Source: Escherichia phage humlepung
Sequence record: MN850564.1
Direction: 5' to 3' (one strand)
DNA: 64,000 bases
Shown here: positions 1 through 64,000 of the stretch, in pieces
How positions within the stretch are numbered: position 1 is the first letter of the stretch
How the letters are laid out: every line of letters starts with the position of its first letter
Program-made: the position numbers and the translations under genes
Notes under the pieces: model-generated
What the model saw: only the letters and a program-made list of their open reading frames with translations
What the model was told of the DNA's origin: nothing
Database searches by the model: none

Positions 1-199
1 CAGGAGCTTTTAAGGCTATGTCAAAGGCTCTTACAAGGCTTTTACATGGTCTTAACAGAGATTTAACAATTTCTTAACAATCCCTACATAGTTATGCTTT
101 TAAGGCACTTGTTAGAGACTTGTTAGCCCCTTGTTAAATCTCTGTTAAGACCATGTAAAAGCCTTGTAAGAGCCTTTGACATAGCCTTAAAAGCTCCTG
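1..199. repeat. Perfect 69-bp inverted repeat (arms 1-69 and 131-199, 61-bp spacer); may extend beyond window start
   Basis: Reverse complement of 131-199 equals 1-69 exactly when read by eye. Confidence 0.8.
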
Positions 200-299
200 T
201 AAAGCCCTATAAAAAGCTTTCTGTATAGTTGGGGTGTAACTACTAGGAAGAGACTTAAAAGAGCTTATAAAGAGCTATAGAGAGCTTTTAAGAGGTATG

Positions 300-1140
300 T
301 TTAAAGAATCACTAAGAGGGAAAGGGAACTATAGACCAAGAGATAGTGACCATGTTAATAGCTTGTTAAAAAGATTAAACACTTGTTAGGAACTTGTTAA
401 TTATCTTAACAAAATAACTCTTAAAAATTAACTTGTTAGCTCTTGTTAGTCATCTGTTAAGATTCTGTAAAGCCTATTCAGCACTTGTTAATTGGTATTG
501 TTACCAATCCCTAGAAAACTGTTACAGCCTTGTTAGTTCTGTTAAGAATCTGTTAAGACCTTTGAAGGGTTGTTAAGAAGATGTGAGAACTGTTAAGAGA
601 TTGTTAAGGATATTTTAAAATTTTGCAAAGGGGGTGTTAAGGAGCTGTTAAGGGCTACCAAGCAGATATACATCCTAATCAGATATTTTTGAGTTCCTTC
701 AAAGACCCTAAAAAATGACTTGATAGTCTTATTTTATAAAAATTTTAAGATTCTGAATAATTACCTATACAGTCTTTTAAAAATACAGGTAATAACAGGC
801 TTATAAGATACCTTGTTAGTACCGTGTTAGACCTTGTGAGATAAGGTCTGTAAAGATATTCCTGTTAAGTTTGTTAAAACAGTCTATATAGAGGCTTAGT
901 AGTACCTAGTGAACACCTATAGAGAGTGTCATAGCTGACATAGAGATTAAGAGGTGTATAGGAGCTTCTAAGAGGGTATAGAGAGATGGTTAAGGTGATT
1001 GTATAGGTTGTTAAGAAGGCTTGTTAGAGGGCTTGTTAGAAGGGTTATACAGAGGGGCTATTAAGACCACTAGATAGTTACTAAGATACTATATAGTACT
1101 ATATAACTATATAGAGAGTAAGATTAAGAGGGTTGTTAAG
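300..1140 (+). repeat. Iteron-like array of YTGTTAR motifs (TGTTAAG / TTGTTAG / CTTGTTA), more than 25 same-strand copies in non-coding DNA
   Basis: Visible repeated heptamers, e.g. 361-470, 480-660, 810-880, 1010-1140; no ORF of 60 aa or more in 1-1248. Confidence 0.75.
1090..1105. repeat. 16-bp perfect palindrome TATATAGTACTATATA
   Basis: Sequence is its own reverse complement. Confidence 0.7.
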
Positions 1141-1202
1141 AAGGATAGATATTTTGTTCACATATGATGGTGACCCAGAGGTTGGGACAACCGATAAAAT
1201 TT

Positions 1203-1240
1203 TATAAAAATAAAAAGCCCCCCCAATTAAGGAGGCTCTT
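1203..1240 (-). terminator. Putative rho-independent terminator for minus-strand gene 1249-1800
   Basis: Imperfect GC stem (agcccccc...ggaggct) followed on minus strand by T-run (plus-strand A-run 1203-1215). Confidence 0.4.
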
Positions 1241-1248
1241 AAGATATT

Positions 1249-1800
1249 TTAAATCAGACTTTCTAAAACTGTTTTTAGTGATGACTTAGTTGTCTGATAA
1301 AAATGAGTGAATCCATTGTTGTTATCGAATATCTGCATCATAACAGCATCTCCCTTGATTGGGTACACTCGGATATCATAGTGAAACCCATTAAAGACAG
1401 CAGAACCATTACAGAATACACTAAAATCATCCACTGAGATATACTCTTCATGACCTGTGATTTTTATACAGACACCTTTGCTCGGCCTCTTAGGGTTGAT
1501 ATCTTCCATAATAGACATACTCTGTCCACCAAGAGATACCATAGTGACCACTTTACGGTTCTTCTGTTTAAAGTACATTTTAACTTTCTGCAAAGTGTCT
1601 TCATAGAACGGATAAGACCTTTCTACAAAGATTCCTTCAAGTGGCTCTTTACCATTTTCAACTTCTCTGTTATGCCGTACTGCAAAGATGATTTGTTCGA
1701 ACCAGTCAAGATTTTCTTCGGAGAGTGCTTCTCGAATATCACTCCAGTCAAGGACTAGGTAGTTACCTTCAACTTCTTTTACATCTTTAAAAACTTGCAT
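1249..1800 (-). CDS. hypothetical protein (183 aa)
   Basis: ATG start with upstream GAAGG RBS; tightly packed in minus-strand operon. Confidence 0.6.
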   Translation of the reverse strand: MQVFKDVKEVEGNYLVLDWSDIREALSEENLDWFEQIIFAVRHNREVENGKEPLEGIFVERSYPFYEDTLQKVKMYFKQKNRKVVTMVSLGGQSMSIMEDINPKRPSKGVCIKITGHEEYISVDDFSVFCNGSAVFNGFHYDIRVYPIKGDAVMMQIFDNNNGFTHFYQTTKSSLKTVLESLI

Positions 1801-1854
1801 ATTCGCTACCTTCTAAGTTTCTACAAAGGGGCTATCAAGTAACCCCTCAAGTTA

Positions 1855-2079
1855 CTACTCAGACTTTTCAGTCTTCTTATCGGATTTCTTACTAGTCTTC
1901 TTCTCAGCTTTCTGTTCAGGTTCCTTCTCAGAAGTTGCCTTGATAACCATATCAAGAAGCTCTGATAAATCACTCTTCAGCAAAGTAACAGGCTGCTCGT
2001 TGTAGAAGTTTTTGTCAAGATAAACTTTGAACTCTTCTATAGAAGGAAATCCAAAAATTGGTACAGGTGTCTTAATCAT
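1855..2079 (-). CDS. hypothetical small protein (74 aa), Lys/Glu-rich C-terminus
   Basis: ORF in operon context. Confidence 0.4.
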   Translation of the reverse strand: MIKTPVPIFGFPSIEEFKVYLDKNFYNEQPVTLLKSDLSELLDMVIKATSEKEPEQKAEKKTSKKSDKKTEKSE

Positions 2080-2155
2080 TACTTAGTCTCTCCATAGGCA
2101 TCTTTTAAGATTGCCTTGTTAATCATTTCAGCGATTGCAAAACGAACACATACAG

Positions 2156-2689
2156 CTATAATTGTAGGTTGCATTCTTTACTTACCTCTTCAAGTTTAAC
2201 TTCAGAGTCCTTAAGTCGTTTCTTATGAACTCTGAACCTCATTAGTGAGATGATAATACCAGCTAAAGGAACAGCATACAAGTACCAAATATCATGTAGC
2301 TTTGCAGTAATCTGTGTAATTGTCAAGTCTTGAGCTATGTAGCTGATTGCTGATACAGCTAGTAATGTTGCTAAGAAGAACACTAGTATCATAACAATAT
2401 TTAGGCAGCCTCTGGCATGATATTCATGCTTAATGCACTTGTTCTTTTCGTCAACAACCCTGTTGTAGTCGTTTGTAAAGTCTCTGTAGAAAGCTTTCAA
2501 GTATTCTTGACTGTAGCCCTCAAAGCAACCTGTACCGTACCAATAATCACCACCAAAATGTGCTATGATACCGGTATCTCCATTCGGTTTGGTTACTCTA
2601 AGAGAAGTATGATGACCAGTCTTCTGGTAATCTATTTTGTATCTTTCTTCGTAAATCATTTCCCAACCCCTCTCAATCGTTTGTTCCAC
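2156..2689 (-). CDS. hypothetical membrane protein (177 aa)
   Basis: Hydrophobic segment LNIVMILVFFLATLLAVSAISYIAQ. Confidence 0.5.
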   Translation of the reverse strand: MEQTIERGWEMIYEERYKIDYQKTGHHTSLRVTKPNGDTGIIAHFGGDYWYGTGCFEGYSQEYLKAFYRDFTNDYNRVVDEKNKCIKHEYHARGCLNIVMILVFFLATLLAVSAISYIAQDLTITQITAKLHDIWYLYAVPLAGIIISLMRFRVHKKRLKDSEVKLEEVSKECNLQL

Positions 2690-2874
2690 TCAAGGTCAAC
2701 AAGCCTTTGCAGGACTTTCCCTCTAGGTGTTACACCTTTTAAATCTGCATCGTAGCAACGGTAAAAGTCACCTTCAGCGTGTTTACCATAGCATTTTCTG
2801 ATATTCTGGCTCCTACGATACTGCTCTAACAGGGACAGTTTGTAGTAGTCTTCAACTGTAGTTAGTTTTTTCAT
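2656..2874 (-). CDS. hypothetical protein (72 aa)
   Basis: ORF; overlaps neighbours by short ATGA-type junctions. Confidence 0.35.
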   Translation of the reverse strand: MKKLTTVEDYYKLSLLEQYRRSQNIRKCYGKHAEGDFYRCYDADLKGVTPRGKVLQRLVDLEWNKRLRGVGK

Positions 2875-3416
2875 TCTTTCACCATAGCGTTTCTGAACTG
2901 GCGTTGTGTTTCTCTTGTAATTTCGTTTGGAGTAAACCCTGCTTTTAGCATATCTCTGAAAAGAACTTCTAAATGGTTCCTCTCAATGATGTAAATGGCA
3001 TTCTGAATAGCTGTTTTGCACTCCTTCAGGTCACTACTAATCTCTTCGCACTTACTGGTAAGCTCTGTGTCAACTTTCTTATAGACTGGCATAACATGTG
3101 CGTAGCAACCCTTATTAGCCTCCATGAAAAATTTAAAAGATTCTTCAGAGTCCTTTAGAGCAATCCCTATAAAGTTTTTGTAAGCGCCTGTGAAAGATAA
3201 TGACTCAATCTCAGCAGTTGAGTATACAGTCCCTGCACACAGTCTTGCAGAAGTACTAAATGTGTGGTTTGGTGTTGTGTCAAAGTCTAAGTTCTTCAGT
3301 GGTCGGAAATAAACTGTACCGTTGTGTGAGATGTGTGTTACAACAGCCTCAACACTCTTTGAAGGATTCTGTTTAACATACAAAATGATTTTATCGTGTT
3401 CTTTCACTTTAGCCAT
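2871..3416 (-). CDS. hypothetical protein (181 aa)
   Basis: ORF in operon. Confidence 0.5.
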   Translation of the reverse strand: MAKVKEHDKIILYVKQNPSKSVEAVVTHISHNGTVYFRPLKNLDFDTTPNHTFSTSARLCAGTVYSTAEIESLSFTGAYKNFIGIALKDSEESFKFFMEANKGCYAHVMPVYKKVDTELTSKCEEISSDLKECKTAIQNAIYIIERNHLEVLFRDMLKAGFTPNEITRETQRQFRNAMVKE

Positions 3417-3488
3417 ATCTACTCTCCAGAAACTAAAAAGGGAACTACCTCTCGATAGCTCCCATCATAATCAATATTATATACTCGG

Positions 3489-4070
3489 TCAAGAGTATTT
3501 TTTAGGCAGCAATGCACTGCGCTTGTTACTCTCTTCACTCAATAGTGCAATGAAGTCATCACTTTTACCTTTCCACGGGCTGAATGAAGGGATATGTTCA
3601 CGGATAGCCTCGATAACCGTCTTAAGTGCCGTGTTCTTCATCCACCAATCAGAATCTGCTGATGCCACCACGTAGTATCCACCGTCATCAGTTAAAATTG
3701 GCTCTGAAATACATGGTGAAATCAAAGTGGTGATGATTGAACCGTTGTTCATGTAATATGTGCGCTTCATAACCTTTTCAAGAAGCTTGTGAAGGTCACC
3801 AAACAGTGTTACTAGTTCTTTGTGGTCAATATCTTTTTCGAGGTTTGCTCGATACTTCAATAGTGCAGCATCAACCTCTCTGTCATTGAACTTGAAATAT
3901 TGAACCTCTTCAACAAGGCAAACACTGATATTGTTGACATTCATAGTCAACTTGCAAACTTTTACAGGAGAGTTGATATTTGGTTGAAAAAGTGCAATAC
4001 AACCTTCAATATTTCCAAAATGTTGGACTAATGTTACTTGTGGAGTAATATTCTGTTGCTCTTCGGACAT
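3489..4070 (-). CDS. hypothetical protein (193 aa)
   Basis: ORF in operon. Confidence 0.5.
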   Translation of the reverse strand: MSEEQQNITPQVTLVQHFGNIEGCIALFQPNINSPVKVCKLTMNVNNISVCLVEEVQYFKFNDREVDAALLKYRANLEKDIDHKELVTLFGDLHKLLEKVMKRTYYMNNGSIITTLISPCISEPILTDDGGYYVVASADSDWWMKNTALKTVIEAIREHIPSFSPWKGKSDDFIALLSEESNKRSALLPKKYS

Positions 4071-4414
4071 TACAGTTTCCTCATTAAATACTTTTTAAGT
4101 TGTGTGTTAGGTTTCTCAAAAACTTCTATAGAAGATATCTTGACAGATTCACCACGCATACCAGTATGTTTGAATATGTAGTACTCTAACATCCCTATAT
4201 ACTTTGCTGGTAAGTCATGCTTGACATATACCGTCACAGAATCTTCAAACTCAACGACCTTTGTACCATCTTTGTAGTTAAACTCTTTAGGATGGTTGTA
4301 GTTGTCTATGTCGTACATTAAAAAGAGTCTTTTACGTTGTAAGTCAAGCTTATTTGTTAAAGACTCTTTGATGTCTGAGAAGTTTTTGTACACTGTGACA
4401 TGGAGCTTACTCAT
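4070..4414 (-). CDS. hypothetical protein (114 aa)
   Basis: ORF, start/stop coupling with neighbours. Confidence 0.45.
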   Translation of the reverse strand: MSKLHVTVYKNFSDIKESLTNKLDLQRKRLFLMYDIDNYNHPKEFNYKDGTKVVEFEDSVTVYVKHDLPAKYIGMLEYYIFKHTGMRGESVKISSIEVFEKPNTQLKKYLMRKL

Positions 4415-4700
4415 CGTTAAACTCTCTGACGAAGAAATAGTTGACTTTGTTATTACCTACCATAAGGTCAAAGCAGGTATTCTCAAAAGGTTTGTTGTAG
4501 GCATCATAAGAAGTATATGTATCAGCTACTTGTTTAGTATTGAGCTTTTTACTCGATGGGTTTAAGAGGCCACCATACAGTTTCTTGATAGCCTCTTCTA
4601 CAACAGACCAGATAATTTCGTCAGTAATTTCTTCGTACAGGTCAAGTTCACGCTCTAGTGAGAAGTCACAAATAGGGAAAACAACCTGTACTTTACTCAT
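4407..4700 (-). CDS. hypothetical protein (97 aa)
   Basis: ORF in operon. Confidence 0.45.
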   Translation of the reverse strand: MSKVQVVFPICDFSLERELDLYEEITDEIIWSVVEEAIKKLYGGLLNPSSKKLNTKQVADTYTSYDAYNKPFENTCFDLMVGNNKVNYFFVREFNDE

Positions 4701-5098
4701 TAACGAATCACCTGTGAGACTTGAATTGCTTCAGTTACTGACAAATCACCCACTTTCTCTTCTTTGATAAAAGTGAAGGTGAGTTCAACAGGCTCTTGCT
4801 CTTCTTGCTCAACTGGAACACCGTTAAGCTCATCAAAGATTGATTGAGTTGTCCAGTCTTCTCCACCATCTGGATAGTGGATTGCGTAAAGAGGGAACTC
4901 TAAATCAAACCAACCAAATACAGGACAACCGTCTTCATCATCTCGTACTCGATGAAGTGTGCTTCCAGACCCTGTAAACTGAAGGAATAAATCTCCGTTG
5001 CACTTGTATATTACTGCGTCGGCAAAACCAATGTCTTCTCGACCATCATGACCAAATGTGTCCACCTTTACTTGGATATCTCTAACATCTTTATTCAT
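4700..5098 (-). CDS. hypothetical protein (132 aa)
   Basis: ORF in operon. Confidence 0.45.
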   Translation of the reverse strand: MNKDVRDIQVKVDTFGHDGREDIGFADAVIYKCNGDLFLQFTGSGSTLHRVRDDEDGCPVFGWFDLEFPLYAIHYPDGGEDWTTQSIFDELNGVPVEQEEQEPVELTFTFIKEEKVGDLSVTEAIQVSQVIR

Positions 5099-5489
5099 AA
5101 AAACCTCTCTCTGCTTGTTCGATTTTTGCTTTTAGAACTTCACACCGTTCAATGTGATATCTGGCTTCATGCTCATGTGTCGCCAAAGTTCTTTCAAGAA
5201 TGGTTTTATAGTAACCTGCAAGTTGCTCTCTTGTCAATGGGTTCTCTGAAATAATATCGAGACCACTTTCACCTAGAGTATTAAACTGTCCATGCTCATT
5301 TACATGGTAAGTTTCAAACTTGAATAAACCATTATTAGCAGACTCAATAGGCGATAGTTCAACCAACTCAACAGTAAACCTTGTATGTACCCTATCTCCA
5401 ACTGTAACAACGTTACTTCCAATGATACGTACAAGCGAGCCGTTACGAGTGTACTTAAAAGTTCCAAAGTCACTAGCCCAAAGCTTCAT
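5091..5489 (-). CDS. hypothetical protein (132 aa)
   Basis: ORF in operon. Confidence 0.45.
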   Translation of the reverse strand: MKLWASDFGTFKYTRNGSLVRIIGSNVVTVGDRVHTRFTVELVELSPIESANNGLFKFETYHVNEHGQFNTLGESGLDIISENPLTREQLAGYYKTILERTLATHEHEARYHIERCEVLKAKIEQAERGFYE

Positions 5490-5540
5490 AGTTTTCTCCT
5501 TAGAAAATAAAAAAGGCTCCCGAAGGAGCCTATGAAGATA

Positions 5541-6005
5541 TTACTTTGGATATACACTGTCAAGATAAATGTCAGCTTCCATTCTACGTCTGTTTTTCAG
5601 TCCGTTTGAAGTGACCTTCTGACCTTTGACTGTAACCTTGTTCCACCACTGCATAGCTTCTGCACAACCTACCTTATTACCAGCATTGTGGCGCTTGATA
5701 AATGTAGAATCCTGCATAGCTGTGATACCGATGTTGTATGTTTCACTTACAAGTGCATCGAACTCATTCTGAGAAGTTGGAACCTTGATGGCTTTGTTCA
5801 CTGCTGCAACGAACTTTTCAACATCTGCGAGAAGATACTGTTCAGCTTGTTCAGCAGTAATTTTCATACCCATCTTAACAGGTTTTCCGTCAATACGGAT
5901 TGTCCCATACCCAATTGTTGGGATTCCGGCAGAGTCTTCGTAAGCCTCTAACTTCAGACCTTCGAAGAACTTAATAGCATCTAAACCTTTTCTTGAGAGT
6001 TGCAT
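5541..6005 (-). CDS. endolysin, T4-type lysozyme (glycoside hydrolase family 24)
   Basis: N-terminal FEGLKLEAYEDSAGIPTIGYG with Glu-9-Asp-6-Thr spacing like T4 lysozyme E11/D20/T26. Confidence 0.85.
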   Translation of the reverse strand: MQLSRKGLDAIKFFEGLKLEAYEDSAGIPTIGYGTIRIDGKPVKMGMKITAEQAEQYLLADVEKFVAAVNKAIKVPTSQNEFDALVSETYNIGITAMQDSTFIKRHNAGNKVGCAEAMQWWNKVTVKGQKVTSNGLKNRRRMEADIYLDSVYPK

Positions 6006-6889
6006 TATGCCTCCCCTGCTGGGTTAACTGTAACTGTCGACGCATTAGATGTTACAGAGCCACCTGCGCCAGTCACTACACAGGTGTAGCTTCCTGCATC
6101 AGCAGTGGTTGCACCTTCTTTGGTGTAAGTTGCAGCAGTTGCGTCTGGGATGACTTCCTCACCTTTCTTCCACTGATAACCTGTCGCACCTGTTGCCACA
6201 ACATTCAGTGTTAAGGTCTCACCTTCAGTGATTTCTTGATTGGTTGGTTGCTGAGTGATTACCGGAAGTGCATTCACAGTAACTGTTGCTGCATCTGAGG
6301 TAACACTTGTTCCACCCTCTCCAGATACAACACAAGTGTATGAACCAGCGTCAGAAGGTGCTACTGACTGTTTTGTGTAAGTTGCAGAATTGGCACTAGG
6401 GATGTCCTCACCATCCTTCTTCCACTGATATCCAGTGGCGTTAGTTGCTAGAATGCTTAGAGTAAGTGTGCCACCCTCATTGACTGTTTGACCTGTCGGT
6501 TGCTGAGTAATTGCTGGTGGCTTAATAGCATCCTTCAACTTAGCATTCAACATTGAGAACGGCTTAACTCTTGCCAACCATTCACAGTAAATTGTGTCAA
6601 CATCTTTACCATTGATGATTGCATACTGCAAATCCATGAAGAAATCAGCAGTTCTCATCTGTGCACCAACACTGTAAAGCAATTCATCACTAAATGGAAC
6701 TTTGCAGTCTGGTTTGTAGTCAAACTTCTCAACTTCTGCAATATCAGCTTCAGGCCAATATGAACTATAGGTAAGTGGTAAAATAGCCTCTTGATATGTT
6801 CTAAAATCATACCTCTTACCAGCCTTTACATTTGCAATGAAACCCTTCACAAAATCTTTGAAGTCTGGGTAAGTCTTTGCTTTAATCAT
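6005..6889 (-). CDS. protein with two C-terminal tandem Ig-like domains
   Basis: Two ~90-aa repeats (TQQPT...GYQWKK...GSYTCVV) typical of Ig/I-set-like folds; N-terminal domain paralogous to 6886-7257. Confidence 0.55.
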   Translation of the reverse strand: MIKAKTYPDFKDFVKGFIANVKAGKRYDFRTYQEAILPLTYSSYWPEADIAEVEKFDYKPDCKVPFSDELLYSVGAQMRTADFFMDLQYAIINGKDVDTIYCEWLARVKPFSMLNAKLKDAIKPPAITQQPTGQTVNEGGTLTLSILATNATGYQWKKDGEDIPSANSATYTKQSVAPSDAGSYTCVVSGEGGTSVTSDAATVTVNALPVITQQPTNQEITEGETLTLNVVATGATGYQWKKGEEVIPDATAATYTKEGATTADAGSYTCVVTGAGGSVTSNASTVTVNPAGEA

Positions 6890-7257
6890 TTCTTTTTAGC
6901 CTCTAAATGTGCGTTTAGTCTAAAATAACCTTTGTGATGCGGAGATACATCACCAACAACAATACCTTTAACCTTATAGCCTTTACCAATTACATACTGG
7001 ATATCCATAAGGAATCTTCCAAGTCCAACAATATGGAACATTGGATATAATAGGTTCTCAGAATCTGGAATATTGATTTCAGGTTTGTAGGTACGCTGTT
7101 CGATTGTTGGTGTAATATCTTCTTCAGGCCATTTGCTGAGTCTCCATGTCAAAGGTGTTGGGATAACATCATTAAGGTTGTACCTTTCACCATTTTGCAC
7201 GGAATTGATATAGGATTGTAGGAAGCAATAAAAGTCTTTTGCACTCTTAGCTTTCAT
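6886..7257 (-). CDS. hypothetical protein, paralog of the N-terminal domain of the 6005-6889 product
   Basis: Shared motifs (KDF...Y..P..YKP...LLY...FLMDIQYVI.GK). Confidence 0.5.
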   Translation of the reverse strand: MKAKSAKDFYCFLQSYINSVQNGERYNLNDVIPTPLTWRLSKWPEEDITPTIEQRTYKPEINIPDSENLLYPMFHIVGLGRFLMDIQYVIGKGYKVKGIVVGDVSPHHKGYFRLNAHLEAKKK

Positions 7258-7280
7258 TAAATATCCTTATAAATAGTTAA

Positions 7281-7296
7281 AGGGGCATCAGCCCCT
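7281..7296 (-). terminator. Hairpin AGGGGCatcaGCCCCT, possible terminator between minus-strand genes
   Basis: Perfect 6-bp GC stem with T-rich tract on minus strand. Confidence 0.35.
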
Positions 7297-7304
7297 ATTC
7301 ACAC

Positions 7305-7895
7305 TTAAGCTTTGGTCTTAAGTAGGTTCTTAAGTTTTTTAAGATTCATACTCTCATCAAACTTAAAACCAAATCCATTGACATAATCAATGAACTCGGA
7401 TTTCTTACTAAGTGACAATGCGTAACTCATATCAAAGTTCTTACTTGTTTCTGCGTCTGGACTAGAGTTCACATCAAATGAAATTTCTGTAGGCTCTTGC
7501 TTACTTTTTCTCATATTATCAACCAACAAACATGTATAGTTTGCTGGATAGAAGTTTACACTACCATCAACGTAGCTGTACTTATTATTATGGATAAGGT
7601 TGGAAAATACCTTAAGGAATGTTTCTGAGTCGTGGCAAACAAGTTTGAATTGGCTGCTCTCTCCAAGCGCAACTAATGAGTACGGACTTTCACTATCAAA
7701 GTCATAATTTAGATTCGATGCCGTCACTGTTACACGCATCAAGTTATTAGCAATAGTCTTCTGTTTAAAAGAATTTTGAACATAGTGAAGACCTCTATCA
7801 CACTGATTGACTAGCTCTTTAAGCAGGTCATTTGCATATGGCGAATTAATTGATACAGAGCCATCACTATTGTAATTAAAACTTACTGTTAACAT
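7305..7895 (-). CDS. hypothetical protein (196 aa)
   Basis: ORF. Confidence 0.5.
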   Translation of the reverse strand: MLTVSFNYNSDGSVSINSPYANDLLKELVNQCDRGLHYVQNSFKQKTIANNLMRVTVTASNLNYDFDSESPYSLVALGESSQFKLVCHDSETFLKVFSNLIHNNKYSYVDGSVNFYPANYTCLLVDNMRKSKQEPTEISFDVNSSPDAETSKNFDMSYALSLSKKSEFIDYVNGFGFKFDESMNLKKLKNLLKTKA

Positions 7896-8122
7896 TTTTC
7901 AGTTCTCCTGCGATTTATAATTTTGCTGCAATAGAGAAACGAAGTAAACTCACTGGAAGAAACTACTAAGTGTTGTTCACTAGATTGAGCCATTGCCCTG
8001 AAATACATTCCAGTCAAAGCATCATAGTGACTATTCTTTCCAATTGAGGTTATATAGCCATGACTCTTTGCAGTTTGATATAAATCTATAATATCTGCGA
8101 TTTCTAATTGGGAACTACACAT
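7889..8122 (-). CDS. hypothetical protein (77 aa)
   Basis: ORF. Confidence 0.35.
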   Translation of the reverse strand: MCSSQLEIADIIDLYQTAKSHGYITSIGKNSHYDALTGMYFRAMAQSSEQHLVVSSSEFTSFLYCSKIINRRRTEKC

Positions 8123-8364
8123 AGATAATCCTCTTGTCTTCTGTAATTTTGAAAGAACAGGTACAGACCAATTTCAGAGGATGAATAGTAGAGTAACTCT
8201 ACCCTTTTTGATTCCTTACAGTGATTGGTATTTTTACCTTTCTTCGGGTTGTTTGATTTTCTCATTAAGTCTCCTTTGTAGAACAAGGCAGACCTACAGC
8301 TTTAAGTAAGATGGTACAGTAATCCATACAACAAGTCAAGAACTATTGCAAGTTAAAAAAGTTG

Positions 8365-8394
8365 TTGACAAAGTACTTGACAAGGTGTAGGCTT
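8365..8394 (+). promoter_or_regulatory. Conserved promoter/operator element TTGACAAAGTACTTGACAAGGTGT (copy 1), -35 TTGACA + 17 nt + TAGGCT
   Basis: Near-identical element at 48838-48861; both sit at minus-to-plus strand switch points. Confidence 0.55.
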
Positions 8395-8514
8395 ATAAAT
8401 ACTTAGAAGATAACTTAAAAGGTTCCTCTAAAAAGGCTATTTAAACAGATATCTTTCTGGATATCTATCTTTTATCTTAAAAGCCTTTTAAGAGGTCTTA
8501 TAAGAGGCATACCA

Positions 8515-8886
8515 ATGAAAAACAGAACAAACAAAGGCCAGTTTAAAAAAGGCCAGTCTGGAAACCCATCTGGAAGACCAAAAGGCTCTCGTAACAAAAG
8601 CTCACTCGTAAAAGCTCAACTGACCATTGATAATTCTGCTGAGTTTGCTGCAAAGTTGTTTGAAGCGATTGTTACAAGGGATGCTGCTAAGCTTGCAGAG
8701 TTCGGGTTAAACACAGATGACGTAACCATCAAGAGTATGATTGAGGTTGGTAAAACTATCTTTACTCACTCAGCAGGTGAGATGAAAGCACTTGCAGCAG
8801 ACACTAAGAAGACTCCTGATAATGGTGGTCAACAGCAGACAGATAACAAACCAACGTTCTCTGCTGTAGCGACTCTCAAAAAATAA
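8515..8886 (+). CDS. conserved phage protein with GQSGNPSGRPKG motif (DUF5681-like by recollection)
   Basis: ATG with AAGAGG RBS; N-terminal basic GNPxGRPKG motif. Confidence 0.55.
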   Translation: MKNRTNKGQFKKGQSGNPSGRPKGSRNKSSLVKAQLTIDNSAEFAAKLFEAIVTRDAAKLAEFGLNTDDVTIKSMIEVGKTIFTHSAGEMKALAADTKKTPDNGGQQQTDNKPTFSAVATLKK

Positions 8887-8898
8887 TTTTAAAAGGTG

Positions 8899-8934
8899 TT
8901 GACAGACTCTATAAAGTTGCTCTAAAGTCTGTCA
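8899..8934 (+). promoter_or_regulatory. Sigma70-like promoter (TTGACA-18-TAAAGT) embedded in 9-bp inverted repeat TGACAGACT/AGTCTGTCA
   Basis: Consensus -35, plausible -10, dyad symmetry spanning the promoter; upstream of 8968 gene. Confidence 0.45.
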
Positions 8935-8967
8935 CATCAAACAACAAATGAGAGAAGAGAGTAAAAT

Positions 8968-10383
8968 ATGAGCGAATTATTTAAACATGCGCACCTTCAT
9001 GCAGGTCGAACTGAAAATGGTGCTGTAAACCATACTTCATCAATGTCTGCTCTTGTAGACTTTTACAAAGCTGCTGGTTCGAGCCGTAGCAATGTAGAAA
9101 TCTTACCAGACCTGTTCTACAAAGCTTTGCGTGAGGATGTTGATGTTGCAGTTCGTATTTTACTGCATATGCGAGATGTACGAGAAGGTATGGGTGAGCG
9201 TAAAGCTTTCCGAACTGTTTTACTTAAAGCAATTGAAGATAAGATTTTAGAACCTACACAGGTTCTTCGCATTATGGATAAGATTGCAGAACTTGGTCGT
9301 TTTGATGACTTCAAAATCTTCGTAGGTACTCGTTTTGAGACAGATGCCTTCAAACATTTAGAAGCAGCATTACTAGACCCTGCAACAGCAGGTTTGGCGG
9401 CTAAGTGGTTACCACGAGTCAAACCACGTCATAAGCAGTTTGTAAAACGTTTCTGCAAGTTTGCCAACTTGAGTGAGAAAGAGTACCGCACACTGTTGTC
9501 TGCACTATCTGATACAGTTGAGCAAAAAATCTCTGCTAATGAGTTTGGTAAGATTGACTACAGTAAGATTCCTTCACTTGCTGCTGCACGTTACCAAAAA
9601 CTGTTTAACCGTAAAGATGGAGAGCGTTACAAAGCTTACATCGAGTCCTTATCAAAAGGTGAGACTAAGATTAACGCTGGTGCTGTTTACCCATACGATG
9701 TGATTAAATCTGTCAAGTATGGTAATGCAGATGTTGCTAATGAGCAGTGGAAAGCACTACCAAACTGGATGGCAGAAGGTGAAAACATCTTGTGTATGTC
9801 TGATGTATCAAGTTCAATGTCTTGGGTGAATTTTGGCTCCATTACTGCTCTGGATATTGGTGTATCACTTGCCTTGTATGTAGCAGAACGCAATACAGGT
9901 TGCTTTAAGAATGAGTTAATGGTTTATTCAACAAACCCTCACTTCATCGAACTGAGTGGTGATTTACGAAACCGTCATCGTCAGGTGATGCGACACGTTG
10001 AATATGGCTCAACTAACTTACAAGCAGCTTTTGACCGCATTCTTGAAACAGGTAAAAGAAACAACTTGACTCAGAAAGATATGCCAAGTAAGCTTATCAT
10101 CTTCTCCGATATGGAGTTCAATCAGGTTGATGGAGCTAACGGTCGTACAAACTTTGAAGCAATTCAGAGTAAGTACAAAAAAGCTGGATATGAGATGCCA
10201 CAACTGGTATTCTGGTACTTAGCAAACCGTAATGGTACTTGCGAAGTATCTGTTAAGGATAACGGTGTAGCAATGGTATCAGGGTTCTCTCCAGCCACTT
10301 TAAAAGCTCTGCTTGGTGGTGAGAAGTTTGACCCAATCAGTGTAATGCTCAAAGCAGTAATGATTGACCGTTATATCTGGTAA
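8968..10383 (+). CDS. Ro60/TROVE-like protein with C-terminal von Willebrand factor A domain (DUF2828-like N-terminus by recollection)
   Basis: MIDAS-like DVSSSMS...T...IIFSDMEFN resembling Ro60 vWA (DVSASM / FTDCETN); N-terminal TENGA...S..ALVDFY motif. Confidence 0.6.
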   Translation: MSELFKHAHLHAGRTENGAVNHTSSMSALVDFYKAAGSSRSNVEILPDLFYKALREDVDVAVRILLHMRDVREGMGERKAFRTVLLKAIEDKILEPTQVLRIMDKIAELGRFDDFKIFVGTRFETDAFKHLEAALLDPATAGLAAKWLPRVKPRHKQFVKRFCKFANLSEKEYRTLLSALSDTVEQKISANEFGKIDYSKIPSLAAARYQKLFNRKDGERYKAYIESLSKGETKINAGAVYPYDVIKSVKYGNADVANEQWKALPNWMAEGENILCMSDVSSSMSWVNFGSITALDIGVSLALYVAERNTGCFKNELMVYSTNPHFIELSGDLRNRHRQVMRHVEYGSTNLQAAFDRILETGKRNNLTQKDMPSKLIIFSDMEFNQVDGANGRTNFEAIQSKYKKAGYEMPQLVFWYLANRNGTCEVSVKDNGVAMVSGFSPATLKALLGGEKFDPISVMLKAVMIDRYIW

Positions 10384-10402
10384 AAAGTTTTAAAAAGGGT
10401 AT

Positions 10403-10431
10403 TGACAATGTGTTTAATACCCTTTAATATG
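10403..10431 (+). promoter_or_regulatory. Sigma70-like promoter TTGACA-17-TAATAT inside inverted repeat AAGGGTATT/AATACCCTT
   Basis: Exact -35 consensus, 17-nt spacer, TAATAT -10; upstream of tRNA array. Confidence 0.6.
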
Positions 10432-10548
10432 TTCTACATAGAAGCGAAATGAGAGCTTTTCTAAGATACTGAAAAATATTTTAAAAAAGTTCTTGACAAC
10501 CACTAAAAAATAATGTTAAAGTGGTTACATAGAGTTTGAAAAGTTTAT

Positions 10549-10625
10549 CTCTGTTTAGCTCAGCTTGGTAGAGCGTTCCGTTTGGGGCGGTAAGGCCGGA
10601 GGTTCAAGTCCTCCAACAGAGACCA
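10549..10625 (+). tRNA. tRNA-Pro (anticodon TGG)
   Basis: 7-bp acceptor ctctgtt/aacagag, D-arm gctc/gagc, T-loop TTCAAGT, encoded CCA. Confidence 0.75.
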
Positions 10626-10632
10626 AATTAAT

Positions 10633-10710
10633 GTTCCAGTAGACAAAATGGTAAAGTCACCACTCTTTCAAAGTGGATATTTGAGGGTTCAAATCCCTTC
10701 TGGAACGCCA
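10633..10710 (+). tRNA. tRNA-Glu (anticodon TTC)
   Basis: Acceptor gttccag/ctggaac, anticodon loop cTTTCaa, T-loop TTCAAAT, CCA. Confidence 0.7.
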
Positions 10711-10715
10711 GTTTT

Positions 10716-10791
10716 GACAGAAGACCAATTACAGCAAACTTAATCTTATTCATCTGAAGGTAAATCGGACAAAGAAGAGATTTGGTCTGGT
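10716..10791 (+). repeat. Structured repeat element copy a (5' GACAGAAGACCA ... 3' TGGTCTGGTC)
   Basis: Member of four-copy family with conserved CAGAAGACC...TACAGCAA...GGTCTGG and covarying flanks. Confidence 0.5.
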
Positions 10792-10801
10792 CATTAAGAA
10801 T

Positions 10802-10878
10802 TGCGGGTATAGAGAAAGGGCGTCTCACATGTCTCATTAGCATGGTATCGGCAGGTTCGACTCCTGCACCCGCCTCCA
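10802..10878 (+). tRNA. tRNA with CAT anticodon (Met or Ile2)
   Basis: Anticodon stem catgt/gcatg, loop cTCATta, T-loop TTCGACT, CCA; 1:72 mismatch. Confidence 0.6.
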
Positions 10879-10882
10879 ATTT

Positions 10883-10946
10883 TGCAGAAGACCGTATTCA
10901 GCAACAAAATACTTTTTGCGGATAAAAGAAAAAACACGGTCTGGCA
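10883..10946 (+). repeat. Structured repeat element copy b (5' TGCAGAAGACCGT ... 3' ACGGTCTGGCA)
   Basis: Same family; flank covariation tGC/GCa. Confidence 0.5.
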
Positions 10947-10955
10947 ATGTATTAA

Positions 10956-11029
10956 GGTTAGGAAGCACATAAGGTATGTGCGGTCGCCTGTTAAGCGAAT
11001 GGCACAGGGTTCGAATCCCTGACTAACCG
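10956..11029 (+). tRNA. tRNA-Asn (anticodon GTT)
   Basis: Anticodon loop ctGTTaa, T-arm caggg-TTCGAAT-ccctg, acceptor 6/7 paired; no encoded CCA. Confidence 0.65.
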
Positions 11030-11040
11030 CAAAATTAAAT

Positions 11041-11128
11041 GTGTCGTTATCCCGTAGATGGTAGCGGTGGGGACTGTAAATCCCTTGTCATTGAGACTCG
11101 GTAGGTTCGACTCCTACACGGCACACCA
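11041..11128 (+). tRNA. tRNA-Tyr (anticodon GTA), type II with long variable arm
   Basis: 85 nt, acceptor gtgtcgt/acggcac, loop ctGTAaa, T-loop TTCGACT, CCA. Confidence 0.7.
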
Positions 11129-11133
11129 ATAAA

Positions 11134-11210
11134 GGCTATGTAGTTTAACTGGAGAAAATACTCCCCTGTCACGGGAGATGATGTGAGTTCAAGTCTCATC
11201 GTAGCCGCCA
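11134..11210 (+). tRNA. tRNA-Asp (anticodon GTC)
   Basis: Acceptor ggctatg/cgtagcc, loop ctGTCac, T-loop TTCAAGT, CCA. Confidence 0.7.
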
Positions 11211-11237
11211 ATTTTGAGAGGGCTATTTAGCCCCTCC

Positions 11238-11272
11238 CTTAAAGAGTTCTTACGAGTATTCTTTAAGGGAGC
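11238..11272 (+). repeat. Hairpin CCCTTAAAG-(agTTCTTACGAGtatt)-CTTTAAGGG
   Basis: 9-bp perfect stem; loop motif TTCTTACGAG recurs at 14277-14286. Confidence 0.5.
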
Positions 11273-11348
11273 AGAAGACCAAATACAGCAAGAATGTATG
11301 AAATTTCAAGCCAATTTAATTTTGAAAATTTAAAACTTGGTCTGGCTC
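11269..11348 (+). repeat. Structured repeat element copy c (5' GAGCAGAAGACCAA ... 3' TTGGTCTGGCTC)
   Basis: Same family; flank covariation GAGC/GCTC. Confidence 0.5.
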
Positions 11349-11354
11349 AACAAA

Positions 11355-11493
11355 TTTACAGAAGGCCGTTTACAGCAAAACTTAAACAATCTATTTCTCC
11401 GGTAAAGAAAAGGCGAAGGTTCGATTCCTTCACTCGGCAGATGTCGAGTTGGTGTAATGGTAGCACTTAAGATGATAAACAACGGTCTGGTAA
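11355..11493 (+). ncRNA. Candidate structured ncRNA (element copy d): terminal stem TTACAGAAGGCCGTT/AACGGTCTGGTAA enclosing tRNA-like T-arm and D-arm hairpins
   Basis: Internal gaagg-TTCGATT-ccttc hairpin with T-loop consensus, acceptor-like hairpin, D-arm-like gtgtAATGGTAgcac; no complete tRNA fold. Confidence 0.3.
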
Positions 11494-11639
11494 TTACCTT
11501 TGTAGATAAGTTATTAAGCTTACTTGTGAGTATGCGACCACAAAGGGTGAATGGGTAAATTCTAGATTTAAACCCAAAAAGGCACATCGCTACAGACCTT
11601 AAGCAAGTCTGGGTAGCTTATCTACAAAGATAATTTAAT

Positions 11640-11715
11640 GGAAGTGTAGCAGAATGGTGATGCGGCAGACTTTTAATCTGACAGGCGATGGGTTCGAATC
11701 CCTCCACTTCTACCA
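11640..11715 (+). tRNA. tRNA-Lys (anticodon TTT)
   Basis: Acceptor ggaagtg/cacttct, loop cTTTTaa, T-loop TTCGAAT, CCA. Confidence 0.65.
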
Positions 11716-11719
11716 ATAT

Positions 11720-11796
11720 GGTTCAGTCGCAGATAAGGTAATGCAAGGGTCTCATAAGCCCTATGAATGTGGGTTCGATTCCCATCTGAACCTCCA
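11720..11796 (+). tRNA. tRNA with CAT anticodon (Met or Ile2), second copy
   Basis: Perfect acceptor ggttcag/ctgaacc, loop cTCATaa, T-arm gtggg-TTCGATT-cccat, CCA. Confidence 0.65.
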
Positions 11797-11797
11797 A

Positions 11798-11873
11798 GCT
11801 GGTATAGTTAAGAAGGTTATAACACTCCCCTGATAAGGGAACATCGGTGGTTCGATTCCACCTACCAGTACCA
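11798..11873 (+). tRNA. tRNA-Ile (anticodon GAT)
   Basis: Loop ctGATaa, T-arm ggtgg-TTCGATT-ccacc, CCA. Confidence 0.65.
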
Positions 11874-11888
11874 ATTTCAATAAAGTTG

Positions 11889-11917
11889 TTGACATTGAGA
11901 TGTGACTACTTTATAGT
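11889..11917 (+). promoter_or_regulatory. Sigma70-like promoter TTGACA-17-TATAGT inside the tRNA region
   Basis: Exact -35, 17-nt spacer, TATAGT -10. Confidence 0.55.
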
Positions 11918-12121
11918 AACCTTAGTTTTCGTTGCGTAGCGTCTATTTTGCAAATTTAAAATAAATGCAAACGACAATGTTTTTCTGGCAGTAGCTTGAT
12001 AGGCTAAACACCAGTGAGGTCTTCCAATCCCTCATCAAAGAATTTGGCGTACTCGCCCACGGTATGATTAATAAGGTGGGCATCTTTAAGGGCTTTCTAA
12101 GAGAGTCTTTAAAGATAATTA

Positions 12122-12203
12122 CGGGGCGTATCTCAGCGGTCTTCTAAACCGCCGTTAACCGAGTAAGTGGAGTATGCGGGTTCGAGTCCTGCCGCCTCGA
12201 CCA
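12122..12203 (+). tRNA. Atypical tRNA-like gene, anticodon stem-loop gcggt-cTTCTaa-accgc (TCT, Arg-like), no recognisable D-arm, 23-nt extra segment
   Basis: 7-bp acceptor cggggcg/cgcctcg, T-arm gcggg-TTCGAGT-cctgc, CCA; only 7 nt between acceptor and anticodon stem. Confidence 0.4.
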
Positions 12204-12346
12204 ATTTAGTTAGCAGATTACTTAGACGACCTTAGCGGGTCTTCCTGTAGGGAGGTGGTCTGTATCTCATGTTTTCCAGAACATGTAAATAATCTGAGAA
12301 GGGGCTTTACAGTGTTGAGATAATACGGTAAGCTTCGAATTATAGT

Positions 12347-12429
12347 ATGGGACGATATTAAGACTCTAAGGCATGAGCAACGGCTTCCAACACCGTTTCA
12401 AAGGGGTTCAACTCCTCCGTCCCATGCCA
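12347..12429 (+). tRNA. Atypical tRNA-like gene, anticodon loop compatible with CCA (Trp) closed by a C-A pair, or 9-nt loop
   Basis: Perfect acceptor atgggac/gtcccat plus CCA, T-loop TTCAACT; D-region irregular. Confidence 0.35.
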
Positions 12430-12442
12430 AAGTCTTATTAGG

Positions 12443-12530
12443 GGTAGGTAGCGGCTAATGGTAGCCAAACTGTCTTGAAAACAGTTGCCACTGTAGAGAT
12501 ACGGTGAGGGTTCGACTCCTTTACTTACCG
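12443..12530 (+). tRNA. tRNA-Ser (anticodon TGA), type II
   Basis: 88 nt, stem actgt/acagt with loop cTTGAaa, long variable arm, T-loop TTCGACT. Confidence 0.65.
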
Positions 12531-12787
12531 CCTAATAAGATTTAAAGCCAAGCTTCATTCGGATGTTGCTTTGGTATACCGCGTGTATTGTTGTACGCAC
12601 TGATAAAGCACCTAGTAGGTGTCACGGAGAAGAGATAATATCAAGCTCTCCAAAGGTTCTAGTCACCGGATTAAACAAGACTATGCAAAGACCTTTTTAG
12701 GTCTTTTTAGAGGGCTTCTAAGGTTATTACAGCTTGTTGTGGAACCTTGTTGCTTAGGTTCTTAGAAGTTCTCTAAAAAGATTTAAT

Positions 12788-12865
12788 GGGAGATTGACGG
12801 TAATTGGTAAACCTACCATCCTTAGAAGTTGGTGTTTGAGGGTTCGAATCCCTTGTCTCCTACCA
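12788..12865 (+). tRNA. tRNA with TAG anticodon (Leu-type anticodon but short, type-I length)
   Basis: Acceptor gggagat/gtctcct with G-U pairs, loop ctTAGaa, T-arm gaggg-TTCGAAT-ccctt, CCA. Confidence 0.5.
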
Positions 12866-12872
12866 AATTAAT

Positions 12873-12948
12873 GCAGGTGTAGCAAAATGGTTATGCGGCT
12901 GACTCTTAATCAGTAAGACGATGGGTTCAATTCCCTCCACCTGTACCA
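12873..12948 (+). tRNA. tRNA-Lys (anticodon CTT)
   Basis: Stem gctga/tcagt, loop ctCTTaa, T-loop TTCAATT, CCA. Confidence 0.55.
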
Positions 12949-12954
12949 GACATT

Positions 12955-13030
12955 GGGGTCATAGTTTATATGGTTAAAATTCGAGTTTTGCAAACTTGGG
13001 AACTGAGTTCAATTCTCAGTGACTCCACCA
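12955..13030 (+). tRNA. tRNA-Ala (anticodon TGC)
   Basis: G3:U70 wobble pair in acceptor (Ala identity element), loop ttTGCaa, T-arm ctgag-TTCAATT-ctcag, CCA. Confidence 0.75.
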
Positions 13031-13036
13031 ATTAGT

Positions 13037-13111
13037 GCATCCATAGTTTAAACGGGAAAATTACAGTCTTCCAAACTGAGGTTGAGGGTTCGATTCCCTC
13101 TGGATGCTCCA
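13037..13111 (+). tRNA. tRNA-Gly (anticodon TCC)
   Basis: Perfect acceptor gcatcca/tggatgc, loop ctTCCaa, T-arm gaggg-TTCGATT-ccctc, CCA. Confidence 0.7.
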
Positions 13112-13117
13112 AACAAT

Positions 13118-13194
13118 GCTGCTTTCGTATAATTGGCTATTACACATCCCTTGTAAGGATGGAAATGCAGGTTCGAGTCCTGTGAGCAGCACCA
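13118..13194 (+). tRNA. tRNA-Thr (anticodon TGT)
   Basis: Perfect anticodon stem catcc/ggatg, loop ctTGTaa, T-loop TTCGAGT, CCA. Confidence 0.75.
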
Positions 13195-13199
13195 ATTCA

Positions 13200-13283
13200 G
13201 AGGTCAAGTGAAAGACCGCTGGTGTCAACTGAAGACCGTAACAAATTCCACGGAGTTGAGTTAGCGGCACAACTTCAGACCTC
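13200..13283 (+). repeat. Stem element AGAGGTC...GACCTCT enclosing a GAAGACCGTAAC motif
   Basis: 7-bp terminal inverted repeat; internal CTGAAGACCGTAACAAA resembles the 5' arm of elements a-d. Confidence 0.4.
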
Positions 13284-13289
13284 TTTCAC

Positions 13290-13364
13290 ACTCGCTTAGT
13301 TTATATGGTAAAACACCACCCTTACAAGATGAAGAAAAAGGTTCAAGTCCTTTAGTGAGTACCA
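13290..13364 (+). tRNA. tRNA-Val (anticodon TAC), tentative isotype
   Basis: Acceptor actcgct/agtgagt, loop cTTACaa, perfect T-arm aaagg-TTCAAGT-ccttt, CCA; anticodon stem has mismatches. Confidence 0.55.
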
Positions 13365-13365
13365 T

Positions 13366-13443
13366 GTTCCAGTATCCCAATTGGCAGAGGATGCAAGCTC
13401 AAACCTTGTATTAGTGACGGTTCGAATCCGTCTTGGAACACCA
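13366..13443 (+). tRNA. tRNA with CAA anticodon (Leu-type anticodon, type-I length)
   Basis: Acceptor gttccag/ttggaac, stem gcaag/cttgt, loop ctCAAac, T-arm gacgg-TTCGAAT-ccgtc, CCA. Confidence 0.55.
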
Positions 13444-13462
13444 ATTTAAAGAGGCTATTTAG

Positions 13463-14020
13463 ATGAGATATTTGAAGTATGCTTCATGGATTTTCCTAGC
13501 TTTACTAGAGCCATTTGCAGCAACCCTAGCAGTCATCTTAGCACCTTTCGTAGTTCCATTCTACAGTGAGAAGAAAGGACACTTACCTTTCGGGTTCAGA
13601 TGGATGGAGACATATGACAACCCAATTGATGGTGATGAAGGTCACGTTAAAAGATGGGCTAATATTAGATGGATTGGTAAACTAGGTGTCTACATGCAAA
13701 GAGTTGGATGGCTCTGGAGAAACAAAGCTTATAACTTCTCTTACCATGTATTAGGAAGAGATGTAAAAGATGTTACTAAGTGGAAAGGTAATATCAACGT
13801 AAGTTCTAACCCTGAAGATAATCAGACTGGTTATCTCCTAATGTGGAACAGGAATGCTTGGGGATTATTCGCTTTTATCCCATCAATTAAAATCTTTGGT
13901 AAACAATTTTACTGGAGAATTTATATTGGATGGAAACTAAAAAGTGTTGTCCCAGAAGAAAGAGCATTCTCAAGGGAAAGAGTTATGTTGGCATTCTTTA
14001 TTCATCCACTGAGAAAGTAA
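13463..14020 (+). CDS. hypothetical membrane protein (185 aa, Trp-rich) encoded inside the tRNA array
   Basis: ATG with AAAGAGG RBS; N-terminal hydrophobic segment. Confidence 0.55.
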   Translation: MRYLKYASWIFLALLEPFAATLAVILAPFVVPFYSEKKGHLPFGFRWMETYDNPIDGDEGHVKRWANIRWIGKLGVYMQRVGWLWRNKAYNFSYHVLGRDVKDVTKWKGNINVSSNPEDNQTGYLLMWNRNAWGLFAFIPSIKIFGKQFYWRIYIGWKLKSVVPEERAFSRERVMLAFFIHPLRK

Positions 14021-14028
14021 AGATTTAA

Positions 14029-14104
14029 AGGGGATTAGTTTACAAGGTTAAAACCTCGGTCTTTGAAATCGAAGAAGTTGGTTCAATTCCAACATCCCCC
14101 GCCA
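14029..14104 (+). tRNA. tRNA-Gln (anticodon TTG)
   Basis: Loop ctTTGaa, perfect T-arm gttgg-TTCAATT-ccaac, CCA; 1:72 mismatch. Confidence 0.6.
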
Positions 14105-14106
14105 AT

Positions 14107-14185
14107 GCTCCATTACTCCAATTGGCAGAGAGGCCAGACTTAAAATCTGTGTTATGTATCGGTTCGAATCCGATATGGAGTACCA
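14107..14185 (+). tRNA. tRNA with TAA anticodon (Leu-type anticodon, type-I length)
   Basis: Loop cTTAAaa, T-arm atcgg-TTCGAAT-ccgat, CCA; D-arm resembles the CAA tRNA. Confidence 0.5.
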
Positions 14186-14190
14186 AATTT

Positions 14191-14266
14191 AGCGGTATAG
14201 CATAACTGGCAATGCAGCAGTCTCTGAAGCTGTCTTATTAAGGTTCAAATCCTTATGCCGCTGCCA
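14191..14266 (+). tRNA. tRNA-Gln (anticodon CTG), tentative
   Basis: Acceptor agcggta/tgccgct, D-stem gcat/atgc, loop ctCTGaa, T-arm taagg-TTCAAAT-cctta, CCA. Confidence 0.55.
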
Positions 14267-14267
14267 C

Positions 14268-14294
14268 TTCTAAGGATTCTTACGAGAGTCCTTA
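14268..14294 (+). repeat. Hairpin with loop motif TTCTTACGAG (second copy)
   Basis: aaggaTTCTTACGAGagtcctt; motif shared with 11250-11259. Confidence 0.45.
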
Positions 14295-14297
14295 AAT

Positions 14298-14373
14298 GTG
14301 GCCTTATCATAAATGGTAATGACCCATGCTGTGAACATGGTCTATACGGGTTCAAATCCCGTAGGTCACCCCA
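14298..14373 (+). tRNA. tRNA-His (anticodon GTG)
   Basis: Perfect anticodon stem ccatg/catgg, loop ctGTGaa, T-arm acggg-TTCAAAT-cccgt, CCA. Confidence 0.7.
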
Positions 14374-14379
14374 ATTTAT

Positions 14380-14455
14380 AGTCCAAGTAGCTTATATGGT
14401 TAAAGCGCGTGTCTGAAAAACATGAGAAGAGGGTTCAAATCCCACTGGACTACCA
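14380..14455 (+). tRNA. tRNA-Phe (anticodon GAA)
   Basis: D-stem gctt/aagc, loop ctGAAaa, T-loop TTCAAAT, CCA; acceptor register uncertain by 1 nt. Confidence 0.6.
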
Positions 14456-14471
14456 ATTTCAAAGGTGCTTA

Positions 14472-15206
14472 ATGAAAGAGATGACAGAACAAGGTAAGGA
14501 GATTTTTAATCTCTTAAAAACCGGTAAAGGGTTTTCTAACCCACTTATTACTGGTGCAGCAGTTCTCGGTGGAACCGTAGCTGCCTCTACATCACTTGTA
14601 AGCTCTATTAGCTCTGTAACAGACCCTACAATGAAGGAGAAGCTTGTTGCTGCTGGACTTACAACAGTCCTTCTAAACAGCTTTACAACAATCCTGACAA
14701 GCACTACAGCAACCACTAAGACCCTAACAGACTACGGTCAAAAGTCTATTGATGAGTTTTCATCACGTATGCAGGTAGCAAAGGGATATTCCAATGTTAT
14801 GGGTGCAGCAGGAGAACAAGTTGGTTGTACACCATTCAGTGGTATTATGGGTGTTGCTACAGAGTATGGTCAAAAAGCTATTGACATGATTAACAGTACA
14901 CTAGATAGTGTTAATGGTGTGTTAAGTGACTTACAAGACGCTATTGATGAGGGTCTTGATACTGTTTCTGATTTAGCTAATCAGGCTGTTAGTAAGATTA
15001 ATGAAGGTATTTCAAAGATTACAGCTTATGCAGATGAAGTTGTGCAGATGATTGAAGAAGAAGCTGCCCTTATTGCAGAGTACCTTAAAACGAATATCAA
15101 TGGGTTCTTAGCAGGTATCTTACCAGACTGGTTTGATGATGCTTGTAAAACTGGTGTAATTGATGCTATTGCAACACCAGAAATGAAGAACGCATTACAG
15201 AAATAA
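14472..15206 (+). CDS. hypothetical protein (244 aa, Ala/Thr/Ser-rich)
   Basis: ATG at 14472 with AAAGG RBS; the track start at 14409 would overlap tRNA-Phe. Confidence 0.5.
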   Translation: MKEMTEQGKEIFNLLKTGKGFSNPLITGAAVLGGTVAASTSLVSSISSVTDPTMKEKLVAAGLTTVLLNSFTTILTSTTATTKTLTDYGQKSIDEFSSRMQVAKGYSNVMGAAGEQVGCTPFSGIMGVATEYGQKAIDMINSTLDSVNGVLSDLQDAIDEGLDTVSDLANQAVSKINEGISKITAYADEVVQMIEEEAALIAEYLKTNINGFLAGILPDWFDDACKTGVIDAIATPEMKNALQK

Positions 15207-15207
15207 T

Positions 15208-15300
15208 GGAAGATTAACCCTAAAAGGTAAGGGAGCAGTTTGCTAAACTGCCAGTAGCTGAGAAATCGGTGTACCAGTTCAAGTCTGGTATCTTCCTCCA
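15208..15300 (+). tRNA. tRNA-Ser (anticodon GCT), type II
   Basis: Perfect acceptor ggaagat/atcttcc, stem gcagt/actgc, loop ttGCTaa, long variable arm, CCA. Confidence 0.7.
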
Positions 15301-15304
15301 ATTT

Positions 15305-15380
15305 GAATCCGTGACAGAAATGGCTATGTGCCTGTCTGCAAAACAGGTTTATAAGGGTTCGAGTCCCTTCGGATTCTCCA
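15305..15380 (+). tRNA. tRNA-Cys (anticodon GCA)
   Basis: Perfect acceptor gaatccg/cggattc, stem cctgt/acagg, loop ctGCAaa, T-arm aaggg-TTCGAGT-ccctt, CCA. Confidence 0.75.
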
Positions 15381-15416
15381 AGTTATTTTACTCTCTCTCA
15401 ATTAAAATAATAATAA

Positions 15417-15478
15417 TGCCCTGCTATAAGTATTCTTCCTTTCGCTACCGAAGAGTATTTTTAGACAGGGCTTTTTTA
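15417..15478 (+). terminator. Long imperfect hairpin (gccctg...cagggc) followed by TTTTTT
   Basis: Inverted repeat plus T-run after the tRNA array. Confidence 0.45.
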
Positions 15479-15542
15479 CAGAGTTATACTTTATAGGAAG
15501 ACTTATACAGTATGTCTCTGACGTACATTGTGGTTTCTCCTT

Positions 15543-15566
15543 GACGGTCTCTGTGCCGTCTTTTTT
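15543..15566 (+). terminator. Rho-independent terminator gacggtctctgtgccgtc + TTTTTT
   Basis: 5-bp GC-rich stem, 8-nt loop, T-run. Confidence 0.5.
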
Positions 15567-15602
15567 AAGGAGAAACATGATTAATTATTTGGAGAAAACA
15601 TA

Positions 15603-15803
15603 ATGAGTGAGACCATTTATAAAGAACTTTATGAAGCTAATAAGAAGCTAGAGTTTATGCAGAATACTATCATGGCAATTGCAGATAGATTATCTGTAGC
15701 AACAGGTATAGATATTAAAGAAGCATCTATGGATGCACTTCTTGATGCTGTTGATGCAAAGTTCGAAGTTAAGAAAGAAGAGACTGCGACAGACTCTGAA
15801 TAA
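15603..15803 (+). CDS. hypothetical small acidic protein (66 aa) upstream of terminase
   Basis: ATG with GGAG RBS. Confidence 0.4.
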   Translation: MSETIYKELYEANKKLEFMQNTIMAIADRLSVATGIDIKEASMDALLDAVDAKFEVKKEETATDSE

Positions 15804-15824
15804 TTCTATTTGCGGAGGCGCTTA

Positions 15825-17426
15825 ATGGACTTAAATGCTGTTAAGCAGAAGCGAGTGGAAGATGTTAGGAAAGTCCTAGCTGGAGAGTTGGGGCTTTCTG
15901 ATGAAGTAAAAGAAATTATCAAATCATTCGGTAAAGACCCCTCTAAATTCCTTCCAACTCAAATTCTGACTTTATTAAGATACACACCAGACCAAGTTAG
16001 GCTTATCTTCAAATTGATGACTGATAAGAACTATGTAGCCCCTCAGCCGGGTTCTCAAGAGGTCTTTTTAAACACTAATGCTGACTTGGTTCTTTATGGT
16101 GGTGCTGCTGGTGCTGGTAAAACTGCTGCATTGTTAATGGACTCTTTAAGATTTATTGAAGACCCTAACTATAATGCTGTATATTTCCGTCGAAATACAA
16201 CACAGTTACAAGGTGGTTTATGGCCTGCTGCAAAGAAACTATTTGGTAAGTTTGGTGGGATTCCCCATGAGCAGAAAATGACTATCACATTCCCTTCTGG
16301 GGCGACTATCAAGTTTACCTATCTAGAACTTGAAAAGCACGCTGAAGGCCATCAGGGTATTGAATACTCAGCTATTTACTTTGACGAAGGTACACACTTC
16401 TCTGCTTCACAGATTTCATACCTACAAACCCGTCTACGTTCTGGTGCTGAAGGTGATTCATACATGAAGATTTCCATGAACCCAGATAGAGACCACTTTA
16501 TTTACGATTGGGTAGAACCATTCTTAGATGAAGAAGGTTACCCAGACCCTGAAAAGTGTGGTCGTATTCGTTGGTATGTAATGAATGATGGTGTGATGGT
16601 TTCTGATTGGGAGAGAGACAAGATTCTTGAAATGTTCCCTCTTGAGATTCCTCAAACATATACATTCATCTCTGGTACGATTGATGATAACCCAATTCTT
16701 GACTTCTTAGAACCAAAATACCGTGGTAAGTTGGAAAACAACACCCCTGTAAACGTTGCAAGACTTCGTTTCGGTAACTGGAAGGCTCGTGCAGAAGGTT
16801 CAAACTATTGGCAAAGACAATGGTGTGAAATTGTTGATTCACTCCCAGAAGATGTATTTGATGTTAGAGCATGGGACTTAGCAGCAACTTTACCATCGGA
16901 GATTAACCCTAATCCAGACTGGACAGCAGGTGTTAAGATGGGTAAATCTAAAAAAGACGGTTGCTATTATATCATTGATGTAGTAAGATTTAGAGATAGA
17001 CCCTCTGGAGTCGAAACACAAATTAATTTGACTGCTGAAAGTGACGGTAAGCGAACTGGTATTTTTATCCCTCAAGACCCAGGCGCTGCTGGTAAATCCT
17101 ACGCAACATCCCTCATCAGGAAACTTGCCGAGAAAGGTTATCGAGCAAGAGCCAAACCAACAAATAAAGATAAAGTTACCCGCTTTGCGGGATTTTCTGC
17201 TGCTTCTGAAGCTGGACTTGTAAAAGTCTTGAGAGGTAGTTGGAATGAAGCTTACTTTCAAGAGCTTGAAGGCTTTTGTGGTGATGGCAAAACTAAAGAT
17301 GACCAAGTGGATGCTACCAGTGATGCTTTCAACAGTCTTAACGAAGTTAAATTATTCAAGCCACCATCAATGGGTGCTCACACAGATTTAGTGAGAGGAA
17401 ACCCATATGAGGGGCTTAGACGTTGA
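15825..17426 (+). CDS. terL: terminase large subunit
   Basis: Walker A LYGGAAGAGKT; start moved to ATG 15825 with GGAGG RBS (track start 15810 is TTG). Confidence 0.85.
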   Translation: MDLNAVKQKRVEDVRKVLAGELGLSDEVKEIIKSFGKDPSKFLPTQILTLLRYTPDQVRLIFKLMTDKNYVAPQPGSQEVFLNTNADLVLYGGAAGAGKTAALLMDSLRFIEDPNYNAVYFRRNTTQLQGGLWPAAKKLFGKFGGIPHEQKMTITFPSGATIKFTYLELEKHAEGHQGIEYSAIYFDEGTHFSASQISYLQTRLRSGAEGDSYMKISMNPDRDHFIYDWVEPFLDEEGYPDPEKCGRIRWYVMNDGVMVSDWERDKILEMFPLEIPQTYTFISGTIDDNPILDFLEPKYRGKLENNTPVNVARLRFGNWKARAEGSNYWQRQWCEIVDSLPEDVFDVRAWDLAATLPSEINPNPDWTAGVKMGKSKKDGCYYIIDVVRFRDRPSGVETQINLTAESDGKRTGIFIPQDPGAAGKSYATSLIRKLAEKGYRARAKPTNKDKVTRFAGFSAASEAGLVKVLRGSWNEAYFQELEGFCGDGKTKDDQVDATSDAFNSLNEVKLFKPPSMGAHTDLVRGNPYEGLRR

Positions 17427-17442
17427 TAGCTAGGTGAGAAGA

Positions 17443-18909
17443 ATGGCAGATATTACAGAAACACAAGAAAGCTTACCACCATTTAGAATGGGTGAAGTAG
17501 GTTCTTTGGGTCTGAAGGTTAAGAATGGAAGAATCTATGAAGAACCTCGTCAGGCACTAAGGTTCCCTGAAAGTATTAAAACTTTCCAATTAATGATGCG
17601 TGACCCTGCTGTAGCAGCATCTGTAAATATTATTAAGATGTTTGTCAGAAAAGTCAACTGGAGATTCGTACCTCCAAAGGGAAAAGAGCAAGACCCTAAA
17701 ATGCTTGAAAGAGCAGACTTCTTTAATTCTTTAATGGATGACATGGAGCATGATTGGGCAGATTTTATTAACTCTGTAATGTCATTCTGCACTTATGGAT
17801 TCTGTGTTAACGAAAAAGTTTATAAGAAGCGTCAGGGTAAAAAAGGAAAGTATCAGTCTAAATTTGATGATGGTCTAATTGGATGGGCTAAATTACCAAT
17901 TAGAAATCAATCAACACTTGATAAGTGGTATTTTGACGAAGACTTTAGAAAAGTTACTGGTGTTAGACAGAATCTGAGAAATGTTTCACATATTGCTGGA
18001 GCAATTAATCTCGGAGAAAGACCACTGACAAGAAAACTTCCACGAGCTAAATTCATGCTGTTTAAGTATGACGATGAATATGGAAACCCAGAAGGTCGTT
18101 CACCATTACTTAATGCTTATGTACCGTGGAAGTATAAAGTGCAGATTGAAGAGTACGAAGCTGTTGGCGTTTCAAGAGACTTGGTAGGTATGCCGAAGAT
18201 TGGTTTACCACCAGACTATCTGGATGAAAATGCAGAACCTGAAAAGAAAGCTTTCGTACAATACTGCAAAACTGTTGTCAATGACATGATTGCTAATGAC
18301 AGAGCAGGTTTAATCTGGCCTAGATATATTGACCCAGACACTAAAGAGGATATTTTTGAGTTCTCATTAGTTTCTAGACAGGGTGCTAAAGCATACGATA
18401 CAGGTTCTATTATTGACAGATATTCCAAGCAGATTATGATGGCATTTATGTCAGATGTTCTTGCTATGGGTCAGTCAAAATACGGTTCATTCTCTCTTGC
18501 AGATTCTAAGACAAGCTTACTAGCGATGTCAGTAGATATTCTGCTGAAGCAAATTAAGAACGTAATTAACCGTGATTTAGTTGCACAGACTTATGCTCTT
18601 AATATGTGGGATGACGAAGAACATGTACAAATCACATATGATGATATCGAAACTCCAGACCTTGAAGCAATTGGTTCTTATATTCAGAAGACTGTTGCAG
18701 TAGGTGCTTTGGAAGTTGACAAAGAGCTATCTAACAAGCTTAGAGAGCATATTGGTCTTCCTCCTGCTGATGAGTCTCAGCCAGTATCTGAAAAGCTTTC
18801 TCCAAATAGCCAAAGCCGCTCAGGAGATGGTTATAAGACCGCTGGAGAAGGTACTGCAAAGACACCTTCAGCGAAAGACCCAAGCACAGCAAATAAGGCA
18901 AATAAATAA
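17443..18909 (+). CDS. portal protein (putative)
   Basis: ~490 aa directly downstream of terminase; ATG 17443 with RBS. Confidence 0.6.
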   Translation: MADITETQESLPPFRMGEVGSLGLKVKNGRIYEEPRQALRFPESIKTFQLMMRDPAVAASVNIIKMFVRKVNWRFVPPKGKEQDPKMLERADFFNSLMDDMEHDWADFINSVMSFCTYGFCVNEKVYKKRQGKKGKYQSKFDDGLIGWAKLPIRNQSTLDKWYFDEDFRKVTGVRQNLRNVSHIAGAINLGERPLTRKLPRAKFMLFKYDDEYGNPEGRSPLLNAYVPWKYKVQIEEYEAVGVSRDLVGMPKIGLPPDYLDENAEPEKKAFVQYCKTVVNDMIANDRAGLIWPRYIDPDTKEDIFEFSLVSRQGAKAYDTGSIIDRYSKQIMMAFMSDVLAMGQSKYGSFSLADSKTSLLAMSVDILLKQIKNVINRDLVAQTYALNMWDDEEHVQITYDDIETPDLEAIGSYIQKTVAVGALEVDKELSNKLREHIGLPPADESQPVSEKLSPNSQSRSGDGYKTAGEGTAKTPSAKDPSTANKANK

Positions 18910-19409
18910 TGGCTGAAGTTATCTCTATTTCAAATGCTACACGAGTGCATTCGTATAGAGGTGTTCTTATTATCACTGACAAATTATCTGTAGAGGCTGG
19001 CTCAAGGGTTAGCCTTTCAGGTTATGTAAGTGATGGTGGAGCCTCTGACGTTTTCACTATTTGTAGGTTACTTGATGCACCAATGAGTGGAAAACCGTTT
19101 ATTTCAGGAAATTGTAGTGAAATTGTTAAAATTCCATTTGACAGTTCATGCCTTTTGGGTGTAAAGTTATATAACTGCGAGAATAAACGTATCAATGTTA
19201 ATAGCATTGAAGCCGCTTTCATTACCCTCGACACTGCATTTCAATCTCCAATGACAGTTAATAAAGAAACAAACAGACTTGAATACATTTTTTCACAAAA
19301 TGATTACAAAGTACTTGTCAAAGGCAAAGTATATGATATGATTGTAAATGTGGTAGATGAATCTGGTAACCATTCAACAGTCCTTAAACAAAAAGTAAGG
19401 TTTAATTAA
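18909..19409 (+). CDS. hypothetical head-module protein (166 aa)
   Basis: ORF; overlapping stop/start with portal. Confidence 0.45.
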   Translation: MAEVISISNATRVHSYRGVLIITDKLSVEAGSRVSLSGYVSDGGASDVFTICRLLDAPMSGKPFISGNCSEIVKIPFDSSCLLGVKLYNCENKRINVNSIEAAFITLDTAFQSPMTVNKETNRLEYIFSQNDYKVLVKGKVYDMIVNVVDESGNHSTVLKQKVRFN

Positions 19410-19741
19410 TGGGAACATTAACTATTGATGGTAAGAATAAAATCCTCGCCACGCTAACCCCAACGACTATTATTTTACACAATGTAGACCCAACGGCAGA
19501 CCCTACAGCAAATAAGGTTACTCAGCCAGTGGCTATTTATTTTTCTGAACCGGATAATGGCTTAATTGCCTCAGAAGACACAGTTAATATTACTGTTCCA
19601 GCTTCTGCAACGGTCTCACACTATAGCTTGTGGGATGCTAACGATAAATGCGTGGCAACTGGTGCTCTTAGCAAACCTCAATTCTTTGCTGAAGAAGGTA
19701 TCTATGTTATCTCTTCAGTCTCTGTAGATTTAAACAAATAG
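19409..19741 (+). CDS. hypothetical protein (110 aa)
   Basis: ORF coupled to neighbours. Confidence 0.45.
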   Translation: MGTLTIDGKNKILATLTPTTIILHNVDPTADPTANKVTQPVAIYFSEPDNGLIASEDTVNITVPASATVSHYSLWDANDKCVATGALSKPQFFAEEGIYVISSVSVDLNK

Positions 19742-19752
19742 GGTGAGTAAAA

Positions 19753-21099
19753 ATGAGTTCGAATATCTTCAGACTTGCTGATAGATTATTCAACCAACCT
19801 TTACTAGCCACTGAATCATTAGCTCACTCAGCAGCAACTTATGTGAATAACAGATTGCTGGGTGATGTCCAAGCAGCAGTAAACTTTGATAAACCCAAAG
19901 GTGAAGCAAGAAGTCTTTTAAAAGTGAAAGATGACATTGCTATTATCCCTATTATGGGTGGTTTAACCCATCGTATGACATTCATTGATGCAATGTGTAC
20001 AGGTGGATTAAGCTCTTATGAAGGTTTGCGTAGAGGCTTTGACGAAGCTTTAGCAGATGAGTCAATCAAGACTATTGTTCTGCACATCGATTCTGGTGGT
20101 GGTGAAGCTTCAGGTTGCTTTGAATTAGCACGTCACATTATGGCTTCAAGAGGCCAAAAGAAAATTATTGCTTATGTAGATGAGTTCGCTTGTTCCGCTG
20201 CATACGCTCTTGCATCTTCTGCTGAAGAAATTATTGCATCACCAGATGCAGATGTTGGTTCTATTGGTGTAATTATGGTTCATCAGGAATTAACTAAGGC
20301 ATTTGAAAAGAATGGCGTAACAATTAACGTCATCAAAGCTGGTGAGTTTAAAGGGATGGGTTCACCATTCCAAGCACTCTCAGAAGAAAGCAAAGAAAGA
20401 CTTCAAAAGAGAATTAATGATACCTACGCAACCTTTACAGGTTTTGTAGCTGAATCTCGTAATCTCTCTGAAGAAGCTGTAAAGAATACTGAGGCGAATG
20501 TTTATTCTGCTCAGGAAGCTCTTGAACTTGGTTTAATTAACTCAATCATGTCTCAAGATGATTTCTTAAATTACTTACAAGGTTCTGAAGAGGCTCCTGT
20601 AAGTTTAAACGTTAACAATTCAGGTGAAGAAATGACTGAACAAGAAAAGCAAGAACTAGAAGCTTTGCGTCTTCAGGTTGCTCAAATGAAAGCTAAAGAA
20701 CAGGAATCTGCTTTGTCAGATTTGACTAATAAGATTTCTGCTTCTGCTGAAGCTTTTGGATTTGATGCAAAAGAAGCTGCAACGACTATTTTAGGTGCTG
20801 GTCTTGATAACCCTCTGAGTGTTCTGTTTATGAATGCTATGGAAGGTGCTAACCAGAAACTTAATGAAACTATCGCGTCCCATGCTTCTGCAATGGAAGA
20901 AAAAGAATCAGAAATTACCAAGCTGAAAGAAACTGCTGGTGCTGTTCTTGAACATTCTAATGCTATGGAAGAAATGGGTAATGACGGCGAAGCTGATTTG
21001 GTTGAAGAAGAAAAAGAACCAGCTAAGAATGCTTCCGAAGACACCGCTGAACAACGCAAACTGGCTCTCCAGAATGCTCTAAAATCTCTTATCAAATAA
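19753..21099 (+). CDS. prohead protease (S49/ClpP-like) fused to Ala/Glu/Lys-rich scaffold-like C-terminal domain
   Basis: N-terminal region resembles S49 peptidases (lambda C-like); C-terminal half is helical and low-complexity. Confidence 0.7.
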   Translation: MSSNIFRLADRLFNQPLLATESLAHSAATYVNNRLLGDVQAAVNFDKPKGEARSLLKVKDDIAIIPIMGGLTHRMTFIDAMCTGGLSSYEGLRRGFDEALADESIKTIVLHIDSGGGEASGCFELARHIMASRGQKKIIAYVDEFACSAAYALASSAEEIIASPDADVGSIGVIMVHQELTKAFEKNGVTINVIKAGEFKGMGSPFQALSEESKERLQKRINDTYATFTGFVAESRNLSEEAVKNTEANVYSAQEALELGLINSIMSQDDFLNYLQGSEEAPVSLNVNNSGEEMTEQEKQELEALRLQVAQMKAKEQESALSDLTNKISASAEAFGFDAKEAATTILGAGLDNPLSVLFMNAMEGANQKLNETIASHASAMEEKESEITKLKETAGAVLEHSNAMEEMGNDGEADLVEEEKEPAKNASEDTAEQRKLALQNALKSLIK

Positions 21100-21110
21100 G
21101 GAACACAATA

Positions 21111-21488
21111 ATGGCATATCAAGGTTTTACTAAGTTAGGTAACAGAGAACCTCTGAATGATATCATTCTTTGGGAACAGATTACACCAACAGGCCACTCT
21201 CGTAAAGAGTACACTCCAGTTGCTTCAACAGAATACCGCGTAGGTGAAGTTCTGAAAGCAGATGGTACTAAGGTACAAGCTGGAGAAGAAGCCCAAGCAG
21301 ACTCTGTATGTATCGTTAATTTCTACGCAGACCTGCAACTGTCTTATCATGGTCAGTTGAAAGTGGTAGGTATCCACCGTGATGCAGAACTGAAAGACCT
21401 GCTAACTCTTGAATCAAGCGTTGATGCTACTGAAGTCAAGAAAGCTCTGGCTGCTAAAGGTATTGATTTCGTACCAACTGGCCTGTAA
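21111..21488 (+). CDS. putative head decoration or accessory protein (125 aa)
   Basis: Position between protease/scaffold and major capsid gene. Confidence 0.35.
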   Translation: MAYQGFTKLGNREPLNDIILWEQITPTGHSRKEYTPVASTEYRVGEVLKADGTKVQAGEEAQADSVCIVNFYADLQLSYHGQLKVVGIHRDAELKDLLTLESSVDATEVKKALAAKGIDFVPTGL

Positions 21489-21521
21489 TAACAATAATAA
21501 GACATTCTGGAGAATTTTACA

Positions 21522-22628
21522 ATGTTGACTAATTCTGAAAAAAGCAGATTTTTCCTTGCTGACCTGACTGGTGAAGTCCAGTCTATCCCTAATACTTATG
21601 GGTATATTTCCAACTTAGGTCTGTTCCGTTCAGCACCAATCACCCAAACTACTTTCCTTATGGACTTGACTGATTGGGATGTTAGCTTGCTTGATGCGGT
21701 AGACCGTGATAGCCGTAAAGCAGAGACTAGCGCACCTGAGCGTGTTCGTCAAATCAGCTTCCCAATGATGTACTTCAAAGAAGTTGAAAGCATCACTCCT
21801 GATGAAATTCAGGGTGTACGTCAGCCAGGCACTGCAAACGAACTGACTACTGAAGCTGTAGTACGTGCTAAGAAGCTGATGAAGATTCGTACCAAGTTCG
21901 ATATTACTCGTGAGTTCCTGTTTATGCAAGCTCTGAAGGGTAAAGTTGTTGATGCTCGTGGTACTCTGTACGCTGACCTGTACAAGCAGTTCGACGTTGA
22001 GAAGAAGACTGTTTACTTCGACCTTGACAACCCTAATGCTGACATTGACGCTTCTATTGAAGAACTGCGTATGCACATGGAAGACGAAGCTAAGACTGGC
22101 ACTGTAATCAACGGTGAAGAAATTCACGTAGTTGTTGACCGTGTATTCTTCAGCAAACTGGTTAAGCATCCTAAGATTCGTGACGCTTATCTTGCACAGC
22201 AGACCCCACTGGCTTGGCAACAGATTACTGGTTCTCTGAGAACTGGTGGTACTGACGGCGTTCAGGCTCATATGAACACCTTCTACTACGGTGGTGTTAA
22301 GTTTGTCCAGTACAACGGTAAGTTCAAAGACAAGCGTGGTAAGGTTCACACTCTGGTTAGCATTGACAGCGTAGCAGACACTGTTGGTGTTGGTCATGCT
22401 TTCCCTAACGTAGCTATGCTGGGTGAAGCTAACAACATCTTCGAAGTTGCATATGGTCCATGTCCTAAGATGGGTTACGCAAATACACTTGGTCAGGAAC
22501 TGTATGTATTCGAATACGAAAAAGACCGTGACGAAGGTATTGACTTCGAAGCTCACTCTTACATGCTGCCATACTGTACTCGTCCTCAGTTGCTGGTAGA
22601 TGTTCGCGCTGATGCTGAAGACAAATAA
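21522..22628 (+). CDS. major capsid protein (putative)
   Basis: 368 aa, strongly biased codon usage (CTG, CGT, GGT), position after protease/scaffold. Confidence 0.65.
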   Translation: MLTNSEKSRFFLADLTGEVQSIPNTYGYISNLGLFRSAPITQTTFLMDLTDWDVSLLDAVDRDSRKAETSAPERVRQISFPMMYFKEVESITPDEIQGVRQPGTANELTTEAVVRAKKLMKIRTKFDITREFLFMQALKGKVVDARGTLYADLYKQFDVEKKTVYFDLDNPNADIDASIEELRMHMEDEAKTGTVINGEEIHVVVDRVFFSKLVKHPKIRDAYLAQQTPLAWQQITGSLRTGGTDGVQAHMNTFYYGGVKFVQYNGKFKDKRGKVHTLVSIDSVADTVGVGHAFPNVAMLGEANNIFEVAYGPCPKMGYANTLGQELYVFEYEKDRDEGIDFEAHSYMLPYCTRPQLLVDVRADAEDK

Positions 22629-22649
22629 TATTCTTAAGGAGGGTTATGA

Positions 22650-23099
22650 ATGTGTTATACAGGCGACCCAGCCAATAACCCTCTTGATAGAGTAAGAATC
22701 CTCTGCACAGACACCAATAATGATGAAATTCTTATTGAGCAGTCTGTGCTAGAGTGGTTCTATCTAGAATCTGGAAAGGATGAAAAGAAAGCAGCCATCA
22801 AAGCTCTTAAATATTTACTCTTTCAAGTAGCCAAGATGGGAGATGAGAAGGTTGGTGGTGTTTATTTACGTAACTCTTCCAGATTCAAGTCTCTGAAAGC
22901 TGTTTATGACGACCTTGTTAAAAGCTCTGTTTCAGGACTACCCTATGCAGGTGGTATTAATCAGTGTGATATTGACATGCGTCGTCAGAATCCTTGCTCT
23001 GTCAAGAAATACACAGAATATGGTGATGCTGCCAGATACGAAGGCAGAGATTACTGCAACCGTGTTAATGGCGTATTTATTATCGAGCGAGATGAATAA
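22650..23099 (+). CDS. hypothetical head-tail joining protein
   Basis: ATG 22650 with AAGGAGGG RBS. Confidence 0.45.
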   Translation: MCYTGDPANNPLDRVRILCTDTNNDEILIEQSVLEWFYLESGKDEKKAAIKALKYLLFQVAKMGDEKVGGVYLRNSSRFKSLKAVYDDLVKSSVSGLPYAGGINQCDIDMRRQNPCSVKKYTEYGDAARYEGRDYCNRVNGVFIIERDE

Positions 23100-23581
23100 T
23101 GGTTAAAAGGGTTATTCACCCCGCTAGAGCAAAATTAGTCGGGGCTATGAAGAACTTGCAAACGGCTAATGCTCAAGTTGGGTATTTTCAAGAACAAGGT
23201 CAACATAGCTCTGGTTTTTCTTATCCTGCTTTAATGTATTTACAAGAAGTTATTGGGGTTCCTTCAGCTTCTGGTAAAGTATATCGTAGGTTGTTTGAAA
23301 TCACTATGATGCTAAACAAACAGACCTTGTTAGAGCAGACTAAGAAGAATCTATATAAGCAACTTAGCAGTCTCAACACAGACCCTTCAGATACCTTAGA
23401 AGCATTTGCAAAGAATGCTCAAAAGGCAATTAAAAGGGGCTTTGGTAATTCTGCTATCCTCCCTCCTAACGCACCTTCCACAGTCAAGAAAAAAGGCTTT
23501 AACGCACCTCTTGTTGAGACAGGTGACTTAAGAGATAACCTTGCTTATAAAATTTCTACTAAGAAGGGTATTAAGAAATGA
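23099..23581 (+). CDS. hypothetical structural protein (160 aa)
   Basis: ORF with overlapping start/stop. Confidence 0.45.
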   Translation: MVKRVIHPARAKLVGAMKNLQTANAQVGYFQEQGQHSSGFSYPALMYLQEVIGVPSASGKVYRRLFEITMMLNKQTLLEQTKKNLYKQLSSLNTDPSDTLEAFAKNAQKAIKRGFGNSAILPPNAPSTVKKKGFNAPLVETGDLRDNLAYKISTKKGIKK

Positions 23582-23979
23582 GACTCTTAAACAGACACAG
23601 CTTTGTAGTAAAGCGTAAAGTCTCTGAAGACGGTTATTATAATGATGATGGTGATTGGGTAGCTTCACAAGATATTGTAGAGGTTAACTGCAAAGGTAAT
23701 ATCCAACCATATATCAAAGGTTCTGTAAAGAATGGTACACAGATTGCTTTACCGGAAGGTATCAGGCTTACCGATACAAGAATCCTGTATACCACATATA
23801 AACTTAGAACTTCAGATGATGTAGAGTGGAATGAGTCTGATATTGTTATGATTGATGGTCATGAGTATGAAGTATTTATGACTATGGATTGGTCACAGCA
23901 ATTAGCCCATACGTCCCATTATGAATATATCATTATTAGAAGGGATAAAATGAATGCAGTTAGAAACAGCAGAACTTGA
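23578..23979 (+). CDS. hypothetical structural protein (133 aa)
   Basis: ORF. Confidence 0.45.
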   Translation: MRLLNRHSFVVKRKVSEDGYYNDDGDWVASQDIVEVNCKGNIQPYIKGSVKNGTQIALPEGIRLTDTRILYTTYKLRTSDDVEWNESDIVMIDGHEYEVFMTMDWSQQLAHTSHYEYIIIRRDKMNAVRNSRT

Positions 23980-24553
23980 AAAAGGTCTAGTTAGAACCTT
24001 AGTGGATGTTATTGGTCACAGACTAGCTCGTGATAAAAATAATAGGCCAAACGTAATTAGAGCTTACCCTTCTGATAACTCAAATGACAAAGGTTTAAAA
24101 CCTGACCAGCCATTTATCACCGTATATTGTCAAGATGCTGCAACACCTTATGGTTGGGTTCTTGATAAGTTTGTTGAGGATGATGTAGTTTGCTACAGAA
24201 TTGCTTTTCAGATTCCAGTATTAATTACGGTGAATGGTAAAGGTGCTCACAGTATTATGCTTGAGCTTAAACAACGATTAGAGATGAGTTCAGTCAGAGA
24301 TTTAATCCTTGAAGAAACAGGAGCTACAGTACTAGACACTGGAGCTATCCCGAATGACTATACTTATCTCAATACAGATTTCGAAAATTCTGCACCTCTT
24401 GTTGTAACTCTTGTAAAAAACTCAGTCCTGAAGGATGAACGTGGAAGTATTATTGAGCGTGTCATTGTTGATGGTGAGTTGGTTTATGAAGAAGGACAAG
24501 AGCCACCAGAATATACTATCCATCTAGATGTAGACTCCAAAGGGGTAAAATAA
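23954..24553 (+). CDS. hypothetical structural protein (199 aa)
   Basis: ORF. Confidence 0.45.
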   Translation: MQLETAELEKGLVRTLVDVIGHRLARDKNNRPNVIRAYPSDNSNDKGLKPDQPFITVYCQDAATPYGWVLDKFVEDDVVCYRIAFQIPVLITVNGKGAHSIMLELKQRLEMSSVRDLILEETGATVLDTGAIPNDYTYLNTDFENSAPLVVTLVKNSVLKDERGSIIERVIVDGELVYEEGQEPPEYTIHLDVDSKGVK

Positions 24554-25906
24554 ATGTGGAATCCAATTGTTAATGTAGATATTACATTGAACACCGCAGG
24601 AACTACAAGAGAAGGTTTTGGTTTGCCACTATTCTTAGCTTCAACAGATAACTTTGAAGAAAGAGTACGTGGTTACACTTCCTTAACTGAAGTTGCTGAA
24701 GATTTCGATGAGAATACTGCTGCATATAAGGCTGCTAAACAACTTTGGAGTCAGACTCCTAAAGTAACTCAGCTTTATATCGGTAGACGCGCTATGCAGT
24801 ACACTGTATCAATTCCTGATGCCGTTACCGAAAGTACAGACTACTCAATTACTGTAGCTGTTGGCGGTGGAATTTCTCAACCATACCAGTACACAGCACA
24901 AGATTCAGACACTGCTGAGGTAGTGTTGCAACAGTTTAAAACACAGATTGAAGCTGACCCAACAATCAAAGATAAGGTTTCTGTGAATGTAACTGGTAGC
25001 AATGGCTCTGCCACAATGATTATTACCAAAGCTGGTGATAATGACTTTGTGAAAGTAACAACCACAGCACAGACTGTATATATTGCAAGTACAACTGCTG
25101 ATACAGCAGCAACTGCTCTGGCAGCTATAGAAGCTTACTCTACTGACTGGTATTTCATTGCAGCAGAAGACAGAACTCAACAGTTTGTCTTAGCAATGGC
25201 TTCTGAGATTCAGGCTCGTAAGAAAATCTTCTTTACGGCTAACTCCGATGTAACAGCCCTACAAGGTACAGAATTAGCCAGTGCAAATGATGTTCCAGCA
25301 CAGCTTGCTAAGAATATGTACACTCGTACAGTTTGCTTGTGGCATCACGCAGCAGCAGAAGATTATCCAGAGATGGCATACATTGCTTATGGTGCTCCAT
25401 ATGATGCAGGCTCAATTGCTTGGGGTAATGCTCAGCTAACTGGCGTAGCAGCTTCTCTACAACCACCTAATCAGAGACCTCTGACAAGTATTCAGAAGTC
25501 TGCTTTAGATGTACGTCACTGTAACTTTATTGACCTTGATGGTGGTGTTCCAGTGGTTCGTAGAGGGATTACTTCTGGTGGGGAATGGATTGATATCGTC
25601 CGTGGTGTTGACTGGTTAGAATCAGACCTGAAAACTTCTCTGAGAGACTTGCTAATTAACCAGAAGGGTGGTAAGATTACTTATGATGATACTGGTATTA
25701 CCCGTATTCGTCAAGTCATTGAAACCTCTCTGCAAAGAGCAGTCAACAGAAACTTCCTGTCATCTTACACAGTTAATGTTCCTAAAGCCTCTCAAGTTGC
25801 TTTAGCAGACAAGAAAGCACGTATCCTGAAAGATGTTACCTTCGCAGGTATCTTAGCAGGGGCTATCTTGGATGTTGACTTGAAAGGTACAGTGGCTTAC
25901 GAATAA
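24554..25906 (+). CDS. putative tail sheath protein
   Basis: 450 aa immediately upstream of a small tube-sized gene and a terminator; assignment by position only. Confidence 0.4.
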   Translation: MWNPIVNVDITLNTAGTTREGFGLPLFLASTDNFEERVRGYTSLTEVAEDFDENTAAYKAAKQLWSQTPKVTQLYIGRRAMQYTVSIPDAVTESTDYSITVAVGGGISQPYQYTAQDSDTAEVVLQQFKTQIEADPTIKDKVSVNVTGSNGSATMIITKAGDNDFVKVTTTAQTVYIASTTADTAATALAAIEAYSTDWYFIAAEDRTQQFVLAMASEIQARKKIFFTANSDVTALQGTELASANDVPAQLAKNMYTRTVCLWHHAAAEDYPEMAYIAYGAPYDAGSIAWGNAQLTGVAASLQPPNQRPLTSIQKSALDVRHCNFIDLDGGVPVVRRGITSGGEWIDIVRGVDWLESDLKTSLRDLLINQKGGKITYDDTGITRIRQVIETSLQRAVNRNFLSSYTVNVPKASQVALADKKARILKDVTFAGILAGAILDVDLKGTVAYE

Positions 25907-25921
25907 TAGAGGTAAATTGGA

Positions 25922-26368
25922 ATGGCTATGTATCAGCAATATTCCCCTAAAGACGTTGTATGTAGCTGGAACGGCATTGCTATTGAAGGCTTTGCTCCAG
26001 ACTCATTCTTGCGTCTACAGAGAACATCACCACTTGTGACACCAGTTGTTGGTGCAGGTGGTCAGGTTGCTCTGACACGAAATGCAGACAAGACAGGTAC
26101 TATTGAGATTGAGCTAATGCAGACTTCTCTCTCTAACCAGATGCTTTCTGCAATTCAAGCTAAACAAGACAATATGGAACTTGAAGAAGATATCTCTTCT
26201 AACTTCGTAATCTACGACCCATCAGGCTCTGTTCTGGCAACTGGTATTAACGCTTGGTTGCAGGAGTTACCACAGATTGAACTTGGTCGTGACCAGAACT
26301 CTAAAACTTGGATTTTTGGTTGTGAGAAGTTAGACTACACTTCTACAATTCCAGCGTCAAGTGTTTAA
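25922..26368 (+). CDS. putative tail tube protein
   Basis: 148 aa, followed by strong terminator. Confidence 0.4.
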   Translation: MAMYQQYSPKDVVCSWNGIAIEGFAPDSFLRLQRTSPLVTPVVGAGGQVALTRNADKTGTIEIELMQTSLSNQMLSAIQAKQDNMELEEDISSNFVIYDPSGSVLATGINAWLQELPQIELGRDQNSKTWIFGCEKLDYTSTIPASSV

Positions 26369-26380
26369 TAAATCCTATAA

Positions 26381-26412
26381 GGGGGAGACTTTAAAAGGTC
26401 TTCCCCTTTTTT
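26381..26412 (+). terminator. Rho-independent terminator ggggagac-tttaaaag-gtcttcccc + TTTTTT
   Basis: GC-rich stem and T-run after the putative tube gene. Confidence 0.6.
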
Positions 26413-26440
26413 GTTTCTTTTAAAGTATTAAGGAATCACA

Positions 26441-26839
26441 ATGAAAACAGAATCTAGAGTAATTAATGGTAAGAAAGTAAATATCGTTCTGCTTGGGGCA
26501 AGAGATGGTATTAAGATGTCTATGAAGTTGGGTAAGATTGTTGTCCCAACCTTTGCACAGATGCTATCAAGTCTGACTGACAAGGGTAAGAAAGAAGCTC
26601 CAATGGTTCCATTTAAAGAACTTGTTGAAGCTTGTTTTGACAGAATTGAAGAAATTAACCTTGAAGAGATGGCTACCCTGCTGTTTCAAGGGGCAACTGT
26701 TGATGACTTCCCACTTAATATTGATACGTACTTCCAAGCAAACTACGGTGAGTTTATTGATTACTTAGCATTTGCGCTGGAGGCAAACTTCGGAAGTTTT
26801 TTCGAAGCAAGCATTTTCAAAAGCCTAACTTCTCAGTAA
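26441..26839 (+). CDS. putative tail assembly chaperone
   Basis: Small gene directly upstream of tape measure gene. Confidence 0.35.
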   Translation: MKTESRVINGKKVNIVLLGARDGIKMSMKLGKIVVPTFAQMLSSLTDKGKKEAPMVPFKELVEACFDRIEEINLEEMATLLFQGATVDDFPLNIDTYFQANYGEFIDYLAFALEANFGSFFEASIFKSLTSQ

Positions 26840-26841
26840 AC

Positions 26842-27080
26842 ATGGGTAACACTCTACAGACACCACTAACTGATGCTGCTGTAGAGGCAACCTATGAAGA
26901 AGCAGACGAGATGAAATTTGTGCTTGCTATTTATGGTATGGAAGGGTGTAAAGAAACACTTGACCAACTCTTTGCTATGACATTCTCTGATTTATTATCA
27001 TTGAGACAATTTCTTGAGATTCAGAGGTCGTATAAAGAGGAAATTGCTTACAACGAACTTAGAAGAGCAGGAAAAATGTA

Positions 27081-27081
<1 letters not shown>
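26842..27081 (+). CDS. putative tail assembly protein (79 aa)
   Basis: Small gene between chaperone and tape measure. Confidence 0.35.
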
Positions 27082-35079
<7,998 letters not shown>

Positions 35080-35081
35080 TA

Positions 35082-36230
35082 ATGGCAGTAGGTGAAATTC
35101 AAATTAGTGCCTTGCCTCAAGCAGCCTTACCAATTGACCTTAGTGATATCTTCCATCTTAAACAAGGTATCGAGGATAAAAGATGTACTCTTGAGCAATT
35201 ACTTGCTCCACACTCAAGCCTAAGAAATAACCCTCATGGTGTTACTAAGACACAAATTGGTTTAGATAACGTTATTAATGCTCTCCAGTTAGTCGCTGAA
35301 AATAACTTATCAGACATTGTTAATGTAGCTGAGGCAAGAGCAAATCTACAGATTATGTCTTCAGAAGAGGTTAATAATCTTATTCAACAGCATATTGATG
35401 ATAAGAGCAACCCACACAATACTACTAAGGCACAGGTTGGGTTAAGCAATGTTCAGAACTGGGTGACATCTAACCTTTATAATGAGGATGCGGATAAGTA
35501 TGCTACAGCAAGAGCAGTAAATAACTTGTACAAGGCTGTTCAGGCTTCTTATCCAGTAGGTACTATCCATCTTTCTATGAATCCTGCAAACCCCTCTACA
35601 TATTTAATTTGTGGAGGTACTTGGGAGTTAGTCTCAAAAGGGAGAGCACTTGTAGGTTATGATAGTGATTCTAGGCCAGTTGGTTCAACGTTTGGTTCAC
35701 AGACTACTGCATTGACGGTTAATAACATCCCTGCACATACCCACTCAGTGTATGTCACTGGTGGTGGTCACACTCATGGTGCAACGGCCTCTATCAGTGC
35801 TTTTGATTATGGCACTAAAGGGACTACAACGTTTGACTACGGAACCAAGACCGTATCTACTTACGACTATGGCAACAGAACAACAAGTGCCGCTGGCTTA
35901 ACACAAACAACATTCATTAACCGTGGCTATGCTGATGGTGGCTGGAGAGGTTTATCGGTTGAGGGGGCAAGCTATGACCCAAGAGCTACGTTGACAACAG
36001 CTAACAACCACACTCACTCTGTAGCAATTGGTGCGCATAATCATACGGTTGGTATTGGTGCTCACAGCCATTCTGTTGCAATTGGTTCCCACAGCCACTC
36101 AGCAACAGTAACAGTAACCGGAGCAGGTGAGCATTCGCACTCTGGCACAACTGGTCCAACTGGTTCTGGTCAAGCATTTAGTGTTGAACAGCCATCCTTC
36201 GTATTGTATGTATGGCAGAGAACAGCTTAA
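35082..36230 (+). CDS. tail fibre protein with C-terminal His-x-His repeat domain
   Basis: Repeats HTHS/HNHT/HSHS and C-terminal ...FVLYVWQRTA shared with 36277-38616 product. Confidence 0.6.
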   Translation: MAVGEIQISALPQAALPIDLSDIFHLKQGIEDKRCTLEQLLAPHSSLRNNPHGVTKTQIGLDNVINALQLVAENNLSDIVNVAEARANLQIMSSEEVNNLIQQHIDDKSNPHNTTKAQVGLSNVQNWVTSNLYNEDADKYATARAVNNLYKAVQASYPVGTIHLSMNPANPSTYLICGGTWELVSKGRALVGYDSDSRPVGSTFGSQTTALTVNNIPAHTHSVYVTGGGHTHGATASISAFDYGTKGTTTFDYGTKTVSTYDYGNRTTSAAGLTQTTFINRGYADGGWRGLSVEGASYDPRATLTTANNHTHSVAIGAHNHTVGIGAHSHSVAIGSHSHSATVTVTGAGEHSHSGTTGPTGSGQAFSVEQPSFVLYVWQRTA

Positions 36231-36239
36231 TTTCTTTAC

Positions 36240-36260
36240 AGGGGCTGTATAGCCCCTTTT
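36240..36260 (+). terminator. Terminator hairpin aggggctgtatagcccct + TTTT
   Basis: Perfect 7-bp stem and T-run between the two tail fibre genes. Confidence 0.55.
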
Positions 36261-36276
36261 AAGAGGAAAATTTATA

Positions 36277-38616
36277 ATGGCAGATTACAAGTTGAGTGAA
36301 TTAAACTCAATCGACACAATCCGTTCAGACGACCTTCTCCATGTCAGGGTTAAAAAGAGACCTGAAATGTTAGGTGATGAAGACCGTCGAATGACCTATC
36401 AAGACTTCTTAGCGTCTTTTAAACTAGAAAGATTTGTTCAGATTGCTGGTAGCACTATGACGGGTGACTTAGGAATTGTCAAGTTACTTTATGGTGGTAA
36501 GGCAGTATTTGACCCTACAGACTCTTCTGAGATTACTATGGGGGATGTTTTAAAGGCTTTTAAAATCAATGCAAACGGTCTTAAACTAACTATTGCAGAT
36601 GCTTCAAGGTCTGCAACTGTTTATCATACTCTGAATAAGCCAAGCCCTAATGAACTTGGGATGAGAACTAATGAAGAGAATGACGCAAGATATGCAAGGT
36701 TGGCTGTTACAAACACATTTAACTCTAAACAGACCATTGTAGCAAATGGGGAACAGTTAACACTAAGGTCTCCTGTGAGTGGGGATAGAGCATACTCTGC
36801 TATTGTAGGTAGGGATGCAAGTAATGAAAAAACTTGGGCTATTGGGAACCTGATTAGGGGTAGTCTTGATGTTCAAATCGAGAGTAAACTAGGTTCCATC
36901 CTCACTCTAGGCACGGCTGCTTCTTTTAATAGGTCTTTATCAATCAATGGTCAAGTGCAACCTTCTGACTTCTCTAACTTGGATGCAAGATACTTCACAC
37001 AGACAGCAGCTAATCAGAGATTTGCACAGCTAGTTGGCAATAACACCTTCAGGGGTATTAACAATTTTGTAGGAGAGTTCAATATCACCAGAGATAACGC
37101 TGTGCTAGTCATTAAGAATGCCACTGCTGCAACTGGACTATACTTGCTGGGGCAGAAGGCTGATGGGACAAACAAGTTCTACTTAGGGACTGATAACTCT
37201 GATTCTGCAGTCAACCTACATAACTACACCACGAGTACAACTATCTCTTTGTCAAATGTGATTACCACTACTAAGACTGTGAAAATCACTGGTCAAGTTC
37301 AGCCTTCAGATTGGGCTAACATTGACTCTAGATACATTCCAGCAGCAACATTAAGTACAATTGCAAGAACTAATGCAAGTAACACGTTCACTGCAAAGCA
37401 GGTTATTAACACTAATGGTGAAGCTCTTGTGTTACAAGGAAAAACAACCGCCGCACTTTACATTAGGGGTAAGGACTATGATGGAACGAATAGGTGGTAT
37501 GTTGGCAATGATGACGGTAGTGACACTGTTAGTTTGTATAACTATAAAACTGGTAAAAACCTAAGCATTGGTTCCGAAGTATCAATTAATGCAAACTTAG
37601 TAATTGGTGGTCAAGTACAACCTAGCAACTTCACAAACTTTGATGCAAGGTATTACGGTAAAGCCGAAGCCGATTCAAAGTATTTCTGGTCAGCATTCAG
37701 AGCTTCGAAGACCGAGGCTGCTGGTGGTGTGGCTTGGGACCAACCATCAGGAATCTATCTTGAGACAAAATCTAGCGGGCAAAACCGTTTAGTCTTGCAC
37801 ATGGCCTCTAATGCGAAAGCCCTAACACCATCTGCACAATTAAGATTTGAATCGAAAAATGGTGGGATGTGGTACAGGTCAGCCAGAGACACACTTGGCT
37901 TTGAGGTTGAATGGTCTAAGGTTTACACTGAAGCTCAGAAACCTACCCCTTCAGAGATTGGTGCATACACTAAAGCTGAAACTGACCAGAAGATTGCAGA
38001 AGCAATTAGTGACTCTACAGACCTGAATAAAATCTATCCAGTAGGTATTGTGACGTGGTTTAACAGTAATGTTAACCCTAATACAGCACTGCCTGGCCTA
38101 ACTTGGACGTATCTGAAGAATGGTGTTGGTAGGACTATTAGAATTGCAGCAGCAAATGGTTCAGATGTTGCTACAACTGGTGGTTCAGATTCTGTAACGT
38201 TAGCTGTTGGTAACTTACCTTCGCACACGCACAGTTTTTCTGCGACTACCTCATCGTTTGACTACGGAACAAAAAACACTAACACGACTGGTGCTCACAC
38301 TCACTCTGTAAGTGGCTCTACTTCATCTGCTGGTAACCACAACCATTCCATTTCGTGGATTGGTCAGAACTCTACACACTACTCTGGTGGTGGTGGTGGT
38401 AGTATTGGTGTAGGACCGGGTTACACCGATGTTAACGGTGCTCACACCCACTCCGTAAGTGGTACTGCCGCTTCTGCTGGTAACCATGCTCACAGTGTTG
38501 GTATTGGTGCTCACAGTCATACAGTAAGTGGTAACACTGGTGGTACAGGTTCTGGTTCAGCATTTAGTGTTACTAACCAGTTCTACAAGTTAATGGCTTG
38601 GGTGAGAACTGCTTAA
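36277..38616 (+). CDS. long tail fibre protein with C-terminal His-x-His repeat domain
   Basis: 779 aa; internal GQVQPS(D/N)F repeats; C-terminal HTHS...HAHS...HSHT repeats ending KLMAWVRTA. Confidence 0.65.
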   Translation: MADYKLSELNSIDTIRSDDLLHVRVKKRPEMLGDEDRRMTYQDFLASFKLERFVQIAGSTMTGDLGIVKLLYGGKAVFDPTDSSEITMGDVLKAFKINANGLKLTIADASRSATVYHTLNKPSPNELGMRTNEENDARYARLAVTNTFNSKQTIVANGEQLTLRSPVSGDRAYSAIVGRDASNEKTWAIGNLIRGSLDVQIESKLGSILTLGTAASFNRSLSINGQVQPSDFSNLDARYFTQTAANQRFAQLVGNNTFRGINNFVGEFNITRDNAVLVIKNATAATGLYLLGQKADGTNKFYLGTDNSDSAVNLHNYTTSTTISLSNVITTTKTVKITGQVQPSDWANIDSRYIPAATLSTIARTNASNTFTAKQVINTNGEALVLQGKTTAALYIRGKDYDGTNRWYVGNDDGSDTVSLYNYKTGKNLSIGSEVSINANLVIGGQVQPSNFTNFDARYYGKAEADSKYFWSAFRASKTEAAGGVAWDQPSGIYLETKSSGQNRLVLHMASNAKALTPSAQLRFESKNGGMWYRSARDTLGFEVEWSKVYTEAQKPTPSEIGAYTKAETDQKIAEAISDSTDLNKIYPVGIVTWFNSNVNPNTALPGLTWTYLKNGVGRTIRIAAANGSDVATTGGSDSVTLAVGNLPSHTHSFSATTSSFDYGTKNTNTTGAHTHSVSGSTSSAGNHNHSISWIGQNSTHYSGGGGGSIGVGPGYTDVNGAHTHSVSGTAASAGNHAHSVGIGAHSHTVSGNTGGTGSGSAFSVTNQFYKLMAWVRTA

Positions 38617-38695
38617 TCCCTTGTTGACTGATTGTTAAGATGGTGTTAATATTCTTTATGGGTATTCTCACCATCTTGGCTGATGAGGTGATTAA

Positions 38696-38890
38696 ATGCC
38701 TACAATCCTAGCAATTCTTCTAAAAAATCTAGGTAGCTTCTTCTGGAAACTCATTTTATCCCTTCTAAGTGAATACATGATTGAGAAAGTGTTCTTTAAG
38801 CTTGCAAGATACCTTGCGAGTAAGACAGACACACCTATTGATGATGAGTTCGTAGATAACTTAGAAAAAGCTTTTAAGGGAGAGAAATAA
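38696..38890 (+). CDS. small hydrophobic protein (64 aa), possible holin-like or fibre-assembly protein
   Basis: ATG with GAGGTG RBS; N-terminal hydrophobic segment. Confidence 0.35.
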   Translation: MPTILAILLKNLGSFFWKLILSLLSEYMIEKVFFKLARYLASKTDTPIDDEFVDNLEKAFKGEK

Positions 38891-39262
38891 ATGAAGTGGC
38901 TAGAGGAAGCTTTTAAAAATAATATTGGTGCAATTGTAGTTGGTATTTTTAGTGTTATCGGAATGTATACCACTATGCAGGTTTCAAGTGGTAAACAAGA
39001 AGTGTCTGTCACAACAAAGTTACAGCAGTTGGATAATTATTCCAAAAGTAACTATTCAGCTATTCGTGATTTACAGTCTGACATGAGACTGATTCAGCTA
39101 GGGATGGAGAACCAGAAAGTTCAGTTAGAGAATGTTAAGGGTGAAAACGCAAAACTTACCAAAACTCTTGATAAATTCTCTGACAGTGTGAACAATCTGG
39201 CTCAATCAGTATCAGCCTTGCAAGCTATTACTGAGAAGAACACAAAGAATACTGAAAAATAA
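38891..39262 (+). CDS. membrane-anchored coiled-coil protein (123 aa), possible i-spanin-like
   Basis: N-terminal transmembrane segment IGAIVVGIFSVIGMY then helical Gln/Leu-rich region. Confidence 0.35.
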   Translation: MKWLEEAFKNNIGAIVVGIFSVIGMYTTMQVSSGKQEVSVTTKLQQLDNYSKSNYSAIRDLQSDMRLIQLGMENQKVQLENVKGENAKLTKTLDKFSDSVNNLAQSVSALQAITEKNTKNTEK

Positions 39263-39267
39263 AGTTT

Positions 39268-39295
39268 AAGGCTCCTTTTTACGGGAGCCTTTTTT
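39268..39295. terminator. Bidirectional terminator ggctcc-tttttacg-ggagcc flanked by A-run and T-run
   Basis: Sits between convergent genes ending at 39262 (+) and 39299 (-). Confidence 0.6.
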
Positions 39296-39298
39296 GTT

Positions 39299-40198
39299 TT
39301 ACTTACCTACTGACAGAGGTGCTTCAATCTTCCCTGCATGTTGGTAGTTGTTAATGCCGCCAATAAAATCACTTGCAGTAAGATGTTTTAAGTCACTTAA
39401 AGTGTTAAGTGGTACACCAATCTCAAAAGTAGGTGCATGGAACTCTTCGTTGTTCATCAGTTCATAAACCTGCTTCATATGATTCTGATAAATCTGAGTA
39501 TCCCCAAAGACACCTATCAAGTATCGTGGAGTGTACCCAGTCATCTTACAAAGAACTTCCAGAATAAAACCATAAGACGCAATATTAAACGGAAGTCCTA
39601 AAAAGGTGTCTACAGAACGTTGATACCATTGTAAGTCAACTTCACCTTCGTTGGTGATATAAATCTGAAACAGAACATGACAAGGTGCTAAAGCCATTGA
39701 GTTTGCTGCAATATCTGCTGCATTCCAAGCATTAACAAGCATGTAACGGTCTGTGATATCACCTTTCATCTTCGTTACTAAGGTTTCTAACTGGTCTACA
39801 ACACAACCATTATGACCTTCAAAGTTTCTCCACTGAACCCCGTAGATTCTACCACCTGCATCTTCTAACCAGTCTTGTTCAGAGGAATAATTAGAGCTTA
39901 ACCAGCGTTTAAAATCATCTGACCAGATAGTCCAGCGTTCTCCATCATTTTCACCCCAAGTACGATAACGGAGTTCACCAAGTTTATTCTCACCATTCAG
40001 GAACCATAAAGCTTCCCCAATAACTTGCCGTGTAAACACCTGTTTAGATGTTAAGAGTGGAAAACCAGTACGCATGTCAAAACGAAACTGTGGTGGAGCA
40101 AATGCAGAGATAACATCTCCAGTTCGTGTAGTACGCAGTTCGCCAACAGATAAAACATGGTTCAGGATATTTTTGTAACTCAAATCAGCTTGTGACAT
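39299..40198 (-). CDS. thyA: thymidylate synthase
   Basis: Active-site region ALAPCH and overall ThyA-like sequence; 299 aa. Confidence 0.9.
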   Translation of the reverse strand: MSQADLSYKNILNHVLSVGELRTTRTGDVISAFAPPQFRFDMRTGFPLLTSKQVFTRQVIGEALWFLNGENKLGELRYRTWGENDGERWTIWSDDFKRWLSSNYSSEQDWLEDAGGRIYGVQWRNFEGHNGCVVDQLETLVTKMKGDITDRYMLVNAWNAADIAANSMALAPCHVLFQIYITNEGEVDLQWYQRSVDTFLGLPFNIASYGFILEVLCKMTGYTPRYLIGVFGDTQIYQNHMKQVYELMNNEEFHAPTFEIGVPLNTLSDLKHLTASDFIGGINNYQHAGKIEAPLSVGK

Positions 40199-40199
40199 A

Positions 40200-40745
40200 T
40201 CAAAAGTGTCCTTTTACTTGTGGAACATAAATTTCAAAGGTTGCTTTACCATCATCTGAGGGTCTTGACTGCACCTTTGCAAATACACGGTTATCATACA
40301 GCTTATCAAAGAAGTTTTCAAAAGGTAAATACACAGTGGCTTCTTCAGTAACTTTATGGAAAACTGTATGAAAAACTACACCAGCATACGGTAAAGCATT
40401 GACAAGAACACCTGCACCACCAATTACAAAAACATCTTCATCAATAGAGCTATCAAGATACTTCAAAAATGCTCCAAAGGATTCTTTACTGGCCTTAGCA
40501 TACATTACATCATCTTTGTCAAAATCTATGCCTAAGTATGGTACAGGATTTGTTAAGATGAGGTTTGCACGTTCTGGTAAAGGCTTACTCCCCAGAGTCT
40601 TAAAAGTCTCATTACCCATGACTACTAAGTTGTTTTTAGTGAGTCTCTTAAACTCTTGCATATCTTGCTTATGTCGAGGCCACGGCATACCAGTTGGAGT
40701 ACCAAATTCACCGTTTTCACCACTTGCAAATATTAGCTTAATCAT
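40200..40745 (-). CDS. folA: dihydrofolate reductase
   Basis: N-terminal MIKLIFASGENGEFG...MPWP and VVMGNETFKTL motifs typical of DHFR. Confidence 0.9.
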   Translation of the reverse strand: MIKLIFASGENGEFGTPTGMPWPRHKQDMQEFKRLTKNNLVVMGNETFKTLGSKPLPERANLILTNPVPYLGIDFDKDDVMYAKASKESFGAFLKYLDSSIDEDVFVIGGAGVLVNALPYAGVVFHTVFHKVTEEATVYLPFENFFDKLYDNRVFAKVQSRPSDDGKATFEIYVPQVKGHF

Positions 40746-41002
40746 TTTGTAAACCCTTTCTTAATGAACCAGTTGATGACACTCTTCACAACTTTACTAC
40801 GATGGTAGATAAAATGTGGAGAGGGTTGGTATGAACCATAAGCCCAGAAAGCGATAATTTCATTACACCCTGTGCATCGGGTACTTTCTTCAGCAATATG
40901 ACCGTTGACTATTTCACTTACCTCACCTTGTAAGTCTGTACACCCACAATGTGGACAACGGATAGGTGTTCCATCAGACTCATAGCAGTGTTCAATTTTC
41001 AT
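40742..41002 (-). CDS. small Cys-rich zinc-ribbon protein (86 aa)
   Basis: CPHCGC...CTGC motif pairs. Confidence 0.45.
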   Translation of the reverse strand: MKIEHCYESDGTPIRCPHCGCTDLQGEVSEIVNGHIAEESTRCTGCNEIIAFWAYGSYQPSPHFIYHRSKVVKSVINWFIKKGFTK

Positions 41003-41518
41003 CTATTTAACCTCAAAAACTGGTTCAAGAACCAATATAAAGTCTACACAGTCATCTTCTTCATCCAGAATACCATCAAAGTTCTTAGGAACGAAGTCGA
41101 AGAGGCTCATAACAAAACAGTCAGAAGTGACCTTGATAGTTCCTCCCATGTTCTCTACAGTTAACACTGTACGACTTTCTTTTACCTCCCTTAGAAGATT
41201 ACCCACAAAGTCATCTAAGAAGTACTTCATCAATGACTTAAAACCTTTAGGATAATCTGTACCAGAGTATGTTTCAATCTGTGGTACAAGCTTAACATTT
41301 ATACTAGTCTTTGTTAAGAACGTTTTAGAGAACATGCTATCAGGTAGCTTACAAACAGTCTTTCCAGTACCTTCATGTTCAATCTCAACAAAACCAGCTT
41401 CATCGCCACATGTAACTATTTTAAAAGATGCTTCATTCTCATAATGTGAAGCCATAAACTTTTTAAGCATCTCTTTAAGGAAATCTGCATGAGCATCTTG
41501 TAAGAAGATATCAATCAT
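41003..41518 (-). CDS. hypothetical protein (171 aa)
   Basis: ORF. Confidence 0.45.
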   Translation of the reverse strand: MIDIFLQDAHADFLKEMLKKFMASHYENEASFKIVTCGDEAGFVEIEHEGTGKTVCKLPDSMFSKTFLTKTSINVKLVPQIETYSGTDYPKGFKSLMKYFLDDFVGNLLREVKESRTVLTVENMGGTIKVTSDCFVMSLFDFVPKNFDGILDEEDDCVDFILVLEPVFEVK

Positions 41519-41531
41519 AGTTAATCACCTA

Positions 41532-41891
41532 TTATGGGAACAAGCACTTAATGTCGTCGTTTTTGAAAACAAAACTCGTGTAGTTATGACCATCAACATC
41601 CAGCCAAACAGCCTGAACATCCACACCATCAAGATTCTGGTAAAGCTCTTTGATGAAGTGGTCTTTCACAATCTGACTGCTAGTTGTCTCCAGCTTAATG
41701 TTTGAGATTGCTGAACCTACAGCCATATAACCCATGACACGTTTCTTCTCAGTATGCTTAATCTTACCATCTTTGTAAGCCATAATGAGATTGGAAAGAA
41801 TCTTCACACCGTAGTACTTTTCAAGGTGAGTAGGTGCACCATAAAAGCCTAATGCGAAGTTTTCAGAGTGGATGATGTTTTCACGTTTCAT
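41532..41891 (-). CDS. hypothetical protein (119 aa)
   Basis: ORF. Confidence 0.45.
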   Translation of the reverse strand: MKRENIIHSENFALGFYGAPTHLEKYYGVKILSNLIMAYKDGKIKHTEKKRVMGYMAVGSAISNIKLETTSSQIVKDHFIKELYQNLDGVDVQAVWLDVDGHNYTSFVFKNDDIKCLFP

Positions 41892-41892
41892 A

Positions 41893-42222
41893 TTAATCTG
41901 CCAACCTTAAATTGAAATTAACACCAAATTTTTCACACACTTCCAACATATACTCAAGAGAGACATTGCCAGTGAGATGGATTATGTTGGATACGCGAGC
42001 CTGAGAGATACCACAAATTTTAGCAACTTGCTCTTGAGAAAGACCTCTGGATTTAATCTCTCTCTTAAAACGATGTGCAACGAAGTCTCTCATTTCGTCT
42101 ACACCCATTGGACAAATATAACTCTCCATTTCAGCCTCTCTATCAGCCTCCCAATCATCTTGTGGAGCATAAGGGTCAAAAGCTTCATTCATCTTTCTTC
42201 TTCCGTTTGCGTGAAGTGTCAA
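41893..42222 (-). CDS. helix-turn-helix DNA-binding protein (XRE-like)
   Basis: LSQEQVAKICGISQARVSNIIH resembles an HTH motif. Confidence 0.5.
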   Translation of the reverse strand: MTLHANGRRKMNEAFDPYAPQDDWEADREAEMESYICPMGVDEMRDFVAHRFKREIKSRGLSQEQVAKICGISQARVSNIIHLTGNVSLEYMLEVCEKFGVNFNLRLAD

Positions 42223-42397
42223 TCAATGAATCTATGTTTGTAGCCCTAACCTTTTCACGTTCATCGTTAAGATAATCATCAAGAGCCTTTTCAATCTGTG
42301 AATCATCTTGGCAGATAACTGTAAAGACTGTAAAGCCATCTGTATCATCAATTATCTTACCATAACCGCTTCTGGGATGTAACTTTTTAAGAGCCAT
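42185..42397 (-). CDS. hypothetical protein (70 aa)
   Basis: ORF. Confidence 0.35.
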   Translation of the reverse strand: MALKKLHPRSGYGKIIDDTDGFTVFTVICQDDSQIEKALDDYLNDEREKVRATNIDSLIDTSRKRKKKDE

Positions 42398-42398
42398 A

Positions 42399-42782
42399 TC
42401 AAATACCTGTGCAGCTTCTGTTTTCTAAGAAATACTCAACACCATACATAGCTTTTTGCATCAAATCTTCTTTAAACTGGATACGGTGGTTGAGCATAGC
42501 TTGTACATCAATATCGTCATGGTGTTTCTCTTTAATATTTGCAGATTGCAGGAAATACTCTGCAAGAACACGATACTGGTAGTCAGTTACCTTATCAGTC
42601 ATCTCTGTCAAAGACTCTTCAGAGATTGGTTTAAGTAGCTCACCATTAGCCAGAGCAACACCTTTTACAATCTGGCAAGTATCTTCTGGAACACCTGACA
42701 AGTCCACATTTGGAAGTTCTGTTGCATTGACTGGTAAATTCATTGTCATAACCATTGCAGCAGCTAATAAAATCTTTTTCAT
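42399..42782 (-). CDS. secreted/periplasmic protein with N-terminal signal peptide (127 aa)
   Basis: MKKILLAAAMVMTMNLPVNA signal-like N-terminus; GAGGT RBS. Confidence 0.5.
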   Translation of the reverse strand: MKKILLAAAMVMTMNLPVNATELPNVDLSGVPEDTCQIVKGVALANGELLKPISEESLTEMTDKVTDYQYRVLAEYFLQSANIKEKHHDDIDVQAMLNHRIQFKEDLMQKAMYGVEYFLENRSCTGI

Positions 42783-42828
42783 AATGACCTCAAAGTTATA
42801 TTAAATTTTGTATTACGTTGAGTATAAA

Positions 42829-42875
42829 AATAAGCTATAACACCTGACTTGTCAACAGATTTTATAGCTTATTTG
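42829..42875 (-). promoter_or_regulatory. 13-bp inverted repeat (AAAATAAGCTATA / TATAGCTTATTT) with TTGACA in the loop on the minus strand; promoter or terminator
   Basis: Minus strand reads TTGACA-17-TATTTT; hairpin followed by T-rich tract. Confidence 0.4.
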
Positions 42876-42894
42876 GCAGATTTTTTATAAGGCT

Positions 42895-43130
42895 ACTGCC
42901 ATCCTTCCATACTATACCCTACCAAACCGTACCTAACCTCACCCTACCGAACCGAACCGTACCTCATTAAAAGACCCTCTTTAAAGACCTTTTAAAAAGG
43001 TAAGTCTCATTTTAATGTAGCTGAGACTAACTACCCATACCAAACAGCACCGCACTATGCCTTACCCCACCTCACCGAGCCTCGCCCCACATCACTTAAA
43101 AACCCTTTTCAAAGACTCTTAAGTGATGTT
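42895..43130. repeat. G-depleted (plus strand) low-complexity tract with degenerate ACCCTACCRAACCGTACCT repeats and an 11-bp inverted repeat (43089-43099 / 43119-43129)
   Basis: Strong strand compositional skew; tandem ~25-nt units at 42916-42966; ACATCACTTAA / TTAAGTGATGT palindrome arms. Confidence 0.55.
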
Positions 43131-43343
43131 GGTGAGTACCCGTTGGTTTATGCTGCTCAGTATACTCACCAAATTTTCTATGTCAACAACTTTTTATAAA
43201 AAAGTTCTGATAGCTATATGTGTCACGAAACAAAAGATTGTAAACAAGACACCCATTGCAAAAGATGTGTCCAAAAGCTTACTTGCAACGTATGACAATA
43301 CAAAGACAACCAGTATAAACAGAATGACTGTACTGAACATAGT

Positions 43344-44444
43344 TTACTCATAATCCCTAATAACTAGCCCGACAGGGAACTGTAAAGAACCCTTACGAGT
43401 CATCTTCTGGAACTGTACCGTTAAAGGCTTCCCGATAAACTCTTCAGGATGCTCAGCAAGATACTGTTTCTTCTCATGAGTAGTCTTCCATGATACATCT
43501 ACAAAGACGTTAGGAAGAGTCTCTACAACGAACTTACCATGACCACGTTTATCAGTCTTTACACCAGTCACTTTAAACTCTTCAGTGTGCATCTTCTTGT
43601 GCTTAATCAAGAAGTATGAACGGTGACCACACTCATAGAAAGATTCTTCAGAGATTGAACGGTACATTGCACCTTCAAACTTAGCTTCAACCCACTTATC
43701 ATGAGCTTCATCAAATTCTTCCCAAGAATTTACACGACGAGACTTAACAGGAACAACTTTACAGCCATCTCTAAAGTCATTCAATGGTGAAGTCTCAATA
43801 ATATCTCTACGCTCAGGCCACGTCTTAGTGCTGTCACAGATATCGTACCAGTAGAACTGGAGTAGATGTCGGTCTGGATTGTCAGCATTTTTAATCATAG
43901 ACACAATATCTTCTAAGTCCCAACCATGAGCATAAATCTCACCATCAAAGTCTTCGACTTGTGGATGCAATTTAAGCAACAAAAGCAAATCTGGGATTAG
44001 TTCTGCTGGGACGTTGTAAATAGTATTCTCACGAGAATAAGCCGTGAAGCTAACTAAATCAGCATCTCTTGAGATTCTACAACGTACACCATCAAGTTTT
44101 GGTTGAGCATCAGCAGGGAACTTCAGATACTTTGCATGACTAACCTTTGCAGCATCATGAGCAAGCTGTACACCTACCTTCTCAGTATTCTGTGCAGACT
44201 CTTTTGTGTAAGCATAACCTTTACGGTCAACTTGCTTTTTATACTTAGCAGCAACTTCAAAGAGAGCTTGCTGTTCAGCGTTACGCTCATTCTTTTTACC
44301 GATGTTCTTAGGCTCTGCTGTATACTCTTCAAACATCATCTTGCCATTCTCTTTACCATAGGTTGTAATAACTTTGTCACCTACAGCAACACATGACCAG
44401 ACGTTGAAGGAACCATCTTTATTTTGTTTGTACAGAATTGTCAT
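43344..44444 (-). CDS. ATP-dependent DNA ligase
   Basis: Adenylation motif KLDGVR (KxDGxR); start placed at internal ATG with GAGGT RBS (alternative start 44480). Confidence 0.7.
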   Translation of the reverse strand: MTILYKQNKDGSFNVWSCVAVGDKVITTYGKENGKMMFEEYTAEPKNIGKKNERNAEQQALFEVAAKYKKQVDRKGYAYTKESAQNTEKVGVQLAHDAAKVSHAKYLKFPADAQPKLDGVRCRISRDADLVSFTAYSRENTIYNVPAELIPDLLLLLKLHPQVEDFDGEIYAHGWDLEDIVSMIKNADNPDRHLLQFYWYDICDSTKTWPERRDIIETSPLNDFRDGCKVVPVKSRRVNSWEEFDEAHDKWVEAKFEGAMYRSISEESFYECGHRSYFLIKHKKMHTEEFKVTGVKTDKRGHGKFVVETLPNVFVDVSWKTTHEKKQYLAEHPEEFIGKPLTVQFQKMTRKGSLQFPVGLVIRDYE

Positions 44445-44637
44445 TTTTAACCTCTGAGTGATACCAAGTATTGCAAGCATTACATGCGTAAAGCTCTAAG
44501 TCATTTTTATCTGGTTTGTGGAAACAGTTTGACCCACAACGACACCGGAATAGCTTACCATCAACACGAAGAATGAATGTTTCAAGCTCACCATCTTCTG
44601 TAAGAACTGCGTTCTTAAATTTATCTTCTACAGTCAT
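44419..44637 (-). CDS. small Cys-rich protein (72 aa)
   Basis: CRC...CNAC motif; ORF. Confidence 0.4.
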   Translation of the reverse strand: MTVEDKFKNAVLTEDGELETFILRVDGKLFRCRCGSNCFHKPDKNDLELYACNACNTWYHSEVKNDNSVQTK

Positions 44638-44840
44638 TTTCTCTTACCACCAATCTCTACGTCGATAACTTGAACATCGCCAGCAACATCAAACTTATGA
44701 ATGATGCTTTCCACAGTGTAAGTCCAACCCTCAATGCGAACCAACTCACCTTCTCGTGGGACGATTGGATTACGTTGAGCTACGGTTGTAGTGGAGTGAA
44801 CAACATCATAACAATAGATGTAGTTTACTAAGACTTCCAT
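44634..44840 (-). CDS. hypothetical protein (start trimmed to avoid 89-nt overlap)
   Basis: Internal ATG with GAGGT RBS just downstream of the lipoprotein gene stop. Confidence 0.35.
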   Translation of the reverse strand: MEVLVNYIYCYDVVHSTTTVAQRNPIVPREGELVRIEGWTYTVESIIHKFDVAGDVQVIDVEIGGKRK

Positions 44841-44850
44841 CGTGAAAACC

Positions 44851-45120
44851 TCACTCAATAACCGTAGTGTGTGATTGACCATTTTTGCCATAGCTATAAG
44901 ATGTTGTTGTTTGGGAGTTTGGACATCTGACAACAACAATATCTCTGCTTATAGCATCACCATGTAACTTGTATACTTTGCAATCTTGCATCTCTGGTGG
45001 GAGACTGTAAGAAGCATTTTTATCTTCATAAGAAGGGTTGCAGCCAGATAGAAAAACAACACCAAGCGCAATTACTGCTTTCCACATAATACTTCCCCAG
45101 AGACTGTACATTTTCTTCAT
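44851..45120 (-). CDS. small lipoprotein (lipobox LSGC)
   Basis: N-terminal hydrophobic signal ending in LSG-C. Confidence 0.5.
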   Translation of the reverse strand: MKKMYSLWGSIMWKAVIALGVVFLSGCNPSYEDKNASYSLPPEMQDCKVYKLHGDAISRDIVVVRCPNSQTTTSYSYGKNGQSHTTVIE

Positions 45121-45350
45121 AGCAACTCCAGAATATCAATACGTTCGCCCTTAAGGACTCCAGTACGGTCTCTTGCAATCTTGCCGTCAACAATAAGGAT
45201 ATGTGCAGCCCTTAAAGAGTCACTATTAAAAGCTTTTACGAACTTACTAGGCATCACTACAATGGGCATCTCCTGAATCAACTCTGGAGTATAGCAATTG
45301 TCGTGAAGTTGCTGAATAACGTCTGCAAGTGTCATTTTTGATGTCTCCAA
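45117..45350 (-). CDS. hypothetical protein (77 aa)
   Basis: ORF. Confidence 0.4.
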   Translation of the reverse strand: METSKMTLADVIQQLHDNCYTPELIQEMPIVVMPSKFVKAFNSDSLRAAHILIVDGKIARDRTGVLKGERIDILELL

Positions 45351-45541
45351 TACTCAATGTCAATAAGTTCTTGTGCAATGCTTTTAAGGTTACCTTTCAA
45401 GAAAACCTTCTCAGAACCTGAAAGAGATGAATTGTCAATTAACCTGTTCATTCTCTCAAACAACTTCTGCTTACGATTTTTGATAGTCTCCTTTGAAGCA
45501 CCTTTCATCATTGCTGCATGGGTTCTTCCACGATGGCTCAT
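45332..45541 (-). CDS. hypothetical basic protein (69 aa)
   Basis: ORF. Confidence 0.35.
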   Translation of the reverse strand: MSHRGRTHAAMMKGASKETIKNRKQKLFERMNRLIDNSSLSGSEKVFLKGNLKSIAQELIDIEYWRHQK

Positions 45542-45592
45542 AATCCCTCCTATACAAGATGTAGTATAAGGTACTCTTCCCTGAGCACCTTG

Positions 45593-46096
45593 TCAACTTA
45601 GTTTTGCAAACTCTCCGTGGAGTTTAATAGCAGCTTCACAGTAAGCTTTATGGGCTTCTTCTGGTGTGTCAAATAAACCAAGTGATGTCCTTTTACCTCT
45701 GCATGTTATAGCTGCCCTCCACTTATTGCAGTCTTTAAAGTAATGTACACCCTTGTAACCTGATTTGTTAGTCGTCTGCTTTACCCTATTTTGAGCATTT
45801 CCGTATTTATCAGTCTCCCTAAGATTAGAAATGTGATTATTACTTCTGTTACCATCAATGTGGTCTATCATCTTAGTGGGTTTGTAACCATGTTCGAACC
45901 ACCAAACGAGGTGATGAATTTTTATTACGACATCTTTGAATTTAAGTACTTTGTAACCGTAAGCATCAGCACCTCCTGCAATCTGCCCAGCTTTAGCTTG
46001 TCTATTCCTGTCATACTTGTTGTAGAAGACCCCTTTGTCGGGGTCGTAAATAAAATTATCCTTGTAGTCTTGAAGTGTTAGTGTACGGCGTACCAT
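45593..46096 (-). CDS. HNH homing endonuclease with AP2-type DNA-binding domain
   Basis: HNH core HHLVWWFEHGY...IDHIDGNRSNNHISNLR; C-terminal YKGV...LGLFDTPEEAHKAY AP2-like segment. Confidence 0.75.
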   Translation of the reverse strand: MVRRTLTLQDYKDNFIYDPDKGVFYNKYDRNRQAKAGQIAGGADAYGYKVLKFKDVVIKIHHLVWWFEHGYKPTKMIDHIDGNRSNNHISNLRETDKYGNAQNRVKQTTNKSGYKGVHYFKDCNKWRAAITCRGKRTSLGLFDTPEEAHKAYCEAAIKLHGEFAKLS

Positions 46097-48777
46097 GTCT
46101 TACCTACCTTACCAGTGCCTGTAACAAGCGTCTTACTCTTTAATCCAAGATTTTTTGATGCTTGACCATACATTCTATCAATAATCTCCTTAACATCAGG
46201 TACATCTTTGGTTGGAACCTCTAAAGAGACCTCATCGTGGTAACTACAGACCCACCTAGCACCAATAGCTGGCTTCCTACCATTTAGAACTGTAAGCTTG
46301 CGCTCTGTTAACTCCCTGTTAGCCAAGTTAATACCCTCATTCTGCACCTGCGCCTCACTGCCCATAAGTGTGTAATTCAATAACTTATGTGGAGATTTAC
46401 ACCATAACCACGCCCCAGCAACCTTGATATAGCCACCTTTTGCAATTGCAGAAGTCTTTCCGAAAACCTCTTCAAGTGCTTTCTTAGTTGCTTTGAAGTC
46501 TTCCTCTAGTCTATCAAGCAGCTTTTTAATCTTAGGTAGACGCACAAAGTAAGTTTGTTTAGTCAATGCACCCTCTTCCGTAGATGATGCCTTGATAGTT
46601 TTTGCAAACTTCTCGTCTCCGGCTCCAAATAACAGGGCGTAGATGCCATTTTTGCTCTTCTTACGACCTTTTGTAATCTCGTGGAGAAGTTCCTCATCCT
46701 GTGTCTCCCTGCAACGAACAATATCCTCTTCTTTGTTAAGACCAAAGTAAATACTGTTCAGTGTATGCGCATCAGTCCCTGTGTAGACTTCATAGAGGTC
46801 ATTTTCAGCATCATAACGCAGATACTTGTCAGTTTCTGGGTTAAGATACTTGTCAAGATGTTTACAGTAGTATCTACCATCATCTTGCTTAGTGAACTCT
46901 ACTGACTCTTTACCCTCAGTTACCGCTTTAGTGAAGTCTTCATCACCCATAAAGTTACAAAGAAGAACTAGCTGGGCTGAGTTTTGGTCTACGGAGATGA
47001 TATCTGTACCATCTTCACAAGTCCACACCTCCCTCATAGGTGCTCCATAGACAGCAGCACCAGACGGTACGTTTACAATACCATATTGTGTCATACGTCC
47101 AGTTGAAGTGCCAAACACCATTGCACCAGCACTAAGGCGACCATCAGGACGAATCTGGTTCAACCAACCTTTTTCATCATCCTTTGAGTTCTCAATAGTT
47201 CTGCGTCGGTGCATCAAAGTATAGTACTTAGCAATCTTCTGTCCAAGCTCACCTTCAATCGTATCATAAGATGATTCAGTAAGTTTTGGTGAAGTACGGA
47301 TTAAGCAAGGTTCAAGCAAATCTGTGTATTTCTTCACAGACCAGTTATGCTCGATGTACTGTACACCTTCATGTTCAACATAACTCAAACCACACCGCTC
47401 AACCATTTCCTGCCACTTAGGATGCTTTGTAATCATCTTTTTATTGTCTTTGAAACGACAAACTTTGATAGGGCGACCATCTGAGTCTTTCTTGTAATTC
47501 CAGTCATCTGGAATCCAACCAACTGATTTCAAGTAGTCTTTAACAACTGCTACCTGAGTCATACGAGAAACTTCAAACTCAATTGGTGTATATGGTGCAT
47601 CAATCAAACCTGTGTAGCGACTTGACTCAAGTTCAAAGTGATTGACAACGTGACTGTTATAGTACTTCACAGTCTTGACTGTTTTTACTGGTTTCCAGTC
47701 TTTGCATTTTTTGCCAATCTTTGCATTCAACTCGTTGCAGATTGCACGAGCATCCTTCATCGCTACAAAACCCTCTTTGTACTCTTCACCAGTTACAGAG
47801 TTGGTTGGTGTATAGCAATTTCTCTTTTCAATGTTAAAAATCTTTGTAGTTGGCTTACCAAATGGTTTGATTTCATAAGTCTGCATCTCACCATTACGTA
47901 CCTGCTGACGATACTTTGTCTTAGGGTACTTGGTAATTCTCTTCAGTCCATCTGCATGACCAAATGTTTCAACATACTCATTCCAAGCTTTTGCAAACTC
48001 TTCTCCAGTGACTTTACCTTTGGTCTTAATAGTTGGAGGAAGATGTGGTTCAACCTCTGAAGCAAGTTCATTAGTCAATTTGTCAAGCTCCTTTACATGG
48101 AACTCCATAAGCTCCTTATCAGCTTTCCAACCATTGATAGCTTGCTGGCTCATCCAGAAAGATGTCTCTTTAGCTCGCATGTAAGTCTCATAAGTGTCTA
48201 TACCACACTTCTTAAGCTTGAGATACTCGTTATCAAGTGCCCGTTTAGTTTTGGCATTAATACGGATATCTTCTACAACACGAGTGAAGATTTCTGCATT
48301 CCACACACCCCAATGTTCAATCTCTGGTTTACGGACACCAACACGAGCACCCCATGCAGCCAAACCATGAGCACCTTTATAACCCTTTGGGGTTGGCCTA
48401 TCCATCCACTGAACACGAGACTGGATAAGAGAGTCCTGAAAGAAATTACTCCACGGTTTACACTTTGGATTATCAAAGTTCCATAAATCAGGTGCAATGT
48501 GATTGAAAACCCACCAGTCATAACCGAGACCATTATGGATGCAAAGACGTTTTGCCTTTAACGCAAATTCAACACCTTCACGTAAACCACCTTTGATGTA
48601 CTTAGTGTACTTGTGACCGAGGATAGGCTCATCTGTAAAGACCCATACAGGTGGCTCTTCATCGTCAGATTTATAGTCTGCAAAGGCCATTACGTGAACT
48701 TTAGTGAACTCAAGGAGTAAACCATCAGTTTCTGTATCACCAACCAAATGTAAGTTTTTAAAATCTACGTTTTCCAT
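46078..48777 (-). CDS. DNA polymerase, family A, with 3'-5' exonuclease domain
   Basis: Exo motif GDTETDGL, Pol A motif C-like HDEVSLEV; start at MENVDFKN with AGGGAG RBS (track start 48807). Confidence 0.85.
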   Translation of the reverse strand: MENVDFKNLHLVGDTETDGLLLEFTKVHVMAFADYKSDDEEPPVWVFTDEPILGHKYTKYIKGGLREGVEFALKAKRLCIHNGLGYDWWVFNHIAPDLWNFDNPKCKPWSNFFQDSLIQSRVQWMDRPTPKGYKGAHGLAAWGARVGVRKPEIEHWGVWNAEIFTRVVEDIRINAKTKRALDNEYLKLKKCGIDTYETYMRAKETSFWMSQQAINGWKADKELMEFHVKELDKLTNELASEVEPHLPPTIKTKGKVTGEEFAKAWNEYVETFGHADGLKRITKYPKTKYRQQVRNGEMQTYEIKPFGKPTTKIFNIEKRNCYTPTNSVTGEEYKEGFVAMKDARAICNELNAKIGKKCKDWKPVKTVKTVKYYNSHVVNHFELESSRYTGLIDAPYTPIEFEVSRMTQVAVVKDYLKSVGWIPDDWNYKKDSDGRPIKVCRFKDNKKMITKHPKWQEMVERCGLSYVEHEGVQYIEHNWSVKKYTDLLEPCLIRTSPKLTESSYDTIEGELGQKIAKYYTLMHRRRTIENSKDDEKGWLNQIRPDGRLSAGAMVFGTSTGRMTQYGIVNVPSGAAVYGAPMREVWTCEDGTDIISVDQNSAQLVLLCNFMGDEDFTKAVTEGKESVEFTKQDDGRYYCKHLDKYLNPETDKYLRYDAENDLYEVYTGTDAHTLNSIYFGLNKEEDIVRCRETQDEELLHEITKGRKKSKNGIYALLFGAGDEKFAKTIKASSTEEGALTKQTYFVRLPKIKKLLDRLEEDFKATKKALEEVFGKTSAIAKGGYIKVAGAWLWCKSPHKLLNYTLMGSEAQVQNEGINLANRELTERKLTVLNGRKPAIGARWVCSYHDEVSLEVPTKDVPDVKEIIDRMYGQASKNLGLKSKTLVTGTGKVGKTWYAVH

Positions 48778-48837
48778 TTTTACTCCCTCTAAAATCATTA
48801 ACCTCATACATTACTGCAAAAAATTATAAAAAGCAAG

Positions 48838-48867
48838 TTGACAATGTACTTGACAAGGTGTTAATCT
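48838..48867 (+). promoter_or_regulatory. Conserved promoter/operator element TTGACAATGTACTTGACAAGGTGT (copy 2)
   Basis: 23/24 identical to 8365-8388; lies in divergent intergenic region. Confidence 0.55.
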
Positions 48868-49034
48868 TTGCGAAGTGGGTTTTTACTTAAAAGGTCACTT
48901 AACAGTTTAACTATACAGATACTTTAAAACTCTTAAAAGATTATTTAATAGCTTTTAAAAAGCTTTAAAGTATAACGTATAGAATACGTTAAGATAAAAG
49001 ATTAAAACTTAATAGTTACTTAAAAGAGGCTTAC

Positions 49035-49457
49035 ATGCAGAAAATGTTTGTTCACCCAGACATAGCTGACTTTGTTAGAGCTTTGCAGAAGTTGGAAGAA
49101 CTTGACATTGCTGCTCAGCGGGAATATGCTCACCATCACAGGAGAATGGTTGATATACAACATGAAATAGAGTTGTCTGAAAACTATGAAGATGACTTAA
49201 AATGCTCTGTATTTGAGCATATGAAAGATGTTGCTACAGCGAGACGTAAAGCTAAAGACACAGTTGCTTTACTAGATTCTCTTAAAAAGAGGTTGCAAAG
49301 TGGTACAGACCTGTGTAATCTAGCGTCACTGATTAACGATGTTGAAACTTCTTGGGATAGGCACTATTATCCACGTTCTGAAAAGACACTTGACTTTTCT
49401 TCATCCGAAAACTTAAAATGTTCTAGAAAGAAACTTAACCAACTGAGAGAGAAATAA
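49035..49457 (+). CDS. hypothetical protein (140 aa)
   Basis: ATG with AAGAGG RBS. Confidence 0.5.
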   Translation: MQKMFVHPDIADFVRALQKLEELDIAAQREYAHHHRRMVDIQHEIELSENYEDDLKCSVFEHMKDVATARRKAKDTVALLDSLKKRLQSGTDLCNLASLINDVETSWDRHYYPRSEKTLDFSSSENLKCSRKKLNQLREK

Positions 49458-49458
49458 T

Positions 49459-50259
49459 ATGAATATCGATGTAGAAAAGATGCTTGAAGAGAAAGGTGTT
49501 GATGAAGCATTCTTAATCAATGCCGTAGAAAGCATGGCTATGATTCTTCGTGGTAATAACTACACAGAACAGTTTATGCCTGCAAGCTATAACTTGCCTG
49601 AAGACAAGTCTGATAACGGTGCTTTTGCAGAACAGGTTAATATGATGTTGACAGACACTACACTTGCTCTGGCATCTATTGCGGTTGGTGTTGATGCACT
49701 TGCTGAGTTCATTTTTTATGAAATGCAAAAGAATGACTATATCAGGATGTCAGACGAAGATAAGGAACTGTTGCTGACTAAGGACACTGATTTCATTATT
49801 GATACGCTTATCTCATCAACGAGTGCTGTTATGGCTGTTCTTGAGAAGCGTATGGAAGAGAAACTTTCACGATATGAAAAACTTGATTGGGGCGTAGAAG
49901 AATTAAACCCACGAATCAAAGAGATTATCCAGCAAACTAAAGAGTCTTTGGAAGAAGCTGTTGAAAATGACTCTGTAGCTGACATTGAACCACTTCAGGT
50001 GAAAGTTGCACTGATGATTCCAGCTATCTCTACGATGATGAATATCGTTGCACTAATCCAACTGTCACAGATGATGGGTGTGAGTATTGAGTTCATTGAG
50101 GAAATGACTGGTGGCGTTAGTATGCAAGCAATCAATGATGTTCTGGTGAGCATTGGTGCTTCAATCATTGAAGAGAAGCTGCGCATTAACTTTGGTGATG
50201 ATTTTGTGAAGCAAATCTCAGCTATGGCTGAAAAAGAGTCTGCTGACCAACTGCACTAA
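49459..50259 (+). CDS. hypothetical acidic protein (266 aa)
   Basis: ORF. Confidence 0.5.
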   Translation: MNIDVEKMLEEKGVDEAFLINAVESMAMILRGNNYTEQFMPASYNLPEDKSDNGAFAEQVNMMLTDTTLALASIAVGVDALAEFIFYEMQKNDYIRMSDEDKELLLTKDTDFIIDTLISSTSAVMAVLEKRMEEKLSRYEKLDWGVEELNPRIKEIIQQTKESLEEAVENDSVADIEPLQVKVALMIPAISTMMNIVALIQLSQMMGVSIEFIEEMTGGVSMQAINDVLVSIGASIIEEKLRINFGDDFVKQISAMAEKESADQLH

Positions 50260-50277
50260 GTCTTTATAAATCTTACA

Positions 50278-50301
50278 AGCCTCCTTAGTTGGGGGCTTTT
50301 T
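50278..50301 (+). terminator. Terminator hairpin agcctcc-ttagttg-ggggct + TTTT
   Basis: GC stem and T-run. Confidence 0.5.
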
Positions 50302-50320
50302 AGTAATTAATGGAGATAAA

Positions 50321-51064
50321 ATGAGTAATATTATAGCATTTACTGGAAAGGCGCGTTCTGGAAAAGACACCTCATGTTCTATTGTGAAGAACATCTTAGA
50401 GGATGAGCACGGCTACAATGTTGCAGTAATGGCCTTTGCAGACAACCTTAAACTATCTGCATCAAAGATATTTGACTTGACTTGGAATGACCTGTACGGT
50501 GAAACTAAAGAGACTCCGCAGGTATTTGACTTATCATATCATGAACTGATGTTTAAAGTTACGGAAGCTATGGAGTTCACCTTCAGGGATGAACGTTACC
50601 ATATGGACTTCAAGCTTATGTCAGAGTTAACCGGACGATTAATCATGGAGCTTAAGAAGGTTGCTAAACCGACTCTATTGACACGTCTGGGGTTTAGTAA
50701 AAAGTATAAATTCTCATCAAGACAAATTCAACAGATTTGGGGTACTGAAGTTGTCCGTAAAGTAATGGGCGACAAGTTCTGGTCTAAAGACCTTGAAAAA
50801 AGAATGGTTAGATTCCATGAAATGTGCTCACTTAGAAATCAATATGGTTTTGTCTTAATCAGTGATTTAAGATTTGACTCTGAAGCTGAATGGCTGAGTA
50901 GATTTGCACACCAAACTATTGAAGTAAAAAGAGACAATGTGGACAAAGTTTCATCACATGTTTCAGAAAATGGGATTTCTACAAAATATGAGCGTGACAT
51001 TATTCATAATAATGGTACTCTTGCAGACCTTGAGAACAAGCTAAGAGCCATCATTAAAGTTTGA
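50321..51064 (+). CDS. deoxynucleoside monophosphate kinase (T4 gp1-like), putative
   Basis: P-loop FTGKARSGKDT resembles T4 Dnk VKRSGKDT. Confidence 0.6.
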   Translation: MSNIIAFTGKARSGKDTSCSIVKNILEDEHGYNVAVMAFADNLKLSASKIFDLTWNDLYGETKETPQVFDLSYHELMFKVTEAMEFTFRDERYHMDFKLMSELTGRLIMELKKVAKPTLLTRLGFSKKYKFSSRQIQQIWGTEVVRKVMGDKFWSKDLEKRMVRFHEMCSLRNQYGFVLISDLRFDSEAEWLSRFAHQTIEVKRDNVDKVSSHVSENGISTKYERDIIHNNGTLADLENKLRAIIKV

Positions 51065-51273
51065 AAGAGATAATGAAGATGAGAGTAAAAGACAATTTTA
51101 AAGTTATTGACCACCGTTTAGTGGAACTCTCATCTCTTTCCAATGAGGTAATGATTGAACGTCTTAAGAGAGTTGAATCACGAAGGAAAGAGATTGCAGA
51201 TGAAATTCATGAACTGGACAAGATTGAAAATGGATTGAAGGCAGAACTACAACGAAGAGGTGCTAATGTCTAA
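51061..51273 (+). CDS. hypothetical coiled-coil protein (70 aa)
   Basis: ORF. Confidence 0.4.
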   Translation: MKEIMKMRVKDNFKVIDHRLVELSSLSNEVMIERLKRVESRRKEIADEIHELDKIENGLKAELQRRGANV

Positions 51274-53251
51274 AGGTCGTAAATTGAAAGAGGCTGGTCA
51301 GTTTGTTGGTCATTGCGCATGTCCACGTTGTGGTTCATCAGATGCTGGTTCAATCTATCACCATGACGATGATTCTTATTCAATGACTTGCTTTAGTTGT
51401 AACAAAGGTTTCCCAGAGTGGGATTTTGATAAAGGACAAATCGTGAGCACTTATTCTACTGGTTCAGACAATAAAAACCGTACTTTCCGTGGAATGGATT
51501 TAGACGATGTGAAAGAAAACCTTGAAGCAATGGACTTAAAGGACAGGAAGATTCCTGCAAAAGTCCTTGAACGCTTAGGTATCAAGGTTGACATTGACAG
51601 TGACGGTGAAATTGATGCGCACTTCTATCCAACTTACAAACGTAATGAAGATGGTAAGCTAGAACATGTTGGCTACCGTGTTCGTCACCGTTACCCAGAA
51701 GACCATCCAAAAGAGCACCTACGTGGTAAGCTAAAAGACTTTTCAGGTGGTGTTGGAGACATTAAAGGTGAACTGGCAATGTTCGGTTCATGGATTGCTC
51801 CAGAAGGTGGTAACCGTCTATTCATCTGGGAAGGTGAGATGGAATGTGCGACAGCAATCTATATGACCTCTCTTGCGATTAAAGACAAGTCTCGTCGTAA
51901 GAATTACTGTCACGTATCTGTTCCATCAGGTGCAAACATCAAGTCTATCAAAGACAACTATCAGTACATTACATCATTTGATGAGATTTACTTGTGCTTT
52001 GATAACGATGAAGCAGGTGCTAAAGCTACCAAAGAGGCTGCTGGTATTCTCCCTATTGAGAAGGTTCGTTTATTCCAGTATCCAGAAGGTGTAAAAGACC
52101 TTAACGAGTGGTGGACAAAGTTCTATAAAGAGAAAGATACAGTTCTGGAAGGATTTAAGCAGCGTATCTACAATGCACCTCGTTACTGTCCTGCTGGTAT
52201 CAAGAACTTCGCAGATGGTTTTGAGGCAATGAAGAATCGTGGTCAGATTCCATTGATTCCTTTCCCAGAATCTTTCGGAGATTTGAACAGACTGACTTAT
52301 GGTGGTTATGGTTTAGGTGAGATTACAACTCTGGCAGCACCATCTTCAGTGGGTAAATCTGCATACACTCGTGAAATGATTTATACTGCTTGGAAAGATA
52401 CCGATTATAATATTGGTGTAATTCCTGTAGAAGATACCTATGAAGAGTTGATGGAGATGCTTTGTGCAATCCACCTGAGCAAGCAGATTTCTGAGATTCC
52501 TTATGATGAACGTGATTGGGATGAATTGAAGGAGGCACATGCAGAACTATCTAAAGGTCGTCGTATCCACATCGTAGACCATCAAGGGGCAATTGACCAA
52601 GATAACTTACTGGAGTTTGTTGACTATCTTGTTAATAGCTTAGACTGTAAGATTATTATTCTTGACCCTATTACGTTGGCTCTGTCACGTTCAGATACGG
52701 ATGAAGAGGAAGTTTTGTCTGAGCTATTGCGTCGTTGCAAACGCTACCAGTATGCACAAGTGAACGTCTGTCACGTTCGTAAGAGTGCAGGTGGTCAGAA
52801 GGCTAACTCTGAAGGTGGGGATATCTCTGAAGAGGATATTAAAGGCTCTGGTGCGTATTTCCAGATTTCTATGAACAACATTCTGTTAATGCGTAACAAG
52901 GTTGACCCAGACCCTGTTAAGAAAAACTTGACAAAAATCAAGCTAACTAAATGTCGTCGTCACGGTAAGTCGACGGGTATTGCTGGTCATACTTGGTACA
53001 ATCCAGATACAGGACGCCTCATCAAAGCATCTGGTTGCGGAGTTGACATTGATGGTGCAGCAGAAAATATTCGCCAACAGTTTGGTATTGGTGAAGCTGA
53101 AGACCATTACGATGACTCTTTGCCACATTATGAGGATGAAGTGTTTGACCGTGAGACTGGTGAAGTCTATACTGAAGAGCAGCGCCAAAGCTCAACGATT
53201 CCACCTGTATTAAGTGAGGATGCAGATGACTGCCCATTCGAAACTGAGTGA
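51266..53251 (+). CDS. bifunctional DNA primase / DnaB-like helicase (T7 gp4-like)
   Basis: N-terminal zinc finger CPRCGS...CFSCNKG; helicase Walker A AAPSSVGKSAYT; ATG 51266 with GAAGAGG RBS. Confidence 0.8.
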   Translation: MSKGRKLKEAGQFVGHCACPRCGSSDAGSIYHHDDDSYSMTCFSCNKGFPEWDFDKGQIVSTYSTGSDNKNRTFRGMDLDDVKENLEAMDLKDRKIPAKVLERLGIKVDIDSDGEIDAHFYPTYKRNEDGKLEHVGYRVRHRYPEDHPKEHLRGKLKDFSGGVGDIKGELAMFGSWIAPEGGNRLFIWEGEMECATAIYMTSLAIKDKSRRKNYCHVSVPSGANIKSIKDNYQYITSFDEIYLCFDNDEAGAKATKEAAGILPIEKVRLFQYPEGVKDLNEWWTKFYKEKDTVLEGFKQRIYNAPRYCPAGIKNFADGFEAMKNRGQIPLIPFPESFGDLNRLTYGGYGLGEITTLAAPSSVGKSAYTREMIYTAWKDTDYNIGVIPVEDTYEELMEMLCAIHLSKQISEIPYDERDWDELKEAHAELSKGRRIHIVDHQGAIDQDNLLEFVDYLVNSLDCKIIILDPITLALSRSDTDEEEVLSELLRRCKRYQYAQVNVCHVRKSAGGQKANSEGGDISEEDIKGSGAYFQISMNNILLMRNKVDPDPVKKNLTKIKLTKCRRHGKSTGIAGHTWYNPDTGRLIKASGCGVDIDGAAENIRQQFGIGEAEDHYDDSLPHYEDEVFDRETGEVYTEEQRQSSTIPPVLSEDADDCPFETE

Positions 53252-53321
53252 TAGTTATAAAAGAGAGGGGTTCACACCCTTCTTTGAAGAAAAAAGTTTA
53301 AATAAATTTCAGGAAGAGTGT

Positions 53322-53350
53322 TTGACAAAGATTGATAGATTCTATAGAAT
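53322..53350 (+). promoter_or_regulatory. Sigma70-like promoter TTGACA-17-TAGAAT
   Basis: Exact -35 and 17-nt spacer. Confidence 0.55.
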
Positions 53351-53503
53351 GCTCCTCATGAAATGCGATGGAGAGGTTGAGATAAAAGAAGATTTTCACC
53401 AGAGCATGATTACAGTCATCATTGCGCTGCCTCAGCATAATATTAGTTGGCTGTTTATAATTAAAGAAAATGTGTTTGAATATCAAGTATATCGGAGAAT
53501 ATC

Positions 53504-53653
53504 ATGAAACACTCTAAAGCATTTGAAAAAGTTTTTGGGGATTCCTTAAAAGCCACTGCTGGAAAACCAGCAAAATACTATGAAGAAAAACGTGTAAGAA
53601 CTGGAAAAACTGCACGTAAAGCAGCTTCTAAAGATAAGCACAACTTCCAGTAA
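53504..53653 (+). CDS. small basic protein (49 aa), possible
   Basis: ATG with GGAG RBS; Lys-rich; below ORF-track size cutoff. Confidence 0.3.
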   Translation: MKHSKAFEKVFGDSLKATAGKPAKYYEEKRVRTGKTARKAASKDKHNFQ

Positions 53654-53660
53654 TTAGTAT

Positions 53661-53689
53661 TTGACAATAGAGTATCAACAAACTAGAAT
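53661..53689 (+). promoter_or_regulatory. Sigma70-like promoter TTGACA-17-TAGAAT upstream of SSB-like gene
   Basis: Exact -35 and 17-nt spacer. Confidence 0.55.
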
Positions 53690-53725
53690 TGGTACTCTTC
53701 ATAAATTGAGATAGAGGTTTAAATA

Positions 53726-54583
53726 ATGTCTAAAGTTGTTAAAATGAAAGCTCCGGTAGAGAAATACAATGGTACTGAACGCCAAACTCTGCGATACCTG
53801 CTGAAAGATGTCTGGTTTTATTACCTGAACACTTCACCACGTCCGGGAAAAGGTAAGTCTATTGATAAGAAATTCCCAGGCAAAGACTGTAACTACAGCG
53901 TATCAATTCTGGCAGAAGACGGTAACAAACTGTTTAAAGAGTTTACTAAGTCTAAGAAAAATCCAGAAGGCTGGGATAAAGTCACTACTGAAGCAGTTGA
54001 TGCAGATGACTTCGAAGAGAAGTTTGGTTGTAAACCACCTTTTGAAGCAGACACTTACTACATCTTGAAAGTAAGTCGTGCAGCAGCTTATAAAGATGGT
54101 GCTGTATGGACAGCTAAACAGTCATTCCCTGTGATGCTGATTGAAGAAGTAAATGGTAAGCGTGTAGCTGTTAAACAGCCGATGAAGAAAATCAAAGCTC
54201 AAGCATCTGATAAACATGAAGATGACAAGAACTATGATGTAATTCATCCAGATATTGCAGTCGGTAACGGTTCTTTTGGTAGTGTGATTCTTTCTACTCA
54301 CTTCTACACTTTTGAGAACAATGTTCTGACAAAACCTATTCAGGAACAGTTTATCATTGATACTCTTGTACCTTACACTGGTGGTAACGGTGCTAACGGT
54401 GAACCTGAACTGGATGAAGACGAACTGGCTATGCTTGGTCTTGATGGTGTCGAAGATAACGGTGAAATCACTGAAGAAGATGCAACAGACCATAAATCTT
54501 CGAATGAGTCTGATGATGGTGATGATGAAGATTTGCCAGACCCAGATGACGAAGAAGATGAAGACTTCGATACAGAAGACTAA
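53726..54583 (+). CDS. single-stranded DNA-binding protein (T7 gp2.5-like), putative
   Basis: Highly acidic C-terminal tail DDGDDEDLPDPDDEEDEDFDTED; replication-module context. Confidence 0.55.
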   Translation: MSKVVKMKAPVEKYNGTERQTLRYLLKDVWFYYLNTSPRPGKGKSIDKKFPGKDCNYSVSILAEDGNKLFKEFTKSKKNPEGWDKVTTEAVDADDFEEKFGCKPPFEADTYYILKVSRAAAYKDGAVWTAKQSFPVMLIEEVNGKRVAVKQPMKKIKAQASDKHEDDKNYDVIHPDIAVGNGSFGSVILSTHFYTFENNVLTKPIQEQFIIDTLVPYTGGNGANGEPELDEDELAMLGLDGVEDNGEITEEDATDHKSSNESDDGDDEDLPDPDDEEDEDFDTED

Positions 54584-54602
54584 TCTCTAAAAGTTACTTT
54601 AA

Positions 54603-54629
54603 AGCCCTGTACTTAGTATGGGGCTTTTT
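54603..54629 (+). terminator. Hairpin agccc...gggct + TTTTT
   Basis: Stem and T-run after SSB-like gene. Confidence 0.4.
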
Positions 54630-54645
54630 CATATGGAGAGCCATA

Positions 54646-55686
54646 ATGGAGAAGTACACATTAACAAAGCTTCCCGATTCAGTTACACATGTTTTTATTG
54701 ACTCTGACAGTATTGCCTATAAAGGTGCTTGTGTAGTTGAGAAAGCAAAGTATAAATATGTCAATAAACTCACAGCAGAAGAGTCTGAGCCATTTGATAA
54801 TGCGAAAGATGCTGCAAGATGGTTAGCAGACCAGAGAATCCTTGTGGAAGAGCTTGGCCTGACATTTAATGAAGATGAATGGGAAAGGCAGACTTGGAAA
54901 GAAGCTAAGAGTGAAAAAGAAGCTATCATGGCTACTCAACAGGTTCTTCAGGAATGGCTTAAGGTTGTTGGTAAAGAGAGAATTTGGGTAGGTTATCTAA
55001 CAGAGAAAGGTGTGCATAAGCATAAAGACATTAAAGGTCTTGAGCACCAATATCAAGGTAACCGTAAAGATGCTGTCACACCAACACACTTAGTTGCTTG
55101 TCGTGAGTATCTTCTGTCAAGACCAGAGTTCAAACTAATTCTTGATGGATTTGAAGCCGATTCTATCGTTATTGCTAAAGCTGAAAAGATGGGTAAAAAG
55201 GCTGCCTTGATGAGTATTGATAAAGACCTTCGTCAAGCTGAAGGGACTTACTGCATTGATATGACCTATGAAAAGTCACCTTTGATTTTCATTGCTGACA
55301 ACAACGTAGGTGAAATTTGGGATTGCCCAATAAAATCGACACCAAAAGCTAAGAAGACAGTTGGGGTAGGTTTTAAATTTCTTTGTTACCAAGCTGTGGC
55401 TGGTGATAATGCTGATAATTATTTTGGTTTAAAGGGCGTTGGTAAGGCTACTGTAATGAAAGCACTTGAAGGTAAAACCACCTACAAAGAGTGTCTTGAT
55501 GCAATTTATGAGCTTTATGCTAAGAAAGAGTCATATACTTATGTCTCGTGGGATGGCCAAACAATTACCAGAACACCTTTAGAGTTAATGCAGCAACACT
55601 TTTTCTTAGCTTATCAGGAAAGAAACAAGAAAGACGATTTCACTTTTAAGAAATATAATTGGGAGCCGTGTATGAATGAAGATTAA
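54646..55686 (+). CDS. 5'-3' exonuclease / flap endonuclease (FEN, RNase H-like)
   Basis: H3TH-like motif AGDNADNYFGLKGVGKATVMKAL. Confidence 0.7.
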   Translation: MEKYTLTKLPDSVTHVFIDSDSIAYKGACVVEKAKYKYVNKLTAEESEPFDNAKDAARWLADQRILVEELGLTFNEDEWERQTWKEAKSEKEAIMATQQVLQEWLKVVGKERIWVGYLTEKGVHKHKDIKGLEHQYQGNRKDAVTPTHLVACREYLLSRPEFKLILDGFEADSIVIAKAEKMGKKAALMSIDKDLRQAEGTYCIDMTYEKSPLIFIADNNVGEIWDCPIKSTPKAKKTVGVGFKFLCYQAVAGDNADNYFGLKGVGKATVMKALEGKTTYKECLDAIYELYAKKESYTYVSWDGQTITRTPLELMQQHFFLAYQERNKKDDFTFKKYNWEPCMNED

Positions 55687-56173
55687 AGGATTTGGCAATT
55701 GCCCTACCTATGGTCATTGGGTATCTTTATGTGGGGAAGTTGACCCCACTAAACATTTTGGTTTTGTCTATTTAGTGTACTGCAAAAAGACTGGACAGTA
55801 TTATTTGGGTAAGAAACAGTTTAATAGCGTGACCAAAAGAAAAGTTGCTGGTAAGACTCGGAAGAAGATAGTCACTAAGGAAAGTGATTGGCTGACTTAC
55901 GAGACTTCTTCTGAGTATATCAAAAAAGATATTGAGAGCTTTGGAAAAGAATCTTTTGACTTTTACATTATTCAGACCTACTACACAAAAGGTGGCCTAG
56001 TCTATGGTGAAGCAAACCTTCAACATAAATTCGATGTAATGACAAAAAGGATTGACTCGAAGCTCAGACTCTTCTACAATGCCAATATTGCAGCAATTAA
56101 GTTTATTACTAAAGAAACTTATGAAGATGCTGAAAAAAGAATCCATAAGGTAATGAAAGCAAATTGTGCTTGA
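55676..56173 (+). CDS. GIY-YIG-like endonuclease, putative
   Basis: N-terminal GFVYLVY...TGQYYLGKK resembling GIY-(10)-YIG. Confidence 0.45.
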   Translation: MKIKGFGNCPTYGHWVSLCGEVDPTKHFGFVYLVYCKKTGQYYLGKKQFNSVTKRKVAGKTRKKIVTKESDWLTYETSSEYIKKDIESFGKESFDFYIIQTYYTKGGLVYGEANLQHKFDVMTKRIDSKLRLFYNANIAAIKFITKETYEDAEKRIHKVMKANCA

Positions 56174-56194
56174 TAACTATTGAGAGAGAATAAA

Positions 56195-56443
56195 ATGTTT
56201 AACAAAAGTAAAGCTGTGAGTCATGTAGCAAAAGTTGACAGCAAGATTGAAGAACTTGAGCGCATCCTTGCAAATGCTAGAGAGTCAATAATTAAAGAAG
56301 TTGAAGCTGTTGAGTCTCAAATGCAGCACCTAATGCTTAAACGTCAAGAGCTACGTGAACATCTAGAATATATTGAAACACGAGAGCTAAAGGTTAACAA
56401 ATATTTTAAGGAGTCCGAATGTTTAACTCAAGAGAATCAGTAA
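56195..56443 (+). CDS. hypothetical coiled-coil protein (82 aa)
   Basis: ATG 56195 with GAGAGAG RBS (track start is TTG). Confidence 0.4.
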   Translation: MFNKSKAVSHVAKVDSKIEELERILANARESIIKEVEAVESQMQHLMLKRQELREHLEYIETRELKVNKYFKESECLTQENQ

Positions 56444-57174
56444 AAAACTGGAACCTTCGTTGTGGAAACACTCAAAAGCAACCTTACAGTGATGAGTATT
56501 GGGAATCTTTAAAATCTCAATCTCTGTGTATGCTTGAAGAAGCAAAAGAGCTTGTAAAAGCAATTGAAGAGAAAGACCCCATTGAGACACTGGATGCTCA
56601 GGCAGATTTGCAATATGTTCTTGACGGCTTGATTTATCTGTCACAACATGACCATAACGGTGCTATGAAAGCTGTTTGCCGTAATAATGACCTGAAGTAC
56701 ACAGATGACTATGAAGAAGCTTTAAAACGTCTTGCAGACATTGAAAAGCGTACTGGTCAAGAGTGTATTATCAGAATGTCAGTAGTTGATGGTAAAGAGT
56801 GGTATGCTATTGTTCGTGCAGCCGATGGGAAGATTATGAAGCAATCAAATCTCCCTAAAGTACAGCTTGGTGAATACATTGTAGAACTTGAAAGCCAAGA
56901 ACTTTTTGTGGTAGTATCTGAGACATGCGTTATCTGCAAAGGTATTGTAGGTAGCTTAAAGGATTTGGGTGTAGATGGTTTTGTAGAAGTTAATCCAATT
57001 ACCTCTAAAGCAGATAAAGACTTCTGTAAAGAGAACGGACTATGGATTGCAGATATTGTCTACTATGATGGTGAGCAGTTCCATGTAACCTCATACCCGA
57101 AACTGAATTATGATGCTAATAACCTGAAGTGCTGGTTAAAAGGGGTTGGTTATAATGGATTCACAGAACATTAA
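56419..57174 (+). CDS. hypothetical protein, weak resemblance to MazG-like pyrophosphohydrolase
   Basis: EEAKELVKAIEE...DLQYVLDGLIYL helix pattern; AAGGAG RBS. Confidence 0.4.
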   Translation: MFNSRESVKNWNLRCGNTQKQPYSDEYWESLKSQSLCMLEEAKELVKAIEEKDPIETLDAQADLQYVLDGLIYLSQHDHNGAMKAVCRNNDLKYTDDYEEALKRLADIEKRTGQECIIRMSVVDGKEWYAIVRAADGKIMKQSNLPKVQLGEYIVELESQELFVVVSETCVICKGIVGSLKDLGVDGFVEVNPITSKADKDFCKENGLWIADIVYYDGEQFHVTSYPKLNYDANNLKCWLKGVGYNGFTEH

Positions 57175-57478
57175 TAAAGAGGGTGTGGCTCAGAAGAGCC
57201 ACTTCTCAAACTACAATATTTCTATGACGGTGTTTATGAATGACCCGTTACTAGAAAAATATGGTGAGACTCCAGATACACTTCTGGACAATGAACAAGT
57301 TTTAAAAGCAGTCCTGTACAAATACGGTATTGATATTGAGAAAGAGTATTCTTTTGAAATCTGCCAACACAGAAACACTTTTGGTAAAGTTGTGATGGCT
57401 CCACTCTTTATGGGCGTAGAAAGGACTGACTATGGCTGGTTGTATCTGAAAAGAAACTTGGAGAAATACCGTGTCTAA
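57155..57478 (+). CDS. hypothetical protein (107 aa)
   Basis: ATG 57155 with RBS. Confidence 0.4.
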   Translation: MDSQNINKEGVAQKSHFSNYNISMTVFMNDPLLEKYGETPDTLLDNEQVLKAVLYKYGIDIEKEYSFEICQHRNTFGKVVMAPLFMGVERTDYGWLYLKRNLEKYRV

Positions 57479-57806
57479 AGCAAAAAAGCTATCTTATGAT
57501 GACATTATCTCAGGTGCTAAGTTAGGTGTTGATAGTATCGGACAAGATGTTAAGCACGGAGACACAGTCATGTACTGTGATGACCGAAGAGGTAGAAGTG
57601 CAATCTTGTTTGGAAGAATTGTTTGCAAGATGAGAGGTAATTACGTTGTTGCAGACATGGATGTGAACGTTACACAAAAACTTGAAACAATTATGGATGC
57701 TAGCGCACCATCATGGTTCCTAAATTGTATGCACACCTCGTCAGTCACAAAAGTAAGTGATAAGTTTTACGATATGTGGCAGAATGAGCAAATTTTCAAG
57801 ATTTAA
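57471..57806 (+). CDS. hypothetical protein (111 aa), GTG start
   Basis: GGAG RBS 7 nt upstream of GTG. Confidence 0.4.
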   Translation: MSKAKKLSYDDIISGAKLGVDSIGQDVKHGDTVMYCDDRRGRSAILFGRIVCKMRGNYVVADMDVNVTQKLETIMDASAPSWFLNCMHTSSVTKVSDKFYDMWQNEQIFKI

Positions 57807-57812
57807 ACTATG

Positions 57813-57834
57813 GAGCCTCTTCGGAGGCTCTTTT
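57813..57834 (+). terminator. Terminator gagcctc-ttcg-gaggctc + TTTT
   Basis: Perfect 7-bp stem with tetraloop and T-run. Confidence 0.6.
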
Positions 57835-57852
57835 CATCTGTAGGATTCAAAA

Positions 57853-60087
57853 ATGATTAAGACAATTAAAAAATCAAACGGTACAGTAGTAAGCTTTGAC
57901 CCAGAAAGACTGAATAAGTGGGCATCATGGGCAGATAAACGTGGGATTATCTGGTCAGAAGTCACTATGGAAGCCATGAAACGTGTCTATGAGGGTTGCA
58001 CTACAAAAGAGATGCACCAAGCCATGATTGATGTTTGTGTTGATAAACAAACTCAAGAGTACTCAGATATGGCTGGACGACTGCTTTTGGGTATTATCTA
58101 CAAAGAAGCCTTTGGAGGCTTTACTAAGGTTCCTACGCTGGTTACCTTCGTTAAAAATATGGAGAGAGCAGGACTTTGGGAGAAGATGGATTATTCACAG
58201 GAAGAGCTTGAATACCTGCAAGGTTACATCGTACACTCAAAAGATATCTCTTACGGTTATGCAGTCTTGAAACAGTTCAGAGACAAGTATGGTATCCGTG
58301 ATATTAAAACGGGAAGACTTTTTGAGTCACCACAATTTATGTTTATGGGTATGGCTATGAAAGCTTTTGAGAAGCAACCAAAGCACCGTAGACTGCAAGA
58401 TGTTATCAAGCTGTACACTTATCTATCTGACCTGAAGATTAATGCTCCCACACCTTATTTAAACGGTTTAAGAGCTACTAAATCAGGTTATGCGTCATGC
58501 TGTTTGATTAAGGCGAATGATACTGCTGAATCTCTAGGTATTGCTGCAAAGGTTGCCTATGACATGACCACAAAGCAAGCTGGTATTGGGATGCTGATGG
58601 AGACTCGCACTATTGGTGATGGCATCCGTCAAAATACTATTGAACACATGGGTAAGCTGCCTTATTATAAGCTTGTACGTTCATCTGTAGAGGCAAACAA
58701 ACAGAAGAGTCGTGGTGGTTCAGCTAATAACTTCTACACTGCTCTAGACCCGCAGATTGAAGATTTACTGCGTTTGAAGCACCCTACAACGGTTCCTTCT
58801 AAACGTATTAATGAGATGGACTACTCATTCGGCACAAACGATTATTTCTGGCAGTGTGTTCAGTATGATACAGATTGGTTGCTATTCTCTTACAAAGATG
58901 CACCAAAACTCTATGACATGTTCTACACAGCATCTGCTGATGAGTTTGCTATGGCAGTTGGTCACGCAGTACATACAGGAGTTAAGCACAGACGAGTAAA
59001 GGCTCGTGAAATTGCTAAGCTGTTTATTCAACAGCGTTATGCTACAGGTCGTGTGTATCCATTCTTCACTAACAATGCAAACACACATACACCATTTAAA
59101 GAACCATTGAAGATGTCAAATCTTTGTATGGAAATTGTATTGCCAGTGTATGGTTTTGAGAAAGAGACAGACCTTTACAGAGACGATGCTGTGAAAGAGG
59201 ATGGTGAGGTGGCTCTTTGCTTCCTAGCTAGTTTGGTTGCAGGGAGAATTTCAGAAGATGAATACGCTGACGTTGCTTATTATGCTCTTGCAATGGTTGA
59301 CTCCGTTATTGACCTTATGGATTATCCGTATCCGTCGATGCGTAACCATGTTCAGAAGCGTCGTTCTGTTGGGATTGGCCTTACAAATGTGGCTCATTAC
59401 CTTGCGAAGAACTACGTGAACTACTCTTCACGAGCAGGTAAAACGAAACTTCATGAACTTGCAGAGATGCACTCTTACTATCTGCATGAAGCCTCTCTGA
59501 GACTTGCTAAAGAGCGTGGCGTTCCAGAGTACATGAAGTTCACTAAGTATCCTGAAGGCTGGGTTCCTCCAAAGACAGCTAACAAGAAGATTGATGAAAA
59601 GCATGATGCAAAACTACGATATGATTGGGATGACTTAGCACAACGTATCAAAGAAAATGGTGGAATCCGAAACTCTGTATTAGAAGCTTACATGCCTAAT
59701 GAGAGTTCTTCACTAGCAACTAATACGACAAACGGCTTGTACCCAATTCGTGACTTTATTTTAACTAAAAAGTCTGCAACCGGTAACGTACTGTTTATTG
59801 TTCCAGATTATGAAGAACTGAAGTATGTCTATGAAATTGCTTGGGATATTGACACCTTTGATATGATTGATTGTTATGCAATTGTTCAAAAGTTCACTGG
59901 TCAGGCTATCTCTTCAGACTTCTATGTTGACTATGCAAAGTCTAAGAAGGTATCATTGGCTCAAGCTTTGAAGTACATGATTTATGCCAACTCGGTAGGT
60001 ATGAAAACCATGTACTACCTTAACAGTCGCATTGGTGTAGGTAAATCTGCACTGCAAGATGCTTATTGCGAGGGTTGTGGTGTTTAG
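57853..60087 (+). CDS. nrdA: ribonucleotide reductase class Ia large subunit
   Basis: 744 aa; N-terminal ATP-cone-like region; catalytic-site signature SNLCMEIVLP. Confidence 0.9.
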   Translation: MIKTIKKSNGTVVSFDPERLNKWASWADKRGIIWSEVTMEAMKRVYEGCTTKEMHQAMIDVCVDKQTQEYSDMAGRLLLGIIYKEAFGGFTKVPTLVTFVKNMERAGLWEKMDYSQEELEYLQGYIVHSKDISYGYAVLKQFRDKYGIRDIKTGRLFESPQFMFMGMAMKAFEKQPKHRRLQDVIKLYTYLSDLKINAPTPYLNGLRATKSGYASCCLIKANDTAESLGIAAKVAYDMTTKQAGIGMLMETRTIGDGIRQNTIEHMGKLPYYKLVRSSVEANKQKSRGGSANNFYTALDPQIEDLLRLKHPTTVPSKRINEMDYSFGTNDYFWQCVQYDTDWLLFSYKDAPKLYDMFYTASADEFAMAVGHAVHTGVKHRRVKAREIAKLFIQQRYATGRVYPFFTNNANTHTPFKEPLKMSNLCMEIVLPVYGFEKETDLYRDDAVKEDGEVALCFLASLVAGRISEDEYADVAYYALAMVDSVIDLMDYPYPSMRNHVQKRRSVGIGLTNVAHYLAKNYVNYSSRAGKTKLHELAEMHSYYLHEASLRLAKERGVPEYMKFTKYPEGWVPPKTANKKIDEKHDAKLRYDWDDLAQRIKENGGIRNSVLEAYMPNESSSLATNTTNGLYPIRDFILTKKSATGNVLFIVPDYEELKYVYEIAWDIDTFDMIDCYAIVQKFTGQAISSDFYVDYAKSKKVSLAQALKYMIYANSVGMKTMYYLNSRIGVGKSALQDAYCEGCGV

Positions 60088-60142
60088 TTTTAATAACTAT
60101 GAGGGTCGTAAAAGACCCTCTAAAAATAACTTTGGAGAGACC

Positions 60143-60400
60143 ATGAAAGATTTAATAGAAAAACATGAGCGACCTATATACTTGCTCCACAAGCCTCGGA
60201 AAACGATGTACTATGTGAGTAGCACAGACATGATGATAAAACAAAAGGATGACTCATGGGTTGCTGGTATCTCTTACATCTCTACAGCAGATGGTAAAAT
60301 CTACGCAAGACCTTATGAGATGTTCAATGAAGAAAATTGGGAAGTTTTAGACAGAAAACAAGCCTTAGAAATGATAAAGAAAGGAGAAATCACACTATGA
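60143..60400 (+). CDS. hypothetical protein (85 aa) between nrdA and nrdB
   Basis: ATG 60143 with GGAGAG RBS. Confidence 0.4.
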   Translation: MKDLIEKHERPIYLLHKPRKTMYYVSSTDMMIKQKDDSWVAGISYISTADGKIYARPYEMFNEENWEVLDRKQALEMIKKGEITL

Positions 60401-61470
60401 TTAACCAGCACCCAATCTTTTTAGGTGGTGAGAGAAAAACTTTTGACTCACTTAATAAGCACTACCCAAAAATCTTTGAACTTTATAAACAACAAAAAGC
60501 ACAAGACTGGTCAGAAGATGAGTTCCCTTTTGAGCAATCACGTCTTGATTTTGAGAGTGTGCCAGCATCAATGTCAGGTGTAATGCTTGAGATTCTTAAG
60601 TGGCAGTGGGAAGCAGATACCCAAGTTGCTAAGAGCTTGGCATTCGCCTTTGCACCATTCATCTCTGATGATATTTATGCAACTGCAATTATGAAGCAGT
60701 CTGAGATTGAAAACCTACATGCTCTAACTTACTCGGAGATTGTAAGGCAATGTATTAAAAATCCTGAAACAATCTTAGATGAGATTAACCAGAACGTTGC
60801 TGTACAAGACCGATTAAAAACTGTGAATCGTGTTCTTGAAGAATTACTAGATGAAGGTATAAACTACCGACTGAGTTATGTCCGTGGCTCACTTCTGGAC
60901 AAAGACCCTTTACACTTCCATAAAGTGATTCTGAAAGGTCTATTTGCAGTGACTGCACTGGAAGGTATATCTTTTATGGCATCCTTTGCATGTACTTTTG
61001 CACTTGATGCTCAAGATAAATTTCAGGGTATTGCTCAAGCGGTACAGAAAATTATGCTTGACGAAATCCTTCACACTAAAATTGATATTGAAGTTTTAAA
61101 AGAAACTTTAAGAGATGATGAGTGGCAGAAAGCTTTTCAACAAATTCTTCCAGAGATTAAAGTAATCTTAGATGAAGTAGTTGAAAGTGAAGAGAAATGG
61201 TCGTATTATATCTTCTCCGAAGGACGTGCTGTAGTTGGCTTAAATACAAAGCTTCTTCATGAGTGGGTTTACTATAATGCTGCCCCGCTGTATGACATGT
61301 TTGGCATTCAAAGAGATTTTGTAGCTCCTAAAGAACCACCTTTGAAGTACATGATTAAGAAGATGGAAATTGATAAAGAGCAGAATGCTAATCAGGAGCA
61401 ACAGAACGGTGCGTACCTGTTGAATACTGTTGTAGACGATTTGAATAGTGGATTTTTAGAGGTTCCTTAA
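60397..61470 (+). CDS. nrdB: ribonucleotide reductase class Ia small subunit
   Basis: ALEGISFMASFACTFAL...DEILH matches NrdB iron/radical-site region; ATG 60397 with AAGGAG RBS. Confidence 0.9.
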   Translation: MINQHPIFLGGERKTFDSLNKHYPKIFELYKQQKAQDWSEDEFPFEQSRLDFESVPASMSGVMLEILKWQWEADTQVAKSLAFAFAPFISDDIYATAIMKQSEIENLHALTYSEIVRQCIKNPETILDEINQNVAVQDRLKTVNRVLEELLDEGINYRLSYVRGSLLDKDPLHFHKVILKGLFAVTALEGISFMASFACTFALDAQDKFQGIAQAVQKIMLDEILHTKIDIEVLKETLRDDEWQKAFQQILPEIKVILDEVVESEEKWSYYIFSEGRAVVGLNTKLLHEWVYYNAAPLYDMFGIQRDFVAPKEPPLKYMIKKMEIDKEQNANQEQQNGAYLLNTVVDDLNSGFLEVP

Positions 61471-61712
61471 TGACTTATGTAATTTACTCCAAAACTGGAT
61501 GCCCTCAGTGTGAGACTGCAAAGAATTTTGCAAAAGCTCGTGGTATTGACCACGTTGTGAGAATGTTAGGGCAGGATTATGAGCTATCAGACCTGATGGA
61601 TATTGCACAGATGCCAGTTCGTCAGATGCCATTCATCATGAAAACTGATGGACAAAACCTAAAACCTGTTGGTACGCTACAGAATTTTATGGCAGAGGTG
61701 AATAATGCTTAA
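61470..61712 (+). CDS. glutaredoxin/NrdH-like redoxin
   Basis: CPQC active-site motif in 80-aa protein directly after nrdB. Confidence 0.7.
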   Translation: MTYVIYSKTGCPQCETAKNFAKARGIDHVVRMLGQDYELSDLMDIAQMPVRQMPFIMKTDGQNLKPVGTLQNFMAEVNNA

Positions 61713-61911
61713 ACGCCTTTGGGAAGGTTTGGTTGTTGATGCACCAGCTATTGTGATTGGTATGCTTATTGTTAACCTATTTACTGACTTTGAACAAGGT
61801 TCATTGTTTGGAGCCATGTTACTATGGGTTATCTTTGAAATATTAGAGATACAGTTAGGTATCACTGAAAAACTAAGAGAACTCTTTGCGAAGTTTTCTA
61901 AAAAGATTTAA
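61705..61911 (+). CDS. small hydrophobic protein (68 aa)
   Basis: ORF with hydrophobic core. Confidence 0.3.
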   Translation: MLKRLWEGLVVDAPAIVIGMLIVNLFTDFEQGSLFGAMLLWVIFEILEIQLGITEKLRELFAKFSKKI

Positions 61912-61918
61912 AATGAAA

Positions 61919-61940
61919 GGGTCTCTTCGGAGACCTTTTT
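61919..61940 (+). terminator. Terminator gggtctc-ttcg-gagacc + TTTTT
   Basis: Stem-tetraloop and T-run. Confidence 0.55.
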
Positions 61941-61959
61941 AGCATGTAAAGGGGCAATA

Positions 61960-64000
61960 ATGAACAAAGTACAGATTATTAAAAAGAATGGCTCACTCGA
62001 AGAACCTGATATCAAAAAAGTTTTAGCAGCAGTCACAAAGTCAGCTAATAGGGTTGGGTATAAAGAACTTCCATCAGATGTTACCCAAGCTCTTGAGTCA
62101 GCATTTATGAGGATTCTGGTAAAATCTACTAAGCAGAATAATTTACTCATTTCAGTAAATGATATTCACAGTATTGTTGAAGGTGCTTTGGCAGAAGTCA
62201 ATCACGAGATTTATGAGTCTTACTCAACATATAGAAATTACCGTAAAGAGGTTGCTCAAAATTGGGATGAACTCTACCAGAAGACCAAAGATACACTCTT
62301 CTTAGGTGACCGAGAAAACGCTAATTTTGACAGCAGTTTAATTTCTACAAAAGGCTCAATTATTCGTGGTTACCTGACTAAAGAAATCTTTAAACAGTAC
62401 CACCTAACACCAGAGGAACTTGAAGCCATTGAAAAAGGGTTTATCTATATCCATGATTTAAGAGACCTGATTTTTGGTGGTATCAACTGTTGCTTGTTTG
62501 ACATTGGTAAAGTGCTGAAAGGTGGCTTTGAAATGTCTGGCATTGAATACTGTGAACCGAAGTCTGTACTGTCAGCCTTACAGGTTATTGGTGATGTAGT
62601 TCTTTCAGCAACTGCACAGCAATTTGGTGGCTTTACTTTAGCAGAGATTGATAAGGTACTTGTACCGTATGCTAAGAAGTCTCTACGTTACCATGCTGAA
62701 AAAGCAACAGCTTATGGTATTCCTAAAGAACATTACCACAACTATGTCATGGAGCAGCTACAGATTGAATTAACTCAAGGTTTTCAGTCTCTTGAAATGA
62801 AGCTCAATACTGTGCCTTGTAGCCGTGGTGATTTTGCATTCACAACTTTGACATTCGGGTTACTTGACTCAGATATGTCTAATGAAGATAACCGACTGCA
62901 ATACATGATTGCAAGCACTCTCCTAGATGTTCGTATGAATGGACAAGGTAAGAGCAAGAAGCCTGTTGTATTCCCTAAACTGGTTTATATTTATGACCAG
63001 AAGAGACATAATGAGAATATCTGTCAAGGCCACCTGTACAGTAAAGCTATTGAGTGTTGCTCTAAAGCTATGTATCCAGATTTCTTAAGTGTATCTGGAC
63101 ATGGTGCTGTAGCAGAGGCTTTTGAGCATTCTGGTAAGGTAATTTCACCGATGGGTTGCAGAGCCTTCTTATCTCCATATCTTAATGAGGAAGGAGAAGA
63201 GTTCTACGTTGGTCGTGCTAACATTGGTGCTGTATCTTTGAACTTACCAATGATTTACCAGTATTCTAAAGAGAATGGTTTAGATTTCTGGAAAGAGCTT
63301 GATAAGTACCTAGAGATGATTCGCAGCTTCCACAAGAAACGTTACGAAATGATTGCTAATATGCCAGCAAGTTCTAACCCTCTTGCATTCACACAGGGTG
63401 GTCTGTACAAAGGGAATAAGAAACCTACTGACAGGGTTGGTTGGGATATTGTGAAGTCCTTCACAGCTTCTTTTGGGGTTACTGCGCTTGATGAGCTATC
63501 TGTTCTTGCTGAAGGTAAACGACTTCATGAAGTCGGAAGCTGTAGTTTTGCATACGATGTTCTGGAATACATCAACATGAAAACTGAAGAGTTTAAAAAT
63601 GAAGATGGCTTCTTATATGCAGTCTATGGCACTCCAGCAGAATCACTTTGTGGAACTCAGCTAAAACAGTTCAGAGATATGTTTGGCGTTATTAAAGGTG
63701 TCTCTGACAAGGAATACTTTACAAACAGTTTCCATATGAATGTTGCAGCAGACATCTCACCATTTGAGAAGCAGGACTTAGAAGAGCCATTCTTCCATAT
63801 CTGTAGAGGTGGTAGAATCCAGTATGTAAGGGTAGCTAACCCAGAAAACTTAACAGCACTTAAAAGTTGTATTACCAGAGGGATGTTGAAGGGTTTTTAT
63901 CAGGGACTTAACTTTGACTTAGCAATCTGTGAACATTGTGGTAACAGACCAAAGGCTGATGTTGAAGAATGTGAGGTTTGCCATTCACATGATATCTCTG
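61960..64000 (+). CDS. nrdD: anaerobic ribonucleotide reductase (class III), 3' end beyond window
   Basis: Open frame to window end; N-terminal ATP-cone-like region; C-terminal CEHCGN...CEVCH zinc ribbon. Confidence 0.75.
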   Translation, partial: MNKVQIIKKNGSLEEPDIKKVLAAVTKSANRVGYKELPSDVTQALESAFMRILVKSTKQNNLLISVNDIHSIVEGALAEVNHEIYESYSTYRNYRKEVAQNWDELYQKTKDTLFLGDRENANFDSSLISTKGSIIRGYLTKEIFKQYHLTPEELEAIEKGFIYIHDLRDLIFGGINCCLFDIGKVLKGGFEMSGIEYCEPKSVLSALQVIGDVVLSATAQQFGGFTLAEIDKVLVPYAKKSLRYHAEKATAYGIPKEHYHNYVMEQLQIELTQGFQSLEMKLNTVPCSRGDFAFTTLTFGLLDSDMSNEDNRLQYMIASTLLDVRMNGQGKSKKPVVFPKLVYIYDQKRHNENICQGHLYSKAIECCSKAMYPDFLSVSGHGAVAEAFEHSGKVISPMGCRAFLSPYLNEEGEEFYVGRANIGAVSLNLPMIYQYSKENGLDFWKELDKYLEMIRSFHKKRYEMIANMPASSNPLAFTQGGLYKGNKKPTDRVGWDIVKSFTASFGVTALDELSVLAEGKRLHEVGSCSFAYDVLEYINMKTEEFKNEDGFLYAVYGTPAESLCGTQLKQFRDMFGVIKGVSDKEYFTNSFHMNVAADISPFEKQDLEEPFFHICRGGRIQYVRVANPENLTALKSCITRGMLKGFYQGLNFDLAICEHCGNRPKADVEECEVCHSHDIS

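Follow-up and report, generated by a model that had tools for sequence, protein, structure and literature searches.

Predicted promoters overlaid by stem-loops in a Felix O1-like phage resemble the PeSL cassettes of T4-like phages

Three predicted promoters in an Escherichia coli phage genome, termed S1, S2 and S3 here, are overlaid by inverted repeats that could fold into stem-loops when transcribed. By analogy, and with moderate confidence, we read them as composite early-promoter and stem-loop cassettes whose function would parallel that of the PeSL (promoter-early stem-loop) elements known from T4-like phages. Each looks like a cassette of the kind already described in those phages, and not like a new type of switch.

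The stretch of DNA that was analysed (the window, 64 kb) matches many Felixounavirus genomes at 95-99% identity, and its nearest relatives are classified within the Ounavirinae, genus Felixounavirus. Judged by this similarity, the window is the genome of a Felixounavirus, a Felix O1-like E. coli myophage. According to the Felix O1 genome paper, Felix O1 has no RNA polymerase of its own and the temporal regulation of Felixounaviruses is unknown (PMC3185647). Promoters are listed in that paper (PMC3185647) and in the UAB_Phi87 genome paper, neither of which mentions dyads, and a literature search found no transcription-start or transcriptome study of Felixounavirus.

Anatomy of the elements

The initial annotation had placed TTGACA boxes within inverted repeats, and this is borne out at 8899, at 10402 and, on the minus strand, at 42855, where the perfect arms are 9, 10 and 13 bp long (Table 1). 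From sequence only, S1, S2 and S3 are predicted to be promoters, each agreeing with the consensus at 10 of 12 positions and having a 17- or 18-nt spacer; two further predicted promoters, P-43186 and P11889, match at 11 of 12 positions each. AT-rich tracts lie upstream of S1 (AATTTTAAAAGG), S2 (GTTTTAAAAAGG) and P10493 (ATTTTAAAAAAG), and the tract upstream of S3 is TTATAAAAAATCTGCCAAATAAGCTATAAAA. S1, S2 and P10493 have in common a ATTTTAAAA(A)G tract on their upstream side and a start region with the sequence ACAT. Between copies of the promoter/stem-loop composite, of which there are about 8-10 in ~88 kb (the window plus the rest of a relative's genome), some 20-25 nt comprising the UP tract and the -35 box are common, and every site has arms of its own. 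Outside the window, at least five ORFan genes are preceded by a different repeated cassette of 70 nt, whose stem is GGGGAGG...CCTTCCCC.

Table 1. Promoters with overlapping dyads, and the reference terminator, in window coordinates
Feature	Position	Strand	-35 box	Spacer (nt)	-10 box	Arms	Loop (nt)	Description
S1	8895-8938	+	TTGACA 8899-8904	18	TAAAGT 8923-8928	TGACAGACT 8900-8908, AGTCTGTCA 8926-8934; 9 bp, perfect	17	Predicted sigma-70-type promoter of DUF2828/DUF7788 (Ro/TROVE-like "RNA-binding protein") gene
S2	10394-10430	+	TTGACA 10402-10407	17	TAATAT 10425-10430	AAAGGGTATT 10394-10403, AATACCCTTT 10416-10425; 10 bp, perfect	12	Predicted promoter and dyad, followed by P10493 and the tRNA cluster
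P10493	10493-10526	+	TTGACA	18	TAAAGT	AACCACT 10498-10504, AGTGGTT 10520-10526; 7 bp		S1 type; second tandem promoter before the tRNA cluster
P11889	11880-11917	+	TTGACA	17	TATAGT	ATAAAGT 11880-11886, ACTTTAT 11908-11914; 7 bp		Predicted promoter; dyad around -35 box and spacer
Reference terminator/promoter	15418-15490	+	TAGACA 15462-15467	17	TATACT	Hairpin 15418-15471; 20 bp		Canonical hairpin, then U6, after tRNA-Cys
S3	42827-42874	-	TTGACA 42855-42850	17	TATTTT 42832-42827	42828-42840, 42862-42874; 13 bp, perfect	21	Predicted promoter and dyad
P-43186	43129-43186	-	TTGACA	16	TATACT	TTGGTGAGTA 43172-43163, TACTCACCAA 43138-43129; 10 bp, perfect		Predicted promoter and dyad

S1 fills the 81-bp intergenic gap (8887-8967) behind a DUF5681 gene, beginning 9 nt downstream of that gene's stop codon (8884-8886). 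Its spacer forms the loop, and a longer stem of 15 pairs (8895-8910 with 8924-8938) is possible if one bulge and one C·A mismatch are allowed. S2 is similarly placed, 11 nt downstream of the stop codon of the Ro-like gene (10381-10383). RNAfold lengthens its stem to 12 pairs around an 8-nt loop, and in its tail, UUUAAUAUGUU, only three U precede AAUAU. S3 lies 45-92 nt upstream of an ATG at 42782 and is predicted to drive an operon running from there to about 41532. An inner 5-bp stem within the S3 loop brings the total to 18 pairs, so that the -35 box falls within the apical loop, which is 9 nt long; the 3' arm continues into UUUUUAUAC.

The register of the dyad relative to the promoter boxes is not fixed. 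The arms stand around the spacer in S1 and P10493, and around the -35 box in S2, S3 and P11889. At P-43186 the dyad overlaps the spacer, the -10 box and the early transcribed region, and at 15462 the -35 box is held inside the 3' arm of the reference terminator. The P10493 dyad is weak and alone not significant, and that of P11889 is borderline (p about 0.07). Related arrangements occur in the close relative Tribble, where the rIIA-rIIB promoter carries AAGGGGCT-ttga-AGCCCCTT wholly within its spacer and a stem of 15 pairs, with UUUUAU after it, surrounds the promoter at L070:5723.

Ordinary terminators of this phage have G+C-rich stems and tetraloops followed by T5-8. A simple terminator scan called S2 (12 pairs, 3 of them G-C; 8-nt loop), alone among the three elements, and made no call at S3; S1, having a 17-nt loop and no U tract, does not qualify as a Rho-independent terminator. 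The Tribble annotation marks 16 terminators, and the S1 and S2 positions are not among them. A permissive Rfam search of 8000-16000 returned tRNAs and weak chance matches only, with no match at the promoters.

Dyads compared with chance

When 65-nt windows around the sites were dinucleotide-shuffled 300 times each, a perfect repeat at least as long as the observed one arose in 0 of 300 shuffles for S1, 2 for S2 and 0 for S3, a comparison to be read with the knowledge that the initial annotation had picked these sites for having dyads. Folding z-scores for the 65-nt windows are -3.9, -3.5 and -4.5, respectively; a fold tool gave RNA folds of -15.6, -14.1 and -17.8 kcal/mol (z = -3.35, -2.84 and -3.75). 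Across the whole window, 12 perfect hairpins (stem of at least 9 bp, loop of 3-25 nt) were observed against 6.5 +/- 2.8 expected from block shuffles, and four of the 12, those at S1, S2, S3 and P-43186, overlap consensus promoters.

Every dyad-bearing promoter has a co-directional transcription unit upstream. Dyads are carried by five of nine promoters with co-directional upstream transcription versus neither of two divergent-region loci (8365/8377 and 48838/48850), a pattern consistent with a role in RNA, with numbers too small for significance. Folding of the sense strand is better than that of the antisense strand at S2 (-13.5 vs -10.7) and S3 (-17.8 vs -14.1), as it is at the terminator at 15418-15471 (-25.4 vs -18.8). 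At S1, P10493 and P-43186 the sense strand folds no better than the antisense.

Conservation and cassette boundaries

S1-S3 are locally the best-conserved non-coding DNA. At S1 and S2 the relatives keep the arms and vary in the loops, and among relatives with 85-99% identity in the Ro-like protein, the loops vary far more than the arm positions that lie outside the hexamers. One-sided changes in the arms of both elements leave the sense strand paired, by a standard or a G·U pair; the pair 8896-8937, for example, is found as G·U, A-U and G-C among relatives. Pairing is broken at one S1 pair in Moogle-like sequences and at one P10493 pair in a single relative, and a hand count of substitutions gave seven G·U-compatible transitions versus two pair-breaking transversions. 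A metagenome pattern scan gave 13 loci, which supplied a few further variants. A covariation analysis of 24 distinct S1 variants found no double compensatory change, and its score was reached by 72 of 500 shuffles. The arm changes are suggestive of RNA pairing and no stronger than that, and conservation of the arms could partly reflect constraints on the promoter.

S3 is invariant in 23 close relatives and in Citrobacter phage Moogle, and so is uninformative for covariation. About 95 nt around S3 are identical in Moogle, in which the protein downstream is 33% identical with no DNA-level match. In Mooglevirus, S2 and S3 show little or no variation amid flanking DNA that has diverged.

Comparison of the genera also brings out differences in gene content at these sites. 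By gene order, which is the basis of this cassette comparison, Erwinia phage phiEa104 has no Ro-like gene, and a TTGACAGG promoter after its DUF5681 homologue leads directly into tRNAs. The S1 dyad is essentially lost at this homologous promoter (7 pairs including G·U, 23-nt loop, z = +1.0). In Shigella phage ESh22 the whole segment between P-43186 and S3 is missing. BLAST breakpoints against Moogle fall at 42797 (a mosaic junction), 53335 and 53702, adjoining S3, P53322 and P53661, respectively; since divergence is fastest in intergenic DNA, breakpoints close to promoters would be expected in any case. These examples, with breakpoints judged at selected loci, are consistent with a location of the elements at cassette and indel boundaries.

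Alternative explanations

The dyads may be functionless in themselves, as neutral by-products of local template-switch (quasi-palindrome) mutation or of promoter duplication that persist through selection on the promoter bases they overlap and through the kinship of the phages. Some of the observations sit well with such an origin: most of the ~13 consensus promoter-like sites in the window are without a significant repeat, covariation is not significant and includes no double compensatory change, phiEa104 manages with hardly any dyad at the promoter homologous to S1, and S1 itself folds without strand preference. We nonetheless think this explanation unlikely. A third of the long perfect hairpins fall on promoters that amount to ~1% of the 64 kb, the arms outside the hexamers resist the variation seen in the loops, S2 and S3 persist in Mooglevirus amid diverged flanks, and other promoters, with unrelated arms, repeat this architecture.

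A DNA-level role is also conceivable, in which the dyads would be protein sites that tune or shut off early transcription; S3, for instance, could be an auto-regulatory operator for an HTH_3 (Cro/CI-type) protein. Overlap with the -35 box and spacer is the classic position of an operator, and the dyads cover both. An HTH_3 gene (41893-42192), two genes downstream of the first gene, is part of the S3 operon, S3 being the only one of the three sites with such a gene in its operon, and the Moogle homologue of its product is annotated as a transcriptional regulator. The complete conservation of S3 in two genera, loop included, fits recognition by a protein better than it fits pure pairing, and S1 and P-43186 lack an RNA strand preference. 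We regard this DNA-level explanation as distinctly improbable. The arms are unrelated between sites and their register differs, and a search for half-sites with at most one mismatch, through the window and the rest of a relative's genome (~88 kb), found no second dyad; a common repressor operator is therefore unlikely, and the repressor operator suggested by the initial annotation finds poor support. Moreover, Cro/CI-type dimers typically bind operators of 14-20 bp, and the arms here are 22-34 bp apart centre to centre (34 bp in S3). The arm changes, being G·U-compatible transitions, would alter a protein site on one arm only. The dyads resemble Cro/CI-type operators in covering the -35 box and spacer and, at S3, in the nearby HTH_3 gene, and differ from them in having no half-site in common, wide and variable arm spacing, and no repeated operators.

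Least probable by far is a cruciform or DNA hairpin, extruded under supercoiling, that would hide the -35 box and so act as an on/off promoter switch: the perfect arms of 9-13 bp would suit it, but extrusion would be energetically and kinetically unfavourable with central spacers of 12-21 nt and short, AT-rich arms, and the stems can be extended only with G·U pairs, whose DNA counterparts are weak mismatches, G·T or A·C. In favour of such a switch, the symmetry of S1 does yield a weak promoter-like sequence on the antisense strand, GTGACA-18-TAGAGT; this candidate antisense promoter was rejected because Moogle-like relatives, compared by eye, lose it. Hairpin promoters of the phage N4 type require a virion RNA polymerase. 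Felix O1, by the account of its genome paper, encodes no RNA polymerase of its own (PMC3185647).

The terminator-promoter switch proposed in the initial annotation divides into two parts. Its pairing of terminator with promoter is favoured by the co-directional unit upstream and, for S2 and S3, by the sense-strand fold bias and the U-rich tails. The switching itself, through hiding and exposing the -35 box, is disfavoured by the long loops and AT-rich stems, the loop lengths making extrusion unlikely.

A proposed role for the elements

The composite promoter and stem-loop cassette that we prefer would work at two levels. As double-stranded DNA, each element would present a near-consensus host sigma-70 promoter, consisting of a UP-like A/T tract (..TTTTAAAAAG..), TTGACA and a -10 box 17-18 bp downstream. 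Polymerases from the co-directional upstream unit would also transcribe the element, and the inverted repeat would then fold in the read-through RNA. In S2 and S3, the hairpin followed by the U-rich copy of the -10 box or AT-rich DNA may be an intrinsic terminator that leaks, or an attenuator. Lacking a U tract, S1 might instead supply a protective or processing hairpin for the 3' end of the upstream mRNA. Features that speak against termination are the 17-nt loop of S1 and its missing U tract, the mere three U of S2, and the AT-rich stems. The analysis itself establishes the anatomy of the sequence, the non-random occurrence of the dyads, their conservation, their placement relative to genes and the cassette differences between genera. 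Promoter activity, folding of the RNA in vivo, termination or stabilisation, and recombination at S1-S3 are all properties that we infer from the sequence.

With a promoter part that is conserved from site to site and from genus to genus, the elements would lie where cassettes are gained, lost and replaced. A bolder extension, which we consider doubtful, is that genera of the Ounavirinae trade accessory cassettes in an integron-like manner, with conserved promoter/stem-loop modules as the points of crossover; the stem-loop (as ssDNA or RNA) would then be part of the recombination or insulation mechanism and more than a terminator. Candidate exchange cassettes may include the Ro/TROVE-like RNA-binding gene beside the tRNA cluster and the non-coding module upstream of S3.

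Should the composite reading be correct, the PeSL type of promoter/terminator cassette would not be confined to T4-like phages and might be a more general design of large virulent phages. Each accessory gene would come with its own strong promoter and with insulation from its neighbours, and the conserved promoter part would provide homology for gene swaps between genera. The reading would also account for the presence in some genera, and the absence from others, of the Ro-like gene and of the non-coding module upstream of S3. Felixounaviruses are widely used in the biocontrol of Salmonella and E. coli; for these phages the elements would furnish a map of promoters and attenuators, and for phage engineering a set of short, strong, self-insulating promoter parts. 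The scope is modest: S1-S3 open no new category of mechanism, and would represent a known kind of element in a new group of phages.

Comparison with known elements

PeSLs have been described in RB49/phi1, T4/PST and KVP40/nt-1 (PMC2839356; PMC4122927). As defined by Arbiol et al. (2010), they combine sigma-70 promoters and an AT-rich upstream region with stem-loops located between, over or beside the boxes, and both terminator and promoter activity were demonstrated (PMC2839356). They occur in many copies per genome that have a conserved motif of ~100 bp in common, are tied to hyperplastic regions and to the boundaries of indels and replacements, and recombine between copies to yield mini-circles (PMC2839356; PMC4122927). 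For nt-1/KVP40, Comeau et al. (2014) give the stem consensus A3-4G3-loop-C3T3-4 (PMC4122927).

S1-S3 are like PeSLs in several respects. As far as sequence goes, all three join a near-consensus sigma-70 promoter to an AT-rich upstream tract, and the superimposed stem-loop likewise varies in register between, over and beside the boxes. They are intergenic, set just after the upstream stop codon and ahead of the downstream Shine-Dalgarno sequence and start, and the examples from related genera would fit a like location at boundaries of gene-cassette indels and replacements. The S2 stem, AAAGGG...CCCTTT, conforms to the nt-1/KVP40 pattern. There are differences as well. PeSLs have so far been found in T4-like myoviruses only, and the phage here is an Ounavirinae myophage; its copies are far fewer and have no arms in common, where the PeSLs of RB49 are highly repetitive. 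S1 and S3 have AT-rich stems, their loops (17-21 nt) take in the entire spacer or the -35 box, and S1 is without any U tract.

A second comparison lies within the window itself. Compared with canonical Rho-independent terminators, the loops of S1-S3 are long, their G-C pairs few and their U tracts short or interrupted. That said, S2 and S3 are like the reference overlap of terminator and promoter at 15418-15490 in placing a hairpin and U-rich tail after a gene and in having bases in common with the next promoter, and they fold with the same sense-strand bias as that terminator.

Promoters and Their Inverted Repeats

Between positions 8000 and 12000, the window shares 95-99% identity with over 180 genomes of Felix O1-like phages, Escherichia phage vB_Eco_Tribble being the best match (99%), and these relatives are classified in the Ounavirinae, genus Felixounavirus. 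Gene order around S1 and S2 runs from the DUF5681 gene through the DUF2828/DUF7788 gene to the tRNA cluster. The initial annotation had placed TTGACA boxes within inverted repeats (dyads) at three sites, S1, S2 and S3, and all three were found as claimed, each promoter scoring 10/12 in a consensus scan.

Promoters, dyads and neighboring genes in the window
Feature	Position	Details
DUF5681 gene	8515-8886	
S1 promoter	-35 at 8899-8904	TTGACA, 18-nt spacer, -10 TAAAGT
S1 arms	8900-8908 / 8926-8934	TGACAGACT / AGTCTGTCA, perfect
DUF2828/DUF7788 gene	8968-10383	471 aa; 'RNA-binding protein', Ro-like, in annotation of relatives
S2 arms	10394-10403 / 10416-10425	AAAGGGTATT / AATACCCTTT
S2 promoter	-35 at 10402-10407	TTGACA, 17-nt spacer, -10 TAATAT
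P10493 (promoter-like site)		weak dyad of S1 type
tRNA cluster	10549-15380	24 tRNA genes
P11889 (promoter-like site)		weak dyad of S2 type
Canonical terminator + promoter	15418-15490	20 pairs, then U6; 3' arm contains -35 box of next promoter
S3 arms	42828-42840 / 42862-42874	13 bp
S3 promoter (minus strand)	-35 at 42855-42850	TTGACA, 17-nt spacer, -10 TATTTT
P-43186 (promoter-like site)		10-bp dyad covering -10 box

The arms take a different position relative to the promoter boxes in S1, S2 and S3, and other promoters present further registers. With one bulge and one C·A mismatch, the S1 stem can be extended to 15 pairs (8895-8910 and 8924-8938); the -35 region then pairs with the start-site region and the distal -10, leaving the 17-nt spacer as the loop. 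S2 folds into 12 pairs with an 8-nt loop, its -35 box lying partly in the upper 5' arm and partly in the loop. In the S3 fold (13 + 5 pairs) the -35 box occupies an apical loop of 9 nt. For the rest of the genome, Tribble was read: there, the spacer of the rIIA-rIIB promoter entirely contains an 8-bp stem of GGGGCT/AGCCCC type, and a 15-pair stem with UUUUAU after it surrounds a second promoter.

The repeats at S1-S3 are real and non-random. When the 65 nt at each site were shuffled 300 times with dinucleotides preserved, repeats of such length arose 0-2 times, and folding z-scores range from -2.8 to -3.75. The entire 64-kb window holds just 12 perfect hairpins (stem at least 9 bp, loop 3-25 nt), four of which, at S1, S2, S3 and P-43186, overlie consensus promoters. 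S1-S3 are nonetheless a reader's selective choice: of some 13 consensus promoter-like sites, the majority have no significant repeat.

Evidence on a Possible RNA Hairpin

Only RNA arriving from upstream could form the hairpin, since transcripts initiated at any of these promoters lack the 5' arm. Upstream of every promoter with a dyad, transcription is co-directional, and no dyad occurs at the two promoter pairs of divergent intergenic regions (8365/8377 and 48838/48850); the resulting proportions, 5 of 9 co-directional against 0 of 2 divergent, are consistent with an RNA role, though not significant. These divergent regions share an identical 25-nt motif (8365-8390 and 48838-48863) with two -35 boxes, TTGACAA(A/T)GTACTTGACAAGGTGT, whose core CTTGACAAGGTG is found again at a Tribble promoter (L070:5723) and whose shorter form TTGACAAGGTG recurs at 45596 on the minus strand; it may mark promoters of a separate class or bind a protein.

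The sense strand folds 3-4 kcal/mol better than the antisense at S2 and S3, and sense is also favored at the true terminator (15418-15471); the preference is absent at S1, P-43186 and P10493. U-rich tails after S2 and S3 are the promoter's own -10 and AT-rich DNA, and S1 has no U tract. Rfam returned no match at S1-S3.

Among 40 relatives, drawn from IMG/VR and metagenome contigs, the arms are conserved and the loops and 5' leaders vary. Apart from a pair-breaking transversion in S1 of sequences like that of Citrobacter phage Moogle, changes in the S1 and S2 arms stay compatible with G·U pairing on the sense strand. A8906G yields G·U, the S1 pair 8896-8937 occurs as G·U, A-U and G-C, and Moogle-like sequences carry two wobble pairs and one gained C-G pair. 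A second pair-breaking transversion lies in P10493 of one contig, and a formal pair count across the relatives found neither a double compensatory change nor an excess over the shuffle control. Given G·U-compatible changes with no compensatory excess and two broken pairs, selection on pairing of the arms is suggested at most.

Downstream of the tRNA-cluster terminator and its promoter, the leader within 15418-15602 resembles an attenuator or a leader that controls translation: GTTTCTCCTT (15533-15542) would pair with AAGGAGAAAC (15567-15576), which includes a Shine-Dalgarno-like AAGGAG adjoining the ATG at 15577, and the pairing would enclose a second terminator hairpin (15543-15560, then T6). 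Within the cluster, a tRNA-like sequence at 12122-12200, scoring 31.7 bits with Rfam's tRNA model, is missed by ARAGORN and annotated as tRNA-Arg in typing phage 1. Ahead of it lie some 200 nt of non-coding DNA driven by a promoter (11925-12120), with weak tmRNA-like matches, and the proximity of 11925-12200 to the Ro/TROVE-like gene makes it a candidate Y-RNA-like partner.

Operator and Cruciform Readings

The dyads might instead bind protein. An HTH_3 protein is encoded within the operon driven by S3 and may auto-regulate S3 alone through a candidate operator there, although the S3 arms lie 34 bp apart, centre to centre. The repressor operator proposed in the initial annotation fares worse as a common element: the arms of S1, S2, S3 and P-43186 are unrelated to one another, and a half-site search of the whole window and of a relative's remaining 27 kb found no second dyad, so one repressor acting at all of them gains little support. 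An antisense promoter-like site created by the S1 symmetry was rejected, being lost from Moogle-like relatives. On established principles, arms this short and AT-rich, 12-21 nt apart, would be unlikely to extrude as a cruciform.

Promoters at Possible Cassette Boundaries

Moogle (genus Mooglevirus) carries S3 and some 95 nt around it unchanged, and its protein downstream of S3 is only 33% identical with no DNA-level match; homology ends at 42797, about 15 nt ahead of the start codon. Two additional genes and a duplicate of the non-coding module occupy this locus in Moogle, and Shigella phage ESh22 lacks the whole P-43186-to-S3 segment, keeping a single P-43186-like promoter ahead of the gene. 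Erwinia phage phiEa104 (genus Kolesnikvirus) is without the Ro-like gene that S1 and S2 bracket; a TTGACAGG promoter, at which the S1 dyad is nearly gone, stands behind its DUF5681 homologue, with tRNAs directly following. Further BLAST breakpoints against Moogle (53335, 53702) adjoin the promoter-like sites P53322 and P53661. Such a pattern would be expected if promoter modules were preferred junctions, and also from fast-diverging intergenic DNA.

The DUF2828/DUF7788 gene is missing in the sister genus Kolesnikvirus and has very diverse homologues (29-47% identity), in phages of Mycobacterium, Listeria, Vibrio, Campylobacter and Bacillus among others, consistent with a horizontally mobile accessory cassette.

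The module duplicated in Moogle and missing in ESh22 is a 560-bp non-coding gap (42783-43343, especially 42905-42950; minus strand), from a ligase-like gene to S3, that is transcribed from P-43186. It has conserved hairpins at 43089-43129 and nine tandem GGTNN pentamers, which are hypervariable among phages otherwise 97-99% identical; the module could encode a non-coding RNA or act like an origin. Positions 1-1250 are also non-coding and dense in TGTTA[AG] motifs (28 on the plus strand; 25.6 per kb versus 1.7 elsewhere), a region that extends upstream in Tribble (3667-5311). Many of these motifs are 10-11 bp apart (e.g., 110/121/132/143, 434/444/455 and 1009/1022/1034), and this spacing suggests a helically phased, iteron-like array.

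Comparison with Known Systems

None of the five promoters listed in the Felix O1 genome paper matches S1-S3 by position or motif, and the paper states that passage of transcription through terminators and its timing are unknown (PMC3185647). Dyads are mentioned neither there nor in the UAB_Phi87 paper, and our search of literature on the Felix O1-like group found no transcript mapping.

Among described systems, the PeSL (promoter-early stem-loop) of T4-like phages comes closest. [quoted passage not shown] In Tribble (OX016465, L071 1-3417, outside the window), a cassette of roughly 70 nt, tcaacGGGGAGGgaatgaCCTTCCCCactaaataaaacccttaaactaggagattcaaaa-ATG, stands ahead of small ORFan genes in at least five copies, at least three of which follow a TTGNNN-17-TAAATT promoter; this highly repetitive promoter/stem-loop/Shine-Dalgarno module is nearer to classical PeSLs than S1-S3 are.

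Of the terminator-promoter switch first proposed, the cruciform mechanism, like the operator reading, is poorly supported, and the terminator-promoter part stands as the best-supported reading. We put the chance that S1-S3 are composite, PeSL-like promoter/terminator cassettes at about even. They differ from PeSLs in belonging to a phage of another subfamily, in having few copies with only some 20-25 nt in common and arms unique to each site, in the long loops and AT-rich stems of S1 and S3, in the missing U tract of S1, and in being known here from sequence, whereas PeSLs are known by reporter assays. The S2 stem, however, matches the PeSL stem consensus of nt-1/KVP40, A3-4G3-loop-C3T3-4 (PMC4122927).

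Follow-up and report, generated by a model that had tools for sequence, protein, structure and literature searches.

A Ro60-like protein gene and linked Y-like RNA candidates in the tRNA array of Escherichia phage humlepung

Described Ro60 and Y RNA systems

Bacterial Ro60 (Rsr) with its partner RNAs YrlA and YrlB is described from the Salmonella rsr-yrlBA-rtcBA operon, from M. smegmatis and from cluster C mycobacteriophages (PMC4201824; Rfam RF02553), and the Y RNAs that flank Ro60 genes, at no more than 4 kb and on the same strand, have tRNA-like domains (PMC4201824). By its own text, the search of Chen et al. (2014), which lists 22 phages, was restricted to genomes with an annotated TROVE protein. 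In Thermus phage phiLo, Ro60 binds Yrl1 and Yrl2 and the host PNPase as an RNP (PMC12135203; PDB 9l5y), and Listeria phage CKA15 has abundant unannotated transcripts less than 2 kb upstream of an Rsr-like gene (PMC12282133). The PhageMaP preprint described Bas63 gp130 as structurally similar to Ro60 and as counteracting the Ppl defence; its authors suggested Y RNA partners for it and guessed that these might be found among the annotated tRNA genes (PMC11482910).

In this study, we analysed a 64,000-nt stretch (the window) of Escherichia phage humlepung (MN850564.1), an E. coli phage of the Felix O1 type. The ortholog of gp130 stands there in the same place, before the same tRNA array, as in Bas63 (Escherichia phage JohannRWettstein, MZ501086; gp130/bas63_0130, 471 aa, 97% identical). 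The Ro60 likeness and the anti-Ppl role of this ortholog are already known; the RNAs that we propose as partners appear undescribed so far, and the literature on DUF2828, on 'Felix O1' with Ro60 and on YrlA from 2019 onward yielded no description of them. They also differ from those guessed at in the preprint, which showed no RNA: the candidates are four unannotated elements in the spacers, not annotated tRNAs.

A diverged Ro60-like protein upstream of the tRNA array

The protein gene and its surroundings are laid out as follows.

8515..8886, + strand: DUF5681 gene (123 aa; PHROG 4114), conserved upstream neighbour of the Ro-like gene
8899..8928, + strand: sigma-70-like promoter (TTGACA, 18 nt, TAAAGT), 40 nt upstream of the Ro-like gene; a consensus match only, at 10/12 positions
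8968..10383, + strand: gene for the Ro60-like protein, ortholog of Bas63 gp130; 471-aa ORF with an N-terminal helical-repeat domain, predicted to form a ring (DUF2828), and a C-terminal vWA domain with a MIDAS motif (DUF7788)
10402..10522, + strand: two tandem TTGACA-type promoter-like sites (10402-10430 and 10493-10522; 10/12 positions each in the scan), heading the tRNA/Y-like RNA unit
10549..11210, + strand: six tRNA genes (Pro, Glu, Met, Asn, Tyr, Asp; ARAGORN, Rfam), whose spacers hold two of the elements, E1 and E2

The initial annotation had placed a 471-aa product at 8968-10383 with tRNAs within 170 bp of it; both points stand, the first tRNA (Pro, 10549) lying 165 nt past the stop codon. 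The array comprises 24 tRNAs called by ARAGORN and one more by Rfam, and the sequence flanking the tandem promoter-like sites is a direct repeat (family D19). The DUF5681 gene is also found directly upstream of the Ro-like gene at four other loci (L081-L084); whether it is part of the module is uncertain.

By sequence the protein belongs to DUF2828 (4e-29) and DUF7788 (2e-43), both above the Pfam gathering score, and it matches the full-length profile of PHROG 850, 'RNA-binding protein', over residues 1-471 (4.9e-184). This family is large, with 2482 homologues at E<=1e-5 and 709 phage records. The MIDAS region, likened at the outset to that of Ro60, is strictly conserved: D279-V-S281-S-S283-M, T349 and S380-D381-M do not vary across 34 homologues, which reach down to 42% identity, and hhalign pairs DVSSSM with the DVSGSM of Ro from mycobacteriophage Bxz1. 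The whole alignment of the family to Bxz1 gp220 reaches 64% probability over 88 columns only. VWA_2 is matched by 21 of the 34 homologues, and six match Pfam vWA_Ro60, weakly. Of the profile matches sought, those to DUF2828 and DUF7788 were obtained, whereas TROVE (PF05731) matched neither the protein nor any of the 34 homologues at E<=1, in a search whose positive control, Bxz1 gp220, scored 9e-50. NCBIfam, PDB phmmer and PDB profile searches likewise returned no Ro60 for the protein. Its family is too diverged for TROVE sequence models to detect and, since sequence searches gave none, its kinship with Ro60 is revealed by structure comparison only. The AlphaFold model (pLDDT 88, pTM 0.88) has nine Ro60 structures as its top Foldseek matches (TM 0.42-0.66); at E<1e-6 and over the full length Ro60 is the sole match, the others spanning the vWA domain only. 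The N-terminal domain is thus predicted to be Ro-like, in line with the initial proposal, and the modelled protein has the Ro60 architecture, in which a vWA domain closes a ring of helical repeats.

Four covarying elements and their relatives

Within the first tRNA transcription unit, 330-1110 nt downstream of the Ro-like gene and on the + strand, lie four non-tRNA elements, E1-E4. R1-R3 below are covariance models built from the elements and used to seek relatives.

10713..10795, + strand: E1, short Y-like RNA; outer stem UGAC/GUCA, AGA/G internal loop, AGACCAA/UUGGUCU, UUACAGCAA loop, variable apical hairpin
10880..10949, + strand: E2, short Y-like RNA; outer stem UUGC/GCAA, inner AGACCGU/ACGGUCU; R1 43 bits, R2 2e-7, R3 1e-6
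11267..11350, + strand: E3, short Y-like RNA; outer stem GAGC/GCUC, inner AGACCAA/UUGGUCU; R2 3.4e-4, R3 2.1e-4
11354..11495, + strand: E4, YrlA-type Y-like RNA; the basal module of E1-E3 around V, T, acceptor and D arms; R3 100 bits, E 4e-18

All four share one fold. The motif CAGAAGRCCNNNTNCAGCAA occurs four times in the window, always on the + strand, against 0.00 expected from shuffles, and each copy has its 3' partner nnGGTCTGG. In the basal module common to them, an outer stem of 4 bp is followed by the A-N-A/G internal loop, by a second stem in which one G-C pair never varies, and by U-N-CAGCAA as a single strand; the outer stem covaries among the elements (UGAC/GUCA, UUGC/GCAA, GAGC/GCUC, UUAC/GUAA), so that the four covarying stem copies first noticed among the tRNAs are borne out. 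E1 (repeat families D9 and D15; R2 3e-6, R3 1.2e-5) is kept in the same slot in Bas63 and throughout the Felixounavirus group (L001-L015), with an apical sequence of two alternative types. Both E1 and E2 start 2 nt past the CCA of the upstream tRNA and end 6 nt short of the next, while E3 and E4 stand in tandem. In E4 the arms succeed one another as V hairpin, T arm (GAAGG-UUCGAUU-CCUUC), closed 7-bp acceptor-like hairpin (ACUCGGC-AGAU-GUCGAGU) and D arm (GUGU-AAUGGUA-GCAC), a layout given unaided by the minimum-free-energy fold; in relatives, changes in the acceptor hairpin are compensated throughout (ACACGUU/GGCGUGU, ACCCUUC/GAAGGGU). The tRNA-like hairpins originally placed at 11355-11493 are therefore present as T arm, acceptor-like hairpin and D arm, with the bounds shifted to 11354-11495. 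E4 is not a canonical tRNA cloverleaf: its order is T, acceptor, D, without an anticodon arm. ARAGORN called none of E1-E4 a tRNA, and the Rfam tRNA model gave E4 a partial match of 22 bits (threshold 29), over the V and T arms only.

The resemblance to bacterial Rsr-Yrl loci, a ring and vWA protein with several ncRNA genes adjoining on its strand, extends to the RNAs. E4 is like YrlA in its permuted V-T-acceptor hairpin-D domain, borne by a long stem whose internal loop is rich in purines, the full YrlA topology, with T arm and closed acceptor-like stem-loop, being present in its fold; E1-E3 are like YrlB, shorter and without a tRNA domain. In many relatives the acceptor loop starts with NCCA, which recalls the CCA-ended YrlA of M. 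smegmatis, and E1-E4 and their relatives keep within 4 kb of the gene, on its strand, as YrlA does. Unlike bacterial Rsr, the protein is DUF2828/DUF7788 by sequence, not TROVE, and the basal module combines the A-N-A/G loop with U-N-CAGCAA where YrlA has GNCGAAN0-1G (PMC4201824); the window carries [A/G]CAGAAG[A/G]CC, whose GAAG resembles the YrlA motif without being the same. In the Rfam covariance searches, suggested earlier for 10700-11500, neither gathering-score scans nor E-value scans (over 8 kb, 821 nt and 161 nt) found Y_RNA or YrlA at the window, E4 matching neither Y_RNA nor RF02553 in 161 nt even at E<=10; two relatives matched the full RF02553 model significantly, below its 69-bit gathering threshold (L085 Y3, 40.9 bits; L018, 38.2 bits). 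This threshold is harsh for phage versions, since even the YrlA site accepted for mycobacteriophage Bxz1 reaches no more than 32.5 bits. Our family model in turn matches Bxz1 YrlA in the tRNA-like core only (model positions 34-105). The weak Rfam matches at the window (miRNA, plastid-UTR, tmRNA) were set aside as look-alikes of tRNA arms or hairpins.

E1-E4 belong to a real, covarying RNA family. Counted on model-fitted alignments, which favour the modelled structure, 94% of cells in 21 sequences are paired, against 35-46% with partners slid, and 32 of 37 pairs have changed on both sides; 45 sequences give 91% against 36-44%, with a covariation score of 0.465 against at most 0.088. Covariation backs the E4 topology in 9, 21 and 45 sequences alike. 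The single-stranded CAGCAA is invariant in 43-44 of 45 members, and the internal loop has the consensus A-N-A-A-G, with an invariant G.

This family is genomically tied to the DUF2828/DUF7788 proteins in many unrelated phages. R3 made 58 matches in 0.9 Mb around DUF2828 genes and 38 further ones in named phages of Klebsiella, Mycobacterium, Enterococcus, Bacillus, Listeria, Staphylococcus and Campylobacter (in Mycobacterium phage Rumpelstiltskin, 96 nt after gp54); all 96 lie on the strand of the DUF2828 gene. The hosts of phages with such neighbours are Proteobacteria, Firmicutes, Actinobacteria and Campylobacter. Non-tRNA matches of R2 fall between -1.6 and +2.8 kb from the gene, and one locus has five elements in tandem straight after it. 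The exact pattern AGAAGRCC...GGYCTG occurs only in the Felixounavirus group and at L081 (protein 63% identical), so covariance models were needed for the distant loci. R1-R3 matches over tandem tRNAs, made of the T arm of one and the D arm of the next (e.g. window 14023-14157), were dropped, ARAGORN calling these tRNAs.

A proposed phage Ro-Y RNA-type module and its alternatives

Overall, we suggest, with a probability of about 0.7, that the locus is a phage Ro-Y RNA-type module, in which a Ro60-like ring protein and the Y-like RNAs E1-E4 probably act on host RNA-handling enzymes. The Ro plus Y-RNA-like architecture first proposed thus largely holds, supported by the predicted Ro60 fold, the covarying RNA family, the genomic linkage and the YrlA-type E4. 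Strong promoters just downstream of the Ro-like gene would transcribe the first tRNA block with E1-E4 inside, and RNase P and tRNA 3'-end processing should release E1 and E2 as RNAs of about 70-85 nt, as suggested by the way in which both leave only 2-6 nt of their spacers free at either end. The basal module may be the docking site of the ring, analogous to the bulged helix of Y RNAs, and through it the protein would bind all four. The distal parts would vary as in Y RNAs, with small variable hairpins in E1-E3 and a tRNA mimic without anticodon arm in E4. During infection, the RNP so formed probably diverts or blocks enzymes with which the host handles RNA, such as exoribonucleases and tRNA-binding or tRNA-damaging factors, and would contribute to counter-defence. 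The phiLo Ro60-PNPase RNP is a precedent for this mechanism; there, Ro60 is a TROVE-domain protein and the Yrls carry a CGAA motif and lie upstream of the gene, whereas in humlepung the RNAs sit within a tRNA operon and include a full tRNA mimic.

The main competing explanation, less probable by far though a serious one, holds that the RNAs are real but independent of the Ro-like protein, acting either as regulatory sRNAs or as tRNA mimics that decoy or soak up host nucleases directed at tRNA or enzymes of tRNA processing; their adjacency would reflect a shared 'RNA region', and the protein would counter Ppl alone through its vWA/MIDAS surface. In fact, Bas63 gp130 alone, whether plasmid-expressed or placed in the T7 genome, lets T7 grow again on a ppl host (PMC11482910), and at least the anti-Ppl activity thus needs none of the phage's own Y-like RNAs. 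A consensus scan also points to the tRNA promoters, not the gene's own, as making the RNAs. One relative (L008) has lost E4 through a T-loop deletion that fused it to tRNA-Lys, and no RNA is detected at many DUF2828 loci: 44 of the 70 outside the Felixounavirus group, KVP40-like Vibrio phages included, have no match within +/-6 kb. Yet the linkage persists at loci free of tRNAs (L018, L029, L068, L069, L079, L080) and spans phages of four bacterial phyla, often at 15-300 nt from the gene and always on its strand. Strict conservation, moreover, lies in the basal module and not in the tRNA mimic, which is what a shared protein partner predicts. The tRNA cluster of phage T5 (NC_005859) is like that of humlepung in holding small non-tRNA RNAs (RNA1, RNA2, RNAI, RNAIII and others), some tRNA-like and released by tRNA processing, to which the species 1 and 2 RNAs of T4 are similar; used as a negative control, the T5 array gave nothing credible with R3 (at most 21.6 bits, nearly all on tandem tRNAs), its stable RNAs were accordingly rejected as family members, and the 44-kb T5 stretch examined contains no Ro-like gene.

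Very little weight attaches to the idea that the elements are passive by-products of tRNA-array evolution, that is, decayed or recombined tRNA fragments and spacer hairpins serving at most as processing signals. They do occupy tRNA spacers, T-loop-mediated recombination does occur, as the fusion in L008 illustrates, and tandem tRNAs can mimic the T-then-D order, as the false positives attest; but every helix is preserved by compensatory changes, the single-stranded CAGCAA stays nearly invariant, and some members lie far from any tRNA. The acceptor-like stem of E4 is closed by a loop, which makes E4 one continuous RNA and not two tRNA halves. Weakest of all is the reading as small proteins, which are annotated in such regions in several GenBank records (bas63_0137 and bas63_0138 on the minus strand, spurious CDSs over two of the four Bas63 elements; CDS0150 of Staphylococcus phage S-CoN_Ph8): ORFs are present here too (11330-11587, -, 85 aa; 11294-11470, +, 58 aa), but we reject this reading because close relatives differ by indels that are not multiples of three (E3 87-91 nt, E4 138-146 nt), and conservation tracks base pairing rather than reading frame.

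Animals, about 5% of bacteria and a few phages are known to have Ro60-Y RNA particles. A much larger phage protein family, unrecognisable by sequence, is now tied to a matching small-RNA family, which offers a concrete and testable function for DUF2828 and DUF7788, and the RNAs give a handle on how the ortholog, an experimentally validated Ppl counter, works. Felixounaviruses are in common use for therapy and for typing. With a covariance model, annotation could be put right in many phage records, where the RNAs now figure as hypothetical mini-proteins or aberrant tRNAs, and the arrangement shows how tRNA operons may serve as delivery vehicles for non-tRNA regulatory RNAs. More tentatively, and at somewhat less than even odds, the DUF2828/DUF7788 proteins and the 'CAGCAA' RNAs could form a second, phage-borne class of Ro-Y RNP, spread widely among phages whose hosts are Gram-negative, Gram-positive or actinobacterial or belong to Campylobacter, with RNAs cut from tRNA operons by the host tRNA-processing machinery and with swappable distal modules, an anticodon-less tRNA mimic among them, that would aim the ring at RNA- or nuclease-based host immunity such as Ppl. 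If so, the RNA family would be a new, unnamed class of ncRNA, at present misannotated as tiny ORFs or odd tRNAs.

Predicted Ro60 architecture of the phage protein

Region 8400-12000 shares 99% identity with Escherichia phage vB_Eco_Tribble and 95-99% with about 170 Felix O1-like phages; by this similarity the window comes from a Felixounavirus genome. The Ro-like ORF stands as first called, and the tRNAs, claimed to follow it within 170 bp, begin 165 nt downstream.

Features of the locus in the window
8968-10383, plus strand: Ro-like gene, ORF of 471 aa
10402 and 10493: two predicted TTGACA promoters, at the upstream end of the first tRNA/E1-E4 block
10549-15380: 24 tRNAs (ARAGORN)
10713-10795, plus strand: structured element E1
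10880-10949, plus strand: structured element E2
11267-11350, plus strand: structured element E3
11354-11495, plus strand: structured element E4
12122-12200: additional tRNA missed by ARAGORN (Rfam, 31.7 bits), whose equivalent in the phage Bas63 record is tRNA-Arg(AGA)

Upstream of the Ro-like gene, in the window (8515-8886) and likewise in the compared loci L081-L084, lies a conserved neighbour, a gene for a 123-aa DUF5681 protein with an N-terminal GNPxGRPKG motif.

The initial annotation had described the product as a Ro60/TROVE-like protein, a description that holds for the predicted fold, N-terminal part included, and fails for TROVE at the sequence level. The protein matches Pfam DUF2828 (4e-29) and DUF7788 (2e-43) and gives no match to Pfam TROVE (PF05731); PHROG 850, "RNA-binding protein", covers it end to end (5e-184), and sequence and profile searches against the PDB, as well as NCBIfam, returned no matches. 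TROVE is likewise matched by none of 34 homologues, VWA_2 by 21 of them and vWA_Ro60, weakly, by six. The MIDAS region of the vWA domain is intact, with D279, S281, S283, T349 and D381 invariant in the homologue alignment. An AlphaFold2 model built from that alignment (pLDDT 88.1, pTM 0.88) was compared with the PDB by Foldseek: the best nine matches are all full-length Ro60 (E 2e-8 to 1e-6, TM up to 0.66), and the matches below them, at E>3e-3, are all isolated vWA domains, so that the modelled protein as a whole, its N-terminal helical part included, has a Ro60 architecture. Profile-profile comparison with Bxz1 gp220, a genuine TROVE phage Ro (TROVE match 9e-50), gave an alignment limited to 88 columns at the MIDAS junction, with a probability of 64%. 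We conclude that the Ro-like protein belongs to a very diverged sister family of TROVE and, by sequence, is no TROVE member. Some members of the family already carry the GenBank label "Ro-like RNA binding protein".

Structured RNAs within the tRNA array

Repeat analysis identified a 25-nt family at 10714, 10881, 11268 and 11355, with a matching 3' family ending in GGTCTGG; the motif CAGAAGRCCNNNTNCAGCAA has four copies in 64 kb, all on the plus strand, with 0.00 expected from shuffles. E1-E4 fold on a common base, consisting of a 4-bp outer stem, an internal loop with 5' AGA facing 3' G, an inner stem (AGRCCnn/nnGGUCU) and a single-stranded loop, (U/A)U(A/U)CAGCAA. The four copies of a covarying stem element noted among the tRNAs are real: the outer stem differs in each and pairs in all (UGAC/GUCA, UUGC/GCAA, GAGC/GCUC, UUAC/GUAA). 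On this base E1-E3 bear small apical hairpins, and among close relatives the apical sequence of E1 occurs in two wholly different versions while the base is constant. One element was said to enclose tRNA-like hairpins, and the unconstrained minimum-free-energy fold of E4 displays them: a V hairpin, a T arm (GAAGG-UUCGAUU-CCUUC), a 7-bp acceptor-like stem with an AGAU closing loop, U-G, a D arm (GUGU-AAUGGUA-GCAC) and a closing stem of 4-5 bp. E1 and E2 each start 2 nt past the upstream tRNA's CCA and stop 6 nt short of the following tRNA; since they fit so closely between tRNAs, predicted promoters head the block and no plus-strand terminator was found within it, a direct inference is that tRNA processing would release the elements.

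Other structures occur in the array. Between E4 and tRNA-Lys, the arms of a 22-nt inverted repeat (11492-11635, 91% complementary) enclose a branched fold of some 100 nt (MFE -44 kcal/mol), which may be another ncRNA. At about 12337-12428 lies a tRNA-like sequence uncalled by ARAGORN and Rfam, with acceptor stem UGGGACG/CGUCCCA, T loop GGUUCAACUCC and 3' end UGCCA, which could be an aberrant tRNA or another mimic. A long hairpin just before tRNA-Leu (12693-12792; 26-nt arms, 85% complementary) accounts for an Rfam miRNA hit, rejected as spurious.

Covariation and linkage across phages

E1-E4 are found at the same positions of the array in 14 IMG/VR relatives and in Bas63. The acceptor hairpin of E4 reads ACUCGGC/GUCGAGU in the window, ACACGUU/GGCGUGU in two relatives (L010, L011) and ACCCUUC/GAAGGGU in two more (L012, L013), with three pairs changed on both sides; pairing holds in 96% of cells, compared with 42-50% after sliding. 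In another relative (L008, about 8450-8540), the 5' half of E4 runs, inside the T loop, into the 3' half of tRNA-Lys, a deletion that arose when two T loops recombined and that shows E4 to be open to loss.

Covariance models were built iteratively, R1 from the E4 orthologs, R2 from 21 hits and R3 from 45 hits. On the hit alignments, which are model-fitted, covariation is strong: 94% paired against 35-46% slid, with double changes in 32 of 37 pairs (21 hits), and, for the 45 hits, 91% against 36-44%, the covariation score being 0.465 against no more than 0.088. Over the 45 members, G14-C262 is paired in 43, U21 is present in 44, C23-A-G-C-A-A28 in 38-44 and unpaired G264 in 40.

R3 was run on DUF2828 loci with flanks of 5-6 kb on either side, plus one T5 control. 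A scan of both strands over 0.9 Mb yielded 58 hits at E<=0.05, with the minus strand empty; of the 70 loci outside the Felixounavirus group, 26 had hits. In the R2 round, hits clear of tRNAs were confined to the interval from -1.6 to +2.8 kb around the gene, some in loci without any tRNA. Eight named phages yielded 38 further R3 hits, all on the gene's strand.

R3 results in individual phages
Klebsiella FBKp34: 91 bits
Mycobacteriophage Rumpelstiltskin: 63 bits, 96 nt downstream of "Ro-like" gp54
Enterococcus VRE9_3: 58 bits
Bacillus FADO: several hits, up to 54 bits
Listeria LP-048 (L087): 30 bits, 68 nt upstream of the gene; R3 matches at 4611-4683 and 4771-4891
Staphylococcus and Campylobacter phages: weak hits, typical short forms abutting the gene
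Vibrio ValKK3: no hit

As a negative control, R3 was run on 44 kb of phage T5 containing 25 tRNAs and eight stable RNAs, where it reached at most 21.6 bits; of six hits, five coincided with tandem tRNAs and one (17.4 bits) fell inside RNAX. As the model built here does not detect them, the eight stable RNAs annotated in the T5 tRNA region (L096 12284-15949 and 22848-23566), two of them described as tRNA-like, form a separate set of array-embedded RNAs.

In a 143-kb phage contig (L085; Ro-like protein only 51% identical), the gene and a promoter are followed immediately by a tandem set of five RNAs of the E1-E4 family, of which three have the full tRNA-like domain. About 4 kb downstream of its Ro-like gene lies an IS605 OrfB/Cas12f-like TnpB gene (11393-12652), and in FBKp34 an IS200/IS605 accessory gene takes the equivalent position. 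GenBank annotates some Y-like RNAs as tiny hypothetical CDSs, namely bas63_0137 and 0138 of Bas63 (L086 12749-13023) and CDS0150 of S-CoN_Ph8 (L091 6471-6560), and that of FBKp34 (L090 7003-7116) as an over-long 114-nt "tRNA-Asp". Two loci with proteins 53-56% identical (L084 7607-7681, L082 about 7600-7720) have an odd tRNA-like unit directly 3' of the Ro-like gene, called "tRNA-???" by ARAGORN, with a 2-nt anticodon and enclosed by a long stem; it does not belong to the CAGCAA family. In Listeria phage LP-048 (L087 1-11455), a tRNA array lies on one side of the Ro-like gene and genes for an RtcB-like ligase, an RNA ligase, an HD phosphohydrolase and a tRNA amidotransferase on the other, an RNA-repair neighbourhood that recalls the bacterial rsr-yrlBA-rtcBA operon.

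Relation to YrlA and possible function

The arms of E4 follow the permuted V, T, AS, D order of YrlA, a bacterial Y RNA (PMC4201824). Along its full length the Rfam YrlA model (RF02553) matches two CAGCAA-family members at 40.9 and 38.2 bits (E about 1e-5), both below the gathering score of 69, and it gives no hit at all to E4 of the window. Bxz1, whose Ro is of the TROVE type, has an Rfam YrlA match of 32.5 bits at 29979-30055. As R3 matches this site with the tRNA-like core only (model positions 34-105), the two RNA groups share a tRNA-mimic design but differ in the basal module, which presumably binds the protein; their divergence parallels that of the DUF2828 and TROVE protein families.

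We thus demonstrate a Ro60 fold in the modelled protein, a conserved structured RNA family and a tight same-strand linkage of both, which confirm the observation and support its interpretation as a Ro plus Y-RNA-like module. The Ro-Y RNA concept is already known and foreshadowed for this very gene: Bas63 gp130, 97% identical to the window protein, counters the Ppl defence system and is structurally similar to Ro60, and its authors suggested that some annotated tRNA genes could be Y RNAs (PhageMaP preprint, PMC11482910). In Listeria phage CKA15, an Rsr-like gene has, within 2 kb on its upstream side, highly abundant transcripts that lack annotation; these were proposed to be Y RNAs, and the Rsr-like protein was found in virions (PMC12282133). 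Chen et al. confined their search to genomes annotated with a TROVE protein, so DUF2828 phages lay outside it. Our literature search found no description of the CAGCAA family; the RNA partners, and how widely they occur among phages, appear to be new.

How might such a module act? E1-E4 would be cut out of the tRNA precursor and the ring protein would dock on their conserved basal module; the variable distal modules, including the anticodon-less tRNA mimic, might then recruit or block host RNA enzymes, by analogy with Y RNAs and PNPase. The anti-Ppl phenotype is known for the ortholog gp130 (PMC11482910). Since gp130 is active in T7 without E1-E4 (PMC11482910), the RNAs are perhaps not obligatory, and may modulate the protein or extend its action.

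Follow-up and report, generated by a model that had tools for sequence, protein, structure and literature searches.

The tRNA gene cluster of Escherichia phage humlepung (MN850564.1, analyzed as a window of 64,000 nt) is best explained as a rightward-transcribed small-RNA factory, which includes a proposed ribonucleoprotein of a Ro60-like protein and Y-RNA-like RNAs, unusual tRNA-like RNAs and a tmRNA-like RNA. The probability of this reading is put at about 0.68. The phage is of the FelixO1 type (Felixounavirus), and its tRNA array is known, ordinary and already annotated. Out of the ordinary are the contents of the unannotated gaps; the functions proposed here for the gap RNAs and proteins are all inferred. 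The features of the region are as follows.

8968..10383 (+): Ro60-like protein gene (TROVE ring and vWA), 471 aa; Pfam DUF2828 and DUF7788
10402-10430, 10493-10522 (+): two sigma-70-like promoters at the array head, 10/12 matches each
10549..15380 (+): tRNA array, 24 canonical genes for 18 amino acids (ARAGORN)
10715..10793 (+): Y-RNA-like copy 1, short form without tRNA-like module; model R2 37.0 bits, E 9e-5
10882..10947 (+): Y-RNA-like copy 2, short form; R2 43.1 bits, E 4e-6
11269..11348 (+): Y-RNA-like copy 3, short form; R2 37.6 bits, E 7e-5
11356..11493 (+): Y-RNA-like copy 4, YrlA layout; R2 111.8 bits
11497..11639 (+): strongly folded segment, 143 nt; MFE z -5.1
11889..11917 (+): internal sigma-70-like promoter upstream of the tmRNA-like RNA; TTGACA-17-TATAGT, 11/12 matches
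11925..12121 (+): tmRNA-like RNA, no tRNA-like domain; weak Rfam tmRNA match, model positions 56-295
12122..12203 (+): tRNA-like RNA, invariant anticodon loop CUUCUAA (UCU, Arg); Rfam tRNA 31.7 bits (12122-12200)
12345..12429 (+): tRNA-like RNA, CCA (Trp) in the 9-nt loop CUUCCAACA; alignment and consensus fold, 5 relatives
12697..12786 (+): long near-perfect hairpin of the CUUUAARG-type family
13199..13285 (+): structured spacer between tRNA-Thr and tRNA-Val; z -3.0
13463..14020 (+): DUF7338 protein, 185 aa, N-terminal membrane helix and alpha/beta domain; Pfam E 1e-60
14472..15206 (+): DUF7217 protein, 244 aa; Pfam E 2.5e-86
15418..15566 (+): terminator-like hairpins and U tracts at the array end (15418-15478, 15543-15566); scan match 15543-15560

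The array and its transcription signals

ARAGORN detects no tRNA genes outside of positions 10549–15380 in the 64 kb, and its canonical set is without Arg and without Trp. The Rfam tRNA model reaches the gathering score for 21 of the 24 canonical genes and also matches positions 12122–12200. The original prediction of about 26 tRNA genes agrees with the total of 26 that is obtained when this weak Rfam match and the element at 12345–12429, found by comparative alignment, are added to the 24 ARAGORN genes. The duplicates it named for Lys (ttt, ctt), Gln (ttg, ctg), Ser (tga, gct) and CAT (two copies) are correct; the three Leu tRNAs (tag, caa, taa) had been overlooked.

The sequence is 97.7% identical to the array annotated for Escherichia phage allfine (MN850633), and the gene order and both embedded open reading frames are those of FelixO1-type arrays, e.g. 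allfine and Citrobacter phage Moogle. Unlike the window, allfine has an extra canonical tRNA-Arg. In the public GenBank records of such arrays the gaps are either empty or given short hypothetical open reading frames.

Three promoters, at 10402, 10493 and 11889, would drive transcription of the array. The leader at 10402..10522 is kept in Moogle, SUSP1 and L096. The internal consensus promoter that had been predicted at 11889–11917 is the best promoter match in the region and is also kept in L096. Promoter-like sites overall are not above chance (14 found versus 12.7 expected). At the array end, the fold of positions 15381–15500 displays a hairpin followed by UUUUUU (z = –4.5). The array transcript may be cut by RNase P and further tRNA-processing enzymes of the host, in which case the gap RNAs would be by-products of tRNA maturation.

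The Ro60-like protein and the Y-RNA-like elements

The 8968–10383 gene is just upstream of the array and outside the region covered by the original prediction. Its 471 aa product belongs to PHROG 850 (“RNA-binding protein”) and has 31%–34% identity to mycobacteriophage proteins annotated as “Ro-like RNA binding protein”. It differs from the solved Ro60 proteins in representing the DUF2828/DUF7788 branch, and no sequence-level match to them was detected. A Foldseek comparison of its AlphaFold model (pLDDT 87, pTM 0.87) with the PDB gives Ro60/TROVE proteins as all of the top 12 matches, including the Ro60 of Thermus phage phiLo (TM no higher than 0.66, E-values 4e-8 to 1e-6). As modeled, the product folds as a Ro60/TROVE ring and is the protein of the cluster with a demonstrable RNA-related fold. 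tRNAs are found within 4 kb of the Ro-like gene in 27 of 72 distant loci, always on the same strand.

The four Y-RNA-like copies have in common a covarying outer stem, a 3-nt bulge, an AGACC/GGUCU helix and a CAGCAA box. The order in copy 4 is a closing stem with a 3x1 internal loop, the box UUACAGCAA, a T arm that gives a partial Rfam tRNA match, an acceptor-like hairpin and a D-arm-like hairpin. Alignment of 33 homologues shows compensatory changes in 25 of 27 pairs, with 93.4% of cells paired, a figure that is inflated because the alignment was fitted to the model structure. With slid partners 36%–46% of cells are paired, and double-change cells number 269 compared with 85 in shuffles.

Homologues in distant phages adjoin the Ro-like gene and have the same layout with other helix sequences. 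R2, a model built in this analysis, gives 78 matches at E ≤ 0.01, all on the strand of the Ro-like gene, in 30 of the 72 distant loci; no match is present within 4 kb in 42 of these loci, nor in two relatives that have no Ro-like gene (L014 and L015). The four gap elements are members of a family of structured RNAs that accompanies the Ro60-like gene in many unrelated phages.

The arrangement is similar to that of bacterial and phage Ro60 and YrlA (Chen et al. 2014, PMC4201824; RF02553; phiLo Yrl1/Yrl2, PMC12135203), where small RNAs also adjoin a Ro60-fold gene. Copy 4 follows the YrlA order of closing helix, T arm, acceptor-like hairpin and D arm, there is a conserved purine-rich box on the 5′ side, and copies 1–3 resemble Salmonella YrlB as shorter companions without the tRNA-like part. 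However, the phage box is CAGCAA and not GNCGAA, the exact GNCGAA motif being absent from the Y-like elements. In addition, the phage elements have an extra bulged helix upstream of the box, and the four copies lie among genuine tRNA genes within an array. With the Rfam YrlA model the phage elements are well below the gathering threshold or unmatched: the distant-phage homologues align over the full length at 37–42 bits (E-values 5e-6 to 1e-4), and copy 4 of the window gives no match, even in a 171-nt search. The Rfam alignment places the phage box ACAGCAAAU on the YrlA motif acggCgaAU.

For phiLo, binding of Ro60 to the host PNPase and to two adjacent Y-like RNAs is reported (PMC12135203). 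The four Y-like RNAs may similarly bind the Ro60-like ring via the closing helix with its bulge and via the CAGCAA box beside it, a box that would correspond to GNCGAA, the Ro-binding motif in bacterial YrlA. The ribonucleoprotein might gate the protein, or tether it to host RNA-decay or tRNA-handling enzymes, as in the bacterial and Thermus-phage Ro60/Y RNPs, and the tRNA-like module of copy 4 may represent a handle.

In phage Bas63 the counterpart of the 8968–10383 product is gp130, which is Ro60-like and is encoded directly upstream of tRNAs; hidden Y RNAs at that location were guessed by the authors (PMC11482910). gp130 is reported to counter the “ppl” defence, which is not tRNA-cleaving, and T7 is rescued on a ppl strain when gp130 is supplied by itself, with no phage RNAs (PMC11482910); thus the phage Y-like RNAs are not needed for its ppl activity. 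This would also fit a process in which the Y-like and tRNA-like RNAs lure host tRNA-targeting nucleases or tRNA-sensing regulators and the Ro60-like protein is not involved. Copy 4 does mimic the tRNA elbow, the exact loop CUUCUAA of 12122–12203 is kept in every phage examined, and there are known cases of phage tRNAs that counter anticodon nucleases (cited in PMC11482910). Such a lure is unlikely, however, as copies 1–3 keep the closing helix and box although they have no tRNA-like part, the Y-like family is missing from Ro-less relatives with otherwise similar arrays, and adjacency to the Ro-like gene is conserved whether upstream or downstream of it.

tRNA-like RNAs, spacers and embedded proteins

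The elements at 12122–12203 and 12345–12429 are tRNA-like RNAs with rewired cores. The first, which is not called by ARAGORN, has an anticodon arm inside a 3-bp D-stem-like helix, followed by a GG-containing strand, a T arm and CCA. Its homologues are present in 263 phage records, and compensatory changes are found in 12 of 17 pairs (7 sequences). The second, called by neither ARAGORN nor Rfam, displays an 8-bp acceptor stem, discriminator G, CCA, a T arm and a 5-bp stem under its 9-nt loop, with five compensatory pairs in comparison with five relatives. The putative identities of the two are the two amino acids absent from the canonical set. The UCU and CCA tRNA-like RNAs would probably supply this Arg and Trp decoding.

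Non-tRNA structured RNA had been predicted in the gaps at 11211–11639, 11874–12121, 12531–12787 and 13195–13289. Both the positions and the structure are upheld: most gaps contain structures whose stability greatly exceeds that of shuffled sequence (z = –3 to –5.8), the exception being 12533–12682, which shows no excess stability (z = –0.2). Conservation in 11497–11639 is limited to the hairpin ACAGACC-UUAAGCAAG-UCUGG, which covaries in six relatives. CUUUAARG-type hairpins are found at 11236–11268, 12083–12116 and 14271–14294 as well as at 12697–12786 (z = –3.8 to –5.8 across the family), and each is directly upstream of the 5′ end of a tRNA or tRNA-like element. The spacer at 13199–13285 is 97% conserved in Moogle and SUSP1, too alike for a covariation test.

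The phage T4 tRNA cluster contains stable non-tRNA small RNAs, species 1 and 2 (rnaC/rnaD). In arrangement these are comparable, as structured small RNAs that lie between tRNA genes and are released via tRNA processing, which may hold for the gap RNAs too; they differ in that no associated Ro60-like protein is known.

The gaps might consist simply of processing hairpins and of tRNA pseudogenes decayed through duplication and homing-endonuclease traffic, with an array that only matches phage codon usage. The perfect hairpins just upstream of tRNA 5′ ends, the tRNA-derived arms in Y-like copy 4 and both odd tRNA-like elements, the variable insertions of HNH endonuclease genes among relatives, and the mostly non-essential nature of Bas63 tRNA genes by PhageMaP (PMC11482910) are consistent with this. 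It is nevertheless quite unlikely, given that compensatory changes are kept across phages whose Ro-like proteins are just 40%–55% identical, which is unexpected for pseudogenes, and given the 78-to-0 strand bias and co-occurrence with one protein family. In addition, the 10-codon frame of the tmRNA-like element, with its third-position variation, is kept in 27 distinct sequences.

The two open reading frames predicted inside the array, at 13463–14020 and 14472–15206, are borne out as Pfam DUF7338 and DUF7217 proteins. The first had been called a membrane protein, and its model (pLDDT 94) displays the N-terminal membrane helix at positions 2–33; this confident model has no solved-structure match in the PDB. 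The DUF7217 protein belongs to PHROG 2114 (function unknown). The homologue search returned only FelixO1-like phages for it. As regards possible unrelated homologues, those of both proteins are all of unknown function. The original prediction of RNA-related biology thus stands for the structured gap RNAs and for an RNA-related protein, i.e. the Ro60-like gene product, but not for the embedded proteins, which show no RNA-related fold.

It is quite improbable that the cluster owes a tRNA-related or anti-defence function to DUF7338 and DUF7217, as had been suggested. What support there is comes from position: DUF7338 homologues are found in or beside the tRNA arrays of three other phage lineages, T4-like L099, Cronobacter S13-like L100 and L102, and the last of these again embeds both proteins. 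However, neither protein displays a nucleic-acid-binding or enzymatic fold or domain (Pfam, PHROG and PDB comparison), DUF7338 has its membrane helix and a “holin” annotation in some records, and in L101 it is accompanied by just one tRNA, about 1 kb off.

A tmRNA-derived RNA without a tRNA-like domain

The 11925..12121 sequence encodes an RNA derived from tmRNA in which a tag frame is conserved and two pseudoknots are present, but the tRNA-like domain is missing. As in tmRNA (ssrA; RF00023), an A-rich leader is followed by a GCA resume codon, and the stop codon is within a helix with pseudoknots after it. The tag frame at 11967–11996 has 10 codons (ANDNVFLAVA) and is followed by the stops TGA TAG at 11997–12002. 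Like the E. coli tag ANDENYALAA, the phage tag begins with AND and ends with hydrophobic residues (L-A/M-V/A-A). Downstream are the helix over the stop codon, the two pseudoknots and a terminal hairpin at 12083–12116. After the tag the phage RNA has two pseudoknots, compared with three in E. coli tmRNA.

Alignment of 27 sequences shows 96.2% of cells paired and compensatory changes in 15 of 28 pairs. The tag frame is always 10 codons plus a stop, and variation at the third position is about twice that at positions 1 and 2. The RNA would most likely hamper or redirect host trans-translation.

Mycobacteriophage DS6A is also a phage with just half a tmRNA, consisting of the tRNA-like domain only (PMC4131195, PMC11915505). 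The humlepung RNA is the opposite half: it has the mRNA-like domain with the pseudoknots and lacks both acceptor stem and T arm. Unlike the DS6A case, this form is found across many families of enterobacterial phages and in their prophages. The mRNA-half-only form was not found in the tmRNA surveys consulted, and the RNA is present, without annotation, in 628 phage records as well as in 135 E. coli genomes. Although the missing tRNA-like domain and the absence of a call at threshold by ARAGORN or Rfam would suit a non-functional piece of host ssrA acquired by recombination, this origin is very improbable for an element that is present across unrelated phage families at 71%–100% identity, has six covarying helices with two pseudoknots among them and a fixed-length tag frame with coding-type variation, and has its own near-consensus promoter in the window.

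The tRNA array and its embedded genes

Positions 10549–15380 of the humlepung sequence contain 24 tRNA genes according to ARAGORN, all on the + strand, and no tRNA genes were found by ARAGORN elsewhere in the 64-kb window. Twenty-one of the 24 reach the curated Rfam threshold. The canonical set serves 18 amino acids and is without Arg and Trp. About 26 tRNA genes had been predicted from the sequence alone, and this number is reached when an element at 12122–12200 (Rfam) and one at 12345–12429 (comparative alignment) are included. The predicted duplicates (Lys, Gln, Ser and CAT) are correct, and tRNA-Leu is additionally present three times.

Features of the array (+ strand) and its flanks
8968–10383: 471-aa open reading frame, Ro60-like by its modelled fold
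10715–10793, 10882–10947, 11269–11348, 11356–11493: Y-RNA-like copies 1 to 4
11236–11268, 12083–12116, 12697–12786, 14271–14294: near-perfect hairpin family, each just 5′ of a tRNA or tRNA-like start
11889–11917: promoter-like site
11925–12121: tmRNA-like RNA
12122–12203: tRNA-like RNA, loop with UCU
12345–12429: tRNA-like RNA, loop with CCA
13463–14020: DUF7338 gene, 185 aa
14472–15206: DUF7217 gene, 244 aa
15418–15478, 15543–15566: terminator-like hairpins with U tracts, end of the array
15603–15803: conserved 66-aa open reading frame, PHROG 4397, function unknown, between the array end and the terminase gene
15810–17426: terminase large subunit gene, 3′ of the 66-aa open reading frame

The two embedded open reading frames represent genuine families, with Pfam matches to DUF7338 (E = 1e-60) and DUF7217 (E = 2.5e-86). 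The internal promoter that had been proposed (TTGACA-17-TATAGT) is the top sigma-70-like site of the region; the total count of promoter-like sites is no higher than in shuffled sequence. The gaps had been described as rich in hairpins, and most gap segments are indeed more stable than shuffles (z −3.0 to −5.8); segment 12533–12682 equals the shuffles (z −0.2). The near-perfect hairpins are likely processing or boundary signals, judging from their positions. The 143 nt at 11497–11639 display a strong fold, and in the consensus fold conservation is limited to one hairpin.

The region is 97.7% identical to that of Escherichia phage allfine and is matched by 314 phage records, mostly of Felixounavirus. 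These records annotate the tRNAs and both open reading frames, thus the array as such is already known. Their gaps are empty or are given short hypothetical open reading frames. The gaps contain a divergent set of YrlA-type Y RNAs, a tmRNA-like RNA that has no tRNA-like domain, and two tRNA-like RNAs that depart from the canonical form, none of them annotated or, so far as the literature searched shows, described before. In the reading that the evidence favours most, the array would act as a co-transcribed small-RNA factory, from which tRNA processing would release the gap RNAs.

The original prediction was correct as an observation; its interpretation, which looked to the embedded proteins for tRNA-related functions such as countering a host defence that targets tRNA, holds in part only. 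In a T4-like Salmonella phage, a Cronobacter S13-like phage and a third lineage, DUF7338 homologues are encoded immediately behind tRNA genes or in among them; in the third lineage DUF7217 again comes after DUF7338. The tie of DUF7338 to tRNA arrays is therefore real, and it is positional. DUF7217 homologues were found in FelixO1-like phages only. That the embedded proteins hold the key role in the array is a reading weakened by properties of the gap RNAs, namely their covariation, their strand bias, their co-occurrence with Ro-like genes and the coding-type conservation of a tag frame.

The DUF7338 structural model (pLDDT 94) displays an N-terminal helix at residues 2–33 and an alpha/beta domain, and a fold search against the PDB gave no match. 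Some DUF7338 records carry the label “holin” with no experimental basis stated in them. A holin is a small membrane protein that is encoded with the endolysin and sets the timing of lysis. The single helix fits a membrane anchor; however, DUF7338 also has a folded domain of about 150 aa, and its gene is located in the tRNA array. In relatives a lysozyme gene is located about 3 kb 5′ of the Ro-like gene on the opposite strand, and in the T4-like phage it is 670 nt 3′ of DUF7338.

A Ro60-like gene and a family of Y-RNA-like elements

The 471-aa open reading frame terminates 165 nt before the first tRNA. It displays only DUF2828 and DUF7788 in Pfam, with no TROVE domain, and belongs to PHROG 850 (“RNA-binding protein”). 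Searches of the PDB for a sequence match to solved structures, Ro60 included, gave nothing, whether phmmer was started from the protein itself or a profile of 35 sequences was used. Kinship to Ro60 at the sequence level was thus dropped, and it is the fold that shows it. The AlphaFold model (35 homologues, pLDDT 87, pTM 0.87) matches Ro60 over the full length in Foldseek (TM 0.50–0.66, probability 1.0). The best 12 PDB matches are all Ro60/TROVE proteins, from Xenopus, human, Deinococcus and the Thermus phage phiLo, and vWA domains rank next.

This protein family is found in 709 phage records and includes mycobacteriophage genes annotated as “Ro-like RNA binding protein” (31–34% identity). At 27 of 72 distant Ro-like loci there are tRNAs within 4 kb, all on the same strand as the Ro-like gene. 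A small DUF5681 gene is always 5′ of the Ro-like gene in FelixO1-like phages (at about 3060–3450 in comparison loci L096–L098 and at 2304–2675 in L012). It is kept in Erwinia and Pectobacterium relatives that are without the Ro-like gene, where the tRNAs directly follow it.

A 2024 preprint describes gp130 of phage Bas63, a protein of Ro60-like structure encoded directly 5′ of tRNAs, which counters the ppl defence system; its text ties Bas63 to Felixounavirus (PMC11482910). From position and description we infer that gp130 is the counterpart of the 8968–10383 open reading frame. The authors of the preprint speculate that some annotated tRNAs are perhaps Y RNAs, and none is pinpointed (PMC11482910).

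Copies 1–4 begin 332 nt 3′ of the Ro-like gene and share one architecture. The outer stem is 4 bp, varied in sequence and always paired (UGAC/GUCA, UUGC/GCAA, GAGC/GCUC and UUAC/GUAA). It is followed by an internal loop of 3 nt on the 5′ side and 1 nt on the 3′ side, an inner helix that opens with A-U and G-C, a single-stranded box YUACAGCAA, and a variable interior. In copy 4 the interior contains a T arm (GAAGGUUCGAUUCCUUC), a hairpin and a D-arm-like hairpin; copies 1–3 are without this tRNA-like module. The order T arm, acceptor-like stem-loop, D arm defines the bacterial YrlA Y RNAs (PMC4201824), and copy 4 displays it together with the long closing helix. Adjacency to a Ro60 homologue, also a property of YrlA, is seen here as well.

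The Rfam YrlA model (RF02553, gathering score 69 bits) has no match in the window (E ≤ 5 over the region; E ≤ 10 over 171 nt), and the YrlA 5′ motif GNCGAAN0-1G is absent, its place being taken by the box. The window copy is therefore a divergent relative and a non-member by Rfam criteria.

The same four copies are present in Shigella phage Tf, Moogle and SUSP1. Versions with very different helix sequences are found in phages whose Ro-like proteins are 40–63% identical, and these directly flank the Ro-like gene on its 5′ or 3′ side. At such divergent sites Rfam YrlA aligns over its full length at sub-threshold scores (37–42 bits, E = 5e-6 to 1e-4), and the phage box ACAGCAAAU is aligned to the YrlA motif acggCgaAU with two G-to-A differences. 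The position of acggCgaAU in YrlA is a proposed Ro60 contact.

A covariance model was built on seven sequences and rebuilt on 33 matches. Across 773 kb it gives 78 matches at E ≤ 0.01, every one of them on the strand of the Ro-like gene; those in the window are the four copies and no others. Matches within 4 kb occur at 30 of the 72 distant Ro-like loci (17 at E ≤ 1e-5). None was found in Erwinia phage M7 or Pectobacterium phage Wc4-1, in both of which the tRNA array is present and the Ro-like gene is missing from the syntenic place. Of the cells in the 33-sequence alignment, 93.4% pair, versus 36–46% with slid partners; the alignment is fitted to the model, which favours pairing, and the excess is large despite this. 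Compensatory changes are present at 25 of 27 pairs, and double-change cells number 269 versus 85 in shuffles. Covariation, strand bias and Ro-like co-occurrence, together with the coding-type conservation of the tag, weaken the reading of the gap elements as spacers or pseudogenes, and equally the reading of the gap RNAs as free-standing decoys.

By analogy with bacterial Ro60/YrlA and with Ro60 of phage phiLo, the four Y-like RNAs are probably partners of the Ro60-like protein. The phiLo protein binds adjacent Y-like RNAs and host PNPase (PMC12135203). A strict dependence of the Ro60-like protein on these RNAs is disfavoured, as gp130 by itself, without phage RNAs, rescues T7 on the ppl strain (PMC11482910).

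Ro60/Y RNA particles are little understood beyond a few bacteria, and the published screen in which a FelixO1-type Ro60-like protein overcomes bacterial defence merely guessed at RNA partners. Candidate Y RNAs can now be named by position, a covariance model describes them, and they share a conserved box that can be mutated, which makes the ribonucleoprotein directly testable in an E. coli phage.

A helix of GGUCUGG with CAGAAGACC around tRNA-Met was rejected as the two flanking bases covary in hairpin pairing only, and the exact motif AGAAGRCC...GGTCTG gave nothing beyond Ounavirinae in the distant loci. A hand-made helix-and-box descriptor was too loose (702 matches versus 303 in shuffled sequence), and covariance models were used instead.

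Other structured RNAs were seen in related arrays. The Y-like model matches positions 5091–5172 of the Cronobacter S13-like locus (32.8 bits, E = 8e-4), inside its tRNA array; this locus was retrieved for its DUF7338 gene, and a related Cronobacter phage carries a Ro-like protein. A conserved structured RNA of about 200 nt is present in the tRNA arrays of three phages with Ro-like genes (L024 6652–6893, L097 5030–5280 and L098 5107–5250). It has the form GAGAGCUUUAGUGG ... T-arm-like GGUUCGA ... CACUAAAGG ... AACACGAGGCGAC..GCGCCUACUCUUAA, is partly reported by ARAGORN as “tRNA-???”, and was not seen in the window. A short conserved hairpin RNA with core GCGCGGCUGGAAACACCCACUCAAUAG is found between tRNAs of two distant phages (L096 5998–6075; L024 7272–7345). 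L024, a 148-kb phage contig, also has at 3231–3305 a tRNA with the anticodon CTA, amber-reading and labelled “Pyl” by ARAGORN, about 700 nt 5′ of the Ro-like gene.

A tmRNA-like RNA without a tRNA-like domain

The sequence 3′ of the 11889 promoter includes AAAAUAAAU GCA AAC GAC AAU GUU UUU CUG GCA GUA GCU UGA UAG, which translates as ANDNVFLAVA followed by two stops. The comparable region of E. coli ssrA is AAAAAAUAGUC GCA AAC GAC GAA AAC UAC GCU UUA GCA GCU UAA UAA, or ANDENYALAA. The frame opens at 11967 with GCA, an Ala resume codon, as in a tmRNA tag. Among 27 distinct sequences the frame is ten codons plus stop in all 27, third codon positions vary about twice as much as positions 1 and 2, and the peptides fit AN[DE]xxxL[AM][AV]A, e.g. 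ANDNVFLAVA, ANEEMYLAVA, ANDDVVLMAA and ANDEQFLAVA.

A sequence-based alignment backs six helices, one of which spans the stop codon. In these, 96.2% of cells are paired versus 29–45% when slid, and 15 of 28 pairs show compensatory changes. Of the pseudoknots that flank the tag frame in a tmRNA, two are supported here, both of them 3′ of the tag and with compensatory changes, and their four helices are 93–100% paired. In the first, the hairpin loop CCGA/CCAA/CCAG/CUAG covaries with 3′ UCGG/UUGG/CUGG/CUAG (helix 4, loop to downstream, 100% paired).

Standard models do not recognize this RNA. Rfam tmRNA (RF00023) gives 16 bits in the window, over interior model positions 56–295 only, and 11–12 bits in HK620 and BUCT541; the gathering score of 47 bits is reached in none. 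ARAGORN reports no tmRNA, and a tRNA-like domain (acceptor stem with G3:U70, T arm, CCA) is not part of 11925–12121. The 3′ end would be set by RNase P cleavage at 12122, the 5′ end of the next element.

The element is found, always unannotated, in 628 phage records of unrelated kinds, including the P22-like HK620, 46-kb Klebsiella siphoviruses, Ackermannviridae, Schitoviridae and Erwinia phages. Of 5426 complete E. coli genomes, 135 carry it as well, with no PGAP annotation there. An IMG/VR scan with an exact 14-mer of the leader gave 120 matches, of which 96 were due to chance and were discarded on the basis of the downstream motifs and tag frame. That the element is a dead ssrA fragment is a weakened explanation given the coding-type conservation of the tag and the covariation, as well as the strand bias and Ro-like co-occurrence.

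The tmRNA surveys consulted list phage ssrA in mycobacteriophages and Bacillus phage G only, and mycobacteriophage DS6A has a form with only the tRNA-like domain, which inhibits tmRNA (PMC4131195, PMC11915505). The RNA at 11925–12121 is the mirror image of the DS6A form, i.e. an mRNA-like domain with two pseudoknots. Literature searches found no description of a tmRNA with the mRNA-like domain only. We put at about 40% the probability that this RNA represents a new type of tmRNA mimic in phages, equipped with a conserved variant degradation tag, with which phages and prophages of enterobacteria, in their hundreds, would block, titrate or re-template trans-translation in the host. It is accompanied in the same array by two tRNA-like RNAs with a rewired core. 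If true, this would be a previously overlooked means by which phages act on ribosome rescue, one that HK620 and other model phages share with 135 complete E. coli genomes.

In HK620 the element sits between pR′/qut and tQ. The motif CAGGTAAGAGCAT flanks it there on both sides (about 1372–1388 and 1622–1636), and the 3′ copy is kept after the element in many other phages; this suggests that the element moves as a cassette.

Two tRNA-like RNAs with a rearranged core

The 12122–12200 segment is a weak Rfam tRNA match (31.7 bits), and ARAGORN rejects both 12122–12203 and 12345–12429. Both have an acceptor stem, a T arm with a GGTTCRANTCC-type loop and a 3′ CCA. In neither is there a standard D arm and 7-nt anticodon loop in cloverleaf order.

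In the 12122–12203 RNA the acceptor stem is 7 bp long, and a stem of 5 bp carries the loop CUUCUAA, which is invariant and contains the anticodon UCU (Arg). Around this anticodon arm there is a short helix of 3 bp, CUC/GAG in most cases and CGC/GCG in a Streptomyces phage, and the GG-containing strand UAAYUGGAGUAUG is 3′ of that arm, not within a D loop. Compensatory changes are seen at 12 of 17 pairs in seven sequences. The element occurs in 263 phage records, among them jumbo, T5-like and phi92-like phages at 83–90% identity. An HNH endonuclease gene is often found 3′ of it, which suggests spread by homing. A role as the Ala-type tRNA-like domain (G3:U70, A73) of a split tmRNA was considered and rejected: G3:U70 is present in the window, but the pair is G:C in phi92 and U:G in Kamaji, and the discriminator varies.

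The 12345–12429 RNA has an 8-bp acceptor stem, a G before the CCA, and a 5-bp stem with the 9-nt loop CUUCCAACA; about 24 nt separate the acceptor and anticodon stems. It is kept in five relatives, including the Ro-less Wc4-1.

The loops of the two RNAs correspond exactly to Arg and Trp, the two amino acids absent from the canonical set. A canonical tRNA-Arg occupies the corresponding place in Moogle, SUSP1 and Wc4-1. If charged and used by the ribosome, these putative tRNAs would have a connectivity unseen in cellular tRNAs. They bear on how much rearrangement of the tRNA core function tolerates, and on why annotation pipelines report tRNA-Arg and tRNA-Trp as missing in these phages.

In allfine an extra canonical tRNA-Arg is located at 5551–5625 of the compared locus, between tRNA-Leu(caa) and the DUF7338 gene, and is absent at 13444–13462 of the window. 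The 12204–12344 segment between the two RNAs contains conserved hairpins. FelixO1, heid, L096 and others have an HNH endonuclease gene inserted in this segment, and in Moogle and SUSP1 it has a 24-nt insertion.

Follow-up and report, generated by a model that had tools for sequence, protein, structure and literature searches.

A candidate Y RNA-like family beside divergent Ro60-like protein genes in the tRNA operon of Escherichia phage humlepung and in distant phages

The 64,000-nucleotide stretch of Escherichia phage humlepung DNA analysed here (MN850564.1; the window) carries four related stem elements, copies a to d, in the tRNA operon of this Felix O1-like phage. All four lie 330-1110 nt downstream of, and on the same strand as, an open reading frame at 8968-10383, which directly precedes the tRNA/element region and whose Ro60-like character the first-pass annotation of this DNA had missed. 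That annotation had described a four-copy family of stem elements, and we found every copy at the position reported, with limits that are refined below to include the outer stem. The features are as follows.

8968-10383, + strand: gene for a predicted Ro60-like protein, 471 aa (Pfam DUF2828 and DUF7788; PHROG 850 'RNA-binding protein').
10402-10430 and 10493-10522, + strand: two sigma70-like promoters (10/12 consensus matches each, from a consensus scan only).
10633-11210, + strand: flanking tRNAs (ARAGORN, Rfam), with tRNA-Glu at 10633-10710, tRNA-Met at 10802-10878, tRNA-Asn at 10956-11030, tRNA-Tyr, and tRNA-Asp at 11134-11210.
10715-10793, + strand: copy a, short form (covariance model R1, 53.3 bits, E 1.6e-8); outer stem 10715-18/10790-93, loop AGA 10719-21 × G 10789, inner stem 10722-28/10782-88, CAGCAA 10732-37.
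10882-10947, + strand: copy b, short form (R1, 53.3 bits, E 1.6e-8); outer stem 10882-85/10944-47, loop AGA 10886-88 × G 10943, inner stem 10889-95/10936-42, CAGCAA 10899-904.
11269-11348, + strand: copy c, short form (R1, 44.4 bits, E 1.7e-6); outer stem 11269-72/11345-48, loop AGA 11273-75 × G 11344, inner stem 11276-82/11337-43, CAGCAA 11286-91.
11356-11493, + strand: copy d, long YrlA-like form (sequence reading, MFE fold); outer stem 11356-59/11490-93, loop AGA 11360-62 × G 11489, inner stem 11363-70/11481-88 with one G·U pair, CAGCAA 11373-78.
11394-11466, + strand: predicted circularly permuted tRNA-like domain within copy d (MFE fold, ARAGORN after permutation); V hairpin 11394-11410, T arm 11415-31 with loop UUCGAUU, closed acceptor-like hairpin 11432-49 of 7 bp with loop AGAU, a U-G linker, and D arm 11452-66 with loop AAUGGUA.

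Common to the four copies are a 4-bp outer stem, an AGA×G internal loop, an inner stem of 7-8 bp and a single-stranded UWCAGCAA, and the same basal architecture is recovered in the MFE folds of all four. The paired motif AGAAGRCC-N30-60-GGTCTGG occurs three times in the window versus 0.00 expected, the interior of copy d being longer, while CAGAAGRCC occurs seven times versus 0.92 expected, with four of the seven clustered at the elements; a chance origin of the family is thus excluded. No terminator-like site, that is, a GC-rich hairpin followed by a U tract, was found on the + strand at any of the copies. Readings of the elements as K-turns, hammerhead or hairpin ribozymes, integron attC sites or BHB introns were set aside on inspection of the sequence, the core motifs of each being absent.

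The first-pass annotation had pointed to covarying outermost stem bases and had seen in them selection on structure rather than simple duplication. The covarying pairs are borne out and extend to 4 bp (UGAC/GUCA, UUGC/GCAA, GAGC/GCUC and UUAC/GUAA), and the inner stem of the window copies contributes two more covarying positions, AA/UU versus GU/AC, that had not been listed. In related genomes the outer stem is intact in every variant: across 17 Felixounavirus-like loci all four pairs form in 32 of 32 distinct variants, using seven pair combinations that include G·U forms, and pairing mostly ends before the fifth position. The covariation, and with it the support for selection on a folded structure, became much stronger once homologues were added.

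The homologues define an RNA family that, in distant phages too, lies beside DUF2828 genes. Across 596 kb of these distant loci, AG-N8-C[AC]GCAA was found 75 times on the gene strand versus 5 times on the opposite strand, and 42 of the 75 motifs are followed within 200 nt by a perfectly complementary 7-mer and then G, versus 1.1 expected. This fixed-spacing test, which used random-5-mer controls, replaced a permissive stem scanner that had returned 13 extra hits in the window and many false positives. Covariance model R1 gave 62 matches at E<=1, 62 of 62 on the gene strand; at E<0.01 it gave 46 matches in 39 of 68 distant loci, with 38 of the 46 within 600 nt of the DUF2828 gene and up to five copies per locus (L083). 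The other 29 loci gave no significant R1 match, although inspection by eye reveals a CUGCAA variant in several. Felixounavirus, a Yersinia phage and jumbo-size contigs are among the many phage sources of family members. Members share the consensus A-N-W-W-G-R-N5-U-W-CAGCAA…Y-C-W-G, with a basal module that can be written as AG-N8-CAGCAA … complementary strand-CUG; the Yersinia-phage version has ACA × A and GGACU/AGUCC. The seed alignment was selected with a regular expression that itself required the inner stem to pair, and unbiased support comes from the fixed-spacing test and from a tabulation of inner-helix pairing across the family, in which 99.2% of positions are paired and double changes occur at 6 of 7 pairs. 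In some homologues the first inner A-U pair is replaced by U-A and G-C, variants that are absent from the regex-selected seeds. As a reverse control, R1 was run on 650 kb of unrelated viral DNA picked for the 14-nt 5' motif, where it gave significant matches in a single locus (L092), the only control locus, among the matches listed, to encode a DUF2828 relative; the control was drawn from an IMG/VR scan for the 14-nt pattern in which chance matches dominate, and it speaks to specificity only.

The first-pass annotation had allowed for either an RNA or a DNA cruciform. Strict strand specificity together with G·U pairs, which are seen in copy d (AGGCC/GGUCU) and in two further loci (L012 and L013) and become C·A mismatches on the opposite strand, favours an RNA made from the + strand and disfavours the cruciform. 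DNA-level elements in general, be they miniature inverted-repeat mobile elements (MITEs), recombination sites or cruciforms, would fit the multiple copies, the terminal inverted complementarity, the variable interiors and the finding that the interior of copy a was exchanged wholesale between lineages. Such elements are nevertheless hard to reconcile with the one-sided strand counts and with pairs that fail on the other strand, and the flanks are complementary and lack the direct target-site duplications of a MITE, while the positions of the elements are syntenic in all Felixounavirus loci; we therefore regard a DNA-level explanation as extremely improbable.

The position of the elements between tRNA genes raises a further alternative, in which they punctuate the tRNA operon: as hairpins in the spacers they would direct cleavage by RNase E, RNase III or RNase P, or shield tRNA ends. 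Copies a and b do fill inter-tRNA spacers: they begin 4 and 3 nt, respectively, past the CCA of the preceding tRNA and end 8 nt before tRNA-Met (10802) and tRNA-Asn (10956), close to the roughly 10 nt estimated in the first-pass annotation. Most other spacers in the same cluster, however, are only 1-10 nt long and contain no such element, and 29 of the 39 loci with significant R1 matches have no tRNA gene within ±4 kb, the element following the DUF2828 gene there. Since most distant family members have no tRNA nearby, tRNA proximity is incidental to the family, and punctuation, which also leaves the invariant CAGCAA and the tRNA-like domain unaccounted for, is very unlikely.

The tRNA-like domain of copy d, which the earlier annotation did not list, has its arms in an unusual order. 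A V hairpin is followed by a T arm, a closed acceptor-like stem-loop (AS) and a D arm, the layout of the YrlA subfamily, with T, AS, the U-R linker and D contiguous; the usual target residues are present, on inspection, in the T loop and the D loop. ARAGORN found no tRNA in copy d in its native order and called one only after circular permutation at the acceptor-like loop, and three distant long forms behaved likewise. The Rfam tRNA model gives copy d in native order 22 bits, short of the gathering score (29) that a canonical tRNA gene would reach, and matches it over model positions 7-64 only. We tabulated the T, AS and D arms of the long forms explicitly, as MAFFT did not align these forms structurally, and this revealed that AS covaries in orthologues and distant homologues, ten long forms having ten different acceptor-like stem sequences, all paired. 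In 245 phage records at least 80% of copy d is present, with no RNA annotation apart from one GenBank record that labels 129 nt as tRNA-Thr-GGT. That label, the partial Rfam score, and one genome (L008) in which copy d is truncated and recombination with tRNA-Lys has taken place between T arms would suit a decayed or rearranged tRNA pseudogene, a remnant of tandem tRNAs, with copies a to c as unrelated hairpins. A remnant would not be expected to keep the T-AS-D order with compensated, lineage-specific stems in Felixounavirus and in unrelated phages, nor to sit always inside the basal module that copies a to c share, and we give this possibility almost no weight.

The gene upstream of the elements has 2482 homologues at E<=1e-5. 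An AF2 model of its product (pLDDT 88) was compared with the PDB by Foldseek, and the top 11 matches were all Ro60/TROVE proteins (E 1e-7 to 4e-6; TMq 0.48-0.65 over ~520-575 columns, reaching 0.65 over ~545), among them Xenopus Ro60-RNA complexes, D. radiodurans Rsr and the Ro60 of Thermus phage phiLo. The modelled fold is a HEAT-repeat Ro60/TROVE ring joined to a vWA/MIDAS domain, whose MIDAS motif, D279-x-S281-x-S283, does not vary among 37 homologues. At the sequence level, Pfam assigns DUF2828 and DUF7788 alone, with no match to TROVE, and no Ro60 was found among PDB sequences by phmmer or by hmmsearch with a 37-sequence profile; the protein is related to Ro60 only at the level of fold.

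Several properties of the elements are those of Y RNAs. In the window and across the family they lie close to a Ro60-type gene on the same strand, and their 5' and 3' ends pair in a helix beside an internal loop, as seen in the folds, the covariation and the AGA×G loop. The family consensus lacks the presumed Ro60 recognition sequence, which is GGUCCGA in animal Y RNAs and either GNCGAAN0-1G or CGAA in those of bacteria and phiLo; the Felixounavirus copies read C-A-GAAG, one insertion off that motif, a resemblance that is not conserved in distant members. Searches of Rfam with cmscan, over 5.3 kb at E<=1 and over 0.94 kb at E<=10, gave no Y RNA-type match, only tRNAs and chance-level matches such as Dicty_Class_I_RNA at E 0.07-0.8, a null result that depends on which Y RNA models Rfam 15 contains. 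Taken together, the covarying RNA structures, the protein fold and the strand-specific linkage of the family to DUF2828 genes are best read as a new, widespread Y RNA-like family paired with a divergent Ro60-like protein, a previously undescribed pairing that many unrelated phages share. For the window itself, we think it likely that the four elements are small non-coding Y RNA-like genes whose products are RNA partners of the upstream protein, the putative binding being suggested by genomic association and by analogy.

The strongest competing account keeps the tie to the DUF2828 gene but treats the structured RNAs as something other than strict Y RNAs, either autoregulatory or stabilising UTR elements in the mRNA of that gene or independent small regulatory RNAs that pair with a target through CAGCAA. 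In distant phages many copies do occupy UTR-like positions, either 46-148 nt ahead of the gene or 19-25 nt beyond its stop, the canonical Ro-binding motif is absent, and a Ro60-like protein of another Felixounavirus, Bas63 gp130, counters the ppl defence without these RNAs. However, two promoters separate the window copies from the gene, and the copies sit among tRNAs, outside its mRNA; a single locus may hold up to five copies, and the YrlA-like tRNA domain of the long forms has no rationale in a UTR element. We consider this account unlikely, and favour the Y RNA-like reading.

As Y RNA-like genes, the elements would share with the tRNAs the two promoters at 10402-10522 and be transcribed along with them. 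We infer that RNase P and 3'-end tRNA-processing enzymes would excise the neighbouring tRNAs and so free the elements, whose ends an exonuclease may then trim back to the terminal stem. The constant basal module (outer stem of 4 bp, asymmetric purine-rich AGA/G loop, a 7-8 bp helix that starts A-G/C-U, and single-stranded UWCAGCAA) may be where the Ro60-like ring docks, as the conserved bulged helix in known Y RNAs would suggest, while the variable interior could serve as an effector or regulatory module. In copies a to c the interior consists of simple, YrlB-like hairpins, whereas in copy d it is a YrlA-like mimic of a permuted tRNA with a closed acceptor (V, T, AS, D) that may recruit a tRNA-binding factor or serve as a tRNA decoy. 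More speculatively, and with considerable doubt, DUF2828 proteins and this RNA family might form a hitherto unrecognised, phage-wide branch of Ro-Y ribonucleoproteins in which the tRNA-shaped members, with 7-bp closed acceptor stems like that of copy d, act as decoys or tethers against host defences that target tRNA or degrade nucleic acids, in which RNase P might open them into split tRNA-like molecules, and for which Felixounavirus would make the RNAs through the processing pathway of its own tRNA operon.

Conservation of Ro60-Y RNA particles extends from bacteria to humans, yet their functions are poorly defined, and few bacterial Y RNAs have been tied to a partner. The elements offer concrete and testable candidate RNA partners for a large uncharacterised phage protein family (DUF2828, PHROG 850), one presumed member of which, Bas63 gp130, has been shown experimentally to counter a bacterial defence. 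They also add a new conserved RNA module, AG-N8-CAGCAA…CUG, whose recognition is open to mutational dissection, and more natural cases of circularly permuted tRNA mimics, and they would explain unannotated or mis-annotated sequence, including the spurious 129-nt 'tRNA-Thr', in ~250 Felix O1-like therapeutic and typing phages.

Small stable RNAs that are co-transcribed and co-processed with phage tRNAs, as we propose for these elements, have a precedent in the species 1 and 2 RNAs of phage T4, which are not known to have a Ro-like partner. Circularly permuted tRNA genes are found in Cyanidioschyzon merolae (Soma et al. 2007, as cited in 10.1101/312249); as described there, these resemble copy d in placing the 3' half first, in their loop-closed acceptor stem and in termini paired in an extended anticodon-side helix, which in copy d is replaced by the conserved basal module. 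Machinery for circularisation or splicing is not known from bacteria or from phage humlepung.

The closest cellular parallel is the Salmonella rsr-yrlBA-rtcBA operon, which encodes the Y RNAs YrlA and YrlB together with Rsr, a Ro60 protein (Chen et al. 2014, PMC4201824). YrlA, whose crystal structure is known (10.1101/312249), runs in the order 5' strand, V, T, closed acceptor stem-loop, D and 3' strand (PMC4201824; 10.1101/312249), with TSL at 33-49, AS at 50-64 and DSL at 67-81 in S. Typhimurium (10.1101/312249). As in that operon, more than one RNA adjoins a Ro60-type gene on the same strand, each has a terminal stem with an internal loop, and one carries a permuted tRNA domain that the others lack. 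Unlike YrlA and YrlB, the phage RNAs are embedded in a tRNA operon, their basal motif is AG-N8-CAGCAA…YCUG rather than GNCGAAN0-1G and has no Rfam match, and their putative binding partner is a DUF2828/DUF7788 protein that is a Ro60 relative by fold alone. Among phages, Thermus phage phiLo encodes φRo60 with the RNAs Yrl1 and Yrl2 (PMC12135203), and a mycobacteriophage YrlA is known (Chen et al. 2014). Both share with humlepung a Ro60-fold protein beside small stem-bulge-stem RNAs, and the protein encoded at 8968-10383 has the phiLo Ro60 structures 9kop and 9l5y among its best matches in fold; theirs are, however, recognisable TROVE proteins with CGAA-bearing RNAs, and the present family has neither and extends over many other phage groups.

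The only link to these elements that we found in the literature is a 2024 preprint on PhageMaP that covers Felixounavirus Bas63, whose gp130 is structurally Ro60-like, lies directly upstream of tRNAs and counters the ppl defence (10.1101/2024.10.10.617714). As gp130 alone suffices for this, whether expressed from a plasmid or moved into T7 (10.1101/2024.10.10.617714), its anti-ppl activity is independent of these RNAs. Humlepung belongs to the same genus and has the same synteny, in which a Ro60-like gene immediately precedes the tRNAs, and on this basis the protein encoded at 8968-10383 is probably orthologous to gp130. The same preprint speculated that there might be Y RNAs among the annotated tRNA genes and located none (10.1101/2024.10.10.617714); in contrast, the candidates identified here are not annotated tRNA genes but the unannotated elements that lie between them.

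Direct reading of the sequence bore out the four-copy family with a common core proposed in the first-pass annotation, and revealed one layout in all four copies (a-d). These copies and the genes and sites around them are as follows.

8968-10383, + strand: ORF of a putative Ro60-like protein, ending 19 nt upstream of the first tRNA-operon promoter
10402-10430 and 10493-10522: promoter-like sites of the tRNA operon
10549-15380, + strand: cluster of 24 tRNA genes, with copies a-d at its start
10715-10793, + strand: copy a, read directly from the sequence
10882-10947, + strand: copy b, read directly
11269-11348, + strand: copy c, read directly
11356-11493, + strand: copy d, read directly

In each copy an outer stem of 4 bp is followed by an internal loop in which 5' AGA faces 3' G, then by an inner helix of the form AGRCCNN/NNGGUCU, with (N)UWCAGCAA directly 3' of the 5' strand of this helix. 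RNAfold predicted an identical basal architecture across the four copies, with this basal module enclosing a variable interior. The combined pattern AGAAGRCC-N30-60-GGTCTGG occurred 3 times versus 0 expected, and the 5' core CAGAAGRCC 7 times versus 0.9 expected. Copies a and b begin 3-4 nt past a CCA end and finish 8 nt ahead of the next tRNA.

The window phage is Felix O1-like (Felixounavirus); the region is 99.6% identical to Escherichia typing phage 1 and is matched by 264 related phage records. The earlier claim of pairing-preserving covariation in the outer stem was upheld in 32 distinct variants drawn from 17 Felixounavirus-like loci, as all four pairs form in 32/32, using seven combinations (UUAC/GUAA, UGAC/GUCA, GAGC/GCUC, UUGC/GCAA, GAGC/GUUC, GGGC/GCUC, and GGGC/GUCC), and pairing usually ends at the fifth position. 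Copy b orthologues alternate between UUGC/GCAA and UUAC/GUAA, a clean compensatory change, and G·U pairs are present, such as in AGGCC/GGUCU of window copy d. From lineage to lineage the whole interior is exchanged and the basal module kept, copy a occurring with two unrelated interiors, in line with Y RNAs being modular in design. Four copies are retained at all Felixounavirus loci except L008 (IMGVR_UViG_2706796742_000001), where at ~6450-6540 an apparent T-arm to T-arm recombination has truncated copy d and joined its T arm to the tRNA-Lys 3' end, with loss of the 3' half of d and the long hairpin.

The surrounding cluster holds further structured sequence. Between tRNA-Asp and copy c (11211-11268) lie two adjacent hairpins, GAGGGCUAUUUAGCCCCUC and one with a 17-bp arm (11234-11271); this spacer differs in length by hundreds of bases across Felixounavirus genomes, and at one locus (L007) copy c is shifted by ~450 nt. 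The stretch from copy d to tRNA-Lys (11492-11635) forms a ~145-nt multibranch hairpin (RNAfold, -44.3 kcal/mol) closed by a 22-bp inverted repeat, and its apical hairpin, CUAC-AGAC-CUUAAGCAA-GUCU-GG-GUAG, resembles the family motif in a small, collapsed form; a Citrobacter-phage-like locus (L013) differs in the equivalent region. A tRNA-like sequence at 12122-12200 scores 31.7 bits against the Rfam tRNA model (above the gathering score) and is not called by ARAGORN; nearby, downstream of a strong promoter-like site (11889-11917), are weak, sub-threshold tmRNA-type matches at 11815-11999 (29 bits versus a gathering score of 47).

The only family matches of the ORF at 8968-10383 were Pfam DUF2828+DUF7788 and PHROG 850 'RNA-binding protein', and sequence methods did not detect a Ro60 relationship. 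For an AlphaFold2 model built with 37 homologues (pLDDT 88), the best 11 structure matches in the PDB were all Ro60/TROVE (E 1e-7 to 4e-6; TM ≤0.65 over ~545 columns), from Xenopus (Ro60 with RNAs), D. radiodurans (Rsr), and Thermus phage phiLo (Ro60), and those ranked below were vWA/MIDAS domains only. The DxSxS MIDAS motif is invariant across homologues. As judged from this predicted model, the product is related to Ro60 at the fold level only.

To distant phages the survey extended through 80 viral loci with DUF2828 relatives and three intermediate loci. A Yersinia phage (55% protein identity) carries three elements of the form GC-ACA-GGACUNN…NNAGUCC-A-GC plus UWCAGCAA, in which the bulge is retained and the inner helix compensated, and a 143-kb contig (L083; 50% protein identity) carries five immediately 3' of the gene, three with T-AS-D (T arm, acceptor-like, D arm) modules. 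On that contig, a TnpB/Cas12f-like gene (OrfB_IS605; 10393-11440) marks the distal end of the tRNA cluster. The core common to the family is AG-N8-CAGCAA … complementary strand-CU-G. Across the 596 kb that the distant loci span, the 5' motif was found 75 times on the gene strand versus 5 on the opposite strand, and 42/75 gene-strand motifs had, downstream, a 7-mer of perfect complementarity and then a G, versus 1.1 expected from random 5-mers. R1, a short-form covariance model whose E-values are approximate owing to shortened calibration, gave 62 matches at E≤1, all on the gene strand (62/62), and within the window matched copies a, b, and c only. At E<0.01 there were 46 matches across 39/68 distant loci, 38 of them ≤600 nt from the gene, some just upstream of it and others downstream, beginning 19 nt past it. 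Since 29 of these 39 loci have no tRNA gene within ±4 kb, the family is linked to the protein gene and not to tRNAs.

As seed stems had been chosen for pairing, unbiased support comes from the complementary 7-mers, the model-derived alignment, and a specificity control. In the alignment the inner helix is 99.2% paired, with double changes at 6/7 pairs; its first pair is A-U in 43, U-A in 8, and G-C in 3 cases, the U-A and most of the G-C pairs being absent from the regex-selected seeds. In the control, which covered unrelated viral DNA (650 kb) picked solely by a 14-nt form of the 5' motif, significant R1 matches fell at one locus, also the sole encoder of a DUF2828 relative there. Several loci lacking R1 matches show a CUGCAA variant by eye: in L027, L047, L052, L064, L067, and L073 this divergent subfamily (AAGAUGC-AUU-CUGCAA … GUAUCUU-G, with CUGCAA in place of CAGCAA) lies just 3' of the DUF2828 gene, and the ~190-nt interiors of L047, L052, L064, and L073 have a common block, cugggUUuagaaguaaaugcccccgyaucuug. 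The first-pass annotation had left RNA or a DNA cruciform undecided; because of the G·U pairs and the strict strand specificity, the sequences point to + strand RNA and away from a DNA cruciform.

Taken together, our analysis strongly supports a real structured-RNA family, and establishes that the RNA structures are conserved and covary, that the neighbouring protein has a Ro60 fold, and that the linkage is strand-specific. Our literature search found no publication describing the elements, Rfam held no matching model, and GenBank records leave them unannotated or mis-annotated; in phage ASO1B (L084, MZ726792.1), a 129-nt 'tRNA-Thr-GGT' annotated via tRNAscan-SE (2532-2660, ~window 11311-11439) is likely a mis-annotation, as it takes in the 3' part of copy c and, from copy d, the V hairpin, the T arm, and the acceptor 3' strand. 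We think it fairly probable that the elements are a new, widespread Y RNA variant with YrlA-like and YrlB-like members, the putative partner of phage DUF2828-type Ro60-like proteins. The copies would be co-transcribed with the tRNAs and freed by tRNA 5' and 3' processing. The Ro60-like ring may dock on the basal module (outer stem, AGA×G loop, helix opening with A-G/C-U, and CAGCAA), which would make this module the counterpart of the bulged helix conserved in known Y RNAs, and the variable interiors may be effector or gating modules. The family does not conserve the canonical Ro-binding motif.

Ro60 with adjacent YrlA-like RNAs was already known from TROVE-annotated phages (PMC4201824); that 2014 survey, made from TROVE annotations, would omit the present phages because sequence methods miss the relationship. 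The pairing was characterised biochemically for Thermus phage phiLo, whose RNAs were recognised by their CGAA-containing bulge (PMC12135203). In Felixounavirus, the PhageMaP preprint reports that Bas63 gp130 resembles Ro60, is encoded upstream of tRNAs, and counters the ppl defence system, doing so alone and also after transfer into T7 (10.1101/2024.10.10.617714); its authors raised the idea that certain tRNA genes could be Y RNAs. The RNAs are therefore dispensable for the anti-ppl activity of gp130, and may gate, retarget, or do something else.

Copy d is the long form, with a permuted tRNA mimic in its interior, and RNAfold places four hairpins inside its basal module.

11394-11410, + strand: V (variable) hairpin, predicted fold
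11415-11431, + strand: T arm, loop UUCGAUU, predicted fold
11432-11449, + strand: acceptor-like hairpin of 7 bp, closed by AGAU, predicted fold
11452-11466, + strand: D arm, loop AAUGGUA, after U-G, predicted fold

In the 7-bp hairpin the acceptor 3' strand precedes the acceptor 5' strand. ARAGORN called no tRNA in native-order copy d; opening the sequence at the AGAU loop and exchanging its two halves led ARAGORN to call a tRNA with the basal module as its 'intron', and a call likewise dependent on permutation was obtained for three long forms of distant phages. The order T arm, acceptor-like stem, 1-2 nt, D arm is contiguous in ten long forms from six lineages, with ten different acceptor-like stems, every one fully paired. 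Copy d may be seen as a tRNA by some tRNA-binding factor on account of its shape. One family member (L062, 6329-6428) has the opposite topology: its basal stem takes the place of the acceptor stem, not of the anticodon side, and encloses D, anticodon-like, and T arms arranged as in a normal tRNA. Among bacterial Y RNAs, the YrlA subfamily is defined by the order 5' strand-V-T-closed acceptor-D-3' strand (PMC4201824; 10.1101/312249), and most YrlAs have been likened to circularly permuted tRNAs with closed acceptor stems (10.1101/312249); the arm order of copy d is identical to that of YrlA.
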